A stretch of 64,000 nt of DNA, from the NCBI GenBank assembly GCA_965232515.1, contig CBDDPY010000002.1, positions 7,072,001 to 7,136,000 on the forward strand, written 5' to 3'. A program made the translations under genes and the position numbers. Below the pieces are notes generated by a model. It did no database searches, had not been told where the DNA came from, and worked only from the letters and a program-made list of their open reading frames with translations. Positions 1 through 64,000 of the stretch are shown here, in pieces. Every line of letters starts with the position of its first letter. The first letter of the stretch is position 1. Source of the DNA: Alphaproteobacteria bacterium. Lineage in GTDB: Bacteria; Pseudomonadota; Alphaproteobacteria; GCA-2731375.

Positions 1-1378
1 AATCCGGCTCGTGCGCCAACTGCTCGACCAGCGCCGGCGACAGATACTGGCTGAAGGCGCCGCGCACCTGCTGCTTGCTGCGCTCTTCCTCGATATAGCC
101 GGTATAGACCAGCATCGTATAGACGACGATCAGAGAACCGGCCGGATACGACCAGTCGATCAGCGTGCGTTCATCGAGGAACAGCCACCAGGATGTCGCG
201 GCGACCAGGGCGCCTACGGCCAGGCCGAGGATGACCGTCCATTTGCCCCTCAGGAACGGGATGACAATGACCAGGATCAGACCCGTCACCAGAATCAGAC
301 TTAGCTCGGCGCCCAGGGCGTACGGCGGGCGCTTCAGCCCGGTCTGCGTGAGAATGGTTTCCAGCATCTGGGCATGGATATCGACGCCGAACATGGCGAT
401 GTTGAGCGGCGTCGCCTTGATATCCCCCAGTGCTGAGGCATAGGCCCCCAACAACACCAGCCGCCCGGTGAACACGGCGGGGTCGAAGCGCCCTTCGAAA
501 ACATCCACGGCGGAGACCAGATCGCGGTTGTGCCGCGCCGCGAACCGGACCCAGATGCGGCCGTCCCGGTCGGTCGGCACCAAGACGTTGCCGACGACGA
601 CGCCGGTCACGCCCGATTGATCGCTGCGCACGGCGATGGCCGAACTACCGGTGGCGACGCGCAGCATCTCGATGGTCAGCGACGGCAAGATCTTGTCGTT
701 CAGTCCGACTACCGCCGGCAGCCGGCGGACGACGCCGTCGAGCTCCGGCACGACCGTGATCACGCCGCGGCCGGCGGCTGCGGCCGACAGCTCGTTGAGG
801 TTGGCGATGATGTCGTCGAACTGCGGCAGATAGGGCAGCGGGCTGCCGCCGATTTCGGCGACCGGAGTCAGGTGTGCCAGGGTGTTCGCCGCGCCCATGC
901 CGCTTGCCACGGCGCGGCCCAGTACGACGCGACTGGTTTTCAGGACCCCGGCCAGTATCTCGTCGTTTGATGGCAGCAATGCCAGTTGGCGTTTAAGATC
1001 GGCGGAGAAGGTCGGCAGGTGCTGGGCCAGCTTCGACGGCGACGTTCTGTCGGGTTCCGGGAAAACAATGTCGACGCCGATCGCCGCCGCGCCGCTGTCG
1101 CCGATACGACGAAAAATATCGGCCAGCACATTCCGCGGCCAGGGCCACTGCCCGAGACTGGCCAAGCTGGCCTCATCGATCGCGACCAGCGTGACCGGCG
1201 AGTTGAGCTCGTCGCCCGGCACGAGTTGCTGATACTGATCGAAGACCTTGAGGCGCAGGGCCTCGACCGGCCAGGGATCCCAGGCGCGTACGGCCAACAG
1301 CGCGACCAGCATCAGCAGCGCCAGCACGCGCCGACGCCCGAATTTGCCGATCTCCGAGCCGATGGCTTCTATTGCCAT
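1..1378 (-). CDS. CHASE2-domain adenylate/guanylate cyclase (N-terminal part; runs off the window edge)
   Basis: Not in the ORF track; translated by hand from ATG at 1378 (GGAG upstream). Reads MAIEAIGSEIGKFGRRRVLALLML...VAIDEASLASLGQWPWPRNVLA (CHASE2 signature), ...GVDIHAQMLETIL, three hydrophobic helices, then VRGAFSQYLSPALVEQLAHEPD, the linker that typically precedes class III cyclase domains. Frame is consistent from 1378 to position 2. Confidence 0.85.
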   Translation of the reverse strand, partial: MAIEAIGSEIGKFGRRRVLALLMLVALLAVRAWDPWPVEALRLKVFDQYQQLVPGDELNSPVTLVAIDEASLASLGQWPWPRNVLADIFRRIGDSGAAAIGVDIVFPEPDRTSPSKLAQHLPTFSADLKRQLALLPSNDEILAGVLKTSRVVLGRAVASGMGAANTLAHLTPVAEIGGSPLPYLPQFDDIIANLNELSAAAAGRGVITVVPELDGVVRRLPAVVGLNDKILPSLTIEMLRVATGSSAIAVRSDQSGVTGVVVGNVLVPTDRDGRIWVRFAARHNRDLVSAVDVFEGRFDPAVFTGRLVLLGAYASALGDIKATPLNIAMFGVDIHAQMLETILTQTGLKRPPYALGAELSLILVTGLILVIVIPFLRGKWTVILGLAVGALVAATSWWLFLDERTLIDWSYPAGSLIVVYTMLVYTGYIEEERSKQQVRGAFSQYLSPALVEQLAHEPD

Positions 1379-1411
1379 GTTTTTTGCTCCGCCAGCTCCG
1401 TGATGCGGCGT

Positions 1412-2710
1412 CTAACGCTCGCGGAAGGCTTCCTGTCCGGCCTTGATGACCGGCTTCAGCAGGTACTGCATGACCGATTTAGTTCCCGTCTGAATGTCGA
1501 GCACGGCCGTCATGCCCGGCTTGATGACGAGCACGCCGGGCCGGTCGCCGAGATAGGTTTGCTCGGGCGCCATGACGACCTCGAAATACGATGTGCCGTC
1601 GGCGGCGATGGTCGAGTCGGCGCCGATATGGGTGATCCGGCCTTCGAGCGCGCCGTACCTGACGAAGTCGTAAGCCGAGATCTTTGCCCGCGCGCTTTGG
1701 CCGACCACGACGTAACCGCGATCCATCGGCCGCAGGCGTGCCTGTATGACCAGCCGTTCATGCGAGGGCACCAGCTCCAGGATTGGATCGCCCGGTCCGA
1801 CCACGCCGCCGATGGTGTGGAACCGGAGGTGCTTGACGATCCCGGCGATCGGGCTGCGTATCACCGTGCGGCGGGCCTGGCCGGTCGCTTCAGCTAGCTG
1901 CTGATCGGTGCGCACGATCTCGGCTTCGGTACGGCTTAACTGTTCGAGCAGTTCGCGTTCGAACCGCAATTGCTCCTCGCGCAGTCGTTCTTTGACCTCG
2001 CCGATGGCCGCCTGAGCCCGCGGGATCGCGGGTGTGAGCGTTTGCAGCTCGCCTTCCAGGCGCCGGACCTCGCGCTTGCGTTCGAGATGATCGATTTTCG
2101 ACGTCAGGCCGTCGCGCGCGAGGTCTTCCGATATCGCGAAGTTTTCCCGCGCCAGTCGCAGATCGGTCTGCAGGGCGGCGCGCGCGGCGGTCAGTTCCTT
2201 GACGGCGAGCTCGCGCTGACGGATCTGCTGACGCAGGGCCGCGAGCTTGGTCGTCAATTCCTCGCGGTGAGCGTCATAGGTTTGCCGCTGCGCCGTCGCA
2301 AGCTCAGGCCGGCGTGCCGCCACCACCGCCGGGAACGACAACGGCTCGCCGGCGATCTCCGCCGTGAGACGGGCGCGGGCCAGCACGAGGCCGTCCCGTC
2401 GCGCCTCGATCTCCTGGGCGTTCACGGCCGTCACCGGCAGGTCGATCTGGACCAGCTTGTCGCCGGCCTCGACCGATTGCCCGTCGCTGACGAAGATCTG
2501 CTCGATGATGCCGCCTTCCAGGTGCTGCACGATCTTGACCTTGTCCACCGGCACGACTTCGCCGTCGGCGACAGCGACCTCATCGAGCTCGGCAAGGTTG
2601 GCCCAAATGATGCCGGCGGTGATCAGCACGGCAATGGCCCAGGCGGCCCTGTGCCAACCTTCGTTGATCCTGAGATCGGGCTGATCGATCGGCTGCATCA
2701 TCGCCGTCAC
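1412..2710 (-). CDS. HlyD-family type I secretion periplasmic adaptor (membrane fusion protein)
   Basis: N-terminal TM helix, VQHLEGGII, long coiled coil, IRSPIAGIV, YDFVRYGALEG, PGMTAVLDIQTG motifs; overlaps the ABC gene by 4 bp. Confidence 0.95.
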   Translation of the reverse strand: MTAMMQPIDQPDLRINEGWHRAAWAIAVLITAGIIWANLAELDEVAVADGEVVPVDKVKIVQHLEGGIIEQIFVSDGQSVEAGDKLVQIDLPVTAVNAQEIEARRDGLVLARARLTAEIAGEPLSFPAVVAARRPELATAQRQTYDAHREELTTKLAALRQQIRQRELAVKELTAARAALQTDLRLARENFAISEDLARDGLTSKIDHLERKREVRRLEGELQTLTPAIPRAQAAIGEVKERLREEQLRFERELLEQLSRTEAEIVRTDQQLAEATGQARRTVIRSPIAGIVKHLRFHTIGGVVGPGDPILELVPSHERLVIQARLRPMDRGYVVVGQSARAKISAYDFVRYGALEGRITHIGADSTIAADGTSYFEVVMAPEQTYLGDRPGVLVIKPGMTAVLDIQTGTKSVMQYLLKPVIKAGQEAFRER

Positions 2711-4455
2711 TCCGCGACGCCGGTCTTTGCCGACGGCGGCACGCCGAACAGCTTCGGCAAAATCTCGCCCGACGCGCCGGCCATGGCGATACGCCCGCCC
2801 TGTAGCACCATCACGCTGTCGCAGGCTGACAGCAGGGTCGAGCTGTGCGTGACGACGACGATCGTGCGGTCCAGCGCCAGGTTTACCAGTTCGTCGCGCA
2901 GGGCCTGCTCTGCCTGTTTGTCAAGATTGCCGGTGGGTTCGTCGAGCAGCAGGATCGCCGGATCCTTGAGCAGCGCCCGGGCGACGGCGATGCGTTGGCG
3001 CTGCCCGCCGGACAGGCGCGATCCGGCCTCGCCGACATCGGTCGCAAACCCGTCCGGCAGATCGACGACGTAACGATAGACGCCGGCGGACTTGGCAGCG
3101 GCGAGAATTTCGGCATCGCCAGCCGACGGTTCGCCGACGGCGATATTGTCGCGAATGCTGCCGGCGAACAGGAAGCATTCCTGCGGCACATAGCCGATCC
3201 AGTTCGCGATCTGGCTGCGCGAAAACTGTCCGATATCGGCCAGGTCGATCAGGACGCGGCCCTGGCTGGGGGCGTAGAGGCCCTGCATCAGCTTCAGCAA
3301 GGTTGTCTTGCCGCTGCCATTGCGGCCGACGATACCGTGCATGCCGCACGGCCCGACACGCATGGTCAGGTCGCTCAACACGGGCGGCGTGTCGTCGGCA
3401 TAGCGGAAGCTAACGTCTTCCAGGAAGATCAGGCCGTTCGGCCGCGGCATGTCGATCGCCGTCTCGATGCGGTCCTCGGCGGCGTCGAACAGCGCCCCCA
3501 GCCGGTTGGCGGCGGTCTTGAAGCCGGCGAAATTGCGCCACGTGCCGACAAGCTGGACCAAAGGCGCAATGAACCGGCCGCCGAGGATGTTGGCCGCGAC
3601 CAGCGCGCCGATGGTCATCTGCTGGTCGAGAATGGCCAGCGCGCCGACGCCGGTGACGGCGACGGTGGTCATCATGCCCAGAACGGCGCCCAGGTTGGTA
3701 TAGCTGTCGCTGCGCTGACCGCGCGACAGAGCGGCGGCGATGGTCTGGTTGCGCCGCTGCTGCCAGGCCGGCCGCACGGCGCCGCCCAGGTCGAGCGCCT
3801 TGATCGTCAACCGGCCGGCCATCAGCTCGCCGATCAGGTTGTCGCGCTGCAGCGCCACCTGGCGCTCGGCCGCGGCCGCCCGCCCGACGGTAATCGAACT
3901 CAGGCCTGCCAACACCAGGAAGACGCCCAGCATGGCCAGCAGCACCCAGGCCACCGGCGCCGCGATGATCGCCACCAGGCCGAAGAACAGAACCATGAAC
4001 GGCAGGTCGGCCAGCAGCATGGCCGAGGCGCCGGAGAAGGTGTTGCGTACGGTCTCGACGTCGCGGAACAACGCCTGCCAGAATGGCGCCGGCCGGGATT
4101 CGAGCGTTCGCAGCGGCAGCGCGTTGAGCTTGTCATAGAGCTGCTCGCTGAGCTGCAGGTCGATCCTGAGCGCCGATTTCTGCAGGACCCGGCTGCGCGC
4201 CTGCCGCAGGACGAAGTCGAACCCGAGTGCGATCATCATGCCGACGGCGAGCGCCTGCAACGTGCTCAGGCCGCCGTGGAACACGACACGGTCGTAGACC
4301 TGCAGGACAAACAGCGGCACTGCCAGCGCCAGCAGGTTGACGAAGAACGACAGCGCCAGAACTTCGACAAGGATCACGCGCACGGGCCGCAGCACCGGCT
4401 GCAGCCAGGACCGTTTGCGTGCGGGCGGCTCGGGGCTGGTGTCGTTCGCGGTCAT
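2707..4455 (-). CDS. Type I secretion ABC transporter permease/ATPase (no N-terminal C39-like domain)
   Basis: LAVPLFVLQVYDRV, Walker A GRNGSGKT, LSGGQRQR signature, LLLDEPT Walker B. Confidence 0.95.
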   Translation of the reverse strand: MTANDTSPEPPARKRSWLQPVLRPVRVILVEVLALSFFVNLLALAVPLFVLQVYDRVVFHGGLSTLQALAVGMMIALGFDFVLRQARSRVLQKSALRIDLQLSEQLYDKLNALPLRTLESRPAPFWQALFRDVETVRNTFSGASAMLLADLPFMVLFFGLVAIIAAPVAWVLLAMLGVFLVLAGLSSITVGRAAAAERQVALQRDNLIGELMAGRLTIKALDLGGAVRPAWQQRRNQTIAAALSRGQRSDSYTNLGAVLGMMTTVAVTGVGALAILDQQMTIGALVAANILGGRFIAPLVQLVGTWRNFAGFKTAANRLGALFDAAEDRIETAIDMPRPNGLIFLEDVSFRYADDTPPVLSDLTMRVGPCGMHGIVGRNGSGKTTLLKLMQGLYAPSQGRVLIDLADIGQFSRSQIANWIGYVPQECFLFAGSIRDNIAVGEPSAGDAEILAAAKSAGVYRYVVDLPDGFATDVGEAGSRLSGGQRQRIAVARALLKDPAILLLDEPTGNLDKQAEQALRDELVNLALDRTIVVVTHSSTLLSACDSVMVLQGGRIAMAGASGEILPKLFGVPPSAKTGVAE

Positions 4456-4478
4456 GTCAGCACCAGACGGCCCGTATC

Positions 4479-7400
4479 TCAGGTGACCTGCAGATCGTTG
4501 GCTTTCAGGTCGGCGCCGGGCACCTGGGCGACGATCGTGTAGCCGTCGGCCTCGCCGTTCGGATCGTAGATCAGATTGCCGGCCGCGTCGGCGAGCAACG
4601 AGGGATCGCCGGCAAGGTAGGCGTCGCTGTTGCCGTTGGTGCCGTCGTATTCGGCGCCGATGACGGAGAAATTGCCGTCGTCGATCTCGGTCAACGCGAA
4701 GCTCGCGCCGTCGAGCGCAATGGTGTCGCCCTCGACGGCATTGAAGTCGGCGATGACATCGCCGCCGTCGCCGGTAACCCGATAGTAGAAGGTGTCGCCG
4801 CCGACGCCGCCGGACAGCATGTCGGCGCCGGCGCCGCCCGTCAGCCAGTCGTCGCCGGCCGATCCGAACAGCATGTCGTTGCCGGCCCCGCCGTCGAGGC
4901 TGTCATCGCCGTCTCCGCCGTCGTAGGCATCGTCGGCGTCGCCGCCGTGAAGCGCCGTGCGGTCGGCGGCGAAGGCGTCGTTAAGCGCGGTAAAGACAAC
5001 GCCGCCGTCGAGATAATCGAAATCGAACGAGAAACCGTCGGCGGCGCCCGTGATCGCGACCGACAGGCTGTCGACGATCGCATCGAGGCCCTGCGCCGCG
5101 CTCAGGAACTGGATGCTGTCGCCGGCCTGCGGCAGATAACCGTCGAGGAGGACGATATCGAGCAGGCCGCTGGTCAGGTCTACGCTGCCGCTGACCTCGA
5201 TCAGGTCGTAGGCGCCGGCTTCCGTACCGGCCAGCTCGATCTCCAACGTGCCGCCGCTGAGCGTGAAGTCACCGTCGATCAGCGCCGTGCCGGGCGAGGC
5301 GCCGGGCTGGAACACGCCGCCCTGGTCGTTGGTGACGTTGCCCTGGATGACGCCGCCGGTATTGCCGATCAGCGAGCCGTCGGCGCCGATGAAGATGTCG
5401 GTGGCCTGCAGCAAGGCCTGGTCGCTGACCGTGACGCTGCCGGTGCCGCCCGGGTTCAGGTCGGGATCGACGCCGATGCCGAGCACGTCGCCAGCAAGGA
5501 ATTGGGTGCCGACGCCCGAGATGAGCAGCGTGCCGCTGCTACCCGCGAACGTCCCGACGAAGGTGCCGCCGGTCGAAGCCACGCCCGGGCTGACCTCGCC
5601 GAAGGTCACGTCGACAATGCTGCCGCCGTTCACGGTCATGTCGCCGTTACCGGTGCGGCCGATCGTGACCGAATTACCGGTGCCGTTGATGCGAACGGTC
5701 GATCCGCCGGTGACCGTCATCGCGCCGTCGCCACCGGGTTCCGAGGACGTTCCTCCCAAACTGAAACCGCCAGCGTCGCCCGTTGAATTGATGTTGAGTT
5801 GGGCGGCATTGGTCAACGTCAGGGTGCCTGTACCGCCGCGGCCGACGGCGAGCCCGCCACCGAAGCCGACACTCGCGCCCGTGTTGATGATTCCGCCCAG
5901 CGCGACCGTTGCGCCGTCGACGACAACGGTGCCAGTGCCGTTGGGATTGCCAATCAGCATGACCTTAGCACTCACCGAACCGCCGTTTTCGACGGTGAGA
6001 GAGCCGGTTGAGCCGCTGCCGGTGCCGACGGCAACGAGACTGTCGGCACTACCGGTCATAGCGATTTCGGAGCCGGCGCCCGATACAACGGCGACACCGT
6101 TCGCCGGATTCATGTTTTCGGTCTCGAAACTGCCACCGATATGGAACTGGCCGAAGAATTCGGCGTCGACCTCTCGGTTGACCTCGATCCGTCCACCGTC
6201 AGTCACATTAAGAAAACCGTCGCCCTGCCGGCCAATCGACACAAAGGGGTTGACGCCGTCGTTGCTCAATCGCAACAGCGAGCCCGCACCCTGGACGTTG
6301 ATCGTGCCGGTGCTGCCGGCATCAAGGCCAGCCTGAAACCCCGGGCTGTTTACCGCGTCCGCCGGCGCCAGGATCTCGACCAAGCCGCCGTCCGAAACGG
6401 TTAGGGTGCCGGTGCCGCCCGACCGTCCGACCGTCAGAAATGCGGAATCGTCGTCCACCGCGTCGACGCCGGACAACCGCAATGTAGAGGGGTTGTCGAG
6501 GACATCCCGACCGGAAACCAGGATGTCGCCGGTCGCGCCATCGCGGCCGACCGACATGAAAACCAGCCCGTCCTGGCCGACGCCTTGAACGACACCGCCG
6601 TCAGTGATGTTGAGCCTGCCGATGCTGTCCGCGCCGAAACGTCCGACATTGATCGATCCGGAATTGCCGCTGACGGTCAGGCTGGAGCCCTGACCGTCGA
6701 CATTGACGGTCGATGTCCCGCCGACACCGGGTACGCCATCGCGGTAGTCGGCGATATTCATGCCGGGGAAGGGATCGCTGGTCGCGTCCTGAATGGCGAA
6801 CGTGCCGCCGTTGGTGATGTTGACCGTGGCGTCGCCGGCACGGCCAACCCGGACGAAAGAAACGCCAGTTGTGACCGTTCCGGCGGCGTTGAACTGGGAG
6901 CCGGTGCCCGAGATGTTCACGACGGCGTTGCCGGCGTTGGCGGTATTGTCACCGGCAAATTCGACGAAGCCGCTGTTGTTAGTCCAGGTGCTACCGCTTT
7001 CGATCGTCAGCGTTGCATTGCTATTTTCGCCTGTCGCAAACGCGGTCCTGAACTCGCCATTGTTGACGAAGCTGGCGCCGTTCCTGAGGGTGACGTCAGC
7101 CGTACCGGACAGTCCGATGTCGAGAGCGTTGGCGGTATTCGCCCAGCTCGCGCCGTCGATCAGGATGGTCGCCGAAGACCCGGTGTCGATTGCGATGTCG
7201 GTACCTGCCGTCCCCAGCAATGCGCCGTTCGTGACATTGATCTGGGCAGACGAATTCGTCGTTTCCGACACCCGCAGGAATCCGTCGTTGTCCCAAAGCG
7301 AGCCGGTGCCGTCGACATTGATAGTGACATCGCTGGTTTCGCTGCCGGTGCTGTCGTCGCTGAAGCCGCGGGCGCGGCTGACGGTACTGTCGTTGAGATC

Positions 7401-10400
7401 CAGCGTCGCGCCGTTCAATACATGCAGCGTGACGGTCACGGCGCCGCCGGGCGTGCCTTGCACGAAGCCGCTGCCGGCCTGGGTGAAAACCTCGGCGATG
7501 CCGATATTTGCGAACTCTGAGAACGAAAGGGCGGAGCCGACGCCGTCAATGGTGACGTTGGTCGTCGCGCCCGCGGCGCTGCCGATATGGCCCGATCGCA
7601 GGTCCATCGTGCCGCCGGACAGGATATCGACGGTCGCCGTCGCGTTGGCGCCGTCGCCAATGGTGAAAAAGCCGGTATCGCTCCATGTCGAGCCGTTGCC
7701 GGTGACGGTCACGGTCGCCGTGGTCAGTTCCGTGCCGTCGAAGCCGTCGCCGAAGGGGCCTTGCGACAAACGGCCGCCGGACGAGTTGATCGTTCCGCCG
7801 TTGCGGACTTCGACGGTCGCGGTCGCGTTCTCGCCGGCGGCGCCTTGCGTGAAACCGCTTCCGGCTGGGGTGAAGACGTCCGCCCGTGCCATGCCGAAGA
7901 ACCCACCGGCATCAAACAGCGACCCGGCGCCATCGACCAGGAGATTGCCTGACGCACCAGCGGCTTCGCCGAACACGGCGCCCGTACCGAGGAATACGCC
8001 GCCATTGGTCACGTTGATCGTGCCGGTCGCGTTGTCGCCTTCGCCAACCTGAAGGAACCCGCCATTGACCCAGCGCGAATCAAGGCCGTCAATGTTGACC
8101 GTCGCGATCGTGGACTCGGTGCCGAGGAAATCGTTGCCGCCCGGACCCTGCGACACGCCACCGCCGATCGTATTCAGAAATCCGCCGTCAAGGACGTTTA
8201 CGACGGCGACGGTCTGGCCGCCCGGCGTCCCCAGATCGAAACCGCTGCCGGCGTTAGTGAATACCGCGGCACTGCCGACGGCGAAGAAGCTGGTGGTGTC
8301 AAGGCGCGACCCGGCGCCGGTGATCGTCAGCGTGCCGTTGGATCCGGCGGCGTTGCCGACGAACGTGCCGCCTTCGATGCCAGCGACAGGAACGGCGGCG
8401 TCGACATTGGCGCCGCCGGAAATGGTCATGCTGCCGGTGCCAGCTTGGCCGATCTCGAGCCGGTTGAACGTGGCGTCCAGACTCACTTTCGTGTTCGGTC
8501 CGGTCACGTTGACGGTGCCGGTCATGTTGCCCGGGTCGGTGCCGATCGTGAGCGCCGCCGTCGCGAAGTCGGCGCCGCCGGTGACGTTCAGGACCCCGGT
8601 TTCGGTCGTGCTGGTCCCGACAAAGACGTTCAAGCTGCCGTTCGTCGACACGCCGCCGCTGGCCGTCACGCGCAACAGGAAGTCGCCCGCGCTGAGCTCG
8701 GCGGGTGTCACGCCCTGGAGTGTGATCGGGAACTGGCCGGCGCCACCGTCGATCACCGCGTCGCCGTTCAGGTCCGTGGTGATTCCGGCGAGCACGTCGT
8801 TCGGATCGTTTGTCTCGAAACCGACCAGCTCGATGATGTCCTGGCCGGGCGTGAAGTCGGTGATGGTGTGACCGCCGATGGCGAAGGGGCTGAGCTTGGC
8901 GACGCGGAATTCGAACTGATCCGCGCCGCTGCCGCCGGTCAGGATGTCCTGGAAACCGAAGCTCTCCAGGCGGTCGTCGTCGGCGCCGCCGTCGAGGATG
9001 TTCGTGGTGCCCCGGCCACCATCGAGGAAATCGTTGCCGGCGCCGCCAAACAACCGGTCGTCACCGTCGCCGCCGATGGCGACGTCGTCGGCCGTGCCGC
9101 CTTCCAGCCTAATGGCGTTGCCGAGCGTAGGATCTCCGTTAATGACGAAAGACAGGCCATCCGACGAGGAGTCCTGGATCTCGAAATCGAAAGCCGACGT
9201 GACACCGCTGACCAAAACGGACAGGTCTGCGGCGCTGGTGCCGAGGCTGGCATTGTCCAGGATGAAGTTGTAGGACGCCGCCGCCAGCGGCTGCGCGGTG
9301 AAGCTGACGTTGAGGGTGCCGCCGGCGACGGCGATGGCATTCCCGACCGCGACCTGGTCGAGATCCGTCGCCGCGTTGGCGCCAAACTCGAGGTCGAGGA
9401 AGCCGCCAGCCAGGTCGAAATCGCCGGTGACGGTCAGCGTGCCGAACGAGGCGCCAGGCGACATGCGGCCGCCCGCGAACGCGACGTCCCCGTCGAGCGT
9501 CCCGGTGCCGGAAACCAGGCCGCCGCTGCCGATGCTGATGCTCTCGGCCTGGGCGACGCCAAAATCGTTGACGATCAGCGTGCCCGTGCCGCCGGTGCCG
9601 GGGCCGAGCGGCGTGCCGTTGAAGTCCTGGCCAACCACGAGGTCGGTGCCCGCCATCAGACGCGAGATGACCGGGCTGCCGCCGCCGGGGTCGCCGGTGA
9701 TCGTCACCGTGCCGTCCGCGCCGGCCTCGCGGCCGATCGTGGTGGCCCCGTTGGACGCGACCGTCACCAAGCCGCCCTGGTCGATGGTCAGCGCGCCGCT
9801 GCCCTGCAGCCCGACAGCCAGTTCCGAGCCGTTGCCGAGGACCGACAACGTCGAGCCGGCGCCGCTCACGCTCGCCTGGCCGTTGCTGCCGGCAGCCCGG
9901 CCGATCAGGAAGTTGGCCTTGGTTGTCTGGCCATCGAGCACCAGGTCGCCGCCATTGGTGATGTTCAGCGTGCCGGTATCGAACAGACCGACGGATGCGA
10001 TGGCCGAACTGCCGGCCGCCTGCAACAGCGAACCGGCGCCGTCGATGTTCACGGTGCCAGTGCCGCCGGTCAGCGTCGAGTTGTCGCTGAACAGCGTGCC
10101 GCCTGCGGCGAAGCCGACGAAGCTGCCGCCGTTGTCGGCGAGCAGGACCTGGCCGCCGTTCAGTACGTTCACCGTGCCGGTGCCGGCGAGGCCGATATGT
10201 AGGAATGACGAGGCATTGAGGTTGTCGAGGCCGGCGGCGTTCAGGGTCGACCCGGCGCCGGTAACCGTCACCGTGCCGTTAGATCCGGCTAATCGGCCGA
10301 TCTGCATGAACTCGACATTCGCTGTGCCGCCGTCCTGCACGGTCAAGGTGCCGGCACCGAGCTGGCCGACCAGCGTGGTGTCCGAATCGAAACCGCCGGT

Positions 10401-13400
10401 GTCGGTGAAGCTCGAGCCGCTGCCCGACACAAACACCGTGCCGATGCCGCCCGCGTTTCGCCCGATGCTGACATCGGTGTTGGCGAAGGTCGCGGAACCG
10501 CCCGCCAGCACGGAAAGCAGGCCGTCGCCCGAAGCGCCGATCGAGGTTAGCGTGCCGCCAGTGTAGTTGAAGCTGGACCCGGCGCCGGTGACGGTGAGCG
10601 AACCGGTACCGTTGAAGCTCTGACCGATGGCGAACTGGTCGGACATCACCGTCACCGTGGCGCCCTGCGACACGGTCACGTTTCCGACGCCGGCATCGGC
10701 GACAGTGAATTCAAAGCCACTGCCATGCGTCAGCGACGATCCGCCGCCGGAAACCGTAACGGCGCCGACACCGCTGAAATCGCCGCCGATGCGGATATCG
10801 GTGTTGGCGAATGTGGCCGTGGCGCCGTTAAGCACCTCCAGCGTGCCGTCACCCGAAAAGCCGATGTCCGCCACACCGTTGCCGCCGGTCACGTCGAGGC
10901 TGGAGCCGGCATCCGTCACCGTGACGGCACCGTCGCCATTGCTGCTCAGGCCAAGAGTGAACTGATCGGTGACGAATGTTGCGCTGGCCGACTGTGAAAC
11001 ATCGAGCGTGCCGACGCCGGACACGCCGATATTGGCGAATGTGAAGCCGCTGCCGCCGGTGACCATCAGACTAGAGTTGAGGCCGGTGACGACGACCGCG
11101 CCATCGGTAACGTGCCCGCTGTTCTCGGTGCCGGCGACCGTGAGGCCGCCGCTGTCGGTGGTGAAGTTGAACTGGCCGCCGGACTCGATCCGGAGCGTGC
11201 CGAGTGTGCTGCCGACGGAACCATCAAAGTTGCCGGCGGCCACCGTGACTGAGCCATCGACGGTGTTGCCGCGGAATTCGCCGCCGTTGCGCACGACCAT
11301 GGTGCCGTTGCCGACGCGGCCGATCTGGATGAAGGTGCCGAACTCGTCGATGTCGCGGTCCGGTACGTTGACGTCCTCGATCTCGATGATCGATCCGGCG
11401 CCGTCGATGATGACGGTTCCGTCGCTATCCAGGTTGCGGCCAAGCTGCAAGCCCGAGCCGACGGTGTCGGTGTTGGTCGTCTGGCCCGGACCGATGAACA
11501 GCCGTGCGCCGTTTTCGACATTAAGGGTGCCGAAACTGTTGGCCTCGCGGCCGACGCGGACGAAACCGGCCTCGAAGTCGAAGTCGCCGCTGAAGCGGCC
11601 GGTGTCGTTCGTCACGTTGACCACGGTCGTGGGACCGGTGATTGTCGCCGTGCCGTCGCTGCCAGTATCCCGCCCAACCTCCAGGAAGAGCGTTTGGATC
11701 GTGGCGCCGTCCTGCACGGTCAGCGTACCGGTGCCGAACTGACCGATGCGTACCGTATTGTCGACGCCCTGGGTGACGACGCTGCTGCCGGTGCCGGTCA
11801 CCGTGATCGTGCCGTTGCCGCCGGCGTCGTCGCCGGCTTCCAGGGATGCCGCCGTGACCTGGCCGCCATTGCTGACGGTCAGCGTTCCGGTGCCTTCGTT
11901 ACCGACATCGATGCCGAAGCCCTCGACGGTCAGCGTGGCGCCGCCGCCGGTCCCATCCACGGTCACGGCGCCGGTGCCGTTCGGCAGGCTACCGACATGC
12001 ATCACGCTGTCATCGTCGGTTACCGTGAACGTGCCGCCCGAGGTGATCAACAGCGTGCTCGGTGTGACGCTGGCGGTCTGGTCGTCGTCGCCGCGGCCGA
12101 CGGCGACGAAGCCGGAGAAGCCGGTCATCGTGAAGCTGCCGCCATTGCGGACTTCCATGGCGCCATCCCCGGCCCGGCCGACGAACAGCAGAGGATCGCC
12201 GTCGAAGCTGTCCTGGATCGTGACCGACGATCCGACGCCGTCGATCACGAAGCTGCCGCTGCTGCCGGTGTTGCGGGCAAGCTGGATCGCCGGGAATTGC
12301 GAGATGTCCTGGCCGGTAATCGTCAGGTCGGCGCCGTTCTGGACGGTGGCGTCGGCGCTGCCATCCACGCCGATGCGCAGATTTCCGTCGAAAAGCCGCC
12401 CGTCGACGCCCCGTATCTGACCCGATAGAGCAATGCTGGAGCCGGCGCCGTCAAGCAGCAGAGTGCCGCTGCCGCCGGCCTCGACGCCGAGGTCGATCGC
12501 CGCCGCCGAGACCGCGCCACCATTGGTGACGTTGAGCGTGCCTTCGCCGGCGCGGCCAACGTCCATACGGTTGTTGGCGCCGGTCAGCGTCAGTTGCGCG
12601 CCCGCGCCGGCGACGTCGACCACGCCGCTGCCGCTCGCCTCCAGGCCGACCTGCACGAGATGCGCCGTCACCGTGCCGCCGGGACCGATGTCGAGCAGGC
12701 CGGTGCCGCGCTGGCCGACGATCAGGGTCTCCTGCAACGTGAAGTTGGCGCCGGCGCCGCTGACCGTCAGCGTGCCGACGGTGCCCGCCTCGAAGCCGAG
12801 CACGGCCGTGGTTTCGGTCTGGGTCTCGCCGGCGCCGAGGACAAGATCGGCATCCGCGCTGTTGCCGACGACCAGCGGCCGGTCGATACGCAGGGCCAGG
12901 TCACCGTCCGGATCGCTGTTGTCGCTAAAGAAATCGTCGTCCGGTGACAGGAACAGGTGGGTGGCGCCGGCCGGTACCGTGAGGACAATCGTCTCGATGA
13001 AGAAGTCTTCCGCGATGTCCGTCGGCAGGTCGCCGTTCGCGGTGTTGTCGGTGACGAAATCGCGTCCGGCATCGCGCGCGTCCGGCACCCGGTTCAGCAG
13101 GTTGTCGGCCAGCAGCGTATCGCTGCTGCTGAACACACCGAGAATGCCTTGGGGCGTCTCGACGCCGTCGTTGTCGTGGTCGTAGAAGCCGAGCCGTTGC
13201 AGGGCGATGATATCGCCGGGCGAGATGCCGAGCGTCGCGAGCGCGATGGCGGTTGCCGGCAGGGCGCCGGCATCGGCGTTGACCCGGAGATAGGTCTCGG
13301 TCGGCACGATCGGTTGCACCGCCGTCGAGGCGCCGCCTGGCACAATGCCGCTGGCATTGACCACGGTCAGCGTCAAATCGCCGGTGCCGGCGTCGAGCAC

Positions 13401-16400
13401 CGCCGCGAGCTCGAGACCATTGCCGAGATCGAGGCCGGTGATGGTATCGAACGTCCCGACCGTGTTCGCGGCGTCGAACACCAGGAAGCTGTCGCCCAGC
13501 GATGGCGTGAAGCCGCCGATCAGCGTGACGTTGAGCGTGCCGGCGAGCGTCGCCGTGCCGGAAATGGTGAGCAGATCGAAGCTGCCGCCGGCGGTCCCGC
13601 CGAGCTCGATGTTGAGCACGCCGGTCGCTGTCTGCGTGTAGTCGCCGATGATGGCGAAGGTGCCCGCCGAGGTGCCGGGGTTCAGCGTGCCGGCGTTGGC
13701 AAAGGTCGTGCCATCGACATCCAAGGTGCCGAAGCCCTGGATGGTGCCGGCCGCGAGGTTGTCGAACGCGCCGCCGTTGACGTCAAGCGTCTGCCCGGCG
13801 TCGACATCGATGGTGCCGCTGTTGCTGAAAGTCGTGCCGGTATTATCGATCGTCAGCCGATGATCGATGTCGATCAGGCCCTGGTTGTCGATCGCGCCCG
13901 TCAGCGCCCGCTCACCGCCGCTCGCCGGACCGCCCGGACCCGATGTTGTCAGGATCGTCCCCGCATTGACTAGCGTGCCCGTGCTGACCGTCAGACCCGT
14001 CAATGCAGCCGGAGAGAAGAAACTGCTCGACTTCGTCAGTTCGATCAGACCATCGTTCGTAAAGCCGCTGGCTACCGTCAGCGTTACCTCGGAATCAGCG
14101 CTCTCTATCCGAACCGTCGCCAGCGCTGCGTTGGTCACCAAACCTGCAAGGTTCGAACTCTGCTCAACTGTCACAAAGCCCTGGTTCACAAATTCAGCAT
14201 TGATTGTGTCGCCGGCCAGCCGGCTGTCGGCGCCAGCATTGATCAACCGGCCCGGACCGTTCACCGTGCCGTTGCTCAGATCCAGCGACACGTCGCTTGT
14301 CAGATCGGCCGTCAGGTCCAGCACATAGCTGTCCAGCGTCAAGGTCCCGCCGCCCAGCAACGCCGTTCCAGTCGCGATCGACACCGTGCCGCCATCGACG
14401 GTCAATGTCCGTCCGGCGGCGATATCGATGGTGCCGCTGTTGTTGATCGTGCCGGTGCCATTCGTAATCGTCAGCGCAGCGTCGACATCGATGGTGCCGC
14501 TGTTGCTGAAAGTCGTGCCGGTATTATCGATCGTCAGCCGATGATCGATGTCGATCAGGCCCTGGTTGTCGATCGCGCCCGTCAGCGCCCGCTCACCGCC
14601 GCTCGCCGGACCGCCCGGACCCGATGTTGTCAGGATCGTCCCCGCATTGACTAGCGTGCCCGTGCTGACCGTCAGACCCGTCAATGCAGCCGGAGAGAAG
14701 AAACTGCTCGACTTCGTCAGTTCGATCAGACCATCGTTCGTAAAGCCGCTGGCTACCGTCAGCGTTGCCTCGGAATCAGCGCTCTCTATCCGAACCGTCG
14801 CCAGCGCCGTATTGATACCGCCACTGACAGAGAGGTCTCCACCCGCGACAACCAACAGATCACTATTCGTCAGGTTGGCGAGGTTCGTAGCGCCCGTATC
14901 GTAGGTCACCGGCCCGGTGCCGGTGGGGATGATCACGTCTTCGCCATCGACTGGCACAACGCCGCTATTCCAGTTCGCCGGCGTGTGCCAGGAGCCGTCG
15001 CCGCTGCCGTTGGTGAAGGTGACGACGCCGGAAGAGACCACCGTCAGGGTCAGGTCGCCGGTGCCGGCGTCGAGCACGGCGTCGAGCAGTAGGCCGCCCC
15101 CGAGGTTCAGGCCGTTGATCGTGTCGAACGTACCGACCGAGTTGGCGGCGTCGAACACGAGGAAGCTGTCGCCGAGCGTCGGTGTGAAGCCGCCGATCAG
15201 GGTCACGTTGAGCGTGCCGGCGAGTGTTGCGGTGCCGGAAATGGTGAGCAGATCAAAGCTGCCGCCGGCAGTGCCGCCGAGCTCGATGTTGAGCACGCCT
15301 GTCGCGGTCTGGGTGTAGTCCCCGACGATGGCGAAGACACCCGCCGAGGTGCCGGGATTCAGCGTGCCCGAACTGGTAAACGTCGTGCCGGCGACATCGA
15401 GCGTGCCGAAGCCCTGGATCACGCCGGCGGTGAGATTGTCGAATGTGCCGCCATTGACGTCGAGCAGGATGCTGGCGGCGATGTCGACCGTGCCGACATT
15501 GGTGAAGGTCGCGTTGTTGTTATCGATGGTCAGATCGGCATCGACGTCGATCAGGCCCTGGTTCGTGACCGAGCCGTCCAGGCTCAGCAGGCCGCCGCCA
15601 CCGCCGCCGTCCAGGCCGCGGATCACGCCGGTCGCGGCATTCACCAGCGTCGCCGTGGTCACGTCGAGCTCGACCGTGCGGCTGTTGGGATGCGTGTTGA
15701 GCAGCTCGATCAGGCCGTCATTGGTGAAGCCATTCTCCACCGTCAGCCGGCTGAGCGCGGTACCGTCGGTCCCGTCGACCCGCAGCACCGCGCCGCTCTC
15801 GTTGCTGAACGCGCCCGCAAACGTGTTGTTCGCCAGCGCCGTCAGCGTGCCCTGGTTCACCAGCTCGGCATTGACCGTGTCGCTCCGTAGCGTCAGACCG
15901 TCGGTCTGGTTGATCAGCCGGCCGGGACCGTTCACCGTGCCGTTGCCCAGGTCCACCACGATGCCGCCGTTGACCAACGTCAGGTCGCTCTGCAGCGTCA
16001 GATCGTAGTTGACCAGGTCGAGCGTGCCGGTGCCCGCCAGCACCGAGGTCGGCGTCAGCACCGTGCTGCCCAGCGACACGGTCAGCGTCTGCCCGGCGGC
16101 GACGTCGACCGTGCCGACATTGGTGAAGGTCGCGTTGTTGTTGTCGATGGTCAGATCGGCATCGACGTCGATCAGACCCTGGTTCGTGACCGAGCCGTCC
16201 AGGCTCAGCAGGCCGCCGCCACCGCCGCCGTCCAGGCCGCGGATCACGCCGGTCGCGGCATTCACCAGCGTCGCCGTGGTCACGTCGAGCTCGACCGTGC
16301 GGCTGTTGGGATGCGTGTTGAGCAGCTCGATCAGGCCGTCATTGGTGAAGCCATTCTCCACCGTCAGCCGGCTGAGCGCGGTGCCGTCGGTCCCGTCGAC

Positions 16401-19400
16401 CCGCAGCACCGCACCGCTCTCGTTGCTGAACACGCCCGCAAACGTGTTGTTCGCCAGCGCCGTCAGCGTGCCCTGGTTCACCAGCTCGGCATTGACCGTG
16501 TCGCTCCGCAGCGTCAGACCGTCGGTCTGATTGATCAGCCGGCCGGAACCGTTCACCGTGCCGTTGCCCAGGTCCAGCACGATGCCGCCGTTGACCAGCG
16601 TCAGGTCGCTCTGCAGTGTGAGGTCGTAGTTGACCAGGTCGAGCGTGCCGGTGCCCGCCAGCACCGAGGTCGGCGTCAGCACCGTGCTGCCGAGCGATAC
16701 GGTCAACGTCTTTCCGGCGGCGACGTCGACCGTGCCGACATTGGTGAAGGTCGCGTTGTTGTTGTCGATGGTCAGGTCGGCATCGACGTCGATCAGACCC
16801 TGGTTCGTGACCGACCCGTCCAGGCTCAGCAGGCCGCCGCCACCGCCGCCGTCCAGACTGCGGATCACGCCGGTCGCACCATTCACCAGCGTCGACGTCG
16901 TCACGTCGAGCTCGACCGTGCGGCTGTTGGGATGTGTGTTGAGCAGCTCGATCAGGCCATCGTTGGTGAAGCCGTTCTCCACCGTCAGCCGGCTGAGCGC
17001 GGTGCCGTCGGTCCCGTCGACCCGCAGCACCGCGCCGCTCTCGTTGCTGAACGCACCCGCAAACGTGTTGCTCGCCAGCGCCGTCAGCGTGCCCTGGTTC
17101 ACCAGCTCGGCATTGACCGTGTCGCTCCGCAGCGTCAGACCGTCGGTCTGGTTGATCAGCCGGCCGGGACCGTTCACCGTGCCGTTGCCCAGGTCCACCA
17201 CGATGCCGCCGTTGACCAGCGTCAGGTCGCTCTGCAGCGTGAGGTCGTAGTTGACCAGGTCGAGCGTGCCGGTGCCCGCCAGCACCGAGGTCGGCGTCAG
17301 CACCGTGCTGCCGAGCGACACGGTCAACGTCTGCCCGGCGGCGACGTCGACCGTGCCGACATTGGTGAAGGTCGCGTTGTTGTTGTCGATGGTCAGGTCG
17401 GCATCGACGTCGATCAAACCCTGGTTTGTGACCGACCCGTCCAGGCTCAGCAGGCCGCCGCCACCGCCGCCGTCCAGGCCGCGGATCACGCCGGTCGCGG
17501 CATTCACCAGCGTCGCCGTGGTCACGTCGAGCTCGACCGTGCGGCTGTTGGGATGTGTGTTGAGCAGCTCGATCAGGCCATCATTGGTGAAGCCGTTCTC
17601 CACCGTCAGCCGGCTGAGCGCGGTGCCGTCGGTCCCGTCGACCCGCAGCACCGCGCCGCTCTCGTTGCTGAACGCACCCGCAAACGTGTTGCTCGCCAGC
17701 GCCGTCAGCGTGCCGGCATTGGAAACAATTGTCGAAATTGTCGAACTGGTAAGGGTAAGCACGGCCGAACCAGCAGCCGCGAGCGTACCGGTGCCGTCGA
17801 TCGATGCGTTGGTCACGCTGCCAGTGCCGACGAGTGTCAGAACGCGGCCGTCGAGGTCCTTGGCGCCGGCACCGCTGATTGTCGCCGCGCCATCCACGAC
17901 GAAATCGCCGGCGCCGGTGAGCGTGCCGGTCGTCCAATCGAAGTTGCCATCGATGGTGGCGTTGCCGCCGCCGCCGTATGTGCCGCCCGATAGTGTCAGG
18001 TTGGCGCCGGCATCGAAGCTGGCCGTGCCGTCGACGTTGAGCGTTCCGGCCGCGACGATCACGCCGTCGCTCGCCGACAACGCGCCAAGATTCGTGACGC
18101 CGGTATCGTAGGTGACCGGGCCGGTCCCCGCCGGGATGATGACGTCGTCGCCGTCGACCGGGACCGTGCCCGTGTCCCAGTTAGCGGCCGTATGCCACGA
18201 GCCATCGCCGCTGCCATTGGTGAAGGTGACGACGCCCGTCGCGACAACCGTCAGCGTCAGGTCGCCGGTGCCGGCGTTCAGGACGGCGTCGAGCAGCAGG
18301 CCGCCGCCCAGCCCCAGTCCGTTGATCGCATCGAACGTGCCGACCGTGCTCGCTGCATCGAAGACCAGGAAACTGTCGCCCAGCGTCGGCGTGAAGCCGC
18401 CGATGATGCTGACGTTCAGGGTGCCGGCGAGCGTCGCCGTACCGCTGATCGTCAGCACATCGAACGTGCCGCCGAGTTCGATATTCAGTACGCCGGTCGC
18501 GGTCTGGGTGTAGTCGCCGACGATGGCGAAAGCGCCGGCGGACGTGCCGGGGTTCAGCGTGCCTGAATTGGTGAAGGTCGCGCTGGCGGCATCGAGGGTG
18601 CCGAAGCCCTGGATGATGCCGCCATCCAGGTTGGTGAATGCGCCGCCGTTGACATCGAGCGTCTGGCCGGCGGCGATGTCGACCGTGCCGGCATTGTCGA
18701 ACGTCGTGCCCGCGATCGAGAAGACCAGATCAGTGTCGACGTCGATCAGGCCCTGATTGTCGATCGTTCCGGTCAGGGTGCGTGGGCCGCCGCCGGTGCC
18801 GGCCAGGACGCTGATCGTCCCGGTGTTGGTCAGCGTGCCAGAATCGACCGTCAGGCTGACCGGCCGCAACACGCCGGACTGCGTGTTGGTCAGCTCGATC
18901 AGGCCGGCGTTGGCGAAGTCGTCGCCGAATGTCAGGCTCGAATTGTTGAATGCCGCATCCAGCCGCAGCGTCGCCAGCGCGTCGTTGCTGCCACCGCTGG
19001 CCAGCGCCGACGTCCCCGCGACCGTCGTCGTGCCCTGGTTCTCGAACGTCGCGGCGATATCCGTGTTGGTCAGGCTGAGGTCGTCGCTGGCATTAATCAA
19101 ACGGCCCGGGCCGTTCACCGTGCTGCTGCGCAGCTCGACCGACAGGCTGGCGGCCGGGACGGTCAGATCCACGGGCAGGGTGAGGGTCACGCTGGCGAAG
19201 TCGAGCTGCCCGTCGCCCGCGAAGTCCGTGCCGGCGGCGAACGTCGCGCTGCCGCCGGTGATCGTCATTGTCTGTCCAGTCGCGACGTCCAGCGTCCCGC
19301 TGTTGCTGAACGCCGCGCCGTTGTTGTTGATCGTCGCGTCGGTGTCGGCGTCGATCAGGCCCTGATTGTCGATCGTTCCGGTCAGGGTGCGTTGACCGCC

Positions 19401-22400
19401 GCCGGTGCCGGCCAGGACGTTGATCGTCCCGGTGTTGGTCAGCGTGCCAGAATCGACCGTCAGGCTGACCGGCCGCAACACGCCGGACTGCGTGTTCGTC
19501 AGCTCGATCAGGCCGGCGTTGGCGAAGTCGTCGCCGAATGTCAGGCTGGCGTTGTTGAACGCTGCGTCCAGCCGCAGCGTCGCCAGCGCATCATTGCTGC
19601 CGCCGCCGGACAGCGCCGACGTCCCCGCGACCGTCGTTGTGCCCTGGTTCTCGAACCCCGCAACGACGTCCGTGTTGATCAGGCTGAGGTCGTCGCTCTC
19701 ATTGATCAGGCGGCCCGGGCCGTTCACCGTGCTGCTGCGCAGTTCGACCGATAGGCTGGCGGCCGGGACGGTCAGATCGACGGGCAGGGCCAGCGTCACG
19801 CTGGCGAAATCGAGCTGCCCGGCGCCCGCGAAGGCCGTGCCGGCGGCGAACGTCGCATTGCCGCCGGTGATCGTCATCGTCTGCCCAGTCGCGACGTCCA
19901 GCGTCCCGCTGTTGCTGAACGCCGCGCCGTTGTTGTTGATCGTCGCGTCGGTGTCGGCGTCGATCAGGCCCTGGTTGTCGATCGTTCCGGTCAGGGTGCG
20001 TTGACCGCCGCCGGTGCCGGCCAGGATGTTGACCGTTCCGGTGTTGGTCAGTGTGCCGGCGTTCACCGACAGGCTGGCCGGCCGCAACACGCCGGATTGG
20101 GTGTTCGTCAGCTCAATCAGGCCGGCATTCGTAAAGTCTTGGCCGAGTGTCAGGCTCGCGTTGTTGAACGCCGCGTCGAGGCGCAGCGTCGCCAGCGCAT
20201 CATTGCTGCCGCCGCCGGACAGCGCCGACGTCCCCGCGACCGTGGCGATGCCCTGATTGGCGAAATCCGGGTTGACGGTCGTGTTGATCAGGCTGAGGCC
20301 GTCGCTGGCATTGATCAGGCGGCCCGGGCCGTTCACCGTGCTGCTGCGCAGTTCGACCGATAGGCTGGCGGCCGGGACGGTCAGATCGACGGGCAGGGCC
20401 AGCGTCACGCTGGCGAAATCGAGCTGCCCGTCGCCCGCGAAGGCCGTGCCGGCAGCGAACGTCGCGCTGCCGCCGGTGATCGTCAGCGTCTGTCCCGTCG
20501 CGACGTCCAGCGTCCCGCTATTGCTGAACGCCGCGCCGTTATTGCTGATCGTCGCGTCGGTGTCGGCGTCGATCAGGCCCTGGTTGTCGATCGTTCCGGT
20601 CAGGGTGCGTTGACCGCCGCCGGTGCCGGCCAGGATGTTGACCGTTCCGGTGTTGGTCAGCGTGCCGGCGTTCACCGACAGGCTGGCCGGCCGCAACACG
20701 CCGGATTGGGTGTTCGTCAGCTCAATCAGGCCGGCATTCGTAAAGTCGTCGCCGAGTGTCAGGCTCGCGTTGTTGAACGCCGCGTCGAGGCGCAGCGTCG
20801 CCAGCGCGTCATTGCTGCCGCCGCCGGACAGCGCCGACGTCCCTGCGATCGTCGCTGCGCCCCGGTTCTCGAACGCCGCGCCGAGCGTTGTGGAGACGAT
20901 CGTCGCCGTGCCTTGATTGTCGACTGTGCCGCTGCCACCGATCGTCGCATTCGAGATATCGGACGTGCCGATGAGCGTCAGGGTCTTGCCGGCAAGCGCC
21001 TTGGTGGCGGCGCCGCTGACGGTCGTTGCGCCGCTGACCGTGAAGCCGCCGGCGCCGGATAGCGTGCCGGCGGTCCAATCGAAGCTGCCGTCGATGTTGA
21101 CGTTGTCGGCGCCGCCGAACGTGCCGCCGGACAGCGTCAGCCCGGCACCGGCGTCGAAGTTCGACACCGCGGCGACGGTGAGCGTGCCGGCTGCGACGAT
21201 CACTTCGTCACCGACGGTCAGGCTGCCCAGATTCGTCGTGCCTGTGTCGTAGGTGACCGGGCCGGTGCCCGCCGGGATGATGACGTCGTCGCCGTCGGCC
21301 GGCACCACGCCGGCGTTCCAGTTGGCCGCCGTGTGCCAGGAGCCGTCGCCGGTGCCATTGGTGAAGGTGACCACGCCGGTGGTCACCACGGTCAGCGTCA
21401 GGTCGCCGGTCGGGGCATCGAGTACGGCGTCAAGCAGCAGGCCGCCGCCGAGGTTCAACCCGTTGATCGTGTCGAATGTACCGACCGTGCCGGCGGCGTC
21501 GAACACCAGGAAACTGTCGCCCGCGATCGGCGTGAAGCCGCCGATCAGCGTGATGTTCAGGGTGCCGGCAAGCGTCGCCGTACCGCTGATGGTAAGCAGA
21601 TCGAAAGTGCCGCCGGCGGTGCCGCCGAGCTCGATATTGAGCACGCCGTCGGCGGTCTGCGTATAGTCGCCGAGGATCGTAAAACCGCCGGCCGACGTGC
21701 CGGGGTTAAGCGCGCCGGCATTGGTGAAGGCGGCGCCTGCCACGTCGAGCGTGCCGAAGCCCTGAATGACGCCGGCGATCGCGTTCGTTACCGTACCGGC
21801 GGCGACGACGACGCTCTGGCCGGCGGCGATATCGATCAGACCGCTGTTGCTGACCGTGCCGCCGTTGTTGGTGATCGTTAGATTGGCGTCGACGTCCAGC
21901 GTGCCGCCGTTCGCAAAGTCGGCGCCGTTGTTGCTGACGACCAGGAACTGGCTGACGACGATAAGGCCCTGGTTGTCGATCGCGCCGATGATTTCGCGCG
22001 TGCCGCCGCTGCTGCCCGTCAGGCTGCGGATAACGCCGGTCGAACTGTTGACGAGCGTGCCGGTGACGATCTGCAGCGTTGCCCCACTGGCACCGGCATT
22101 CTGATTGGTCAACTCGATGACGCCGTCGTTCGTGAAACCAGAGAAGGCCTGCAATTGGGCGTCGAGGGCGTTCAGACCCTGTATCTGCAGCGTCGCCGTC
22201 GTCGTATTCGCGAAGTCGGCACCAAATGCGGTTCCGCCTTGGGCAATAAGACCGGCCTGATTGACGAACGGCACGTTCAGCGTGTCGCCGAACAGCAGGA
22301 AGTCGTCGCGGGCATTGGTCAGGCTGCCGGCGCCGTCCACCGTCACACCGCCCAGGTCAAGAATGACGCTGCCGTTGGTCAGCGTCAGGTCGATGTCGAG

Positions 22401-25400
22401 GATGAGGGCGCTGCCGCTGTTGAAGTTCAGGGTACCGGTGCCCAACAGGACCGTGCCGACGGCCAGCGTTGTCGCGCCGAAGTTGACTGCCAGCGTCTGA
22501 CCGGCGGCGATATCGATCGTTCCGGTATTGCTGACCGTGCCGCTGCCGTTCGAAATCGTCAGGTTGGCGTTGATGTCGAACAGTCCGCTGTTGCTGACCG
22601 AGCCGCCGCCGTTCGACACGATCAGGAAACCGTCGACGGTTACCGTGCCGCCGTTGTTGAAGCTGGCACTCGTATTGTCGATTTGCAGGCCGGTAACGAT
22701 ATTGAGCGCGCCCTGATTGTCGACCGAGCCGATAATCGTTCGGCCGCCGCCCCCGGTGCCGGCGATGCTGCGGATTTCGCCACCGACACTGTTCAGCAGC
22801 GTGCCGCTCAGGATCTGCAGCGTCGCGCCACTGGCGCCGGTGAAAATGTTCGACAGCTCGATAATGCCGTCATTGGTGAAGCCGGTACCGACGATCAGCC
22901 TGGCGTTGTCGACGGACGATCCCTCGATACGCAGTATCGCGGTCGCGGTATTGCCAACGCTGCCGTTCAGCGAGGTGCTGCGTTGCGCCGAGAGTGCGGC
23001 CTGATTGGTCAGGTTCGCATCGAGCGTGGCGCCGATCAGCGCCAAGTCGCCTTGATTGTCGATCGTGCCGACGCCGCCGATGGTCGTCGACAGCACGCTT
23101 GCGATGCCGCCGGCGGAGATTTCCAGCGTCGTGGCGTCGAGCGTCTTCACGCCGGCGCCGCTCACCGTCGTGCTGCCGCTCACGGCAACGCCGCCCGTCC
23201 CGGTCAGCGTGCCCGCGGACCATATGAAATTGCCCGCAATGCTGGTGCCGCCTGGCCCGCCATAAGCGCCGCCGGACAGCGTCAAGCCGGCGCTTGCATC
23301 GAAATTGGCTACCGTTGCGACGGTCAGCGTGCCCGCGGCGACGTCGACCGTATCGCCGGCGGTCAGGCTGTTCAGGTTCGTCGTGCTGGTGTCGTAGACG
23401 ACCGGTCCGGTCCCGGACGGGATGACCACGTCGTCGCCGTCGATCGGCGTCCGGCCGGTGTCCCAGTTGGCATCCGTGTGCCACGAGCCGTCGCCGCTGC
23501 CGTTGGTGAACGTCACCGTCGACGTGCCCGCGCCGGTGATCGTCACGGTGACGTCAGCGCTGTCCTCGCCGCCACTTCCGTCCGACACGGTGTAGCGGAA
23601 GCTGTCGGTCGTGGTTTCGCCCGGCGCCAGGGCATTGAAGGCGCCGGCCGGGTCGTAATTGACCGTGCCGTCGGGATTGATCGTCACCTGGCCCTGGGTG
23701 TCGAAGAAGGCCGTGTCGATGTCGATCACCTCCAGCACGTCGCCTGTGTCCTGATCGGTGTCGTTCGCCAGCACATCGATATCGACGGCGGCAAGATTGC
23801 TGGTGGCGGCGCCATCGGCCGACGTGTCGTCGACGGCGACCGGCAGGTCATTGATGTCGTTCACGGTGATCGTGAAGCCGGGGGTCGTCGCCGTGATCGA
23901 CAGGGAGTTCAGACGATAGTCTTCGTTTGTATCGTTCCGCGCGATGAAGAAGGTCAGCGGCGCGTCCGGATTCAACGGGTTGTTTGAGAAGTCGAAGGTG
24001 AAGCTGTCGCCACCTTCGGTGATGGTCATGGTCGTATCGCCGCCGTTACGGATCGCATAGACCAATCGGAACGGTTCGACGGCGCCCAGGCCGCCCTGGA
24101 CGAAGGCGAAGGTGGGCACGCTGTTGCCGTTGACCACGCCCTCGCGCACGAACCAGGACCCGGCGCTGTTGTCGGCGCGTTCCCAGGCGGTGATGTTGCT
24201 GCCGTCCAGCAACCCGAAGATGAAGTCGTTGTCGCCGGTGAGCGGCTCGTAGTCGATGTCGATCGTCACCGTGACGTCGTCGCGGTCCGCAGCCGGCAGC
24301 AGGTCATAGGTGAACAGAAACTGATCACCGCCGGCGTCCCCGGACGTGAAGTCGATCGCGCTGCCGCTGATCGTGCCGGTCTCGTTGAACGTGACGTCGG
24401 GGTTGCCGATCAGGTCCTGTCCGGTCTGCGTCGCGTCGAACAGCCGGCCGGCCGTGACGGTCAGACCGCCGCTGTCCTGCGCCGTCACCTGCACGGTGAC
24501 GGTCGGCTCGGTCTCGAAGTCCAGGCTGACGCCGTCCCGCAGCTTCAATTGATCGCCAACCACTTCGAAACGCGGGTCGTCGACGGTGAAGGTATGGCTG
24601 TCGCCGGTGTCGGGATCGATCGCGGTCAAGGTGCCGACCACGGCGCCGGGCGTGTTCTCGTCGACGCTGGCGTTGCTGAGCAGAATACTGCTCGGCGGGT
24701 CGTTCAGGCCGGTGACGCCAATGCTTGCCGTGGCCGTCGCCTCGCCGCCATTGCCGTCCGAGATCGTGTAATCGAAGCTGTCGATTACGGTATCGCCGGC
24801 GGGCAGATCGTCGAACTGCCCGTTCGGATCGTAGGCGAAGCTGCCGTCGGCGTTGAGGGTCAGCAGCGCCCCTGAGGCCAGCGCAATCTGTACACCGACG
24901 CTGGCCGCCGAACCGTTCACCGCCGATACGGTGAGCGCGTCACCGTCAGGGTCGTCGTCCAAGCCGCTGCCGTTGTCGACCAGCACGTTGCCCGCCGTCA
25001 GTGTATTCTGGTCGGTGACAAAGGCATCGGCCCGCGCCACGGGGTCGTTATTGACACCGGTGACCGTGACCGTGGCGGTCGCCGTGGCGGTACCGCCGTT
25101 GCCATCCGAAATCGTGTAGTCGAAGCTGTCCGATCGGGCGCTGCCGACACCGAGATCGTCGAACTGGCCATTGGGATCGTAGGTGAACGTGCCATCGGCA
25201 TTCAGGGTCAGCAGCGCGCCCGAGGCCAGGCTGATTGGATTGCCGATGTCGGCCGGCTGCCCGTTGACGGCGATCACCGTCAACGGGTCGCCTTCGGGAT
25301 CGCTGTCCGGACCGCTGCCATCGCCGGCCAGCACGTTCTCCGTCGTCAGCGGCGTGTTCTCGTCGGTGACGAAGAAGTCGTCCAGCGCCACGGGACCGTC

Positions 25401-28400
25401 GTTGACGCCGGTGACGGTAACAGTCGCCGTCGCCGTCGCGGTGCCGCCGTTGCCGTCCGAAATCGTGTAGTCGAAGCTGTCGTCCCGGCTCTGACCATCA
25501 CCGAGGTCTTCGAACTGCCCGTTCGGGTCATAGGCGAAGGTTCCGTCGGCGTTCAGCGTCAACAGGGCGCCGGAGGCCAGTGCGATCTGGCTGCCGACGG
25601 CCGCCGCCTGGCCGTTGACTTCCGTCACCGTCAGTGGATCGCCGTCGACATCGCTGTCCGCCCCGCTGCCGTTGTCGGCCAGCACGCTGCCGCCGGTGAG
25701 CGCAGTGTCTTCATCGATCGTGAAGGCGTCGGGCTGCGCCACCGGCGCCGTGTTGTCGAACGCGCCCGTAATGGTGATGTCGACGGTCGCGGTATCGCTG
25801 GCGCCATCGTTGTCCGAGAGCGTGTATTGGAAACTGTCGTTGGCAGTTTCGCCGGTCGTGAGGCTGTCGAATTGACCGTTGGGGTCGTAGGTAAAGGTGC
25901 CGTCGGCGTTGAGCGTCAGCAGCGCACCCGAGCCCAAGGTGATCTGATTGCCGACATCGGCGGTCTCGCCGTTTACCGCGCTCACCGTAAGGACGGCGCT
26001 GTCGACATCGCTGTCCGGCCCGTTGCCGTTGTCGGCCAACACATTGCCGCTGGTCAGCGCGGTGTCTTCGTCCGTCGTGAAGCCGTCTGCTTGCGCAACC
26101 GGTGCGTCGTTGACGCCGGTGACGGTAACCGTGGCCGTCGCCGACGCGCTGCCGCCCCGGCCGTCGGAGATCGTGTAGTCGAAGCTGTCGTCCCGGCTCT
26201 GGCCCACGGCCAGATCGTCGAACTGTCCGTTCGGATCGTAGGCGAAGCTGCCGTCGGCGTTCAGCGTCAGGAGCGCGCCGGAGGCCAGCGTGATCTGGGC
26301 GCCGATATCGGCCGGCGAGCCGTTCACAGCCGAGACGGTCAGCGGGTCGTCGGCATCGCTGTCGGGGCCGTTGCCGTTATCGGCCAGCACATTGCCGCCG
26401 GCGAGCGCCGTATCCTCGTCCGTAGAGAAGGCGTCATCCTGGGCGATGGGAACTTCGTTCGCCCCCGTCACCGTGATCGTGACGGTGGCGCTGTCGAATC
26501 CGCCCTGGCCGTCCGAGACGGTATAGTCGAAGCTGTCCGATCCGGTCTGGCCGACGTCGAGGCCGTCGAACTGGCCATTCGGATCGTAGCTGAAGCTGCC
26601 GTCGGCGTTCAGGGTCAGGAGAGCGCCCGACGACAGCGCGACCTGATTGCCGACGTCGGCCGGATCGCCGTTGACCTCGGCAATGCTCAAACTGTCACCG
26701 TCGATATCGGCGTCCGCGCCGCTGCCGTTGTCGGCCAGCACGTTGCCGCCGATCAGCGCGCTGTCTTCATCCGTCGTGAACGCGTCCGCTTGCGCAACGG
26801 GGCCGTCGTTGACGCCGGTGACCGTGACGGTGGCGGTCACCGTCGCGGTGCCGCCGTTGCCGTCGGAAACGGTGTAGTCGAAGCTGTCGTCCCGGCTCTG
26901 GCCGACGCCGAGGTCCTCGAACTGTCCGTTCGGCTCGTAAGCAAACGTGCCGTCCGCATTCAAGGTCAGCAGCGCACCCGAGGCCAAGATGATCTGACTG
27001 CCGATATTGGCCGACTGACCGTTGACTTCCGTGACCGTCAGCGCATCGCCATCGAGATCGATGTCCGGTCCAGCGCCATTGTCGAGCAGCACGTTGCCGG
27101 TGACGAGCGGCGTCGCTTCGTTGGTCGTGAAGGAATCGTCCCGCCCCAGCGGATCGTTGTTGATGCCGGTGAGCGTGATATCCACGTCGTCGAAGCGGAT
27201 GGTCTCGATGCCGGTCAACGTGTCAGTGCCGTCTGGACCGACGATTGTCGCCGTGCCGACACCGGTGATGGTGACGTCGGAATCATCGACGCTGCCGCCG
27301 ATGACCGCGATATCGTCGCCGTCACCGCCGTCCAACTGGTCGTTGCCGGCACCGCCGGTCAGCTGATCATTGCCGGCGCCGCCGATCAGTTGATCATCGC
27401 CGCCGCGTCCAATCAGAATGTCGTCGCCGCCGGCGCCATCCAGCACGTTGGCGGCATCGTCGCCGGCAATCGTGTCATTGCCCGGACCGCCTGTCGCGTT
27501 CTCAATCGCGATCAGTTCATCACTGTCGACGTCCAAGCCGCTTGCCGTGCCGGCGGCCAGATCGATTTCGACGCCGGATGCGGCGCTGGGATAGATAATC
27601 GTGTCGGTGCCGGGTCCGCCGTCGTAAACGTCGTCGCCTTCGCCTTCGCCTGCGACGATGACATCGTCTCCTGGTCCGCCGACGACCTGATCGTCACCGG
27701 CGCCGCCAGTCAGCCGGTCGTTGCCGCTGCCGCCGTCGAGGGTGTCGTTTCCAGGACCGCCGATCAAGATATCGTCGTCGTCGCCGCCGGCAATCACATC
27801 GTTTCCGGCTCCGCCATCCAACAGATCGCTGCCGCCAAAGCCGTCAACCTGGTCGTCGCCGTCCGTGCCGACGATCACGTCGGCCGCGGGCGACCCGCTG
27901 AACGTGGTCGGTCCCGTAGGCGGTGTCGTGACCAGTTGATCTTCAGAAGTGCTGCCGTTCGTCGTCGTCGTTGCATCGTCGGACGACGCCGTCGCCGCCG
28001 GATCGCCGGCGGCGATCTGGTCATCGTCGGCTGCTCCGACCGTCGCATCCGCGACCGGATCGAAGGCCTCGAGCGCCGCAATCAGCGTCTCGGATACCGC
28101 GGGTATGGTTGTCTCCGATGCGCCGGCCGCGGGAGCGATCCCCGCCAATTGCTCCGGAGTTAGATCGCCATCCTCGGCCTCGGCCCGCTGCGTTTCGCCA
28201 TCTTCCTGGATGTCGCCGCGTCGCTGACGGGTGCCCGACTGCGATTCCAAAATGCGCACGGCGCCGCCGAACAACGCCCGCATTTCATCCGGCGCAATCA
28301 CGAACGTCTCGCCCGGTGTCGCGAAGAAGCTGACGACTTCAGTCGATTGGAACGCTTCGGAGAGAATGCGTTGGCCGGCCGCATTGCTGATGCTGACCAG

Positions 28401-29138
28401 TCCAACGCTGCCATCAGGATCCGGCAAGAGGGTGCAGGTACTGTTCTGACCGTCGACCTGGATCTTGCAACTGACCGTCGTGCCGCGAATGCCGACCGTC
28501 GCGACAGGCGTCTGCACGCGCATCGCGTCGGCGCCAGATGCGGCGATGCTGCCGGTCAAAAACGCGAATGTTCCCTGCAGCACCGACACAGCCATTGAGC
28601 CGCCGCCGTCGGGATTGAAGACGAGCTCGTTAAGCACCATGCGGGCGCTGTCCGAGAGGGTGAACAGCGTATCGTCGACGAACTTGATGCCGACCGCGCT
28701 GTCGCCAGTCGTTGTGATCGTGTCGTTCAGAAAAACCGGATCTCCGACCGTCAACGTGTCGGTGACGCCATTGGTGTGCGTGGCCTGTACCTGGCCGTCG
28801 AGTTCGACGACCTCACCAATCGGCTGCGCGCCTGGCGGCGGCGTTACCTGCGCCACCTGGGCCGGCGCCCGCGGGCCAACCAGAATTTCGACGATGTCGG
28901 CGGCCAGAATCGCGCCGTCCGCCGTCTGCAGCGAGGGCGCGCTGTCATAGGCGAAGTAGTTTCTGACGATGACGTCTGGACCAGCGTCGACCTTTATCAG
29001 CAGGTTGTCGTCGAGCCGAAGGAAAGTTGCCGAAAAAAGCGACGCGTCGAGGGGAACATCCACGGCAATGGTTGTGGATTTGACTTCCAAAACCACCGCA
29101 TCAGCCGGTCCGCCCAGGTGTGTGCCGTCCCGCAACAC
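4479..29138 (-). CDS. Giant T1SS-secreted RTX adhesin (8219 aa): FecR-like N-terminus, RTX repeats, Ig/cadherin-like repeats, beta-helix passenger-like modules, C-terminal RTX secretion region
   Basis: Uninterrupted 24.66-kb ORF between the TolC-like gene and the ABC/HlyD genes; GGxGxD nonapeptides in three clusters; TPVATVGIRGT FecR-like motif; no Sec signal peptide; C-terminal GGAGADML...DVIADFNAVEGDTIAL. Confidence 0.93.
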   Translation of the reverse strand: MLRDGTHLGGPADAVVLEVKSTTIAVDVPLDASLFSATFLRLDDNLLIKVDAGPDVIVRNYFAYDSAPSLQTADGAILAADIVEILVGPRAPAQVAQVTPPPGAQPIGEVVELDGQVQATHTNGVTDTLTVGDPVFLNDTITTTGDSAVGIKFVDDTLFTLSDSARMVLNELVFNPDGGGSMAVSVLQGTFAFLTGSIAASGADAMRVQTPVATVGIRGTTVSCKIQVDGQNSTCTLLPDPDGSVGLVSISNAAGQRILSEAFQSTEVVSFFATPGETFVIAPDEMRALFGGAVRILESQSGTRQRRGDIQEDGETQRAEAEDGDLTPEQLAGIAPAAGASETTIPAVSETLIAALEAFDPVADATVGAADDDQIAAGDPAATASSDDATTTTNGSTSEDQLVTTPPTGPTTFSGSPAADVIVGTDGDDQVDGFGGSDLLDGGAGNDVIAGGDDDDILIGGPGNDTLDGGSGNDRLTGGAGDDQVVGGPGDDVIVAGEGEGDDVYDGGPGTDTIIYPSAASGVEIDLAAGTASGLDVDSDELIAIENATGGPGNDTIAGDDAANVLDGAGGDDILIGRGGDDQLIGGAGNDQLTGGAGNDQLDGGDGDDIAVIGGSVDDSDVTITGVGTATIVGPDGTDTLTGIETIRFDDVDITLTGINNDPLGRDDSFTTNEATPLVTGNVLLDNGAGPDIDLDGDALTVTEVNGQSANIGSQIILASGALLTLNADGTFAYEPNGQFEDLGVGQSRDDSFDYTVSDGNGGTATVTATVTVTGVNDGPVAQADAFTTDEDSALIGGNVLADNGSGADADIDGDSLSIAEVNGDPADVGNQVALSSGALLTLNADGSFSYDPNGQFDGLDVGQTGSDSFDYTVSDGQGGFDSATVTITVTGANEVPIAQDDAFSTDEDTALAGGNVLADNGNGPDSDADDPLTVSAVNGSPADIGAQITLASGALLTLNADGSFAYDPNGQFDDLAVGQSRDDSFDYTISDGRGGSASATATVTVTGVNDAPVAQADGFTTDEDTALTSGNVLADNGNGPDSDVDSAVLTVSAVNGETADVGNQITLGSGALLTLNADGTFTYDPNGQFDSLTTGETANDSFQYTLSDNDGASDTATVDITITGAFDNTAPVAQPDAFTIDEDTALTGGSVLADNGSGADSDVDGDPLTVTEVNGQAAAVGSQIALASGALLTLNADGTFAYDPNGQFEDLGDGQSRDDSFDYTISDGNGGTATATATVTVTGVNDGPVALDDFFVTDENTPLTTENVLAGDGSGPDSDPEGDPLTVIAVNGQPADIGNPISLASGALLTLNADGTFTYDPNGQFDDLGVGSARSDSFDYTISDGNGGTATATATVTVTGVNNDPVARADAFVTDQNTLTAGNVLVDNGSGLDDDPDGDALTVSAVNGSAASVGVQIALASGALLTLNADGSFAYDPNGQFDDLPAGDTVIDSFDYTISDGNGGEATATASIGVTGLNDPPSSILLSNASVDENTPGAVVGTLTAIDPDTGDSHTFTVDDPRFEVVGDQLKLRDGVSLDFETEPTVTVQVTAQDSGGLTVTAGRLFDATQTGQDLIGNPDVTFNETGTISGSAIDFTSGDAGGDQFLFTYDLLPAADRDDVTVTIDIDYEPLTGDNDFIFGLLDGSNITAWERADNSAGSWFVREGVVNGNSVPTFAFVQGGLGAVEPFRLVYAIRNGGDTTMTITEGGDSFTFDFSNNPLNPDAPLTFFIARNDTNEDYRLNSLSITATTPGFTITVNDINDLPVAVDDTSADGAATSNLAAVDIDVLANDTDQDTGDVLEVIDIDTAFFDTQGQVTINPDGTVNYDPAGAFNALAPGETTTDSFRYTVSDGSGGEDSADVTVTITGAGTSTVTFTNGSGDGSWHTDANWDTGRTPIDGDDVVIPSGTGPVVYDTSTTNLNSLTAGDTVDVAAGTLTVATVANFDASAGLTLSGGAYGGPGGTSIAGNFIWSAGTLTGTGGVAVSGSTTVSGAGVKTLDATTLEISAGGIASVLSTTIGGVGTIDNQGDLALIGATLDANLTNQAALSAQRSTSLNGSVGNTATAILRIEGSSVDNARLIVGTGFTNDGIIELSNIFTGASGATLQILSGTLLNSVGGEIRSIAGTGGGGRTIIGSVDNQGALNIVTGLQIDNTSASFNNGGTVTVDGFLIVSNGGGSVSNSGLFDINANLTISNGSGTVSNTGTIDIAAGQTLAVNFGATTLAVGTVLLGTGTLNFNSGSALILDIDLTLTNGSVILDLGGVTVDGAGSLTNARDDFLLFGDTLNVPFVNQAGLIAQGGTAFGADFANTTTATLQIQGLNALDAQLQAFSGFTNDGVIELTNQNAGASGATLQIVTGTLVNSSTGVIRSLTGSSGGTREIIGAIDNQGLIVVSQFLVVSNNGADFANGGTLDVDANLTITNNGGTVSNSGLIDIAAGQSVVVAAGTVTNAIAGVIQGFGTLDVAGAAFTNAGALNPGTSAGGFTILGDYTQTADGVLNIELGGTAGGTFDLLTISGTATLAGTLNITLIGGFTPIAGDSFLVFDAAGTVGTFDTINGLNLGGGLLLDAVLDAPTGDLTLTVVTTGVVTFTNGTGDGSWHTAANWNAGVVPADGDDVIIPAGTGPVTYDTGTTNLGSLTVGDEVIVAAGTLTVAAVSNFDAGAGLTLSGGTFGGADNVNIDGSFDWTAGTLSGAGGFTVSGATTVSGAATKALAGKTLTLIGTSDISNATIGGSGTVDNQGTATIVSTTLGAAFENRGAATIAGTSALSGGGSNDALATLRLDAAFNNASLTLGDDFTNAGLIELTNTQSGVLRPASLSVNAGTLTNTGTVNILAGTGGGQRTLTGTIDNQGLIDADTDATISNNGAAFSNSGTLDVATGQTLTITGGSATFAAGTAFAGDGQLDFASVTLALPVDLTVPAASLSVELRSSTVNGPGRLINASDGLSLINTTVNPDFANQGIATVAGTSALSGGGSNDALATLRLDAAFNNASLTLGQDFTNAGLIELTNTQSGVLRPASLSVNAGTLTNTGTVNILAGTGGGQRTLTGTIDNQGLIDADTDATINNNGAAFSNSGTLDVATGQTMTITGGNATFAAGTAFAGAGQLDFASVTLALPVDLTVPAASLSVELRSSTVNGPGRLINESDDLSLINTDVVAGFENQGTTTVAGTSALSGGGSNDALATLRLDAAFNNASLTFGDDFANAGLIELTNTQSGVLRPVSLTVDSGTLTNTGTINVLAGTGGGQRTLTGTIDNQGLIDADTDATINNNGAAFSNSGTLDVATGQTMTITGGSATFAAGTDFAGDGQLDFASVTLTLPVDLTVPAASLSVELRSSTVNGPGRLINASDDLSLTNTDIAATFENQGTTTVAGTSALASGGSNDALATLRLDAAFNNSSLTFGDDFANAGLIELTNTQSGVLRPVSLTVDSGTLTNTGTISVLAGTGGGPRTLTGTIDNQGLIDVDTDLVFSIAGTTFDNAGTVDIAAGQTLDVNGGAFTNLDGGIIQGFGTLDAASATFTNSGTLNPGTSAGAFAIVGDYTQTATGVLNIELGGTFDVLTISGTATLAGTLNVSIIGGFTPTLGDSFLVFDAASTVGTFDAINGLGLGGGLLLDAVLNAGTGDLTLTVVATGVVTFTNGSGDGSWHTAANWDTGTVPVDGDDVIIPAGTGPVTYDTGVTNLGALSASDGVIVAAGTLNVDGTASFDAGANLTLSGGTYGGGGNATIDGNFDWTTGTLTGAGDFVVDGAATISGAGAKDLDGRVLTLVGTGSVTNASIDGTGTLAAAGSAVLTLTSSTISTIVSNAGTLTALASNTFAGAFSNESGAVLRVDGTDGTALSRLTVENGFTNDGLIELLNTHPNSRTVELDVTTATLVNAATGVIRGLDGGGGGGLLSLDGSVTNQGLIDVDADLTIDNNNATFTNVGTVDVAAGQTLTVSLGSTVLTPTSVLAGTGTLDLVNYDLTLQSDLTLVNGGIVVDLGNGTVNGPGRLINQTDGLTLRSDTVNAELVNQGTLTALASNTFAGAFSNESGAVLRVDGTDGTALSRLTVENGFTNDGLIELLNTHPNSRTVELDVTTSTLVNGATGVIRSLDGGGGGGLLSLDGSVTNQGLIDVDADLTIDNNNATFTNVGTVDVAAGKTLTVSLGSTVLTPTSVLAGTGTLDLVNYDLTLQSDLTLVNGGIVLDLGNGTVNGSGRLINQTDGLTLRSDTVNAELVNQGTLTALANNTFAGVFSNESGAVLRVDGTDGTALSRLTVENGFTNDGLIELLNTHPNSRTVELDVTTATLVNAATGVIRGLDGGGGGGLLSLDGSVTNQGLIDVDADLTIDNNNATFTNVGTVDVAAGQTLTVSLGSTVLTPTSVLAGTGTLDLVNYDLTLQSDLTLVNGGIVVDLGNGTVNGPGRLINQTDGLTLRSDTVNAELVNQGTLTALANNTFAGAFSNESGAVLRVDGTDGTALSRLTVENGFTNDGLIELLNTHPNSRTVELDVTTATLVNAATGVIRGLDGGGGGGLLSLDGSVTNQGLIDVDADLTIDNNNATFTNVGTVDIAASILLDVNGGTFDNLTAGVIQGFGTLDVAGTTFTSSGTLNPGTSAGVFAIVGDYTQTATGVLNIELGGTAGGSFDLLTISGTATLAGTLNVTLIGGFTPTLGDSFLVFDAANSVGTFDTINGLNLGGGLLLDAVLDAGTGDLTLTVVSSGVVTFTNGSGDGSWHTPANWNSGVVPVDGEDVIIPTGTGPVTYDTGATNLANLTNSDLLVVAGGDLSVSGGINTALATVRIESADSEATLTVASGFTNDGLIELTKSSSFFSPAALTGLTVSTGTLVNAGTILTTSGPGGPASGGERALTGAIDNQGLIDIDHRLTIDNTGTTFSNSGTIDVDAALTITNGTGTINNSGTIDIAAGRTLTVDGGTVSIATGTALLGGGTLTLDSYVLDLTADLTSDVSLDLSNGTVNGPGRLINAGADSRLAGDTINAEFVNQGFVTVEQSSNLAGLVTNAALATVRIESADSEVTLTVASGFTNDGLIELTKSSSFFSPAALTGLTVSTGTLVNAGTILTTSGPGGPASGGERALTGAIDNQGLIDIDHRLTIDNTGTTFSNSGTIDVDAGQTLDVNGGAFDNLAAGTIQGFGTLDVDGTTFANAGTLNPGTSAGTFAIIGDYTQTATGVLNIELGGTAGGSFDLLTISGTATLAGTLNVTLIGGFTPSLGDSFLVFDAANTVGTFDTITGLDLGNGLELAAVLDAGTGDLTLTVVNASGIVPGGASTAVQPIVPTETYLRVNADAGALPATAIALATLGISPGDIIALQRLGFYDHDNDGVETPQGILGVFSSSDTLLADNLLNRVPDARDAGRDFVTDNTANGDLPTDIAEDFFIETIVLTVPAGATHLFLSPDDDFFSDNSDPDGDLALRIDRPLVVGNSADADLVLGAGETQTETTAVLGFEAGTVGTLTVSGAGANFTLQETLIVGQRGTGLLDIGPGGTVTAHLVQVGLEASGSGVVDVAGAGAQLTLTGANNRMDVGRAGEGTLNVTNGGAVSAAAIDLGVEAGGSGTLLLDGAGSSIALSGQIRGVDGRLFDGNLRIGVDGSADATVQNGADLTITGQDISQFPAIQLARNTGSSGSFVIDGVGSSVTIQDSFDGDPLLFVGRAGDGAMEVRNGGSFTMTGFSGFVAVGRGDDDQTASVTPSTLLITSGGTFTVTDDDSVMHVGSLPNGTGAVTVDGTGGGATLTVEGFGIDVGNEGTGTLTVSNGGQVTAASLEAGDDAGGNGTITVTGTGSSVVTQGVDNTVRIGQFGTGTLTVQDGATIQTLFLEVGRDTGSDGTATITGPTTVVNVTNDTGRFSGDFDFEAGFVRVGREANSFGTLNVENGARLFIGPGQTTNTDTVGSGLQLGRNLDSDGTVIIDGAGSIIEIEDVNVPDRDIDEFGTFIQIGRVGNGTMVVRNGGEFRGNTVDGSVTVAAGNFDGSVGSTLGTLRIESGGQFNFTTDSGGLTVAGTENSGHVTDGAVVVTGLNSSLMVTGGSGFTFANIGVSGVGTLDVSQSASATFVTDQFTLGLSSNGDGAVTVTDAGSSLDVTGGNGVADIGFSGDGTLEVLNGATATFANTDIRIGGDFSGVGAVTVSGGGSSLTHGSGFEFTVADAGVGNVTVSQGATVTVMSDQFAIGQSFNGTGSLTVTGAGSSFNYTGGTLTSIGASGDGLLSVLAGGSATFANTDVSIGRNAGGIGTVFVSGSGSSFTDTGGFDSDTTLVGQLGAGTLTVQDGGTANVEFMQIGRLAGSNGTVTVTGAGSTLNAAGLDNLNASSFLHIGLAGTGTVNVLNGGQVLLADNGGSFVGFAAGGTLFSDNSTLTGGTGTVNIDGAGSLLQAAGSSAIASVGLFDTGTLNITNGGDLVLDGQTTKANFLIGRAAGSNGQASVSGAGSTLSVLGNGSELAVGLQGSGALTIDQGGLVTVASNGATTIGREAGADGTVTITGDPGGGSPVISRLMAGTDLVVGQDFNGTPLGPGTGGTGTLIVNDFGVAQAESISIGSGGLVSGTGTLDGDVAFAGGRMSPGASFGTLTVTGDFDLAGGFLDLEFGANAATDLDQVAVGNAIAVAGGTLNVSFTAQPLAAASYNFILDNASLGTSAADLSVLVSGVTSAFDFEIQDSSSDGLSFVINGDPTLGNAIRLEGGTADDVAIGGDGDDRLFGGAGNDFLDGGRGTTNILDGGADDDRLESFGFQDILTGGSGADQFEFRVAKLSPFAIGGHTITDFTPGQDIIELVGFETNDPNDVLAGITTDLNGDAVIDGGAGQFPITLQGVTPAELSAGDFLLRVTASGGVSTNGSLNVFVGTSTTETGVLNVTGGADFATAALTIGTDPGNMTGTVNVTGPNTKVSLDATFNRLEIGQAGTGSMTISGGANVDAAVPVAGIEGGTFVGNAAGSNGTLTITGAGSRLDTTSFFAVGSAAVFTNAGSGFDLGTPGGQTVAVVNVLDGGFLNTIGGGVSQGPGGNDFLGTESTIATVNIDGLDSRWVNGGFLQVGEGDNATGTINVTNGGVFLGTGAVFGEAAGASGNLLVDGAGSLFDAGGFFGMARADVFTPAGSGFTQGAAGENATATVEVRNGGTINSSGGRLSQGPFGDGFDGTELTTATVTVTGNGSTWSDTGFFTIGDGANATATVDILSGGTMDLRSGHIGSAAGATTNVTIDGVGSALSFSEFANIGIAEVFTQAGSGFVQGTPGGAVTVTLHVLNGATLDLNDSTVSRARGFSDDSTGSETSDVTINVDGTGSLWDNDGFLRVSETTNSSAQINVTNGALLGTAGTDIAIDTGSSATILIDGASWANTANALDIGLSGTADVTLRNGASFVNNGEFRTAFATGENSNATLTIESGSTWTNNSGFVEFAGDNTANAGNAVVNISGTGSQFNAAGTVTTGVSFVRVGRAGDATVNITNGGTFAIQDATSDPFPGMNIADYRDGVPGVGGTSTVNVDGQGSSLTVSGNSGSINVGRFGADSIGRLNITDGGVVQGVGQDGLVFMSVGRDGATGDILVSGRDVLDNPSTLRLSGVDAVDDDSAFLTVGRSGGTGTLTVSDGGLVEILAPADAVNSPGFQAGLDAGSTGTINVQGAGSLLRLSNDGVNPFVSIGRQGDGFLNVTDGGRIEVNREVDAEFFGQFHIGGSFETENMNPANGVAVVSGAGSEIAMTGSADSLVAVGTGSGSTGSLTVENGGSVSAKVMLIGNPNGTGTVVVDGATVALGGIINTGASVGFGGGLAVGRGGTGTLTLTNAAQLNINSTGDAGGFSLGGTSSEPGGDGAMTVTGGSTVRINGTGNSVTIGRTGNGDMTVNGGSIVDVTFGEVSPGVASTGGTFVGTFAGSSGTLLISGVGTQFLAGDVLGIGVDPDLNPGGTGSVTVSDQALLQATDIFIGADGSLIGNTGGVIQGNVTNDQGGVFQPGASPGTALIDGDFTLSGGTLEIELAGTEAGAYDLIEVSGSVDLTSGLLDIVLLDGYLPQAGDSIQFLSAAQGLDAIVDSLSVAITGAADGFSFDFDYLDGGVVFTALNDAFAADRTALHGGDADDAYDGGDGDDSLDGGAGNDMLFGSAGDDWLTGGAGADMLSGGVGGDTFYYRVTGDGGDVIADFNAVEGDTIALDGASFALTEIDDGNFSVIGAEYDGTNGNSDAYLAGDPSLLADAAGNLIYDPNGEADGYTIVAQVPGADLKANDLQVT
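13800..14810 (-). repeat. Intragenic direct duplication, 681-bp period, about 330 bp near-identical (unit contains TKSSSFFSPAAL)
   Basis: Identical shadow ORF starts at 13867 and 14548; the DNA is visibly near-identical. Confidence 0.85.
15480..17720 (-). repeat. Intragenic tandem repeat, 621-bp (207-aa) period, about 3.5 copies (marker LLNTHPNSRTV x4)
   Basis: Shadow ORFs start at 16009, 16630 and 17251 (621 apart); the copies are near-identical with scattered substitutions. Confidence 0.9.
18740..20860 (-). repeat. Intragenic tandem repeat, 609-bp (203-aa) period, about 3.5 copies (marker TNTQSGVLRP x4)
   Basis: The CCGCAACAC marker occurs at 18864, 19473, 20082 and 20691 (609 apart). Confidence 0.9.
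24700..27160 (-). repeat. Seven tandem Ig/cadherin-like (VCBS/tandem-95-type) repeats of about 117 aa
   Basis: Repeating NxxPVAxxDxFxTDED...NVLADNGxGxDSD...LxSGALLTLNADGxFxYDPNGQF...DSFDYTISDG. Confidence 0.9.
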
Positions 29139-29324
29139 ACGCCCCCCATTCGTCAGCCGCCGGTTTGCCGGATGTCACAGCAACTCCGGTTCTCATGTGA
29201 ATGCGTCCCGGCAGCATCGAAGCGGGTTTGCCCAACGCCCGACCCTTTGACTGCCGCGACACACTTACGCCAACGGCAGGAAAATTATCGGACGCAACCG
29301 ATCGTGGTGTCAATTCATGATTGA

Positions 29325-29339
29325 TTAACCATGTGTTAT
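29325..29339. promoter_or_regulatory. CtrA-like site (TTAACCAT; TTAA-N7-TTAT) in the AT-rich region upstream of the adhesin
   Basis: Sequence TTAACCATGTGTTAT, one mismatch to TTAA-N7-TTAA; could be chance in AT-rich DNA. Confidence 0.3.
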
Positions 29340-29520
29340 TAGCGCTTGCCTAGATTTGGACTATTAGGCGAAGATAAAATACTAGTACTTCTAATTATTT
29401 GCTTTGAGTTCCAGGATTTATCGCTGTAACCGTTGTGATTTTTGCAGCACTTCCTGACCGTTCACATTATCGTCAGGCGGTTGCGGGCTGGTTCGCACTG
29501 GACACGATCAGTGGCTGCGA

Positions 29521-30864
29521 TCAGCGAGAAACGCGCGTGGGTAGTTGCAATATCTCCGGCTTAAGGCGACCCATTGCGCTCAGCAAAGAGTAAGTGGCAA
29601 TCCGCGCATCGTAGCTTGCGTTCACGGAGTTGATCTGTGCGTTGTACAATTCAGTCTCTGCGTCCAGCACGTTGATCGCAGATTCCTGTGCTGCTTCGCG
29701 CAGCCGTTTGCGCGCCTCGAACACCTCGCTGGCGATGTTGACCGCGTTCTGCAGGAGTTCGACCCGTTCGCGCGCAGTTTCTAGACGCGTCCATGTGATC
29801 CGGACGTTCTCCGCAACACGGCGCTGGGAATTCGAAAGCGTCGCGATCTGCTCGGAGTACCGCGCAGATGCTTGCGCGACCCGGGCCCGTGTGGCCCAGC
29901 CTGAAAAGAGATTCCAAGTCAGCCTGACCAGCAGGGACGCTTCACGTCTGATGTCGCGAACGCCCTCGACGTCGTCCTCCCAATTCGCCCTGCCGACCAG
30001 GTCTACGCGAGGGAAGTATCCGCTCCGCGCCACCGTTCGCTGACGATCGGCGACGTCGACGTCACGCTCGCTGCCGATCACGTCGGGATTTTCCTTAAGG
30101 GCGATGTCGACCGCTTCATTCACACCGCCTGGCAGCAGCTCAACCGGCGGGATGGGCTCGACCATGTCGGCAATCTGCGGCGGTCGATCGAATACCTCGT
30201 TGTAGTCGGTCTGGGCTTCCCTCAGTAGGCCCTGAAACGCGACGCGCTGCTCCTTCGATATCTGCAGCCGCGTTTTTGCCAGGAGGACATCGACTGTAAT
30301 GCCACCGCCGCGGCGGACGCGCTCGTCTTCAAGGTTGAGCTGCCGCGCGATCGTTGCTTCGTTGGCCCGCGCCAGGTCTACCAACCGGGTTTGACGCAGG
30401 ACATTGTGATACGCCACCACCCCCTCGAGCAGAATTCGTTGTGTTGTCGATTCCAATGCCTGTTCCGCCGACTGCTGGCTGAGGTTCGCGGCATCGAGGC
30501 TTGCCGTTCGATCGAAACCGTCGAACAGGTTCTGGGTAACGTCGAGCGTCGCCAGATCGCGATTGGTGCTGAGCGGGCTGTCATTCGCGGTGCGCAGAGC
30601 CGGGCTGTCGGTGTACTCGTAGCCGGTATCACCGGAAAGATCGACTTGCGGCAGAAATCTGGAGAACGCCTCATCGACGGCGCCTTTGGCATTCAACACT
30701 CTGTTTCGCGCCGCTTGGATTTCGGGATGGGCGTCGAGCAGCGTTGCCAGTTCGTCTTCCAATGTCTGGCCGACGACTGTTTGACACGTACCAAATGCTA
30801 GAACTGCGCAAATTCCCCCAACAAATACCAGCCGCACGGAGCCCCCCTTCATTGGCTTAGCCAA
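29521..30864 (-). CDS. TolC-family type I secretion outer membrane protein
   Basis: Signal peptide; two OEP repeats (FLPQVDLSG...TQNLFDG; YFPRVDL...WNLFSG); VLDAETELYNAQ. Confidence 0.93.
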   Translation of the reverse strand: MAKPMKGGSVRLVFVGGICAVLAFGTCQTVVGQTLEDELATLLDAHPEIQAARNRVLNAKGAVDEAFSRFLPQVDLSGDTGYEYTDSPALRTANDSPLSTNRDLATLDVTQNLFDGFDRTASLDAANLSQQSAEQALESTTQRILLEGVVAYHNVLRQTRLVDLARANEATIARQLNLEDERVRRGGGITVDVLLAKTRLQISKEQRVAFQGLLREAQTDYNEVFDRPPQIADMVEPIPPVELLPGGVNEAVDIALKENPDVIGSERDVDVADRQRTVARSGYFPRVDLVGRANWEDDVEGVRDIRREASLLVRLTWNLFSGWATRARVAQASARYSEQIATLSNSQRRVAENVRITWTRLETARERVELLQNAVNIASEVFEARKRLREAAQESAINVLDAETELYNAQINSVNASYDARIATYSLLSAMGRLKPEILQLPTRVSR

Positions 30865-31811
30865 TTTGGCAGATCATTGATTCGGTCCGCAACCCATTGG
30901 TGCAGACGATATACACCATCAATTCGCTTGTCACGATTATTGCTCGAGGCTTTGGGCTCTACGCCGGCATTCGAGGGCCCGAAAAGCGTCGGTGTGGATC
31001 CTCGGAAATGCGGCGCAATCCCAGGGGCAAAGCAAGCGGACAGAGAACATCATCGACCGATGAGAAGAAGAGATCTTGATGTCGCGGCCACGCGCCTGCT
31101 GTTGGTCACCGGTGGTATCGAGATCGACAGAGGGCAAGAATCATCAAATCCACTGCGTCGAGCGCAAGCAGAAAAACTGCGCATGCGTTGCGCTCGGGGA
31201 CCGTTATTCATCGAAGCTCGAGGAAGGACCCGTTTCGCATCGCCAGCTGTCAGCGCGACTTGCCGCAGCACAGCAGCGGGTTGCCGTTGATCGGATCTCT
31301 GCTGCGGCACGCAAAACTTGAGACGGGCCAACGAATTCATGAGCTTTGCCGCAGATGCCACACATTTCGTGAAAACACAGCAATGAATCAAAGGCATATG
31401 TGCGAAATCCAGTATTAGGATCTTGGCGTTGGTGCTGTGACAGCGCGGCATCCGATCCTAGGGGATTGAACTGCAAGGCGGATCATATGCCGCGGCTGTG
31501 GCGGCTCTCGTGCGGCAGCCTGCGAACCTGCGGCATAGCGATGCCTAGCTACCGGGTCGTCGATAGCGTTCCGTGATCTCGCTTTCCGGCCCGCGTTAAA
31601 GAAGCGATGACATTTGCCGGCCATTCATCTGTGCAGATGACGATGGATCGTTACGGCCACCTTTTTTCCTTCTGCGGATCATCACCTCGGCATGGACAAG
31701 GTCGAAGCCCGACTACTCGGTTGAGCGCAACACCACCGCGATACGGCATGGCTTTCGATCGCTAAGTGGCTGAAATGCCAGCGTGAAATCCCAAGAAAGG
31801 TGGGCTTTAGT

Positions 31812-31851
<40 letters not shown>

Positions 31852-32032
31852 ATCATCAGCAACCACAACACGCGACACCACTGGCCCGGCGCCATGTCCG
31901 GCCAGCACATGGCCGTGCCTGCAGGGTGCCCGATGCGGCGGCGGTGCGACATCGGGCGAGACGGTCGGCGCGGCGAATGCCAGAATGATGAGCTGAAAAC
32001 GTTCGACATCACAGCCCGCATGGGTATCCGCC

Positions 32033-32425
32033 ATGATCAAGCGACTACTTCCACTGCTGTTTCTGCTGGTCTGGAGTGGGCCGGCGGGAACTCAGACGGC
32101 CATAACAGGTCCGGGCGCCAACTCCTGCGATCTGTTCATGAACTTCTACGAGCAGGATCCGGAGACCCGTGAGTTGCTGTTTTTCGCCTGGGCGCAGGGC
32201 TTCATGTCGGGCATGAATGTCGTCGCTCTCAAGCTCAAGGGCGAGGTCATCGACCTGCAGCCCGAGACCTACGATCCGAACCGGCAGATGATCTTCATCC
32301 GAAACTTCTGTTTTTTGCACCGGGGCGAGTCCTACGCGGAGGCCGTCTTCGAGCTCATGACCGAGCTGCGGCATGCCGCCGGACCGCCGGCAAGCGGAAC
32401 GCCGGCGCCGCCGACCGATCAGTAA
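32033..32425 (+). CDS. Small secreted two-cysteine helical protein (HdeA/Rap1a-like, uncharacterised)
   Basis: Signal peptide; GxGxxxC...WAQGFMSGMN...C...AVxxL pattern shared with the N-terminal domain of 45561-46169. Confidence 0.7.
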   Translation: MIKRLLPLLFLLVWSGPAGTQTAITGPGANSCDLFMNFYEQDPETRELLFFAWAQGFMSGMNVVALKLKGEVIDLQPETYDPNRQMIFIRNFCFLHRGESYAEAVFELMTELRHAAGPPASGTPAPPTDQ

Positions 32426-33015
32426 TCCGCGCGACCTGGCGTGCCGGCGGACGAGAACCAGCGTCCGGCTAATCGGTGACGCGGTTTGTGTATCCGCCAC
32501 GACGTGACACGCGTCCAAGCAGGAACGTGCCATCAAACTGACAATCGCCATAGACCAGAAGGTGGCGTATTCGTCGCGATGCACGGCGTTATATAAAACG
32601 CCATATGAAATGATCTTTCGCACGCGCGTCGAACCGGTTTCTCTATGCGCCGGGTTCGAACCTGGTCTTTGGACGCATCACGTCGCCGACGTCGCGTGCA
32701 CACGGGTTATATGGAATGACATATGGATCGGCTGCCGGCGCCGGGCCGACCGGTGCGAGCGCGTTCGTCGACGACCACTGCTTGCCGTTCCGCTAAGGAC
32801 ATTCACCTACGGTGTTCTGCCAATTTCGCCGCACCGCTTGCGGCATCTAGCATAGACCCTGTCGCCCCGCGCCCAGAAAAAGCCCGGCGGTTCCTGCCCG
32901 CCGCGCTCGGCATCCTCTTTGCCGAGCCGCGGGCGTACCGTCGAGGCGAACCAGAACGGAACGCCGTGGTGAACAACGACAGTCGTCCCTTCCGCCATTC
33001 GGCCCGCAGATCGCT

Positions 33016-33031
33016 TGGCACGGAACGTGCT
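33016..33031 (+). promoter_or_regulatory. sigma54 (-24/-12) promoter upstream of the enhancer-binding protein gene
   Basis: TGGCACGGAACGTGCT, GG-N10-GC. Confidence 0.7.
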
Positions 33032-33140
33032 TCAAATTCCATGGGAGCGGCTGTGTGCTGACGGACGGAAAGAGCAGGAATGGCCTGTCGGTCGTCGCGC
33101 CGTTCGTCGCTAGGATACTGGCGGCGACGGGCCGGGGCGG

Positions 33141-34532
<1,392 letters not shown>

Positions 34533-34557
34533 ATGGCGGTGGATCTGCAGCGCGTTG

Positions 34558-34574
34558 TGTCCGCTGGCGTTACA
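34558..34574 (-). promoter_or_regulatory. 17-bp enhancer-like motif copy 1 (reverse orientation)
   Basis: TGTCCGCTGGCGTTACA is the reverse complement of TGTAACGCCAGCGGACA. Confidence 0.8.
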
Positions 34575-34716
34575 GTTTGGCGCGCGAATCCGCTGGCGGT
34601 GCGCTCTCCGGTCGGCGACGGGTACGACCGCCCGAGGCGTAATGGCGACGGACGTGAGCAGAGCGTTGCATGTTCGGCCGGGGTACGGGATCGGCGCCGC
34701 ATGGCGGTTGATCGCG

Positions 34717-34732
34717 TGGCATGCTTTTTGCT
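34717..34732 (+). promoter_or_regulatory. sigma54 promoter
   Basis: TGGCATGCTTTTTGCT. Confidence 0.85.
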
Positions 34733-34918
34733 GACGTGAGGTTAGCGACCTCTCCGTTTGCGGTCGCCGAGGGAGGTATGGGACAGACGCGTGGGACGAA
34801 CGTGGTTTGGGGCGAGACGGGTTCGCGTGCTCTGATGTCGACGCGTTAATAATTTGGTTAGATTCTGGTGTGCAGAAGAAATTGAGCCGAGGTCAAAAAC
34901 AAATCGAAACGTGGTGAA

Positions 34919-35752
34919 ATGGCTGAGTTTGGATTAGGTCGGCTGGCAATCACCGGCTTGTTGGTTGCGGGGCTCGCCATCGCGTCGTCGGCCGTTCGTG
35001 CCGACGATGACGATGATGAAGACGTCGATATCGATTTCGATTCCGACGTGTCGATCGACATCAATAAGTCGATATCCGTAACGGTCGACGTCAACATTAC
35101 CGGCGACATCGTGGTGAACGGCAGCGTCAACGTCTCCGAAACCGCCATGTCGCTGATCAACAACACCCAGGTCATCAATGACGGCCTGGTTACGCTCGCG
35201 GACTCGGACGCCGATTTCTCGAATACCGTCGTGCTCGGCACCGATGTGCTGGAATCGTCGAACGGCAACATCGGCGTCAACCTGTCGTCCGGCGCCAGCA
35301 TCCTGCAGGAAAACAGCGTGTCGCTGTCGACGTTGAGCGGCGGGCCCAGCACCTCGGCCGACGCCGAGTCGTTCAGCCTGCAGCAGAGCCTGAACAACAC
35401 GTTCAGCCCCGACAGCACCACGAACGACGTCGTCAATTCGGCGCAGCTGCTGGGCAACGTGCTGGCGGATGCCACCGGCAATATCGGCGTGAACATCGCC
35501 GTCGGCGCATTCCACGCGCAGGACAACTCGCTTGCTCTGGGTTCGGCCACCGGCAATACCGTGCTGGCGCAATCGTTGGCGAATACCGTGCAGGAAGTGT
35601 CGTTCGGCCGGACATTCCATGTCGACACCGTCAACAGCGTCACGCTCGGCGACAGCGTCCTGGCCGGCGCCAACGGCAATATCGGCCTCAACATCACGGC
35701 CGGCACCAATAACCTGCAGCGCAACACGCTGGTGATTTCTTCCGGCCAATAG
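34919..35752 (+). CDS. FapC-like amyloid subunit, divergent paralog with a poly-Asp N-terminus
   Basis: Signal peptide ending AVRA; three repeats GNIGVNLSSG..LQEN, GNIGVNIAVG..QDN, GNIGLNITAGTNNLQRN. Confidence 0.8.
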   Translation: MAEFGLGRLAITGLLVAGLAIASSAVRADDDDDEDVDIDFDSDVSIDINKSISVTVDVNITGDIVVNGSVNVSETAMSLINNTQVINDGLVTLADSDADFSNTVVLGTDVLESSNGNIGVNLSSGASILQENSVSLSTLSGGPSTSADAESFSLQQSLNNTFSPDSTTNDVVNSAQLLGNVLADATGNIGVNIAVGAFHAQDNSLALGSATGNTVLAQSLANTVQEVSFGRTFHVDTVNSVTLGDSVLAGANGNIGLNITAGTNNLQRNTLVISSGQ

Positions 35753-35790
35753 CCGCCGCGGCCACTTGGCCGACCCGATCAAACGAAATC

Positions 35791-35807
35791 TGTTCGCTGG
35801 CGTTACA
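35791..35807 (-). promoter_or_regulatory. 17-bp enhancer-like motif copy 2 (reverse orientation)
   Basis: TGTTCGCTGGCGTTACA. Confidence 0.75.
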
Positions 35808-35946
35808 CATTCCGCCGGCTTGGTGTCGCCGGATACGTCCATTGCCGAGCGGTTGGCCCGTCACGGGCCGTACCGGCCCAGGAAACGCCGCGCATAAACG
35901 GCCTCGATCGCGACGCCTCCGGTTCCGCCGCCGACGGAGCCAGGAC

Positions 35947-35962
35947 TGGCACGCTACTTGCT
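35947..35962 (+). promoter_or_regulatory. sigma54 promoter
   Basis: TGGCACGCTACTTGCT. Confidence 0.85.
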
Positions 35963-35999
35963 GAAGTTTCTGCGTGGCATTGACGGCACCGATAGGCCG

Positions 36000-36383
36000 A
36001 TGACAACACTTCTCGTGAACTGGTTGCGCTTGCACCGCCAGCGACCGCAGCGGTGCGTTCTGCGGCGTGTCGGGCTCGGCCTCATCTGCGTCGCGGCGGT
36101 GCTGTCCATCCCGATTTCCGCCGCGGCCGATCCGCTGAAAATGGTTCTGCCGGCGGCCGCGCTTCAGGATGGCCAGATCGTTACGGATGCGGACGTCCTG
36201 TCCGGCATTCGCGGCCGCGGCGCCGAGGGGCCGGACGTTATGTCGGCGGGACCGGATCTCGCCGTCGTGCTGTGGGATGAACTCGAGCGTCCGACGCGCA
36301 ACGGTCAGTCCGGCTCCATCTATTCGCATTCCGCCGGCAATCAGAACATGCAGGCGTCCACGCTGTCGGCGACGCGGTACTGA
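36000..36383 (+). CDS. Small secreted accessory protein of the Fap-like locus
   Basis: Start moved from 35958 (inside the promoter) to ATG 36000; hydrophobic signal LGLICVAAVLSIPISAAA; IVTDADVLSGIRGRG motif similar to that of the FapE-like protein. Confidence 0.6.
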   Translation: MTTLLVNWLRLHRQRPQRCVLRRVGLGLICVAAVLSIPISAAADPLKMVLPAAALQDGQIVTDADVLSGIRGRGAEGPDVMSAGPDLAVVLWDELERPTRNGQSGSIYSHSAGNQNMQASTLSATRY

Positions 36384-36386
36384 GCC

Positions 36387-36908
36387 GTGCGGGTTCGCGC
36401 CAAACCGACGGCCGCCTGGACGACGTTCTGGCTCGGATTGTCGGCATGTGTGATCTCGGTCGCGGCGCCGGCGCCGATGGTGCTGGCGGCGGACGGAAAG
36501 ATCGTCGTTATTCGCCAGGTGCCGCCCCGGCCCGCCTACCGGCAGGGGCCGCCGGGTCCCGCGGTCGAGGTCAGCACGACCCCACGCATCGATCTCTCGG
36601 CGACAGGGCGGATCAGTCCGACCGTGCTCGACGCCGTGCCGAACGCCGAGATCATCAGCGATGGTGAAGCCGCGGCCATTGCCGGCGGCGCCGCGCCGCT
36701 GCAGCCGCAGCCGTCGTCAGGCGGCCTGACCGGTCTCGCGGCCGGGGAGGGCGCGCGGCGGACCGGCGGGACCGATGTCCGCGGGCAGTTCGGCGCGCTG
36801 CAGTCGCTTGGGACAATTCCGACACAGGTCGGCGCCGCCGGCCGGTCGGTCAGCCGCGCGACATCCGGCCTGAGCAACACCGTTCGCCGGGCCCTCGGGC
36901 AGCAATAG
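36387..36908 (+). CDS. FapA-like secreted accessory protein
   Basis: Signal peptide; DGKIVVIRQVPPRPAYR and EIISDGEAAAIAGG segments resemble FapA; Gly/Ser-rich C-terminus; lies directly before the FapB-like gene. Confidence 0.6.
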   Translation: MRVRAKPTAAWTTFWLGLSACVISVAAPAPMVLAADGKIVVIRQVPPRPAYRQGPPGPAVEVSTTPRIDLSATGRISPTVLDAVPNAEIISDGEAAAIAGGAAPLQPQPSSGGLTGLAAGEGARRTGGTDVRGQFGALQSLGTIPTQVGAAGRSVSRATSGLSNTVRRALGQQ

Positions 36909-36926
36909 TCAGGAACGCCGATAATC

Positions 36927-37526
36927 ATGATGACAAGCCGACAGACGTGCCTTGCGGGCCTGTTGCTTTCGGCGGTTCTGGCCGCCTTACCGGCGCGGGC
37001 ACAGGAAGTCGTCACGCAATCGACGATCAACGACGATGCGCTGCGGGACATCGCCGGCGTCGCTCTGATCAACCAAAGCGCCGGCGACGGCAATCAGCAG
37101 CTCAACAGCGCGGCGCTGGCGGTAAACGCCACGGGCCTGGCGGTCGCGTTTACGGCGGGCGCGCAGCATACCGATCCGGCGCCGACCGACGTGGAGCTCG
37201 ACGCTTTCGCCGTGATCGATGACGACGCTTTTGCCAACGCGCGGGGTCTGGTCTCGGTCAGCCAGGCCAGCGGCATCGGCAACCAGCAGATCAACTTCGC
37301 CTCGCTCGCCGTCGGTGTCGACGTCAGCGTGCTGGCCGAAGCCGAGCTCAGCCAGAGCCGCACCGGCGATCCGCCGCCGGCCGATGCGGAACCCGAGGGC
37401 GCGCGGCTGACCCACATTGACGATCGCGCGTTCCTGGATGCCTCGGGCGTTATTCAGGTCAACCAGGTCGCCGGCGTGTCGAACAACACCTTCAACCGCT
37501 TCGCGTTGACGATGTCGGCAAATTAG
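36927..37526 (+). CDS. FapB-like minor amyloid subunit / nucleator
   Basis: Signal peptide; three repeats IxDxA..xxGxxxxNQxAGxGNQQxN (INQSAGDGNQQLN, VSQASGIGNQQIN, VNQVAGVSNNTFN). Confidence 0.8.
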   Translation: MMTSRQTCLAGLLLSAVLAALPARAQEVVTQSTINDDALRDIAGVALINQSAGDGNQQLNSAALAVNATGLAVAFTAGAQHTDPAPTDVELDAFAVIDDDAFANARGLVSVSQASGIGNQQINFASLAVGVDVSVLAEAELSQSRTGDPPPADAEPEGARLTHIDDRAFLDASGVIQVNQVAGVSNNTFNRFALTMSAN

Positions 37527-37541
37527 CTCGCACAGGGATAT

Positions 37542-37558
37542 TGTCCGCAGGCGTTACA
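37542..37558 (-). promoter_or_regulatory. 17-bp enhancer-like motif copy 3 (reverse orientation)
   Basis: TGTCCGCAGGCGTTACA. Confidence 0.8.
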
Positions 37559-37705
37559 GTTATCGAACGCCAACCGTCCGCCAACGGATCCATCGCCATC
37601 TGGAAACCGAAAGCCGCCCAAACGCTGGACTGAAGTCCCGATCGTCCAGATTCCCGGGGCATCGACGACAGGCGCGACCCTTCTGTCCGACAAGCGCAAT
37701 TGGTT

Positions 37706-37721
37706 TGGCACAGGAATTGCT
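37706..37721 (+). promoter_or_regulatory. sigma54 promoter
   Basis: TGGCACAGGAATTGCT. Confidence 0.88.
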
Positions 37722-37819
37722 TCAATGCTCTTGAACGGTGCGCCGAGGACCATAACGGCGCCGAAATCGAAAGACCGTGCTCGACACGGCATGACCTGTA
37801 ACGACAGGAGGTCCAGACG

Positions 37820-38659
37820 ATGGCAGTCAGATACGGCCTGGCGGTGGTGGCGGGAATTTTCGTCGCCGCCTGGATTGCGGGTCCGGCCGTCGCGCAAGGC
37901 GTGACCCTGACGAAGACCTACGATGAAGACATCAATGTCGAATACGACAATACGGTCGATGTGGACATCGCCAAGGACATCGATGTCTCGAAGGACATCG
38001 ACTACAACGGCGTCGTGAACATCACCGGCAACATCAATGTGTCGGAATCGGCGGTGTCGGTGATCGACAACAAGCAGATCATCGACGACGGCTTCGTCAG
38101 CGTGACCGGCAGCGACGCGACGCTCAGCAACGTCGCCATCATCGACGGCACGGTGCTCGGCGGCGCCGGCGGTAACATCGCCGTCAACCTGACGGTCGGC
38201 GACAACAACCTGCAGGAAAACGTTGGCATCCTGTCGGCGATCGGCGCCACCACGACGGAAGGCGCGGCCGACGCCGAATCCTTCAATCTGCAGAAGAGCA
38301 TCAACAACGACTTCTCCGCCAGCTCCGACGCCGAGGTCTTCAACAACACCCAGATGCTCGGCTCGGTTCTGGCCGGCGCGGCCGGTAATGTCGCGCTCAA
38401 CGCGGCGACGGGTGCCTATAACGGCCAGAAGAACGCGCTGGCGATCGCCGCGGTGAGCGGGGCGGCGACGCTGTCCGAAGCGACGGCGGCGATCCTGCAG
38501 GAGGTCACCTTCAACTCCACGGTTCACAACAACACCGCCAATCAGGTCACCCTGCAGGACAGCGTCGCCAACGCGGCGACCGGCAATATCGGGCTCAACC
38601 TGGCGGCCGGCACCAATAATCTGCAACAAAACACGCTGGCCATCTCGTCCGTGCAGTAG
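37820..38659 (+). CDS. FapC-like major amyloid subunit, tandem copy A
   Basis: GGAGG RBS; signal peptide ending AVA-Q; three GN[IV]xxNxxxG..Q.N repeats; N/D/A/G/T/V-rich. Confidence 0.85.
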   Translation: MAVRYGLAVVAGIFVAAWIAGPAVAQGVTLTKTYDEDINVEYDNTVDVDIAKDIDVSKDIDYNGVVNITGNINVSESAVSVIDNKQIIDDGFVSVTGSDATLSNVAIIDGTVLGGAGGNIAVNLTVGDNNLQENVGILSAIGATTTEGAADAESFNLQKSINNDFSASSDAEVFNNTQMLGSVLAGAAGNVALNAATGAYNGQKNALAIAAVSGAATLSEATAAILQEVTFNSTVHNNTANQVTLQDSVANAATGNIGLNLAAGTNNLQQNTLAISSVQ

Positions 38660-38687
38660 CGTCCCCCAAACGCTCCAAACGACATCG

Positions 38688-38716
38688 GGCCCGGCAATCG
38701 CGCCGGGCCGTTTTTT
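38688..38716 (+). terminator. Rho-independent terminator after copy A
   Basis: GGCCCGGC-aatcgc-GCCGGGCC followed by GTTTTTT. Confidence 0.85.
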
Positions 38717-38782
38717 GTCCGCGGGCATTGGCGGTCGTCTGGCCGCAAACGGTCATCGCGTAAACGACATCGACTGTTCGAC

Positions 38783-38799
38783 TGTAACGGCAGCGGACA
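38783..38799 (+). promoter_or_regulatory. 17-bp enhancer-like motif copy 4
   Basis: TGTAACGGCAGCGGACA, 66 bp before the promoter. Confidence 0.8.
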
Positions 38800-38865
38800 G
38801 AACGCCGGCCGCGCGATAGCCACGTCTTCCACCAGAACCGTGGGTCAGCCGGGCGTTCGATCGAC

Positions 38866-38881
38866 TGGCATGACGCTTGCT
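38866..38881 (+). promoter_or_regulatory. sigma54 promoter
   Basis: TGGCATGACGCTTGCT. Confidence 0.85.
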
Positions 38882-38990
38882 TTGTAGATCCGTGAGGCAG
38901 GAAGCCATGACGTCGGCGGCGTGCGCGTCGAAGACCTCCGTTCCTGTCGGTCCATCCCAGTCTTATCCGTAACCGTGGGAGGTTCAGAGC

Positions 38991-39830
38991 ATGAAACTAG
39001 GACTGAGTACGCTGGCGGGCATTGCCGTCGCCGCCCTGATCGCGGGTCCGGCTTTCGCGCAATCGACCAGCGTCAGCTTGACCAAGACCTATGACGAGGA
39101 CGTCGACGTCGAATACGACAACACCGTTGATGTCGACATCGCCAAGGACATCGATGTCTCCAAGGACATGGACTACAACGGCGTGGTGAACATTACCGGC
39201 AACATCGACGTCTCCGAAGCCGCGATGTCCGTTGTCGACAACAAGCAGATCGTCGATGACAACATTGTCTCGGTAACGGGCACCGACGCGACGATTAGCA
39301 ATGTCGCCCTGATCGACGGCACCGTGCTCGGCGGCGCCGGCGGCAATATCGGCGTCAACGTCGCGGTCGGCGACAACCTGCTGCAGGAGAACGTGGCGGT
39401 TCTGTCGGCGATCGGCGGCACGGCGGCGGCCGGCTCGGCCGATGCCGAGGCCTTCAGCGTGCAGAAGGGCGTCAACAACAGCGTGTCCGGCAGCTCGGAC
39501 GCCGAAGTCTTCAACAACACGCAACTGCTTGGTGACGTGCTCGCGCTCGCGACCGGCAATGTCGGCCTGAACGCGGCAACCGGCGCCTACAACGGCCAGA
39601 AGAATGCACTGGCCATCGCGGCGGTGACCGGGTCGGCGACCCTGTCGGAAGCCACGGCGGCCGTGTTGCAGGAGAGCACCTTCAACTCGACCTCGCACAA
39701 CGACACCGCCAACTCGGTGTCGCTGGGCGACAACGTCGCCAACGGCGCGACGGGCAATATCGGTCTCAACCTGACCGCAGGCGCCAACAATCTGCAGCAG
39801 AACACGCTGGCGATTTCGTCCGTCAACTAA
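38991..39830 (+). CDS. FapC-like major amyloid subunit, tandem copy B
   Basis: Paralog of copy A; GGAGG RBS; signal peptide ending AFA-Q; three repeats. Confidence 0.85.
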   Translation: MKLGLSTLAGIAVAALIAGPAFAQSTSVSLTKTYDEDVDVEYDNTVDVDIAKDIDVSKDMDYNGVVNITGNIDVSEAAMSVVDNKQIVDDNIVSVTGTDATISNVALIDGTVLGGAGGNIGVNVAVGDNLLQENVAVLSAIGGTAAAGSADAEAFSVQKGVNNSVSGSSDAEVFNNTQLLGDVLALATGNVGLNAATGAYNGQKNALAIAAVTGSATLSEATAAVLQESTFNSTSHNDTANSVSLGDNVANGATGNIGLNLTAGANNLQQNTLAISSVN

Positions 39831-39850
39831 TCGTTCTGCAAGCCTGATCG

Positions 39851-39888
39851 AAGGGCTCCGGCTTCACGGCCGGGGCCCTTTTCTTTTT
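39851..39888 (+). terminator. Rho-independent terminator after copy B
   Basis: AAGGGCTCCGGC-ttcacg-GCCGGGGCCCTT followed by TTCTTTTT. Confidence 0.9.
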
Positions 39889-39963
39889 GTCGACCGGTCG
39901 CCCAAAGGCAATCTTTTCGCACGCCGCATCCGCCAGGCAGCAAGCGAGAAACAAGGCGTCCGC

Positions 39964-39980
39964 TGTAACGCGACCGGACA
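39964..39980 (+). promoter_or_regulatory. 17-bp enhancer-like motif copy 5
   Basis: TGTAACGCGACCGGACA, 66 bp before the promoter. Confidence 0.8.
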
Positions 39981-40046
39981 GAAACGCTTGGGCCAACCGG
40001 CGCGCGCGAAGCGGAATTTTCCATTCAAAACAGAAGACTAGGTTGC

Positions 40047-40062
40047 TGGCATGGGAATTGCT
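40047..40062 (+). promoter_or_regulatory. sigma54 promoter
   Basis: TGGCATGGGAATTGCT. Confidence 0.88.
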
Positions 40063-40153
40063 TTGACGTAGTTGAGGCAGGATCAAACGCGTCGATGACC
40101 GTCACTCCTGTCGGTACCACAAACCGTTCCTGTAACCGTGGGAGGTTCACACC

Positions 40154-41008
40154 ATGAAACTAGGACTGAGTACATTGGCGCTGGCAGGCGTCGCCGTAGC
40201 CGCATTGATCGCGGGTCCGGTATTCGCGCAAACGGTCACGACGAGCGTCAGCCTGTCGAAGACGTATGACGAAGACGTCGACGTCAACTACGACAACACC
40301 GTCGATGTCGACATCGCCAAGGATATCGATGTCTCCAAGGACATGGACTACAACGGCGTGGTGAACATCACCGGCAACATCAACGTGTCGGAAGCCGCGA
40401 TGTCCACCGTCGACAACAAGCAAATCGTCGACGACAACATCGTTGATGTGCTTGGCAGCGATGCGACGCTCAGCAACGTCGCGCTGATCGACGGCACCGT
40501 GCTCGGTGGCGCCGGCGGCAACATTGGCGTCAACGTCGCGGTCGGCGACAACCTGCTGCAGGAAAATGTGGCCGTGTTGTCGGCGATTGGTGGAACGGCA
40601 GCGGCCGGCTCGGCCGACGCCGAGGCCTTCAGCGTCCAGAAGAGCATCAACAACGAGTTTGATGACGGCGTTGAGGACGCGGAAGTCTTCAACAACACGC
40701 AGCTGATCGGCGCGGTGCTGGCGGGCGCGACGGGTAACGTCGGCCTGAACGCGGCGACCGGTGCCTACAACGGTCAGAAGAATGCGTTGGCTATCGCCGC
40801 GGTGACCGGCTCGGCCACCCTGTCCGAGGCCACGGCAGCGATCCTGCAGGAGAGCACCTTCAACGACACCTCACACACCGACACGGCGAACGAGGTCAAG
40901 TTGCAGGACAGCGTCGCGAACCTGGCGACCGGCAACATCGGTATCAACCTGACCGCCGGCACTAACAATCTGCAGCAGAACACGCTGGCGATTTCGTCCG
41001 TTAACTAA
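40154..41008 (+). CDS. FapC-like major amyloid subunit, tandem copy C
   Basis: Paralog of copies A and B; GGAGG RBS; signal peptide; three repeats. Confidence 0.85.
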   Translation: MKLGLSTLALAGVAVAALIAGPVFAQTVTTSVSLSKTYDEDVDVNYDNTVDVDIAKDIDVSKDMDYNGVVNITGNINVSEAAMSTVDNKQIVDDNIVDVLGSDATLSNVALIDGTVLGGAGGNIGVNVAVGDNLLQENVAVLSAIGGTAAAGSADAEAFSVQKSINNEFDDGVEDAEVFNNTQLIGAVLAGATGNVGLNAATGAYNGQKNALAIAAVTGSATLSEATAAILQESTFNDTSHTDTANEVKLQDSVANLATGNIGINLTAGTNNLQQNTLAISSVN

Positions 41009-41027
41009 CCCCTCTGCCCTTACCCCC

Positions 41028-41063
41028 AAGGGTCTCGGCCATTGGGCCGGGACCCTTTTTTTT
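41028..41063 (+). terminator. Rho-independent terminator after copy C
   Basis: AAGGGTCTCGGCC-attg-GGCCGGGACCCTT followed by a T run. Confidence 0.9.
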
Positions 41064-41084
41064 GGTTTTGAACGTGTCGTCCGC

Positions 41085-41101
41085 TGTAACGCGACCGGAC
41101 A
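41085..41101 (+). promoter_or_regulatory. 17-bp enhancer-like motif copy 6
   Basis: TGTAACGCGACCGGACA, 66 bp before the promoter. Confidence 0.8.
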
Positions 41102-41167
41102 GAATGTCCGTCGAAGCGTGCGGCTCCAAATCGCGAAACTGCCATTGTCGGCAGCCACTTAAACCGC

Positions 41168-41183
41168 TGGCACGGGAATTGCT
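41168..41183 (+). promoter_or_regulatory. sigma54 promoter
   Basis: TGGCACGGGAATTGCT. Confidence 0.9.
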
Positions 41184-41291
41184 TCGTTGAGGTTGAGGCA
41201 GGACCCCGAAGTGACGGCGCCTCCTGCGTCGGGCGCTTTGCCCCTGTCCCTCCGTGTCACGTAATTTCGGCAACTACGGGAGGTTCCAATA

Positions 41292-42134
41292 ATGAAGCTC
41301 AAACACGGTGTGATGGCGCTGGCGGGCGCTGCCGTAGCCGCCCTGATCGCGGGTCCGGCCTTCGCGCAATCGACCGCCGTCAGCTTGACCAAGACCTACG
41401 ACGAGGACGTCAACGTCGAGTACGACAACACCGTTGATGTCGACATCGCCAAGGACATCGATGTCTCCAAGGACATGGATTACAACGGCGTGGTCAACAT
41501 CACCGGCAACATCAACGTATCCGAAGCCGCGATGTCGGTCGTCGACAACAAGCAGATCGTCGACGACAACTTCGTTGACGTGACGGGAAGCGACGCGACC
41601 TTGAACAATGTCGCGCTGATCGACGGCACCGTGCTCGGTGGCGCCGGCGGCAACATCGGCGTCAACGTCGCGGTCGGCGACAGCCAGCTGCAGGAGAATG
41701 TGGCTGTTCTGTCGGCGATCGGCGGCACGGCGGCGGCCGGCTCGGCCGACGCGGAAGCCTTCAGCGTCCAGAAGAGCATCAACAACGAGTTCGACGGCGA
41801 AGAAGGCGAGGTGTTCAACAATACCCAGCTGCTGGGTGACGTGCTCGCGGCCGCGACCGGCAATGTCGGCCTGAACGCGGCGACCGGCGCCTACAACGGC
41901 CAGAAGAACGCGTTGGCCATCGCGGCGGTGACCGGCTCGGCAACCCTGTCCGAGGCCACGGCGGCGATCCTGCAGGAGAGCACGTTCAACGACACGCTCC
42001 ACAACGACACGGCCAACGAGGTCAAGCTGCAGGGCAACGTCGCGAATACGGCGACCGGCAACATCGGCCTCAACCTGACGGCCGGCACCAACAATCTGCA
42101 GCAGAACACGTTGGCGATTTCGTCCGTCAACTAG
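41292..42134 (+). CDS. FapC-like major amyloid subunit, tandem copy D
   Basis: Paralog; GGAGG RBS; signal peptide; three repeats. Confidence 0.85.
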   Translation: MKLKHGVMALAGAAVAALIAGPAFAQSTAVSLTKTYDEDVNVEYDNTVDVDIAKDIDVSKDMDYNGVVNITGNINVSEAAMSVVDNKQIVDDNFVDVTGSDATLNNVALIDGTVLGGAGGNIGVNVAVGDSQLQENVAVLSAIGGTAAAGSADAEAFSVQKSINNEFDGEEGEVFNNTQLLGDVLAAATGNVGLNAATGAYNGQKNALAIAAVTGSATLSEATAAILQESTFNDTLHNDTANEVKLQGNVANTATGNIGLNLTAGTNNLQQNTLAISSVN

Positions 42135-42154
42135 CCGAGCTGCATCCATCTTCC

Positions 42155-42188
42155 AGGGTCCCGGCCGCTGTGTCGGGGCCCTTTTTTT
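42155..42188 (+). terminator. Rho-independent terminator after copy D
   Basis: AGGGTCCCGGC-cgctgt-GTCGGGGCCCT followed by a T run. Confidence 0.85.
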
Positions 42189-42198
42189 GTTCGCCCGG

Positions 42199-42215
42199 TG
42201 TAACGCCAGCGGACA
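42199..42215 (+). promoter_or_regulatory. 17-bp enhancer-like motif copy 7
   Basis: TGTAACGCCAGCGGACA, 64 bp before the promoter. Confidence 0.8.
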
Positions 42216-42279
42216 ACCGGATTGCCTTTCGCTTGGCCGCGTCGTCCGCAAAGTCCCACGGATGCGGGGCACTCCCGCT

Positions 42280-42295
42280 TGGCATGGGAGTTGCT
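42280..42295 (+). promoter_or_regulatory. sigma54 promoter
   Basis: TGGCATGGGAGTTGCT. Confidence 0.88.
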
Positions 42296-42402
42296 TTGAT
42301 TTCACTACGTTGGGGCGTCATTGGAAATGATGGCGGGCGTACGTTCGAACCGGATGCCCGTCGGAGCGATTCCGTCTCCAGAGACGGAGGGAGGCCCAGA
42401 TC

Positions 42403-43260
42403 ATGAGACTAGGACAAAGTGGGGTGGCGCTGTTGGGCGCCGCGATGGCGACATTGATCGCGGGATCGGCCTTCGCGCAATCCCAAACCATTAGCTCGTC
42501 CGTGAGCTTGGCGAAGACCTATGACGAAGACGTCGACGTCGATTACGACAACACAGTCGATATCGACATCGCCAAGGACATCGATGTCTCCAAGGACATG
42601 GACTACAACGGCGTGGTGAACATCACCGGCAACATCAACGTGTCGGAAGCCGCGATGTCCACCGTCGACAACAAGCAGATCATCGATGACGGCTTCGTCG
42701 ACGTGTTGGGTACGGAGTCGACGCTCAGCAACATCGCGCTGATCGACGGTACCGTGCTCGGCGGCGCCGGTGGCAATATCGGCGTCAACGTGGCGGTCGG
42801 CGACAACCTGCTGCAAGAGAATGTGGCGGTGCTGTCGGCGATTGGCACGGCAACGGCCGGTTCGGCCGACGCCGAGGTGTTCAGCGTTCAGAAGAGCATC
42901 AATAATGAGTTCGATGACTCGACCGAGGTCGAGGAGGTGTTCAACAACACGCAGCTGCTGGGCGACGTGCTCGCGGCCGCGACCGGCAACATCGGGTTGA
43001 ACGCCGCAACAGGCGCCTTCAACGGCCAGAAGAACGCTCTGGCCATCGCCGCGGTGACCGGCTCGGCGACTCTGTCGGAAGCGACAGCGGCGGTGCTGCA
43101 GGAGAGCACCTTCAACGACACCTTTCACAATGACACCGCCAATGAGGTCAAGCTGCAGGGCAACGTCGCGAACACGGCGACCGGCAATATCGGTCTCAAT
43201 CTGATCGCTGGCACCAATAACCTGCAGCAAAACACACTCGCGATTTCCTCCGTGCAGTGA
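42403..43260 (+). CDS. FapC-like major amyloid subunit, tandem copy E
   Basis: Paralog; GGAGG RBS; signal peptide; three repeats. Confidence 0.85.
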   Translation: MRLGQSGVALLGAAMATLIAGSAFAQSQTISSSVSLAKTYDEDVDVDYDNTVDIDIAKDIDVSKDMDYNGVVNITGNINVSEAAMSTVDNKQIIDDGFVDVLGTESTLSNIALIDGTVLGGAGGNIGVNVAVGDNLLQENVAVLSAIGTATAGSADAEVFSVQKSINNEFDDSTEVEEVFNNTQLLGDVLAAATGNIGLNAATGAFNGQKNALAIAAVTGSATLSEATAAVLQESTFNDTFHNDTANEVKLQGNVANTATGNIGLNLIAGTNNLQQNTLAISSVQ

Positions 43261-43280
43261 CTGCTGGTTGACCCAACCGC

Positions 43281-43318
43281 AAGGGTTCCGGCCGCTTCGG
43301 CCGGAACCCTTTTTCTTT
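43281..43318 (+). terminator. Rho-independent terminator after copy E
   Basis: AAGGGTTCCGGCC-gcttc-GGCCGGAACCCTT followed by TTTCTTT. Confidence 0.9.
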
Positions 43319-43382
43319 CATCCCTACAGGGCGGCAATGCTCTGCCCCGCGGCGTTGGCGGTCATGCCCGCGTGGCCGGATG

Positions 43383-43399
43383 TGTAACGCCAGCGGACA
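43383..43399 (+). promoter_or_regulatory. 17-bp enhancer-like motif copy 8
   Basis: TGTAACGCCAGCGGACA, 64 bp before the promoter. Confidence 0.8.
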
Positions 43400-43463
43400 G
43401 TTGGACGACCATCGGCAAGCCGCGCGACGCCGATAGACGGTGCCGCCCCCGATCTTTGGCCAG

Positions 43464-43479
43464 TGGCATGGATTTTGCG
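43464..43479 (+). promoter_or_regulatory. sigma54 promoter
   Basis: TGGCATGGATTTTGCG. Confidence 0.85.
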
Positions 43480-43574
43480 GACGAGTTCAACGGGAGTGAC
43501 CCGCTCGCTTGGTGGGCTGAATCCGACGCGCGCCGGCGGCCGGCCTGTCATGACGATCTGGGGCGGAGGACAGC

Positions 43575-44300
43575 ATGCCGAATTCAACGATAGCCGCGAT
43601 CGCAGCGATCGGCGTCATGTCTTGCCTTTTGTTCACGGCCGGGCCGGTATCCCAGAGCCATGCCGGCGAGATCCGGCTGGGCAGCGTCGTGCCCGGCGCT
43701 GGCGTCGTTCGCAAGAGCTTCAAGAGCATGCGCGAGCGGCGCTATACCGACATGGTGCCGCAAAAAACAGACTTCAGTTGCGGCGCCGCCTCGGTCGCGA
43801 CGATCCTGAAATACGCCTATGGCAGGGAGACGACGGAAGTCGAGGTGCTGGAGGGCATGCTCGAGATCAGCGACAGGGAGCTCGTTCTGAAGAAGGGCTT
43901 TTCGCTGCTGGAGATCAAGCGCTACGTGGAATCGCTCGGCATGCAGGGCGTCGGCTTCCGGATCGCGCCCGAAAACATGGACAAGATCAAGGTTCCGACG
44001 ATCGCCCTGATCGACATCAAGGGCTACAAGCACTTCGTGGTTTTGAAGAAGGTCAGGAACCAGAAAGCCTATGTCGCCGACCCGGCGCTCGGCAATTCGG
44101 TGATGAAGCTCGACAAGTTCGCCGAAGTCTGGAACGGCGTGGTGTTCGCCGTCGTCGCCGACGACTACGACAAGGACAACGTGCTCCTGAAGGCCAAGGA
44201 GCCATTGAGCGCCAAGCGGCTCTACGGCATGCGCGCGCCCGTCACCAACGCCAACCTGCTCGATTTCGGATTTCGCCACGCCGATCTCTTCCGCTTCTAA
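43575..44300 (+). CDS. fapD: Stand-alone periplasmic C39 cysteine peptidase (FapD-like)
   Basis: Signal peptide; QKTDFSCGAA (catalytic Cys), GFSLLEIKRY, GYKHFVV (His), ADPALGN (Asp); located in the amyloid locus. Confidence 0.9.
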   Translation: MPNSTIAAIAAIGVMSCLLFTAGPVSQSHAGEIRLGSVVPGAGVVRKSFKSMRERRYTDMVPQKTDFSCGAASVATILKYAYGRETTEVEVLEGMLEISDRELVLKKGFSLLEIKRYVESLGMQGVGFRIAPENMDKIKVPTIALIDIKGYKHFVVLKKVRNQKAYVADPALGNSVMKLDKFAEVWNGVVFAVVADDYDKDNVLLKAKEPLSAKRLYGMRAPVTNANLLDFGFRHADLFRF

Positions 44301-44508
44301 CTAGCGACCGGCCGCCAGTGGGCGTAAGGGTCCGTCCGTACGTACTGGCACGCATTTACCGACATCCGCGTCGGGGCGACAATTTCCACAACGCTTAGGA
44401 GGTAAAGAGGACCGCTGGTGACCGGGGGGTGCCAACGTTGGTTCTTGACCTGTCTCGGCCCGGCCGCAGTGGATCTGGCGAGCCGACGCCGAGCCCGGAA
44501 TCGAGGAA

Positions 44509-45417
44509 TTGGACGTGTTCCCTCGTGGCTGTTCAGTCGCCATCCATTGCCGGCCCAATCGTCGACCGCGTTGGGTTGGTTGGGTACGAAGCGGATCCGT
44601 GCGTTGCCTGTTTCTCGGCGTCCTGCTGCTGGCGTCGCCGCTACGCGCCGCCATGCCCGACATGAGCTGGGTCGACGAGGCCGAGATCGTCTCCGACGTC
44701 GAACTCGCGGATATGCGCGGCCGTTTCTTGCAGAGCGGCGATGTGACCTATTTCGGCGTGCAGATGGTCACGACCTGGCAGACGTCGGACGGCGTGATCA
44801 TGAACACGGGCGTTGAGTGGGGCGTCGATTTGGGCGGCGGTTCGGCGGATCCGACGGTCAGCTTCTTTCAACTGTCGCCCGATGACGTTTCGTCGAGCAT
44901 CGATCCGTTGCTGGAGCGGCAGTTGCTGCAGGAAGCGATGCTGATCGTGAACGAACCGGTCCCACTGACGTCCACCGCAGGCGCCGGCGGGCTGGAAACC
45001 GCGACCGGCATTGTTCAGAGCGTCCAGGCCGCCGGCGACGGCAACGATATCGGCAACGACATCGGTTTGGCCGTGGTCGACGGCGACGCGGCGCCGTCGC
45101 TGGCATTTCCGCAAACGACCTTCGGCGCGCCGCACGATCTGACCGAAACGACGACGGTCGAGTTCGCGGCCGGCACCAAGGCGACGGCGTTCGTTGAGGA
45201 CAACGCGATCGGCATGGTCGTGTCGATCCCAGGCGCCGGCGTCGTACTGCAAGAGCTCCGCGGCGGGCAGGGCCGCGCCGCGCAGCACGCGAACATCTCC
45301 AGCAATCTAAATTTCGTGCGCAACACGATGCAGATCACGTTCGGTGTCGACGCGGCCAATCAGCCGCTTGGCACCAATGTCAGATCTGCGCTGCAGCTGC
45401 TGCCCAGCCTGAGATGA
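44509..45417 (+). CDS. FapE-like secreted accessory protein (true start may be GTG 44599)
   Basis: VSDVELADMRGRF...YFGVQMVTTWQT and QSVQAAGDGNDIGN motifs; lies between the FapD-like and FapF-like genes. Confidence 0.75.
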   Translation: MDVFPRGCSVAIHCRPNRRPRWVGWVRSGSVRCLFLGVLLLASPLRAAMPDMSWVDEAEIVSDVELADMRGRFLQSGDVTYFGVQMVTTWQTSDGVIMNTGVEWGVDLGGGSADPTVSFFQLSPDDVSSSIDPLLERQLLQEAMLIVNEPVPLTSTAGAGGLETATGIVQSVQAAGDGNDIGNDIGLAVVDGDAAPSLAFPQTTFGAPHDLTETTTVEFAAGTKATAFVEDNAIGMVVSIPGAGVVLQELRGGQGRAAQHANISSNLNFVRNTMQITFGVDAANQPLGTNVRSALQLLPSLR

Positions 45418-45423
45418 TGGCGC

Positions 45424-45439
45424 TGGCACGGAGTTTGCG
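45424..45439 (+). promoter_or_regulatory. sigma54 promoter
   Basis: TGGCACGGAGTTTGCG. Confidence 0.75.
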
Positions 45440-45560
45440 TGCCGTAAGGCAGGACAGGTGGCGGCCGAGGCGCTGAATGGGCGCATGCGCGCAAGCAATC
45501 CCGGCGCCACCGGCAGATGTACGATATCGGGGGGATATCGGGTCGAGAAGGGAGGCTGAT

Positions 45561-46169
45561 ATGGGTCCAGCACGAATGTTTGCGCGGCAGGCGATGGTGC
45601 TGTTCGTCGGGGTCATCGCCGGCTGGTCGACATTGACCCAGGCGGCGGACGACAGCGGTCAGTTCGCCATCAAAGGTGTCGGATTGCTCACCTGTCAGGA
45701 CAGCGTCGCCGCGCGCGAGGCAAAGTCCGGCCTGGATATCCGCTTCCGCAGCTGGATCGATGGCTATCTGACCGCGGTCAATCGCTACGAGCCGACGACC
45801 TACGATGCGACGCCGTGGGGAACGCCCGAGATCATCGCCACCATCGTCGACAATCATTGCCGCGACAATCCGGACGAGCGTTTCGTCATTGCCGTACAGA
45901 AGCTGGTCGCCACATTGCAGGCGGACAAGCTGACGACGAGCTCGCCGTTGCTGACGGTGGCCGTGGACGGCAAGCGGGTGCTGCTCTACGAAGCCCTGCT
46001 GCAGCGCGTTCAGGAGCGGCTGGCCGAGCGGGGGCTTTATCTGGGCAATGCCGACGGTGAATTCGGCCCGATGACGCAGCAGGCCATCGCCCTCTATCAG
46101 ATCAGCGAGGGTCTGGAAGGCACCGGACTGCCCGATCCGCTGACGGTTTGGAAGCTGGTGAAGCCCTAA
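45561..46169 (+). CDS. Secreted protein: two-cysteine HdeA-like domain plus C-terminal peptidoglycan-binding domain
   Basis: GGAGG RBS before ATG 45561; C-terminal VQERLAERGLYLGNADGEFGPMTQQAIALYQ...GL..TG matches the PG_binding_1 pattern. Confidence 0.8.
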   Translation: MGPARMFARQAMVLFVGVIAGWSTLTQAADDSGQFAIKGVGLLTCQDSVAAREAKSGLDIRFRSWIDGYLTAVNRYEPTTYDATPWGTPEIIATIVDNHCRDNPDERFVIAVQKLVATLQADKLTTSSPLLTVAVDGKRVLLYEALLQRVQERLAERGLYLGNADGEFGPMTQQAIALYQISEGLEGTGLPDPLTVWKLVKP

Positions 46170-46356
46170 CAGGATCGTTGGCCGGCGCCATCTCGTCCGA
46201 TGCGGGTCGTCCCCGATACCGTTGTCGTCCGGGAGGCGGTTGGCGATCATCGGCGGCGGCACTTAAACGCATGCTTGGACAAATTGATTAGCAATTGCTA
46301 TAGGAGTGACGCGACTGACTTGCAGATCAAGCGAAGAAGTCTGAGGAAGAGGGCGC

Positions 46357-47661
46357 TTGAACAAACGATCATTTGCGTTTGTCTGCACCATTGCTTTCGC
46401 CGTCCCAGCGACCAGTATTGCTCAGGACGCGCAGCGAGAGCAGGCGCTGCAAGAGCAGGTCGAACGTTTAACCCGCGTTATTCAGGTTCAACAACGGGCG
46501 CTGCTTCAGCTTGAGCAGCGGCTGCGGGCGCTCGAGCAACGGCAGCCCGCGCCTGAGACGCCGCCGCCAGCCGCGCCGCCGCAGCCGCAAGCGCAGCCCC
46601 CGGCGCCGGAGCAGCCGCCTGCCGCACCGGCGCAACCGCCGCAACCCGAACTCGCCGATCGGGCCGCCGAGGAGGGTGAGGAGGAGCCCGTTAAACGCGA
46701 GGCCGAACCCTCGCGGGCGCTGGAGACGGTCGCCGGCGAGGCGCAGGGCTTTTTCGGCGAGCGCTATACTTTCGAGCCCAGCATCACCTATTCGCGCTTC
46801 GACCGCTCCGAAATCGGGTTGAGCGGGTTCCTGGCGCTGGACGCGATCTTTCTCGGCACGATCAGCGTCGACGAGGTCGAATCGGATATCGTGACCACGG
46901 ACGCGACCTTCCGCGTCGGCATCACCAACGATCTGCAGGTCGACGTCAACGTACCGTTCGTCTATCGCCAGTCGAACTTCGTCAGCGGCGGTGTCGGCGG
47001 CTCGGCATCGGGCCGGGCCGAGAGGGAGGTCGACGCCAGCAATCTGGGCGATATCGGTTTCGGCGTGAATTATCGGCTGTTCCGCGAAACCGAGGTCTGG
47101 CCCGACATCGTCGTCAATGCCCGCGGGCGGGCGCCGACAGGGCGGGACCCGTTCGGGATCGAGCTTCGCACCGTCGAAGGCACCCAGGGCAATCTGCAGG
47201 TGCCGGAACAACTTCCCACGGGCAATGGTGTCTGGCAGGCGTCGGCCGGCCTGTCGTTTCTGAAGACCATCGACCCGGCCATCCTGTTCGCCAGCATCAA
47301 CTACTTTCACAATTTCCAGAAAGGCTTCGACGATATCGATGCCGCCGACGGCGACCAGCCGGGCGACGTGGATCTCGGCGATTCCATTCAAGCCGGCGTC
47401 GGCATGGCCTTCGCCTTGAACGAGCGGCTCAGCCTGAGCCTGAGCTATACGCACCGCATCGTCGAGGAGAGCCGGACCAAATCGGACCTGGCCGACCGCT
47501 TCACCGAGGTCGTCGGCAGCGATGCCAACGTCGGCATTTTGAACACCGGCATTACCTACGCGATCACCGACAACCTGACCTTCGTCTCGAATGTGGGCGC
47601 CGGCCTGACCGAGGATGCGGCCGACGTCGAGATCCGGGTGTCGTTCCCCTACACCTTCTAG
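46357..47661 (+). CDS. fapF: FapF-like outer membrane beta-barrel amyloid secretion channel
   Basis: Signal peptide, N-terminal coiled coil (QREQALQEQVERL...LEQRLRALEQ), Pro-rich linker, GFLALDAIFLG, APTGRDPFGI, LPTGNGVW, terminal Phe. Confidence 0.88.
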   Translation: MNKRSFAFVCTIAFAVPATSIAQDAQREQALQEQVERLTRVIQVQQRALLQLEQRLRALEQRQPAPETPPPAAPPQPQAQPPAPEQPPAAPAQPPQPELADRAAEEGEEEPVKREAEPSRALETVAGEAQGFFGERYTFEPSITYSRFDRSEIGLSGFLALDAIFLGTISVDEVESDIVTTDATFRVGITNDLQVDVNVPFVYRQSNFVSGGVGGSASGRAEREVDASNLGDIGFGVNYRLFRETEVWPDIVVNARGRAPTGRDPFGIELRTVEGTQGNLQVPEQLPTGNGVWQASAGLSFLKTIDPAILFASINYFHNFQKGFDDIDAADGDQPGDVDLGDSIQAGVGMAFALNERLSLSLSYTHRIVEESRTKSDLADRFTEVVGSDANVGILNTGITYAITDNLTFVSNVGAGLTEDAADVEIRVSFPYTF

Positions 47662-47724
47662 ACGGCGTCCCCGTTCGGACGCGGCAATCTGACCGGTACC
47701 GGTTCCGCGCGGGCGGAAGTCCGG

Positions 47725-48372
47725 TTAGTCCGTCGGGTGCTGCTTCCAGCCGTCGCCGAACGCCTGGCCGTGCAGTCCCAGCGCGATCAACAGCAATTGG
47801 GGCAGGCTGCGCGCGCCCATCTTCTCCATCACGCGCGATCGATGCACCTCGACCGTCCGGGGACTGATCTCCAGCTCCAACGCGATCTCCTTGTTGGAGC
47901 GGCCGACCACGAGATGGGCGAACACGTCGCGTTCGCGTTCGGTTAACCGGGCCAACAGTGCTTCGGCATCGACCTCCTCGACCGGCGCTGTCGTTTCGCT
48001 GCTCGATGGGTGGCGGTTGAGCACGCGCCCGATGCTGGCCAAGACGGTCCCCTGGCGGTCGTTGCCGTCCGGCTGCCGCATCGCCCCGTTGCCATCGCCG
48101 TCGTCATCCTCGAGATGATCGCGAATGAATGCCTTTACGGCGGGCGCCAGGATGCGGGGAAAGATGACCAGATCCTGGTCCAGCACATGAATGACATCGA
48201 GCAACGTATCGATCCGCGGCGTCACCTTTCCGGTCTCGATACTGGAGATATGCATTTGCGGCAGCCCGGCGCGTCGCCCGACCTCCGCCTGACTCAATCC
48301 GCATTCCAAGCGCGCTCTCTTCAACTGTCTCTGCAGGGGATGCGGTGAGCGGTTCCGGCGTCTTGTTGTCAT
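47725..48372 (-). CDS. Transcriptional regulator with an N-terminal XRE HTH and a C-terminal LuxR/FixJ-type HTH
   Basis: GLSQAEVGRRAGLPQMHISSIETGK and LTERERDV...GRSNKEIALELEISPRTVEVHRSRVMEKM; ATG 48372 preferred over 48411. Confidence 0.75.
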   Translation of the reverse strand: MTTRRRNRSPHPLQRQLKRARLECGLSQAEVGRRAGLPQMHISSIETGKVTPRIDTLLDVIHVLDQDLVIFPRILAPAVKAFIRDHLEDDDGDGNGAMRQPDGNDRQGTVLASIGRVLNRHPSSSETTAPVEEVDAEALLARLTERERDVFAHLVVGRSNKEIALELEISPRTVEVHRSRVMEKMGARSLPQLLLIALGLHGQAFGDGWKQHPTD

Positions 48373-48846
48373 TGTATTTATCTTTTTGATCCGTCGGTAT
48401 GAGGCGACCAACGGCCTTTCCGTCCTCAGACCCCATGCGATCGCGCCAATGGCACGTATCGCTTGTCGGCTCGGGCGTCCCGTGTGCCGCTATCAATGTG
48501 CGCGGAGGTTTGCTTTTGGCCCGCCCGAACTCTTGCAGATGATACCGCGAGCCGACCCGGCTTCCGTGACCCAAATGAGGTATGTCGGAAACGTCAGCCA
48601 GGGCAGGAGGCCGATGCTGCGCAGGTGGATCCTCTCGGCGGATTGCCGACGAGACGGCGCTCTCCAGGATGCATGCTTCTTTCGCGACCGTTTCCGTGTC
48701 GAGACGAAAACTCGATGCAATCGCTCGGCGCACTACTTATAAACGCGGGTCGGGTGAATTTGCCGTGCCGCCACGCTAGCCAAGGCGGACAACCTGATTT
48801 CCGCCCGATCGATTGGGCATGAGGCGTTGTCAATGAGGAGGCCGGA

Positions 48847-49326
48847 GTGAAGGGCGACAAGAAGGTTATTCAGATACTCAACGCGGTTCTCAAGAACGAG
48901 CTCACCGCCGTCAACCAATACTTCCTTCATTCCCGCATGCTCAAGGATTGGGGCATTTCCAAGCTGGCCGACTATGAATACGAGGAGTCGGTCGACGAGA
49001 TGAAGCACGCCGATAAGCTGATCGAGCGGATCCTGTTCCTGGACGGCCTGCCGAACCTGCAGGACCTCGGCAAGCTGATGATCGGCGAGAACGTGAAGGA
49101 GATCCTGGAATGCGATCTCAAGCTTGAGCATCTGGCCATACCGGCGCTGCGTGAAGGCATAGCGCACTGTGAGAAGGTCAGCGACTATGTGTCCCGACAG
49201 TTGCTGGACGAGATCCTCAGCAATGAGGAAGAACATGTCGATTTTCTGGAAACCCAGTTTGCCATGATCGAGCGGATGGGCCTGGAGAACTACATCCAGC
49301 TACAGAGCAAACCGGCCGAGGATTGA
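48847..49326 (+). CDS. bfr: Bacterioferritin
   Basis: [42 protein letters not shown]. Confidence 0.97.
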
Positions 49327-49573
49327 CTGCCGGCCCCGCGTTGGAAATTTGCTCGCGTGTGGTGAGCGCGACTTAACGCGCGAGCGACCGCCTGTCGGCC
49401 CTGAGCGGGCGTTCCTTCTCGACAGCGGTCCGGATCGCGAGCCGGGGCCGCTGATGCAAATGCGCCGCGGTCGGCGCCGCGGGTTTCTGTCCCAGGAGCT
49501 GCTGAATGCGTCGGGCCACCGACAGCACGTCGAGCGGCTTAAGCGCGGGCCAGCAGTACATCGACGGCTGGCC

Positions 49574-49789
49574 TCAGCCGGCCGCTTGCGCGGCGCATAA
49601 CGCCATCGGCGCGTCGGCCTCGCCGTCGCCGTGCACGCCGTCGATCAGATCCTGGGCGACCGCGAGGCATCGGCCGCAGTTGGGGCCGTCGCCGAGCGCA
49701 TGATAGGCCTTTTTAGCGCAGCGAACGCCCGATCGCGCCACTTCCCGGATCTCGGCGTCACGGTAGCCATTACAGATACAGACGTACAT
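49574..49789 (-). CDS. bfd: Bacterioferritin-associated [2Fe-2S] ferredoxin
   Basis: MYVCICN...CGRC; GGAG RBS. Confidence 0.9.
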   Translation of the reverse strand: MYVCICNGYRDAEIREVARSGVRCAKKAYHALGDGPNCGRCLAVAQDLIDGVHGDGEADAPMALCAAQAAG

Positions 49790-49822
49790 TCACATCTCCT
49801 ATCGCACTCTAATGTGGCAAGT

Positions 49823-49841
49823 GTGCGAATGATTGTCAATT
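49823..49841. promoter_or_regulatory. Fur-like iron box upstream of bfd
   Basis: GTGCGAATGATTGTCAATT; nearly the reverse complement of the 58529 box. Confidence 0.6.
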
Positions 49842-49886
49842 TCAGCGTAGGTCAAAATCGTTAACGCTTTGTGTGGCGACCGGCCG

Positions 49887-51017
49887 TCATCCGGGGGTGG
49901 CTGCCGTCATGTGATTGTCCCAGCGCCCATCCTCCAGAAACGCCCCAGAAATGGTCTGCGATGACCCTGACTGCGCGTCGATCAGCGTCATGCCGCCCCG
50001 GTCGCTGCTGGCCAGGAAGGTGCCCGTGCGCGCAGCCGGGGCGATGCCGCTGCCATCGGCAACGGGCACGGCCGATAGGTGCCGGCCGCTATTCGCTTCC
50101 CAGAACGTGACGACGTTGCCGCGCGGCGCCGAGACCGCGATTACTTCGCCGCCGCTGTCGAACGCGATGCTGCCGCAATATTGGTTCATGGCGCGCAGGA
50201 TCGCCGGCGATGCTTTGAAGGGGCGCAGCGCCGCCGCACCGTGATGTATTGCAATGAGTGGCACCTGGTCGCCAGCCGGCCCCTCGTATTGCATAGCCAG
50301 GGCGACGCGGTCGTCGCGGCCGACCGCGAGGTGGCGAATGCTGAGCTGGTGCAGATCCGATGGCAGTCGGAACGTGGCCAGCATGCGGCCGTCGCGACGG
50401 TCGAGGTAAGCGAGCGACGGCGCCATGTCGGGCAAATTCAGCTTGACCCGCGGCAGGTCGGGATGTGTCAGGATTCCGCCGTTGGCGACAACCAGCGTCT
50501 CGCCGTCGCCGAGCAGACGAACCTCGTGCGGGCCGATTCCGTGCGTCGATAGCTCGCCCAGACGCCGATACCCGTGGTCGGCGTCGTAGACGCCGACGAC
50601 GCCGCGTTCGGCCTCGAAATCGTTCTCCGTCGCGTAGAGCAGCCGGCCGTCCAGGCTGAAGACGCCGTGACCATAGAAATGTCGGTCGTCAGGCGTCGTG
50701 AACATGCCCATCGCCCTACCGTTGACGATATCGACGACGAGTGCGAAGGCGCCGGGCCGGCGAGCAAAAACGACGGCGATCCGGCCGTCCGGCCGGACGG
50801 CGAACGCGTGGCCGCGCGCCGGCAGCGGCAGATCGAACACCGCATCGCCGGCAGCGCCGAAGCCGCTGATGTGGAAGCCTCCGTCGGAGTCGCCGCGCGC
50901 GCTCAGATACAGCCGCCGGCCGGTCTCGGCGCGTGACGGTCTTGGCAGTAGCGATCCGGCAAGAGCGCCGGCGAGCAGCCCCAGCGACGTCCGCCGATCA
51001 ATCGCCATCCAGCGCAT
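49887..51017 (-). CDS. DUF1513-family Tat-exported beta-propeller protein
   Basis: DRRTSLGLL Tat-like signal; RGH, FARRPG, HFYGHG, GIGPHE, ANGGI, LSIRHL, WDNH motifs. Confidence 0.9.
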   Translation of the reverse strand: MRWMAIDRRTSLGLLAGALAGSLLPRPSRAETGRRLYLSARGDSDGGFHISGFGAAGDAVFDLPLPARGHAFAVRPDGRIAVVFARRPGAFALVVDIVNGRAMGMFTTPDDRHFYGHGVFSLDGRLLYATENDFEAERGVVGVYDADHGYRRLGELSTHGIGPHEVRLLGDGETLVVANGGILTHPDLPRVKLNLPDMAPSLAYLDRRDGRMLATFRLPSDLHQLSIRHLAVGRDDRVALAMQYEGPAGDQVPLIAIHHGAAALRPFKASPAILRAMNQYCGSIAFDSGGEVIAVSAPRGNVVTFWEANSGRHLSAVPVADGSGIAPAARTGTFLASSDRGGMTLIDAQSGSSQTISGAFLEDGRWDNHMTAATPG

Positions 51018-52104
51018 TGAAGCCCACCGCGAGGCCGAGCGACGCCGCCACGCGTGTTTTCACGATCTGCTTCAGCGCAACGACCTGCGTTTTGAGCTTT
51101 TCGGTCTTGGGTCGCTCCACCGGATCCTTGACGGCTTCGGCGAGCGAAAGTTCGATCGACCGCGCATTGGCGATGGTTAGGTCGAAGGCCCTGCGCATCA
51201 GTGGATCGAGCTTTGCATCGCCGCCGTGCGCCTCGATCAGGTCGCTGAAGCCAGTCCCGCCGTCGCCCAGATAGAGCGCCTGCAGGGCCTCGAGGTTGGC
51301 GACGATATTGCGCAGCGCGCGGTTGCTCAATCGGGATTCGGCGGCGCGCGGCCGCGCCGCATCGATCGTCTCGCCGACGACGGGTGTCAGCTTCACGTCG
51401 GCAATCAGCTGCAGGCCGTTGTGAAAATCCCTAAAGAACGCCAGCGTCGCATCCTGATGCGTGCGGAATTGCAGGTTGGTGGGGCCGGGCTTCGTCGCCG
51501 TCCGCAGGAAGGCGTCGTCGCCTTCCTGCCAGTCGGCGACAATACCGTCGGCCATCCGTCGCATGTTGCCGGAGACGGCGATCAGCATCGCGCATCGGCG
51601 GGAAGCACCGTCCCAGGTTTCCGCCGCACCGCCGTAGAGCAGGTATTCAGCCGCCGGCAGGCCCTGGGCCGCGACACTGGCGCGGACAAACCTGTCGGGC
51701 GTCAGTGCCTCGGCATCGTCGGCTGAGAGCAATTCCGCCACGGCGCGGCCGATCCTGCCCCGCGCCTCGGGCCAGAAATAGAAGCGGTAGCCACGCAGGT
51801 ACAGCTCGACCGGTCCAAAGCTCAGATGCTGGATGCGCGTCCAGGCATCCATCGCGTCGTGGTAGCGCTGTCGCGCCGTCTCGAGGCCGGTCGGGTCGGG
51901 ACCGGCGCAGAAGGCCATCGCCGCATCGTCAAATGCACCGGTCGCTTCGGCGAGCAGGCGATATCGCGGCAGCACGTGGTTCTCGATCAGGGCGGCATTG
52001 GCGCGGGCGTAAGCGTTGGGCGGGACGTTGTCCTGACCGAAGCTGGGCGTGAGGCCGGCCATGACGGCCAGACAGACCAGCGGGACGATGCGGCGAAGCG
52101 GCAT
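50998..52104 (-). CDS. Imelysin-family (M75-like) periplasmic iron-related protein
   Basis: Start corrected to ATG 52104 (MPLRRIVPLVCL signal); FGPV...FYFWPE, QGLPAAEYLLY, C-terminal GFNALDGD. Confidence 0.88.
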   Translation of the reverse strand: MPLRRIVPLVCLAVMAGLTPSFGQDNVPPNAYARANAALIENHVLPRYRLLAEATGAFDDAAMAFCAGPDPTGLETARQRYHDAMDAWTRIQHLSFGPVELYLRGYRFYFWPEARGRIGRAVAELLSADDAEALTPDRFVRASVAAQGLPAAEYLLYGGAAETWDGASRRCAMLIAVSGNMRRMADGIVADWQEGDDAFLRTATKPGPTNLQFRTHQDATLAFFRDFHNGLQLIADVKLTPVVGETIDAARPRAAESRLSNRALRNIVANLEALQALYLGDGGTGFSDLIEAHGGDAKLDPLMRRAFDLTIANARSIELSLAEAVKDPVERPKTEKLKTQVVALKQIVKTRVAASLGLAVGFNALDGD

Positions 52105-52127
52105 GGGTGTTGCGATTCGATCCAAGG

Positions 52128-53636
52128 TCAGAGCGAATTCAGGAACGCGAGCAGGGCCTCGCGCTCGGACTTCGACATGTCGACGACCTTCTGCTGCGAT
52201 TCCTCGGCTTCGCCGCCATGCCAGAGGATGGCTTCCAGCAGGTTGCGCGCGCGGCCGTCGTGCAGGAAGAAGGTGTGGCCGCTCACCGTCTCGGTCAGGC
52301 CGATGCCCCAGAGCGGCGGCGTCCGCCACTCCCGCCCCGAGGCCGTGCCTTCCGGCCGGCCGTCCGCCAGGCCCTCGCCCATATCGTGCAGCAGCAGGTT
52401 GGTGTAGGGCCAGATCAACTGGAACGACTGTTCCTTCCCGATCGAGTCCCGGCGCGTCACGAACTTCGGCGTGTGGCAGGCGACGCAACCGGACTCGTAG
52501 AACAGGCGCTTGCCCGTCAGCACCTGCGGGTTGTCGATGTCACGCCGGGCCGGCACGCCCAGATTGCGGCTGTAGAAGACCATGGCGTCGAACATCTCGG
52601 CCGTCGCCTCGACGGTATTCTCATCCGAGGCGCCGCCATGCGGCGCGGCGCGGCAGCTCGCCTGCGTCGGCGTGCAATCGCCATAAGGCGCGGGGTAGAG
52701 CGGCGTCGAGATGCCGACATCGCCCCGGAAGGCGCCCGCCGCCTGCTGGGCCACGGTTGGCTGGCCGGCCTTCCAGCCGAACCGTCCGAGCATCACCTTG
52801 TCGTGCTCGTCGCTCCAGGTCCGGCTGGTACGTCCCGAAATGCCATCGCCGTCGGCATCATCGGGATCGGCGCCGGCGACGATATCGGCTTCGGGAACGG
52901 CCTCCAGCAGGCCCAAGCCGATCATCGGCGGCGCCACGCGTGGCGAGATCATGATGTCGGGATGGGTCGGGCCGTGGTTCAGGTTGGCGAGGCCGTAGGT
53001 TGGCTTGCGCAGCTTGACGACCTTACCATCGGCGAGCGTCACCGCGACCTCCTCGTAGGCGATCGTCATCGCGCCCTCGGCCAGCAGTCCTTGCACCGAG
53101 AAGTTCTGCAACTGACCGCCATAGGTCGGTTCGGGGATGACCGCCTGGCGATAGGTCCGTAACGCCTCCCGGTCGGCGTCGTTCTGTGGCGGGATCGACA
53201 GTCGCAGGAACATCGAGACCGGCGTCTCGCCGGGTGCCGGCGGACGGCCGCGGCCATCCTTCAGATGGCAGCGCTGGCAGGCGCGGGCGTTGTAGTAAGG
53301 GCCGAGGCCGTCCGACGCCTTGGTCGAGCTTGGCGACGACACCCAGACTTTGCGGAAGATGCCGTTGCCGACCTTGAAATCGAGCTCGCGCTCGAACGCC
53401 ATGTTGGCCGACGCATGCGAGAAGGCATTGCGGTTCAGCGCTTCGAATACGGTGGTCGCGCCGCCGGGGCGCCGTTCGAACGGCTCGGGCGCCGAGAAGT
53501 CCGTCGCCGGCCGCGTTACGGCATCGATCCGGGCGCGCTCTCCCGCGCGATCCTCGGCCGAGGCGCCGACCCCGGTGACCAGGAGGGCGGCGACAGAGGC
53601 GGCGAATGCGAGAGGCGGAAACGGGGAACGGGCCAT
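52128..53636 (-). CDS. Di-heme oxidoreductase (DHOR) family protein
   Basis: DGLGP..NARACQRCH and GCVACH heme motifs, GRFGWKA, EWRTPPLWGIG, LHDGRAR; likely start ATG 53636. Confidence 0.92.
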   Translation of the reverse strand: MARSPFPPLAFAASVAALLVTGVGASAEDRAGERARIDAVTRPATDFSAPEPFERRPGGATTVFEALNRNAFSHASANMAFERELDFKVGNGIFRKVWVSSPSSTKASDGLGPYYNARACQRCHLKDGRGRPPAPGETPVSMFLRLSIPPQNDADREALRTYRQAVIPEPTYGGQLQNFSVQGLLAEGAMTIAYEEVAVTLADGKVVKLRKPTYGLANLNHGPTHPDIMISPRVAPPMIGLGLLEAVPEADIVAGADPDDADGDGISGRTSRTWSDEHDKVMLGRFGWKAGQPTVAQQAAGAFRGDVGISTPLYPAPYGDCTPTQASCRAAPHGGASDENTVEATAEMFDAMVFYSRNLGVPARRDIDNPQVLTGKRLFYESGCVACHTPKFVTRRDSIGKEQSFQLIWPYTNLLLHDMGEGLADGRPEGTASGREWRTPPLWGIGLTETVSGHTFFLHDGRARNLLEAILWHGGEAEESQQKVVDMSKSEREALLAFLNSL

Positions 53637-53698
53637 GTCATGCTCTTTTGTAAGGGCGGGGAGCGGTGGCAACAGGCCGCTCCCCGCAAGGCCGGGTT

Positions 53699-54973
53699 CT
53701 ATTCGAACACGGCCTCTGGATTGTCGAGGCTGTCCGAGCCCTCGAACGCGATCGGCTGCAAGCCCAGCTCGGCGACGATCGCCTCGATGGTCTTCGTCTG
53801 GGTCGTCAGCGCATCGATCGCGGCCTGGACCACGGCGTTGCCCTCGGGATTGTCGGCGCCGATCATCTGGTCATAGGCCTCGACGGTCTCGGCGCGCAGC
53901 TTGAGCGCCGCCATGGTCGCCTCGGAGTCCCGAAGCCGGGAGAGCATGTCCGCATTCAACGCAGGCGATGCCTTGGCGACAAGATGCGCCAGCGACATGC
54001 CGACCACCTTGCGGTCGTCGATACGCGTATAGCTGCCGGTATAGACATTCAACATGCCGACGACGTCGAAGTAATGGCTGTTGTGGGTGTTGTCGGCAAA
54101 GCAGTCATGCTCTTCTTCGGGATCGTGCAGCAGGAGGCCGAGTTTCATGCGCTCGCCGGCCAGCTCGCCGTACGACAGGCTGCCAAGACCGGTCAGGATC
54201 ACGGCGATGCCCTTGTCCGGATCGCCGGTAACCAGTTCCTGCCGGGCCGGTCCGTCCGGCACCCATTGCGCCGTCATCCAAGCGAGATCGTCGACCAGCA
54301 GATCCGTGACCGTGCTCAGATACTCGGCGCGCCGGTCGCAGTTGCCGTTCGTGCAGTCGCCCCCCTTGGCATAGTCGGTCCAGGGGCGTGTGCCCGCTCC
54401 GGGGTCGGTGCCGTTCAGGTCTTGGCCCCAGAGCAGGAACTCGACGGCGTGATAGCCGGTCGCGACGTTGGCTTCGACCTCGCCGAACTCGTGCAGTTCT
54501 TCCTGCAGCAGTGACTTGGTGATCCGCTTGGCGTCGATCACCTTGCCGCCCAGCTTCAGCGAGGCGTTGGCGATGACGTTGGCGGCGTAGACCGGGTTTT
54601 CCTCCGATGTCGTGCCATAGGACTTGGCGACATAGTCGATCAGGCCTTCGTCCAGCGGCCAGGCGTTGACCTTGCCTTCCCAGTCATCGACCACCGCGTT
54701 GCCGAAGCGGTAGACCTCCGTCTGCATGTACGGCACGCGCGAGGCCAGCCAGGCGTTGCGCGCCGCCGCCATGCTCACGGCCGACGGCGTGACGATCAGC
54801 GTTTTGATGGCGGTTTGCAGATCACGGGCCAGGACCAGGGAGTCTTCGTAGCCGGCATGGGCGATGTCCGCATAGGTCTCGAGAACGGCCCGTTTGTCGG
54901 CCGCGGCCTGCGCCGCGGCGGTAGCCGCGAACAGCACGCCGGCCGCCGCGAGTGAGGAAATCCCGGATCTCAT
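53699..54973 (-). CDS. Imelysin / IrpA-like iron-regulated periplasmic protein
   Basis: AAGGAG RBS before ATG 54973; VNAWPLDEGLIDYV, TGYHAVEFLLWGQD, GELAGERM, EEEHDCFADNTH. Confidence 0.92.
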   Translation of the reverse strand: MRSGISSLAAAGVLFAATAAAQAAADKRAVLETYADIAHAGYEDSLVLARDLQTAIKTLIVTPSAVSMAAARNAWLASRVPYMQTEVYRFGNAVVDDWEGKVNAWPLDEGLIDYVAKSYGTTSEENPVYAANVIANASLKLGGKVIDAKRITKSLLQEELHEFGEVEANVATGYHAVEFLLWGQDLNGTDPGAGTRPWTDYAKGGDCTNGNCDRRAEYLSTVTDLLVDDLAWMTAQWVPDGPARQELVTGDPDKGIAVILTGLGSLSYGELAGERMKLGLLLHDPEEEHDCFADNTHNSHYFDVVGMLNVYTGSYTRIDDRKVVGMSLAHLVAKASPALNADMLSRLRDSEATMAALKLRAETVEAYDQMIGADNPEGNAVVQAAIDALTTQTKTIEAIVAELGLQPIAFEGSDSLDNPEAVFE

Positions 54974-55032
54974 GTGTTTGCTCCTTTCGTCCAGGTCTGT
55001 TCGTCTGGTTGGGTCCATCCTCGTCTCTCGGC

Positions 55033-56223
55033 TCAGCGCAAGAAGAACTGCACGGGTACGACCAGCTCGAGCCGCGGCTCGCCCATCGTTTCGGGTAGTT
55101 TCGGCAGCGGCTGCGCACGTTCGATCATGGCGATCACTTCGCGGTCCAGCAGGTCGTGGCCGGAGCTCTGCTCCAACCGGTGCTGCAGGACCTGACCGTC
55201 CCGGTCCATCACGAAGTACAGCAGCGCCGTGCCTTGCTGACGGCGCATGCGGGCGCGGCGTGGATATTCCTTATGCTTCTCGAGCCAGGCCTGAAGCTGC
55301 GCCATGAAGTCCGCCGTGTGGCCCGGCATGCCGCCGCCGGTCGTATCGTTGGCGCTGCCGGCGTTCGGGCTTGCCTTGGTTCCGGCCTTGCCGCCGGCGC
55401 CGGGCGCCGACGGGGCAGTCGCCGCGACCTGCGCCGCGGGCGCATCGACGGCCCGTACGGTCTCGGGCTCGGGCGTTTCGGGCGCCGGGGCAGGGGTCGG
55501 TTCCGCGCGCGGCGGCTCCGGCGGTCGCGGCTTCGATTGCGGCGCCGGCGGCGTCTCGACGATTTCGGCGACAAGTTCCTGCTTGGGCGCGGCTTCGGTT
55601 GCCGGCGTCGGCTTTGGCATCGGTGCGTCCTCGACCGGCAGCGGCCGACCGGCCGCTTCGACCACGTCGTCGACAGCGGTGACCTCGGTCGCGGCGACGG
55701 CGGCCGTCTCGACCGGCGGCGCGGTCTCCGGCTGAAAGGCGATCTCGGCCAGTTCGACCGGCACATCGGTGACCGGGATCTCCGCGGCCGCGACAGGGAC
55801 CGCCCGTACCGTCTCGATGGGTTCGATCTCGACGGGCGTCTCGGCGGGCGGCGTCGCCGCGGTCTCGGTCGAATCGACCGGTTCCGCGTCCGTGGGGGCG
55901 CGAGGCGATACCGCTGTCGCCGTCTCAACGACATCGACCGCGTCGGGCTCCGCGGCGGGCGGTGTCTCCTCGGGCGGCGGCGCATCGGGCGACTGCCGCG
56001 GTGCGAGCGTCTCCGTCTCTGTCTCCGGCGTATCGGCGGCTGTCGCGGCGACGCTGCCGGGTGCGCCGCCGGCCGGTCCGAGCGAAATCTCGATACCGCC
56101 GATACCGGCGCTGACCGCGCCCGACTCCGCCGGCTGCCACAGAATGGCGACGGCGGCGCCGGCATGCACCAGCAAGGCGCCCGATAGCGCCAGCATCCAG
56201 TGTGCGCGGCCGATCCGCATCAA
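55033..56223 (-). CDS. tonB: TonB energy transducer with a long Pro/Glu/Ala linker
   Basis: N-terminal TM helix with SxxxH-like LSGALLVH; C-terminal YPRRAR...QG...SSGHDLLD...PLP. Confidence 0.9.
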   Translation of the reverse strand: MMRIGRAHWMLALSGALLVHAGAAVAILWQPAESGAVSAGIGGIEISLGPAGGAPGSVAATAADTPETETETLAPRQSPDAPPPEETPPAAEPDAVDVVETATAVSPRAPTDAEPVDSTETAATPPAETPVEIEPIETVRAVPVAAAEIPVTDVPVELAEIAFQPETAPPVETAAVAATEVTAVDDVVEAAGRPLPVEDAPMPKPTPATEAAPKQELVAEIVETPPAPQSKPRPPEPPRAEPTPAPAPETPEPETVRAVDAPAAQVAATAPSAPGAGGKAGTKASPNAGSANDTTGGGMPGHTADFMAQLQAWLEKHKEYPRRARMRRQQGTALLYFVMDRDGQVLQHRLEQSSGHDLLDREVIAMIERAQPLPKLPETMGEPRLELVVPVQFFLR

Positions 56224-56624
56224 CCGTCTCCAGGCACGGTCAGAAGTTTGAGCTTCTCGACACCGGCTTCGCGCAACAGCTCCATCACGGCAACGACTCG
56301 CGTCGCCTCGACACGGCCGTCCGCCTTCAGATGCAGTTTCGTGGCTTTGGCGTCCGACAGACGGTCGGCGACGGCCGATGTCAGCGCGGTCTCGTCCATG
56401 ATCGCGCCATCGAGCGCCAGCCGTCCGTCGGCGCCGACCAGGACGACCACATCCTGGGCCGCCGAGGGCCCCTCGCTCGCCGAGCGCGGCGGCGCGATTT
56501 GGAATGGATCCGAAGCTGCGAGTCGGCCCGCCAGCATGAAGAAGATCAACAGCAAAAACACCACGTTGACGAGCGGCAGAATCCGCTCATCGTCGTTCTT
56601 TGGGCGAGGCGGCGCGAAACGCAT
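56220..56624 (-). CDS. exbD: ExbD/TolR biopolymer transport protein
   Basis: ILPLVNVVFLLLIFFM, LKADG; start corrected to ATG 56624. Confidence 0.88.
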   Translation of the reverse strand: MRFAPPRPKNDDERILPLVNVVFLLLIFFMLAGRLAASDPFQIAPPRSASEGPSAAQDVVVLVGADGRLALDGAIMDETALTSAVADRLSDAKATKLHLKADGRVEATRVVAVMELLREAGVEKLKLLTVPGDG

Positions 56625-56634
56625 CGGCGCTGCC

Positions 56635-57075
56635 CTATCTGCGCGGATCGCGAATAAGAGAGAGATCGGCGACGCCGGCCGCGGCGAGCCGGTCGAGCAC
56701 CTGCACGGCATCTTGCAGCACGACGCCGGCGGCCGGCTTGATCAGCACGCGCTGGTCCGGCTTTTGCGCCATGCGGGCAGCGACGCGGGCCGCCAGCGTA
56801 TCGAGCGAGACCGTTTCGCCGGCGAGCCGCAGCCCGTCGGTGCGGACCTCGATCAACAGGGCGCCCGTCATCGCGCCCCGCGCCTTGGCATCTGCCGGCG
56901 CGTTGAGGTCGATGGCCCGCCAATCGAGGAAGCTCGAGGCCAGCATGAAGAAGACAAGCAGGATGAACACCACGTCGATCAGCGGCGTCAGACTGATCAG
57001 CGCACGTCGACCGGCCCGTTTCGGGCGCCGGCTAATCGCCAGGTGCGGCGGCTGGCTGAAGACCGGCGTGCGCAC
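56635..57075 (-). CDS. exbD: ExbD/TolR biopolymer transport protein
   Basis: SLTPLIDVVFILLVFFML. Confidence 0.9.
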   Translation of the reverse strand: MRTPVFSQPPHLAISRRPKRAGRRALISLTPLIDVVFILLVFFMLASSFLDWRAIDLNAPADAKARGAMTGALLIEVRTDGLRLAGETVSLDTLAARVAARMAQKPDQRVLIKPAAGVVLQDAVQVLDRLAAAGVADLSLIRDPRR

Positions 57076-57790
57076 GGTTTTCGTCTTCCTCGATGGCCGC
57101 GTCAGCGGCGACGGACAGGTCCTCGGTGAAAACCTGAGTCACGACGTTGTCCATTTCGTGGGCCAGACGGTCGACCTTGCGCTCCAGCCAGTTCAGCACC
57201 ACAACCACGGGTATGGCGACCGCGAGGCCGACGGCGGTTGTCAGCAACGCTTCCCAGATGCCGCCCGACAGGATCGCCGGATTGACCTGGTTGCCGGCGG
57301 CTTCGAGTTGGCGGAAGGCCTCGATCATGCCCAGCACCGTGCCGAACAGGCCCATCAGCGGTGCAAGCGAGGCGATGACCTCCAGCGGCCGGAACCAGCC
57401 GCGCAGCACCTCGAGCACGTCTCCGCCGTAACGCAGCACTTCCTCACGGATCTTCGGTTCGGCGACGCGGCGATGCTGGCCGCGAAGCGCTCGCGCCAGC
57501 GTCTGTGCGACAGGATTGGGCGATTTCTCGGCCAGCGTCATCGCCTCGGCCGGCCGACCCGCCCGATAGTGGCGCAGCGCCTCGCGGGCCACCCGGCTGT
57601 CGCCGATCCGAACGGCGCGGAACTGCCAGAGCTTCAGGAAGACGATCGCTGTCGCCACCACCGACGTGGCGAGCAGGATCAGGACCACCGGGCCGCCGGC
57701 CTGCAGCAACTCTAGCGCGCGCTCCAACATACTCAACTCTGCGCCAGGGCCGGCGATCTGGCCGTCCGCCGACTGCAATTCCTCGTTCAT
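57032..57790 (-). CDS. exbB: MotA/TolQ/ExbB proton channel
   Basis: APLMGLFGTVLGMI, GGIWEALLTTAVGLAVAIP. Confidence 0.93.
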   Translation of the reverse strand: MNEELQSADGQIAGPGAELSMLERALELLQAGGPVVLILLATSVVATAIVFLKLWQFRAVRIGDSRVAREALRHYRAGRPAEAMTLAEKSPNPVAQTLARALRGQHRRVAEPKIREEVLRYGGDVLEVLRGWFRPLEVIASLAPLMGLFGTVLGMIEAFRQLEAAGNQVNPAILSGGIWEALLTTAVGLAVAIPVVVVLNWLERKVDRLAHEMDNVVTQVFTEDLSVAADAAIEEDENRAHAGLQPAAAPGD

Positions 57791-57864
57791 CTATGTTCGA
57801 CCCCCGACATGTTGACGGCCGGCGCAAACCGCTGCCCGCGAACCAGTAACCGATAGCTTTCTGC

Positions 57865-57883
57865 AATTGCGAGGCATTTTCAA
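57865..57883. promoter_or_regulatory. Fur-like iron box upstream of exbB
   Basis: AATTGCGAGGCATTTTCAA shares the TGCGA-N3-TTnTCA core with the other two boxes. Confidence 0.5.
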
Positions 57884-58528
57884 CACGAATTGACCTTGCT
57901 TGCAAGCGCGATTGTCCCGGCATTCTCGGGCATGTCGGTTGTGTCCACTGGGCTTGGCGAACGCCACTATCCCAACCGTCCCGATGCCAGTTAGGCGGCC
58001 GTATTCGTTGGCTTTTTTTGGCCGGCTTTCACGCCTGCCGACGAGGCCGTCCCTGTCCGGTATCTCGCTCACGACGACGGGGATTTTGCCGGATTTTCCG
58101 TGACACGCCCCCGGGGTGACAATAAGCCGCACGCCTCCGGTCGAGCGGGTCGGCGCCGCCCGAGACCGCGATCTGCCGAAAACGGCCCTGGCGTCGGGCG
58201 GTACCGCGAATTTCGCGCCCTCGTCGCGCGATGCCTGCGCTTGCCATCGACGCGCGTTTGAAAGGAGGGGGCGATCTCTCCGGCCGGATTGACGCAGCTG
58301 GCGCCCATAGGCCAAACACCGGCTTCGCCGGCGAACATGCCGACCGGCCCGGGCGCACTGTCGACGGAGCAGGCGGCCGAAGTTTTCCCGTGTCAGCTCG
58401 CCGGCGGTGTCGGCGCGGGCCAGGTGGCACCGCGGCGCCCGCCCGTGCTCAAGGCATGGCGTCCCGGCACCGTCCCGGCCCGCCGGCTGTCCAGCATGTC
58501 TCCGATCGGCTCAATGCTCGTTGATGTA

Positions 58529-58547
58529 AATGAAAATCATTCGCAAT
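58529..58547. promoter_or_regulatory. Fur-like iron box
   Basis: AATGAAAATCATTCGCAAT (reverse complement ATTGCGAATGATTTTCATT). Confidence 0.65.
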
Positions 58548-58582
58548 ACGAGAATACGAACGCCCCCATCCTGTCCCCGGAG

Positions 58583-59002
58583 CTATTTGATGAACGGCAC
58601 CGCCCCGCGCTGCGACGCCGACAGCAGATCGAGGCAATCGTCGCGCGCGCCGTCCGCGTCCGTGCAGTCCATGACGTTGTTCAACAACAACCGGCCGACC
58701 CGTTCGCAGGGCAGGCCGGCCATGTCGAACACCTTCAGGCTGGTCTTGCCGGCGGCAAGCGGCGCCGTCTGCACGGCCAGACGCTTGGCCACTATCCCTT
58801 CGGTGTCAAACATGACGAGGTCGAGCTTGAGCGCCTCGAAGCTCCGCGCCGTGCCGTTCTCGAGCACCAGGTAGGCCCTGCAGGCGCCGCCATTCGGCTC
58901 GAGCTTATTGAGTTCGACGCTGACCTCGGTCTCGGCGGCCTGTGCCGCCGCCGTCAGCAATGCAATCGCAATGGTCCAAAACGCGCCCCGAAGCATCTTC
59001 AA
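58583..59002 (-). CDS. Small secreted four-cysteine protein of the type found beside exbBD-tonB
   Basis: Signal peptide; ELNKLE...CRAYLV...LKLDLVMFD...KTSLKVFD...C...C...C; GGAGG RBS. Confidence 0.75.
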   Translation of the reverse strand: MKMLRGAFWTIAIALLTAAAQAAETEVSVELNKLEPNGGACRAYLVLENGTARSFEALKLDLVMFDTEGIVAKRLAVQTAPLAAGKTSLKVFDMAGLPCERVGRLLLNNVMDCTDADGARDDCLDLLSASQRGAVPFIK

Positions 59003-59447
59003 ACGCCCCTCCTGTTTGGCAACGGCTCCACAACAACATGCCGCGACGCCGCCTCCCTCGGCAACACGGCGACGCTACTCTAAGCCGCCAAAGCCTGGCT
59101 TGGGAACGGTACGTAGGCGCAAAGCATGTTTCCGGGATGAGTTCTGTCAGCCATCAACCGATCATCGGACGGCGACCGTCCATCGATCCAAGACCGGCCA
59201 TGGGAAACCGCCGGCAACGTATGTCCAATTCGACGCCTGCGGCGAGCCTGCGAGACCAGGAGGTCGGGCGTGACGGCGCTTCAAACGAGCGATAGCGCGC
59301 GAGCGCAACTTGCCTGCTGCATAGACGGTCTCGCCGCTCAATGACCGTTCGAGGAAGCCGTCATGCAAACCGGTGGGGGTGGGGCAAAGATCGTTCCTGG
59401 CGAAACACGCGAAAACGCCGCTGCGCCTGTCGCGCAACCGCTTCCGC

Positions 59448-60086
59448 CTACCCGCGCTCGTCCTTCTTCTTTTCGACTTCGGCGTAAAATCGCCGCGCGA
59501 TTTCGGTCAGTCCTTGCACGGAAAAGATGCCCGGCGTCGTCCATTTAGGTTCGTCGCCCGCAAACAAGTCCAGGAAGGCGATTGCCAGAGACGGGTCTTC
59601 CTCGACATTCTCCTTGAAGCTCCACCAGGTACGAAGATCGTCAAGGTCGGCCGACAACAGTTGCTTCGCCCGGAAATCTTTCTCGAGCACAAGGCCGCGG
59701 ACATTGAGGCAGAAAGCCACGTAGAGGTAGCCCTCCGGCCAAAAGTAGGCTGGATTCGTCTCGTCGGCCGCGTCCGGTATGGATTCAACCGACAGCGGCT
59801 GAATCGTCACCAGCGTCCGCAGCATCAGGCCGGCGGCAAATCCCACATAGGCCGGGCGATCATAGGGATCGTCGGGTTTCTGGGCATTGAAGTCCTTGAG
59901 CCATGCCACGAATACTTCGGAGAGTCTGGAATAGTCGATCAGAAAACGAACGCCGGTTTCCTCGGAGGTGCGTTTCACCTGTTCCTCAAAGGCACCGACA
60001 AACCAGCGCAACCGCTGCGCCGATTTTCGGACGGGTTGCTCCGCGTTAACGATCCTGGACGTGCGGCTATGGCTCTCGTCGGTCAA
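59448..60086 (-). CDS. Hypothetical protein (last gene of the sugar operon)
   Basis: 4-bp overlap with the upstream gene; protein-like composition (YFWPEGYLY, TWWSFKENV). Confidence 0.75.
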   Translation of the reverse strand: MTDESHSRTSRIVNAEQPVRKSAQRLRWFVGAFEEQVKRTSEETGVRFLIDYSRLSEVFVAWLKDFNAQKPDDPYDRPAYVGFAAGLMLRTLVTIQPLSVESIPDAADETNPAYFWPEGYLYVAFCLNVRGLVLEKDFRAKQLLSADLDDLRTWWSFKENVEEDPSLAIAFLDLFAGDEPKWTTPGIFSVQGLTEIARRFYAEVEKKKDERG

Positions 60087-60811
60087 AGGTAGTCCGCCAG
60101 GCGCTGCAACTCGTCCGCAAGCGCGGCCGCGTCATCAAGCCGCTGCAGAACTTCCCCTTGCAAGGTATGGACAAGAGTCGTCGCCAATTGCAGCAAACGC
60201 TCTTCCTCGTCAGCGCTGTGCGCACGTTCGGCGAGGAGCCATACGAAAATGCCGACGAGATCCAGATCGGCCTGGTTCTGATCCTCGACGCTTCGGGAGA
60301 TTGGCGTGCCGGGCACATTGCCAACGGCATGTCTTTTGCGAAGCTGGGCGAGCACCTCCGCCGCCCGGCGGTGACTGCCCGATCCGGCGGACGCATCGTC
60401 GATCGAGTTGATGACCATCGCCGCCACCGTCGCGCTCAGATGAACGGGCGACGGCGAATTCATGGCGCGCGATCTGGCCCATGCGCCGATCAGGACGCGT
60501 CGGAAGGCGCGAGAATACGTCTTGTCCGTGCCGCTGCCATCGATGAAACCCACGGCCCGCTCGATATCGTCGCGATCGAGCGGCTGGTGCAGCTCGGCCT
60601 GTCCTGCGGTCTCGACCGCCTTCAGGGTCGCGGCAAAAAGCGACCGAACGGGTTCGGGAATCAGCGGGGCAGCGGGCTTGAGCAATTCCTCAGTCACCTC
60701 GGCCGCGGTGGAAACGCCGCGCAAGATATCCCGTATCGGCGGGCGCAGTGACCTGGGCAGACGTGCGAACGGTCGGTTCATGGACTGATTTTTCAAGCGT
60801 CGTGCCAACAT
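60083..60811 (-). CDS. Hypothetical helical protein
   Basis: Starts 1 bp after the kinase stop and overlaps the next gene. Confidence 0.65.
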   Translation of the reverse strand: MLARRLKNQSMNRPFARLPRSLRPPIRDILRGVSTAAEVTEELLKPAAPLIPEPVRSLFAATLKAVETAGQAELHQPLDRDDIERAVGFIDGSGTDKTYSRAFRRVLIGAWARSRAMNSPSPVHLSATVAAMVINSIDDASAGSGSHRRAAEVLAQLRKRHAVGNVPGTPISRSVEDQNQADLDLVGIFVWLLAERAHSADEEERLLQLATTLVHTLQGEVLQRLDDAAALADELQRLADYL

Positions 60812-60812
60812 A

Positions 60813-61757
60813 TCACCTCGTTGGCGTGGTTTCCATGAACCGCAGCGTTCCCTCCAACGACGTCAGAACAGCCTGTGATCCGAGGCCCATAGCGTTCTGC
60901 GCCGAGCTCGCCTGGCCCAGACGTACGCAGTCCTCGATCGATTTTCCGAAATGAAGCCCCGTCGCAAAGCCCGCGTTGAAGCAATCGCCGCATCCGCATG
61001 TGCAGATGACATCTATGTCGTAAGACGGCAGATCGAATGCAACGTTCTTCTGATCCCGATACATGGCGCCGTCGACGCCCAATGTCAGGATGACCGCGCC
61101 GGCGCCCTGGTCGAGCAGGAATTTCGAGACGTCTTCCAGATCGGTCAGGCCGGAGAGCGCCATCGCCTCTTCCTCGGAGGGCATGAAATAGTCCGTATGG
61201 GGCAAGAGGGGGGCGACGAGTTTCATGTCGTCCCGTGTCGCGGCAAACACGTCGAGCGTGGTCGTGGCGCCCCGGTTCTTGGCCGCGGCCATGACCTCGG
61301 CGGTGCGGCCGGAGCCGTCCATTCTGTCCATCAGGCCAACGCCGCCCACATGCAGGATCTTCGTGTCGATCACACGCTCCAGCGCGCTGTCCGAGACGGT
61401 GAAGCCGGCGGTCGCCCCACGTTTGTGCAGGGCGGGACGGGCGCCGTCGGGACGGGTCGTCACGATCGAGGACGATGTCGCGAAGTCGGGGCACAGCTCC
61501 ATGTTCCCGGTGTCGACGCCGAAGCTCTTCAGCTTTTCGATCACCCACTTGCCCATGTCATCGGGACCGATGCCGCCCACCGCCTGCACCTTAAGCCCGT
61601 GCTTGGCCGCGACGATCGCCGCCGAACCGGCCGCGCCCGAAACGGCAAGCGTCAGTTCTTCAATGAAATAGGTGTCGCCGTTGGGCGGGATATTCTCGAC
61701 CGGACGGCCCAGGCAGTCGAAGGTGTAAAACCCGATGGAGGTGTAGTCGAAACTCAT
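60813..61757 (-). CDS. PfkB/ribokinase-family carbohydrate kinase
   Basis: VGGIGPDDMG, ILTLGVDGA, CTCGCGDCFNAGF (variant of the DTxGAGD signature). Confidence 0.9.
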   Translation of the reverse strand: MSFDYTSIGFYTFDCLGRPVENIPPNGDTYFIEELTLAVSGAAGSAAIVAAKHGLKVQAVGGIGPDDMGKWVIEKLKSFGVDTGNMELCPDFATSSSIVTTRPDGARPALHKRGATAGFTVSDSALERVIDTKILHVGGVGLMDRMDGSGRTAEVMAAAKNRGATTTLDVFAATRDDMKLVAPLLPHTDYFMPSEEEAMALSGLTDLEDVSKFLLDQGAGAVILTLGVDGAMYRDQKNVAFDLPSYDIDVICTCGCGDCFNAGFATGLHFGKSIEDCVRLGQASSAQNAMGLGSQAVLTSLEGTLRFMETTPTR

Positions 61758-61760
61758 GCG

Positions 61761-62810
61761 TCACCGAATCCGCGCGCCAGACTCCCGATCGAAGAAGTAG
61801 AGCCGGCTCTGGTCGAAGGCGACGTCCACCGGCTGATCCAGGCCCGCGCGGTAATCGCGGTCGGCCTTGACCTCGATAAGTTTGTCGCCGGCTTTCACGG
61901 TCAAGTATGTCAGATCGCCCGTCGGCTCGATCCCGAATACCTGCCCCGACAGATGGGCGTCCGCGCCCTGAACATGGCAGTCCTCGGGCCGCACGCCCAG
62001 AATGACCTTCCGATCGCCGGTGTCGGGAACGTTTTCGATGGTAATTCCTGGGGCCGTGAATGTTCCGCCCGACACCTGTCCCTCGATCAGGTTCATCGGC
62101 GGTGAACCGATGAAACCGGCCACGAAGGTGTTCGCGGGCTCCGAATAGATGTCGTCCGGCGTGCCGATCTGTTGAATCTCGCCGCCCTCCATGATGACAA
62201 TGCGATCCGCCAGCGTCATGGCCTCGATCTGGTCGTGGGTGACGTATACGGTCGTGATCTTGAGCTGGCGTTGCAGATGCTTGATCTGCACCCGCATCGC
62301 CTGGCGCAGCTTTGCGTCCAGGTTGGACAGCGGCTCGTCCATCAGAAACACCTGAGGCTGGCGCACGATCGCGCGGGCGAGCGCGGCCCGCTGTCTTTGT
62401 CCGCCGGACAATGCGCCGGGCTTGCGGTCGAGATAGTCGCCCAGCTCGACCATGTCCGCCGCCTCGCGGACCAATCGGTCGTGCTGCGGTTTCGGCACCT
62501 TGCGCATGCGGAGCGGGAAGCGGATGTTTTCGTAGATCGTCATGTTCGGATAGAGCGCATAGCTCTGAAACACCATCGCGACGTCGCGGTCGCGGGCGTC
62601 GACCTCGTTCATGACCTGACCGTCCAGGCGGATCTCGCCCTCCGAGGGAACCTCGAGGCCGGCGATCATCCGCATCGTCGTCGTCTTTCCGCAACCCGAC
62701 GGTCCTAGAAAGACGACCAGCTCTTCGTCCGCGATGTCGAGATTGACGTCACGCACGCCCCACACCGCGCCCCAGCGCTTTTGAACTCCTGTAAGCTCGA
62801 TCCGTGCCAC
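61761..62810 (-). CDS. Sugar ABC transporter ATP-binding protein (MalK/UgpC-like)
   Basis: GPSGCGKT, VFQSYALYP, LSGGQRQR, FLMDEPLSNLD, TOBE tail. Confidence 0.95.
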   Translation of the reverse strand: MARIELTGVQKRWGAVWGVRDVNLDIADEELVVFLGPSGCGKTTTMRMIAGLEVPSEGEIRLDGQVMNEVDARDRDVAMVFQSYALYPNMTIYENIRFPLRMRKVPKPQHDRLVREAADMVELGDYLDRKPGALSGGQRQRAALARAIVRQPQVFLMDEPLSNLDAKLRQAMRVQIKHLQRQLKITTVYVTHDQIEAMTLADRIVIMEGGEIQQIGTPDDIYSEPANTFVAGFIGSPPMNLIEGQVSGGTFTAPGITIENVPDTGDRKVILGVRPEDCHVQGADAHLSGQVFGIEPTGDLTYLTVKAGDKLIEVKADRDYRAGLDQPVDVAFDQSRLYFFDRESGARIR

Positions 62811-62816
62811 GGTCCG

Positions 62817-63659
62817 CTATCCCTTGACCGCGCCCATGGTGAGGCCGCGCGACAGGTGTTTCTGTATGGCGAGAACCACCAGGAACACCGGAACGAAGGC
62901 CAGGAAGGCCACCAGTGCGATTGCGTTGTAGATCACGCCGTCGGATCCGCCGGTGAAATTCGCGAGCGCCACCGACATCGTGTAGGCGTTTGGCGTCGAT
63001 GCGATCAGCAAGGTGAACAAGAACTCGTTGATCGCAAATATGGCCGCGATGACCCCGGCGGTGATGATGCCGGGCAGGATCGCGGGAATGATGATCTCCC
63101 ACAGGATCCGCAGGTCGGATGCCCCGTCCGTGCGGGCCGCGTCTTCAAGCTCCTTCGGAATGTCCAGCATGTAGGAGCGGATGATCCAGGTCACGACGGA
63201 CAGGTTGATGGCCGCGTAAATGAGCATCAGCGCCCAAATCGTGTCGAGCAGCCCCATATTCCTGAAAAGGAAGAAGATGGGGATGGCCACGATGGCCGGG
63301 GCCATCATTCGGGTTGAGAGAATGTAGAACCCGATGTCTTCGCGTCCGCGATACTCGAAGCGCGCCAGCGAGTAGGCCGCCGGAATGGCCAGGACCAGGT
63401 CGATAATGACGGAGCCGATAATGGCGGCGACCGAGTTCCGCAGATACTTCGCCATTGGCCAATCTTCCCAAATCATATACCAGGCGTCCAAAGAGAAGGT
63501 CGGCCAGTAGATCGGCTGTGGGGTGATGATTTCCGTCCTTGGACGCAGACCGATGGACAGGAACCACAGCACCGGCGCCAGGCACAACAGCGCCCAGGCG
63601 CCAAGGATCAGGTATCTGACGAAGACGCTCTCGCCGGGATTGCGTCGTACGGATGCCAC
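62817..63659 (-). CDS. Carbohydrate ABC transporter permease (MalG-like)
   Basis: Six TM segments, ELEDAARTDGAS EAA loop. Confidence 0.93.
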   Translation of the reverse strand: MASVRRNPGESVFVRYLILGAWALLCLAPVLWFLSIGLRPRTEIITPQPIYWPTFSLDAWYMIWEDWPMAKYLRNSVAAIIGSVIIDLVLAIPAAYSLARFEYRGREDIGFYILSTRMMAPAIVAIPIFFLFRNMGLLDTIWALMLIYAAINLSVVTWIIRSYMLDIPKELEDAARTDGASDLRILWEIIIPAILPGIITAGVIAAIFAINEFLFTLLIASTPNAYTMSVALANFTGGSDGVIYNAIALVAFLAFVPVFLVVLAIQKHLSRGLTMGAVKG

Positions 63660-63662
63660 GGT

Positions 63663-64000
63663 TCAGGCCCTCCCCGACTTGAACGCGCGCTTAACGACGA
63701 GTTGCGCAACGATGATCGTAAGGATCAGCATGATGACCGACGCGGCCGAGGCGTAGCCGAAGTTAAAGGTCTTAAAGCCGATGCGGTAGATGAAGTAGCT
63801 GATGGTCTCGGTCGTGCCGCCCGGTCCGCCCTTGGTGATGATGAAGACGTTGGCGAACATGGTGGTGATATCGATGCCTCGCAGGATCAGCGCGACGGCG
63901 ATCACCGGACGCATCATCGGCAGGGAGATGTTCCAGAAGATCTGGCTCCATTTGGCCCCGTCGAGGCGCGCGGCCTCTTCCACTTCCTCGTCCTGGCTCT
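63663..64000 (-). CDS. Carbohydrate ABC transporter permease (MalF-like), C-terminal part
   Basis: EEAARLDGA...TKGGPGGTTET...FGYASAAS; open to the window edge. Confidence 0.9.
   Translation of the reverse strand, partial: SQDEEVEEAARLDGAKWSQIFWNISLPMMRPVIAVALILRGIDITTMFANVFIITKGGPGGTTETISYFIYRIGFKTFNFGYASAASVIMLILTIIVAQLVVKRAFKSGRA

Follow-up and report, generated by a model that had tools for sequence, protein, structure and literature searches.

The closest described system is the fapABCDEF operon of Pseudomonas (P. fluorescens PF07, Pseudomonas sp. UK4), in which one fapC is driven from a promoter before fapA. A -24/-12 promoter requiring RpoN and BrfA has been mapped at Pseudomonas fapA (PMC9207406) and BrfA senses c-di-GMP (PMC13101488). 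In a survey of 1172 clusters, 94.5% carry two fapB/C genes and 5.5% depart from this (PMC12392863), while another survey calls Fap evolutionarily 'fixed', with conserved synteny, unlike curli (PMC12822426). The locus described here is like that of Pseudomonas in gene set and order, three-repeat FapC, C39 FapD, FapF barrel, adjacent sigma54 activator and -24/-12 promoter (PMC9207406). It differs in having seven fapB/C genes, eight site-plus-box promoters, FapC copies that all lack Cys, and an extra orfX and peptidoglycan-binding gene.

One polymer or coat made from several paralogous subunits is also found in multi-flagellin systems, curli with multiple csgA/B and chaplins/rodlins (PMC8998449, PMC3521004, PMC6101532), all of which involve unrelated proteins. 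In Stenotrophomonas, three tandem flagellins form one operon with one active promoter (PMC8998449). Curli loci hold up to six csgA/B homologs, the extra copies being dissimilar and often in separate operons (PMC3521004), and the amyloid gene families of the chaplins and rodlins are controlled by one sigma factor (PMC6101532). A sequence-only reading of this DNA had regarded its array as not known from amyloid systems, which was too wide given the curli and chaplin/rodlin examples. For Fap, no description of arrays or of per-copy fapC promoters was found in the literature searched, and many-copy clusters may be tallied in the fapBC counts of PMC12392863.

The PEP-CTERM/PrsR regulon is alike in its single-gene operons for secreted proteins, with an activator motif followed ~63 nt on by a sigma54 motif (PMC1569441); the site-to-box gap is 64-66 nt for copies B-E of the present array. 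It differs in its dispersed, diverse proteins with a sorting tail and in its kinase-controlled activator, and it is not amyloid. Membership was rejected, as the activator scores 388 bits against the TIGR02915 cut-off of 503 and the three FapC paralogs scanned have no PEP-CTERM match.

Organization of the Locus

The window, that is, the whole 64,000-nt stretch of alphaproteobacterial DNA that was analysed, holds a complete fap locus. Homologs of FapA-F were matched by NCBIfam in canonical order (6/6), all with scores below the curated, Pseudomonas-type cut-offs. A single operon with one fapC is the typical layout rather than a strict criterion for a Fap system, and the locus departs from it with six fapC genes under separate predicted promoters. 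The genes are, in order:

33141..34532, + strand, sigma54 activator, BrfA-type (Pfam: VpsR domain, AAA+ with intact GAFTGA, Fis-type HTH)
34919..35752, + strand, fapC0, sixth, divergent FapC paralog (three Fap repeats; 47-49% identity to A-E)
36000..36383, + strand, orfX, small conserved fap accessory gene, no family
36387..36908, + strand, fapA-like chaperone (NCBIfam NF058617, E 4e-6, below cut-off)
36927..37526, + strand, fapB, minor subunit / nucleator (NF058557, E 1e-30, below cut-off)
37820..38659, + strand, fapC copy A, 279 aa (RBS 37807-37811)
38991..39830, + strand, fapC copy B, 279 aa (RBS 38978-38982)
40154..41008, + strand, fapC copy C, 284 aa (RBS 40141-40145)
41292..42134, + strand, fapC copy D, 280 aa (RBS 41279-41283)
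42403..43260, + strand, fapC copy E, 285 aa (RBS 42390-42394)
43575..44300, + strand, fapD, C39 peptidase (PF03412; NF058616 E 4e-79)
44509..45417, + strand, fapE, true start uncertain (NF058559 E 1e-24)
45477..46169, + strand, peptidoglycan-binding protein gene, between fapE and fapF
46357..47661, + strand, fapF, outer-membrane amyloid transporter (NF058560 E 2e-126)

We infer ATG 36000 as the start of orfX because the upstream TTG overlaps the promoter. On the 3' side of fapC0 a hairpin is present and a T-run absent. Placement of the locus inside a neighbouring island was tentatively set aside, since att-like fragments put the island upstream, with its end at ~31870.

Judged from their sequence, A-E are FapC functional-amyloid subunits, the major fibre subunit of the Fap locus. 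The tandem repetition every 1.1-1.2 kb noted earlier is borne out by five intact ORFs of 279-285 aa with start-to-start distances of 1171, 1163, 1138 and 1111 nt. Three Fap repeats are found in each of the six paralogs (A-E and C0), and they conform to the published three-repeat motif GN-x-G-x-N...G-x-x-N-x-Q-x-N (PMC12392863), repeat 1 deviating at one Asn in B-E and C0. A profile search against the PDB gave a FapC match at E 7e-21 (9nqd/9u4u, E about 1e-20). The best Foldseek match was 9u4u (E 5e-6), the query being a low-confidence model with mean pLDDT 56. A Pfam scan of the locus proteins gave no FapB/C match, while precomputed PF27129 FapBC assignments do match. A complex prediction of B, C and D run without alignments scored 0.00, which speaks neither for nor against a complex.

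Among A-E the mature-region DNA is 80-88% identical, and the B-E proteins are 85-92% identical. Copies share stretches of identical DNA as long as 98 nt. The dN/dS values among A-E are 0.11-0.25 and 24 of the 25 strain differences listed within fapC genes are synonymous; the copies are under purifying selection.

Predicted Activator Sites and Promoters

The predicted control elements are as follows.

34558..34574, - strand (inverted), 17-bp site of fapC0, distal
34717..34732, + strand, sigma54 box of fapC0
35791..35807, - strand (inverted), 17-bp site of orfX-fapA-fapB, 1 mismatch, distal
35947..35962, + strand, sigma54 box of orfX-fapA-fapB
37542..37558, - strand (inverted), 17-bp site of A, 164 nt upstream of the box
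37706..37721, + strand, sigma54 box of A
38783..38799, + strand, 17-bp site of B (-83)
38866..38881, + strand, sigma54 box of B
39964..39980, + strand, 17-bp site of C (-83)
40047..40062, + strand, sigma54 box of C, with an AT-rich element ahead of it, typical of other fap promoters
41085..41101, + strand, 17-bp site of D (-83)
41168..41183, + strand, sigma54 box of D
42199..42215, + strand, 17-bp site of E (-81)
42280..42295, + strand, sigma54 box of E
43383..43399, + strand, 17-bp site of fapD (-81)
43464..43479, + strand, sigma54 box of fapD and downstream genes, 1 mismatch

The claim that every copy has its own 17-bp site and GG-N10-GC box was confirmed, both being exact in 5/5 copies. The layout of the sites is not uniform: that of A is inverted and distant, while those of B-E are forward at 81-83 nt. 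With up to 2 mismatches the 17-bp site, TGTAACG-N4-CGGACA, has 8 matches in the window against 1.41 expected, a number reached by none of 100 shuffles, and all 7 exact matches in the genome (7.39 Mb) lie inside the fap locus. The sigma54 box has 14 window matches against 1.34 expected; every one of A-E is preceded by an exact box, and the fap locus holds 7 of the genome's 22 exact boxes. The same unit of site and box also stands before C0, orfX-fapAB and fapD, beyond the stretch covered by the sequence-only reading, which missed it. The array together with these three units looks like a mini-regulon of one activator.

The assignment of the adjacent activator as BrfA-type is based on domain set and fap adjacency; it is the only VpsR-domain match of the genome, and its domain set recurs in 6/6 activators that lie next to fap in other taxa. 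RpoN is present in the genome. The 17-bp site is likely read by this activator. For the related 18-bp box of other fap promoters, a de novo motif sampler recovered only a half-site, and the core with both halves was then tested by pattern. This box is present in 47 of 67 such promoters, where shuffles give 2.3, and clusters near -161 and at -92 to -80; the site in the window has no exact match to the core of the 18-bp family. Together with the eight aligned sites, this related box offers a testable, predicted binding site for BrfA-type activators. The AT-rich element before the box of C is presumably IHF-like. Such an element is absent from the A, B and E promoters, its score being affected by GC content. 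A further sigma54-like box, at 45424, lies ahead of the peptidoglycan-binding gene and has no 17-bp site.

Terminators, Spacers and Predicted Transcripts

The GGAGG RBS lies 8 nt before the ATG in 5/5 copies, and a GC hairpin with T-run follows each copy, as had been stated; these are the five longest stems among those listed, in a scanned region whose terminator total (16, against 13.6 in shuffles) shows no excess.

38688..38716, + strand, terminator of A
39850..39888, + strand, terminator of B
41028..41063, + strand, terminator of C
42155..42188, + strand, terminator of D
43281..43318, + strand, terminator of E

Between fapB and copy A no terminator was found. Divergence of the spacers around retained motifs also held up: the 64-nt site-to-box linkers are 0.45-0.59 identical (15 pairs) against shuffle means of 0.47-0.54, while the 5' UTRs of A-D and E remain somewhat alike (up to 0.62 against 0.46-0.52). 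Transcripts of about 0.95 kb had been expected; box, terminator and gene positions predict slightly longer ones of about 0.99-1.01 kb. For the proposed independent transcription of every copy, the retention of motifs against randomised linkers, unlike at other fap loci, speaks in favour, and the transcription itself is a prediction from these elements.

Other fap Loci and the Probable Origin of the Cassette

The fap loci of Pelagibius sp. (L007) and G137 are alike in having the same 17-bp site, a separate sigma54 promoter placed between fapB and the gene that follows, and orfX; Pelagibius shares in addition the peptidoglycan-binding gene and G137 the activator-C0 pair. Matches to the 17-bp pattern, which was chosen post hoc, lie at fap promoters in 4 of 4 cases in Pelagibius G061 and in 4 of 5 in G137. 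Pelagibius differs in its one fapC, two sites per promoter and a ~95-nt spacer without a separate fapD promoter. Its single-copy fapC has two sites, a sigma54 box and a downstream hairpin of its own, and in G137 the same promoter follows fapB. The best reading of the array is that a ready-made cassette, older than the array itself, was duplicated; since the single-copy fapC of Pelagibius already has this cassette, dosage need not be what it arose for. Such a cassette design may be of interest to engineered amyloid materials.

Outside the window, 127 of 129 fapB-fapC and 16 of 16 fapC-fapC spacers are shorter than 95 nt and lack a sigma54 box. The tandem fapC genes found elsewhere lie 50-92 nt from each other, with promoters absent. 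Lysobacter-type loci (L014, L017, L023, L033, L035, L037, L040) are alike in their two to four tandem fapC genes and differ in their 56-78 nt spacers without sigma54 box, because of which these genes are probably polycistronic. The search for other arrays found none in 60 relatives, with copy B as query, 2 in a class sample of 400 (weak) and 2 in 127 of the Pelagibius order. FapC was found in none of 32 other genomes of the order to which the window belongs.

Isoform Signatures in a Kiloniellales Array

A similar array in Kiloniellales is known from its proteins and locus tags, its promoters and its order on a 75-kb contig being inferred; the consecutive tags MI920_15970/15965/15960 are A-like, B-like and C-like in this order. 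Comparison of B, C and D with P0015, P0008 and P0125, pairs chosen by similarity and with sites recurring across pairs, gave 43 paralog-pattern and 36 genome-pattern counts and 0 crossed. A and E pair weakly with Kiloniellales paralogs, with 2-3 crossed sites in several pairs. Identities across the lineages reach 91%, the genomes appearing to lie in different orders, and the C0 orthologs are 62% identical. In the tree the Kiloniellales copies group apart from A-E (support 90/86), while a window-only clade (p 0.31) and cross-lineage pairs (p 0.37-0.44) both pass the AU test. The trees thus do not settle orthology paralog by paralog, and recent whole-locus transfer could be the source of the shared signatures because FapC was not found in the 32 genomes of the order.

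In B, C and D the residues that set each copy apart recur in the matching Kiloniellales paralog, and other positions are alike within each genome, a pattern indicative of a core that is homogenised and of isoform loops that are retained. That B, C and D keep their signatures in a second lineage is suggestive of a fibre of mixed subunits, not of redundant copies. Isoform-variable positions align with loops that the FapC cryo-EM structure leaves undefined. Only limited cross-seeding has been reported between Pseudomonas strain variants (PMC12392863), and the present locus and the Kiloniellales array would offer a natural set of compatible subunits for co-assembly tests. This locus and the Kiloniellales array suggest that Fap is diversifying via multiplication of whole expression cassettes.

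RNA-Library and Strain Data

Four of the 24 listed RNA-library runs were examined. X4, a diverged strain from another study, has even coverage, at depth 3-8, of promoters and spacers alike, with records up to 176 kb, and DNA is therefore likely in this library; its listed spacer indels (41063, 42183-42187) lie outside the 17-bp sites. X6, also a diverged strain, reaches greater depth on the fapC copies, with almost no coverage of fapB, fapD, fapE and two spacer bins, its depths being summed over paralogs; one X6 contig spans intergenic DNA and the run was not counted as expression. No raw poly(A) reads of X21, from about 12% of the run, were placed on the locus. Marine metagenome runs showed small shares, which were given no weight as to habitat. 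Contigs of X3, another sample from the same study as the best-matching run, join A to the promoter of B, C to D, D to E and E to fapD without a single difference, and X4 bridges D-E.

Proposed Explanation and Alternatives

We consider it probable that in this Fap locus the gene for the major subunit was multiplied together with its own expression signals, as a cassette of activator site, sigma54 promoter, RBS, fapC and terminator, giving joint activation, co-assembling isoforms, and a raised output and isoform mix. The adjacent BrfA-type activator would bind the 17-bp site and, with RpoN, switch on eight promoters together, those of C0, orfX-fapAB, A-E and fapD onward, the signal probably being c-di-GMP by analogy with Pseudomonas fluorescens. 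A-E would each yield single-gene mRNAs of ~1 kb, and the FapC proteins would exit through Sec and FapF. Gene conversion would probably keep the isoform core uniform within the genome, letting isoforms stack in one fibre while they differ at matching positions near each repeat start. With the array, more subunit would be made for each single-copy export gene, and the isoform mix would follow from how the promoters are laid out, in site position and AT-rich element. With the same activator site in front of every copy, the copies are probably regulated together and could differ in strength or threshold only.

Pure gene dosage, in which interchangeable copies are kept for subunit output and the likeness to Kiloniellales stems from recent whole-array transfer, appears unlikely. 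The activator site common to all copies, the close similarity of the B-E proteins, the failure to find the locus in 32 relatives and a cross-lineage identity that is high for apparently different orders agree with it; the genome-pattern counts, however, accumulated while the paralog-pattern counts persisted without crossing, and homogenisation should erode neutral signatures. The low identity of the C0 orthologs speaks against a very recent split, and the GC3 of the copies (0.83-0.90) is in line with neighbouring genes. The gene-dosage or tunable-stoichiometry design put forward earlier is thus narrowed: the cassette predates the array, one activator site is shared, and the cross-lineage paralog residues argue for isoform function beyond dosage. 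Even less credible, at a low probability, are promoters that are mere by-products of duplication, some of them weak or silent, with expression mostly by upstream read-through. The lack of a terminator found between fapB and A, the single site per array promoter where Pelagibius and G137 have two, and the missing AT-rich elements would agree with this, but site and box are exact in 5/5 copies with the linker at shuffle level, long hairpin terminators lie between all copies, and the X4 indels spare the sites. Separate promoters and terminators with differing UTRs and promoter layouts could also serve a different signal per copy and one isoform at a time, as in switching systems; this is very improbable, as the same activator site precedes all copies and the export genes and no recombinase or invertase gene was found among the locus proteins scanned. 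An assembly artefact is already largely refuted and hardly conceivable: tandem repeats are easily misassembled, the array is not covered from end to end by any one contig piece and the pieces shown do not include the B-C junction, yet the copies differ by 12-20% in DNA, sit on a 7.33-Mb contig and have several junctions bridged by X3 contigs and X4.

Beyond the cassette explanation favoured above, a heteropolymeric, composition-programmed amyloid is a tentative possibility. Five or six isoforms, their cores kept compatible through gene conversion, would carry their own loop ridges along the fibre, promoter layout would set their ratio, and rising activator activity would shift the composition and so change fibre charge, adhesion or stiffness. 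The loops are Ser-rich in A and B and acidic in C, D and E.

Gene Content of the Locus

The array and its activator gene are as follows.

37542-43318, + strand: fapC copies A–E, five intact genes of 279–285 aa, spaced ~1.1–1.2 kb
33141-34532, + strand: sigma54 activator with a VpsR-type domain, from a domain scan

On profile and model evidence, A–E are FapC amyloid subunits. FapC NCBIfam models matched all three paralogs scanned, two solved FapC fibrils matched the array proteins by profile at E ~1e-20, and FapC UK4 was the top fold match of an array protein (predicted model, mean pLDDT 56). Each of A–E carries three Fap repeats. The gene order is activator, C0 (a sixth, divergent fapC), orfX, fapA, fapB, A–E, fapD, fapE, a peptidoglycan-binding gene and fapF, which reads as a complete fap locus; its gene set, repeats and fold mark it as a Fap system. 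C0 is more distant from A–E than these are from each other. Besides the locus, no further strong fapC match was found in the genome, only a weak one (E 2e-5), and the closest named homologs belong to Kiloniellales and Pelagibius. Together with these homologs, a GcrA match makes an alphaproteobacterial host probable, although this marker also scored in an archaeal control.

Upstream of fapA, orfX (36000-36383) is kept in the Pelagibius, G137 (a comparison genome), Methylotenera, Halomonas and Acidithiobacillus loci. In similarity searches it matched only unnamed clusters, and it may represent an unnamed seventh Fap component. The peptidoglycan-binding gene (45477-46169) also lies between fapE and fapF in Pelagibius, Sphingomonas and Erythrobacter-type loci. 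Variation among A–E is lowest in the N-terminal segment of FapC at residues ~30–85, which is acidic with hydrophobic residues in alternation; this segment holds the longest identical DNA tracts, has pLDDT <50 in the model and gives weak matches in many other FapC homologs.

The Cassettes and Their Promoters

The sequence-only reading had described five tandem copies at this spacing, each with its own enhancer-like site, sigma54 promoter, ribosome-binding site and terminator, and this description holds. The 17-bp site (TGTAACG-N4-CGGACA) was matched 8 times in the window against 1.41 expected, and all seven exact matches in the genome (7.39 Mb) lie inside the fap locus. Each of A–E is preceded by an exact sigma54 box (GG-N10-GC), has GGAGG 8 nt 5′ of ATG and is followed by a hairpin plus T-run; these five have the longest stems, while the total terminator count is not above chance. 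The claim that spacers diverged while the elements were kept was also borne out: likeness of the 64-nt stretch between site and box is no higher than in shuffled DNA (15 pairs), and the 5′ UTRs retain modest similarity. The copies are under selection, with dN/dS of 0.11–0.25 among A–E. Among the 40 of 531 strain differences listed, 25 lie in fapC genes, 24 of them synonymous. An assembly artefact was ruled out: of the five junctions shown, four are spanned without any difference by contigs of sequencing run X3, and D–E is spanned as well in a diverged strain that comes from a separate study.

Missed in the sequence-only reading, the site-plus-box unit also stands 5′ of C0, orfX-fapAB and fapD, giving eight predicted promoters of this type and a single activator beside them. 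That activator is the genome's sole VpsR-domain match, and rpoN is present. In P. fluorescens PF07 the fapA promoter, mapped as −24/−12, depends on RpoN and on BrfA, the activator next to it (PMC9207406), and BrfA is reported to be a c-di-GMP sensor (PMC13101488). Sigma54-like boxes lacking the 17-bp site occur at 33016-33031 (5′ of the activator gene) and 45424-45439 (5′ of the peptidoglycan-binding gene).

In 67 hand-picked first-gene fap promoters from other loci (68 were picked, one too short and dropped), the palindromic core GT-NN-C-N6-G-NN-AC was present in 47, against 2.3 in shuffles, with clusters around −161 and between −92 and −80 relative to the sigma54 box. This 18-bp box is likely a general binding site of BrfA-type activators. 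The window's site has the left half and the positions in common with it; its right half is shorter and the core is not matched. Shewanella fap promoters carry a VpsR-like variant of the box. The recognition helix is SRPRLYR in the activators of the window and G137, and SRVTLYR or similar in most others. The two loci also share the variant 17-bp site; that helix and site go together is only a lead, from one lineage. Besides the 18-bp box, fap promoters of many taxa (L008–L161) contain an AT-rich element at −33 to −7.

Origin of the Array

Comparison loci were the best 80 of at least 321 genome matches and the best 79 of at least 211 metagenome matches, relatives among which are not independent. 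In these, 127 of 129 fapB–fapC spacers measure −4 to 89 nt and have no sigma54 box; the exceptions are the window and Pelagibius. Upstream of the single fapC of Pelagibius lie two sites, inverted at −163 and forward at −82, and a box, and a hairpin follows the gene. G137 has a two-site promoter of the Pelagibius type after fapB, then a FapC-like signal peptide, beyond which its contig gave no FapC match. Because both carry the gene's own promoter, fapC was a self-contained cassette in this subfamily before the array arose. In copy A the distal inverted site still occupies its ancestral place 3′ of fapB, and B–E and fapD have the proximal site only, a pattern that a duplicated unit starting between the two sites would produce.

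Tandem fapC genes elsewhere, mainly Lysobacter-type, are 50–92 nt apart with no box in 16/16 spacers; in two of these (L028, L059) a mislabelled fapB and a broken gene, respectively, are probably involved. Three Lysobacter-type loci (L017, L023, L033) have three or four tightly spaced fapC genes, a second route to FapC arrays that is apparently polycistronic. In Halomonas sp. NO4 (L069), the fapB-C-D-E block occurs twice in succession, and either block has a sigma54 box to itself.

Paralog Signatures in a Probable Second Array

For each of seven paralogs (six of the main type, one C0-like), the longest contig listed is 75,208 nt. A Kiloniellales MAG holds three of them with consecutive locus tags, 15970, 15965 and 15960 being A-like, B-like and C-like in that order. 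From these proteins and tags, we infer one array. Unique residues common to one Kiloniellales paralog number 5/12 for B, 5/8 for C and 5/6 for D, and D and its counterpart have an identical two-residue deletion. Four-way comparisons of B, C and D gave 43 site counts that follow paralog and 36 that follow genome, with no crossed ones; among 24 pairings this one ranks first (56 vs 46), though it was selected by similarity. In the tree, the Kiloniellales copies form a separate group at 90/86 and AU tests rejected neither arrangement; a mosaic would be expected to behave in this way. Copies share identical DNA tracts as long as 98 nt, in keeping with local gene conversion.

Along copy B, the paralog-pattern sites gather at positions 92–98, 164–171, 180–182 and 233–248, the second and last groups overlapping or adjoining the stretch between a repeat's first two strands in the alignment to FapC UK4. 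The cryo-EM study of FapC gives residues 58–59, 123–124 and 186–197 as unresolved (PMC12392863), and as we read the numbering these would fall in that stretch.

Proposed Mechanism and Novelty

In the most likely scheme, all eight promoters are fired by the activator, which probably responds to c-di-GMP. A–E would then yield single-gene mRNAs of ~1 kb, copy A perhaps also being read through from fapAB, and FapF would export subunits that co-assemble through a common core while displaying different loops. Isoform ratios could be set by promoter layout, which differs in that A has only the distal site and B–E the proximal one. For the AT-rich element the score, which varies with GC content, is highest in C (10.0), lower in D (3.1) and under −5 in A, B and E. 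The main rival to this isoform-based reading is pure dosage following a recent transfer, because a search of 32 other genomes from the order gave no FapC.

The layout reported as typical of 94.5% of 1172 clusters (PMC12392863) and the view of Fap as a fixed system (PMC12822426) differ from the multiplied cassettes of this locus, and an earlier survey confined Fap to Beta-, Gamma- and Deltaproteobacteria (PMC3792158). The array design had been called unfamiliar from amyloid systems. This stands for Fap, where no combination of a subunit array with per-copy sigma54 cassettes was found in the openly accessible articles searched; it is too broad for amyloids at large. Each ingredient is known, because multi-gene amyloid subunits are described for curli and chaplins (PMC3521004, PMC6101532) and single-gene sigma54 cassettes under one activator for the PEP-CTERM regulon (PMC1569441). 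The array is real, and its combination in Fap is new as far as the literature was searched.

Neighbourhood of the Locus

A giant repeat-rich protein of 8219 aa (4479-29138, − strand) looks like a type I-secreted adhesin and adjoins a TolC-type outer membrane efflux gene (29521-30864, − strand); together these look like a second system of biofilm type next to fap. At 31600-31870, a C-terminal remnant like a tyrosine integrase (labelled by eye) stands before a 3′ fragment of tRNA-Met. Additional copies lie on the genome's contig C2 at 7033148 and 7070682, with an intact tRNA-Met at 6884762, which would point to nested islands whose end lies shortly before the fap locus. On the 3′ side, ORFs at 48847-56223 resemble, by eye, bacterioferritin, imelysin-type iron uptake and TonB genes.
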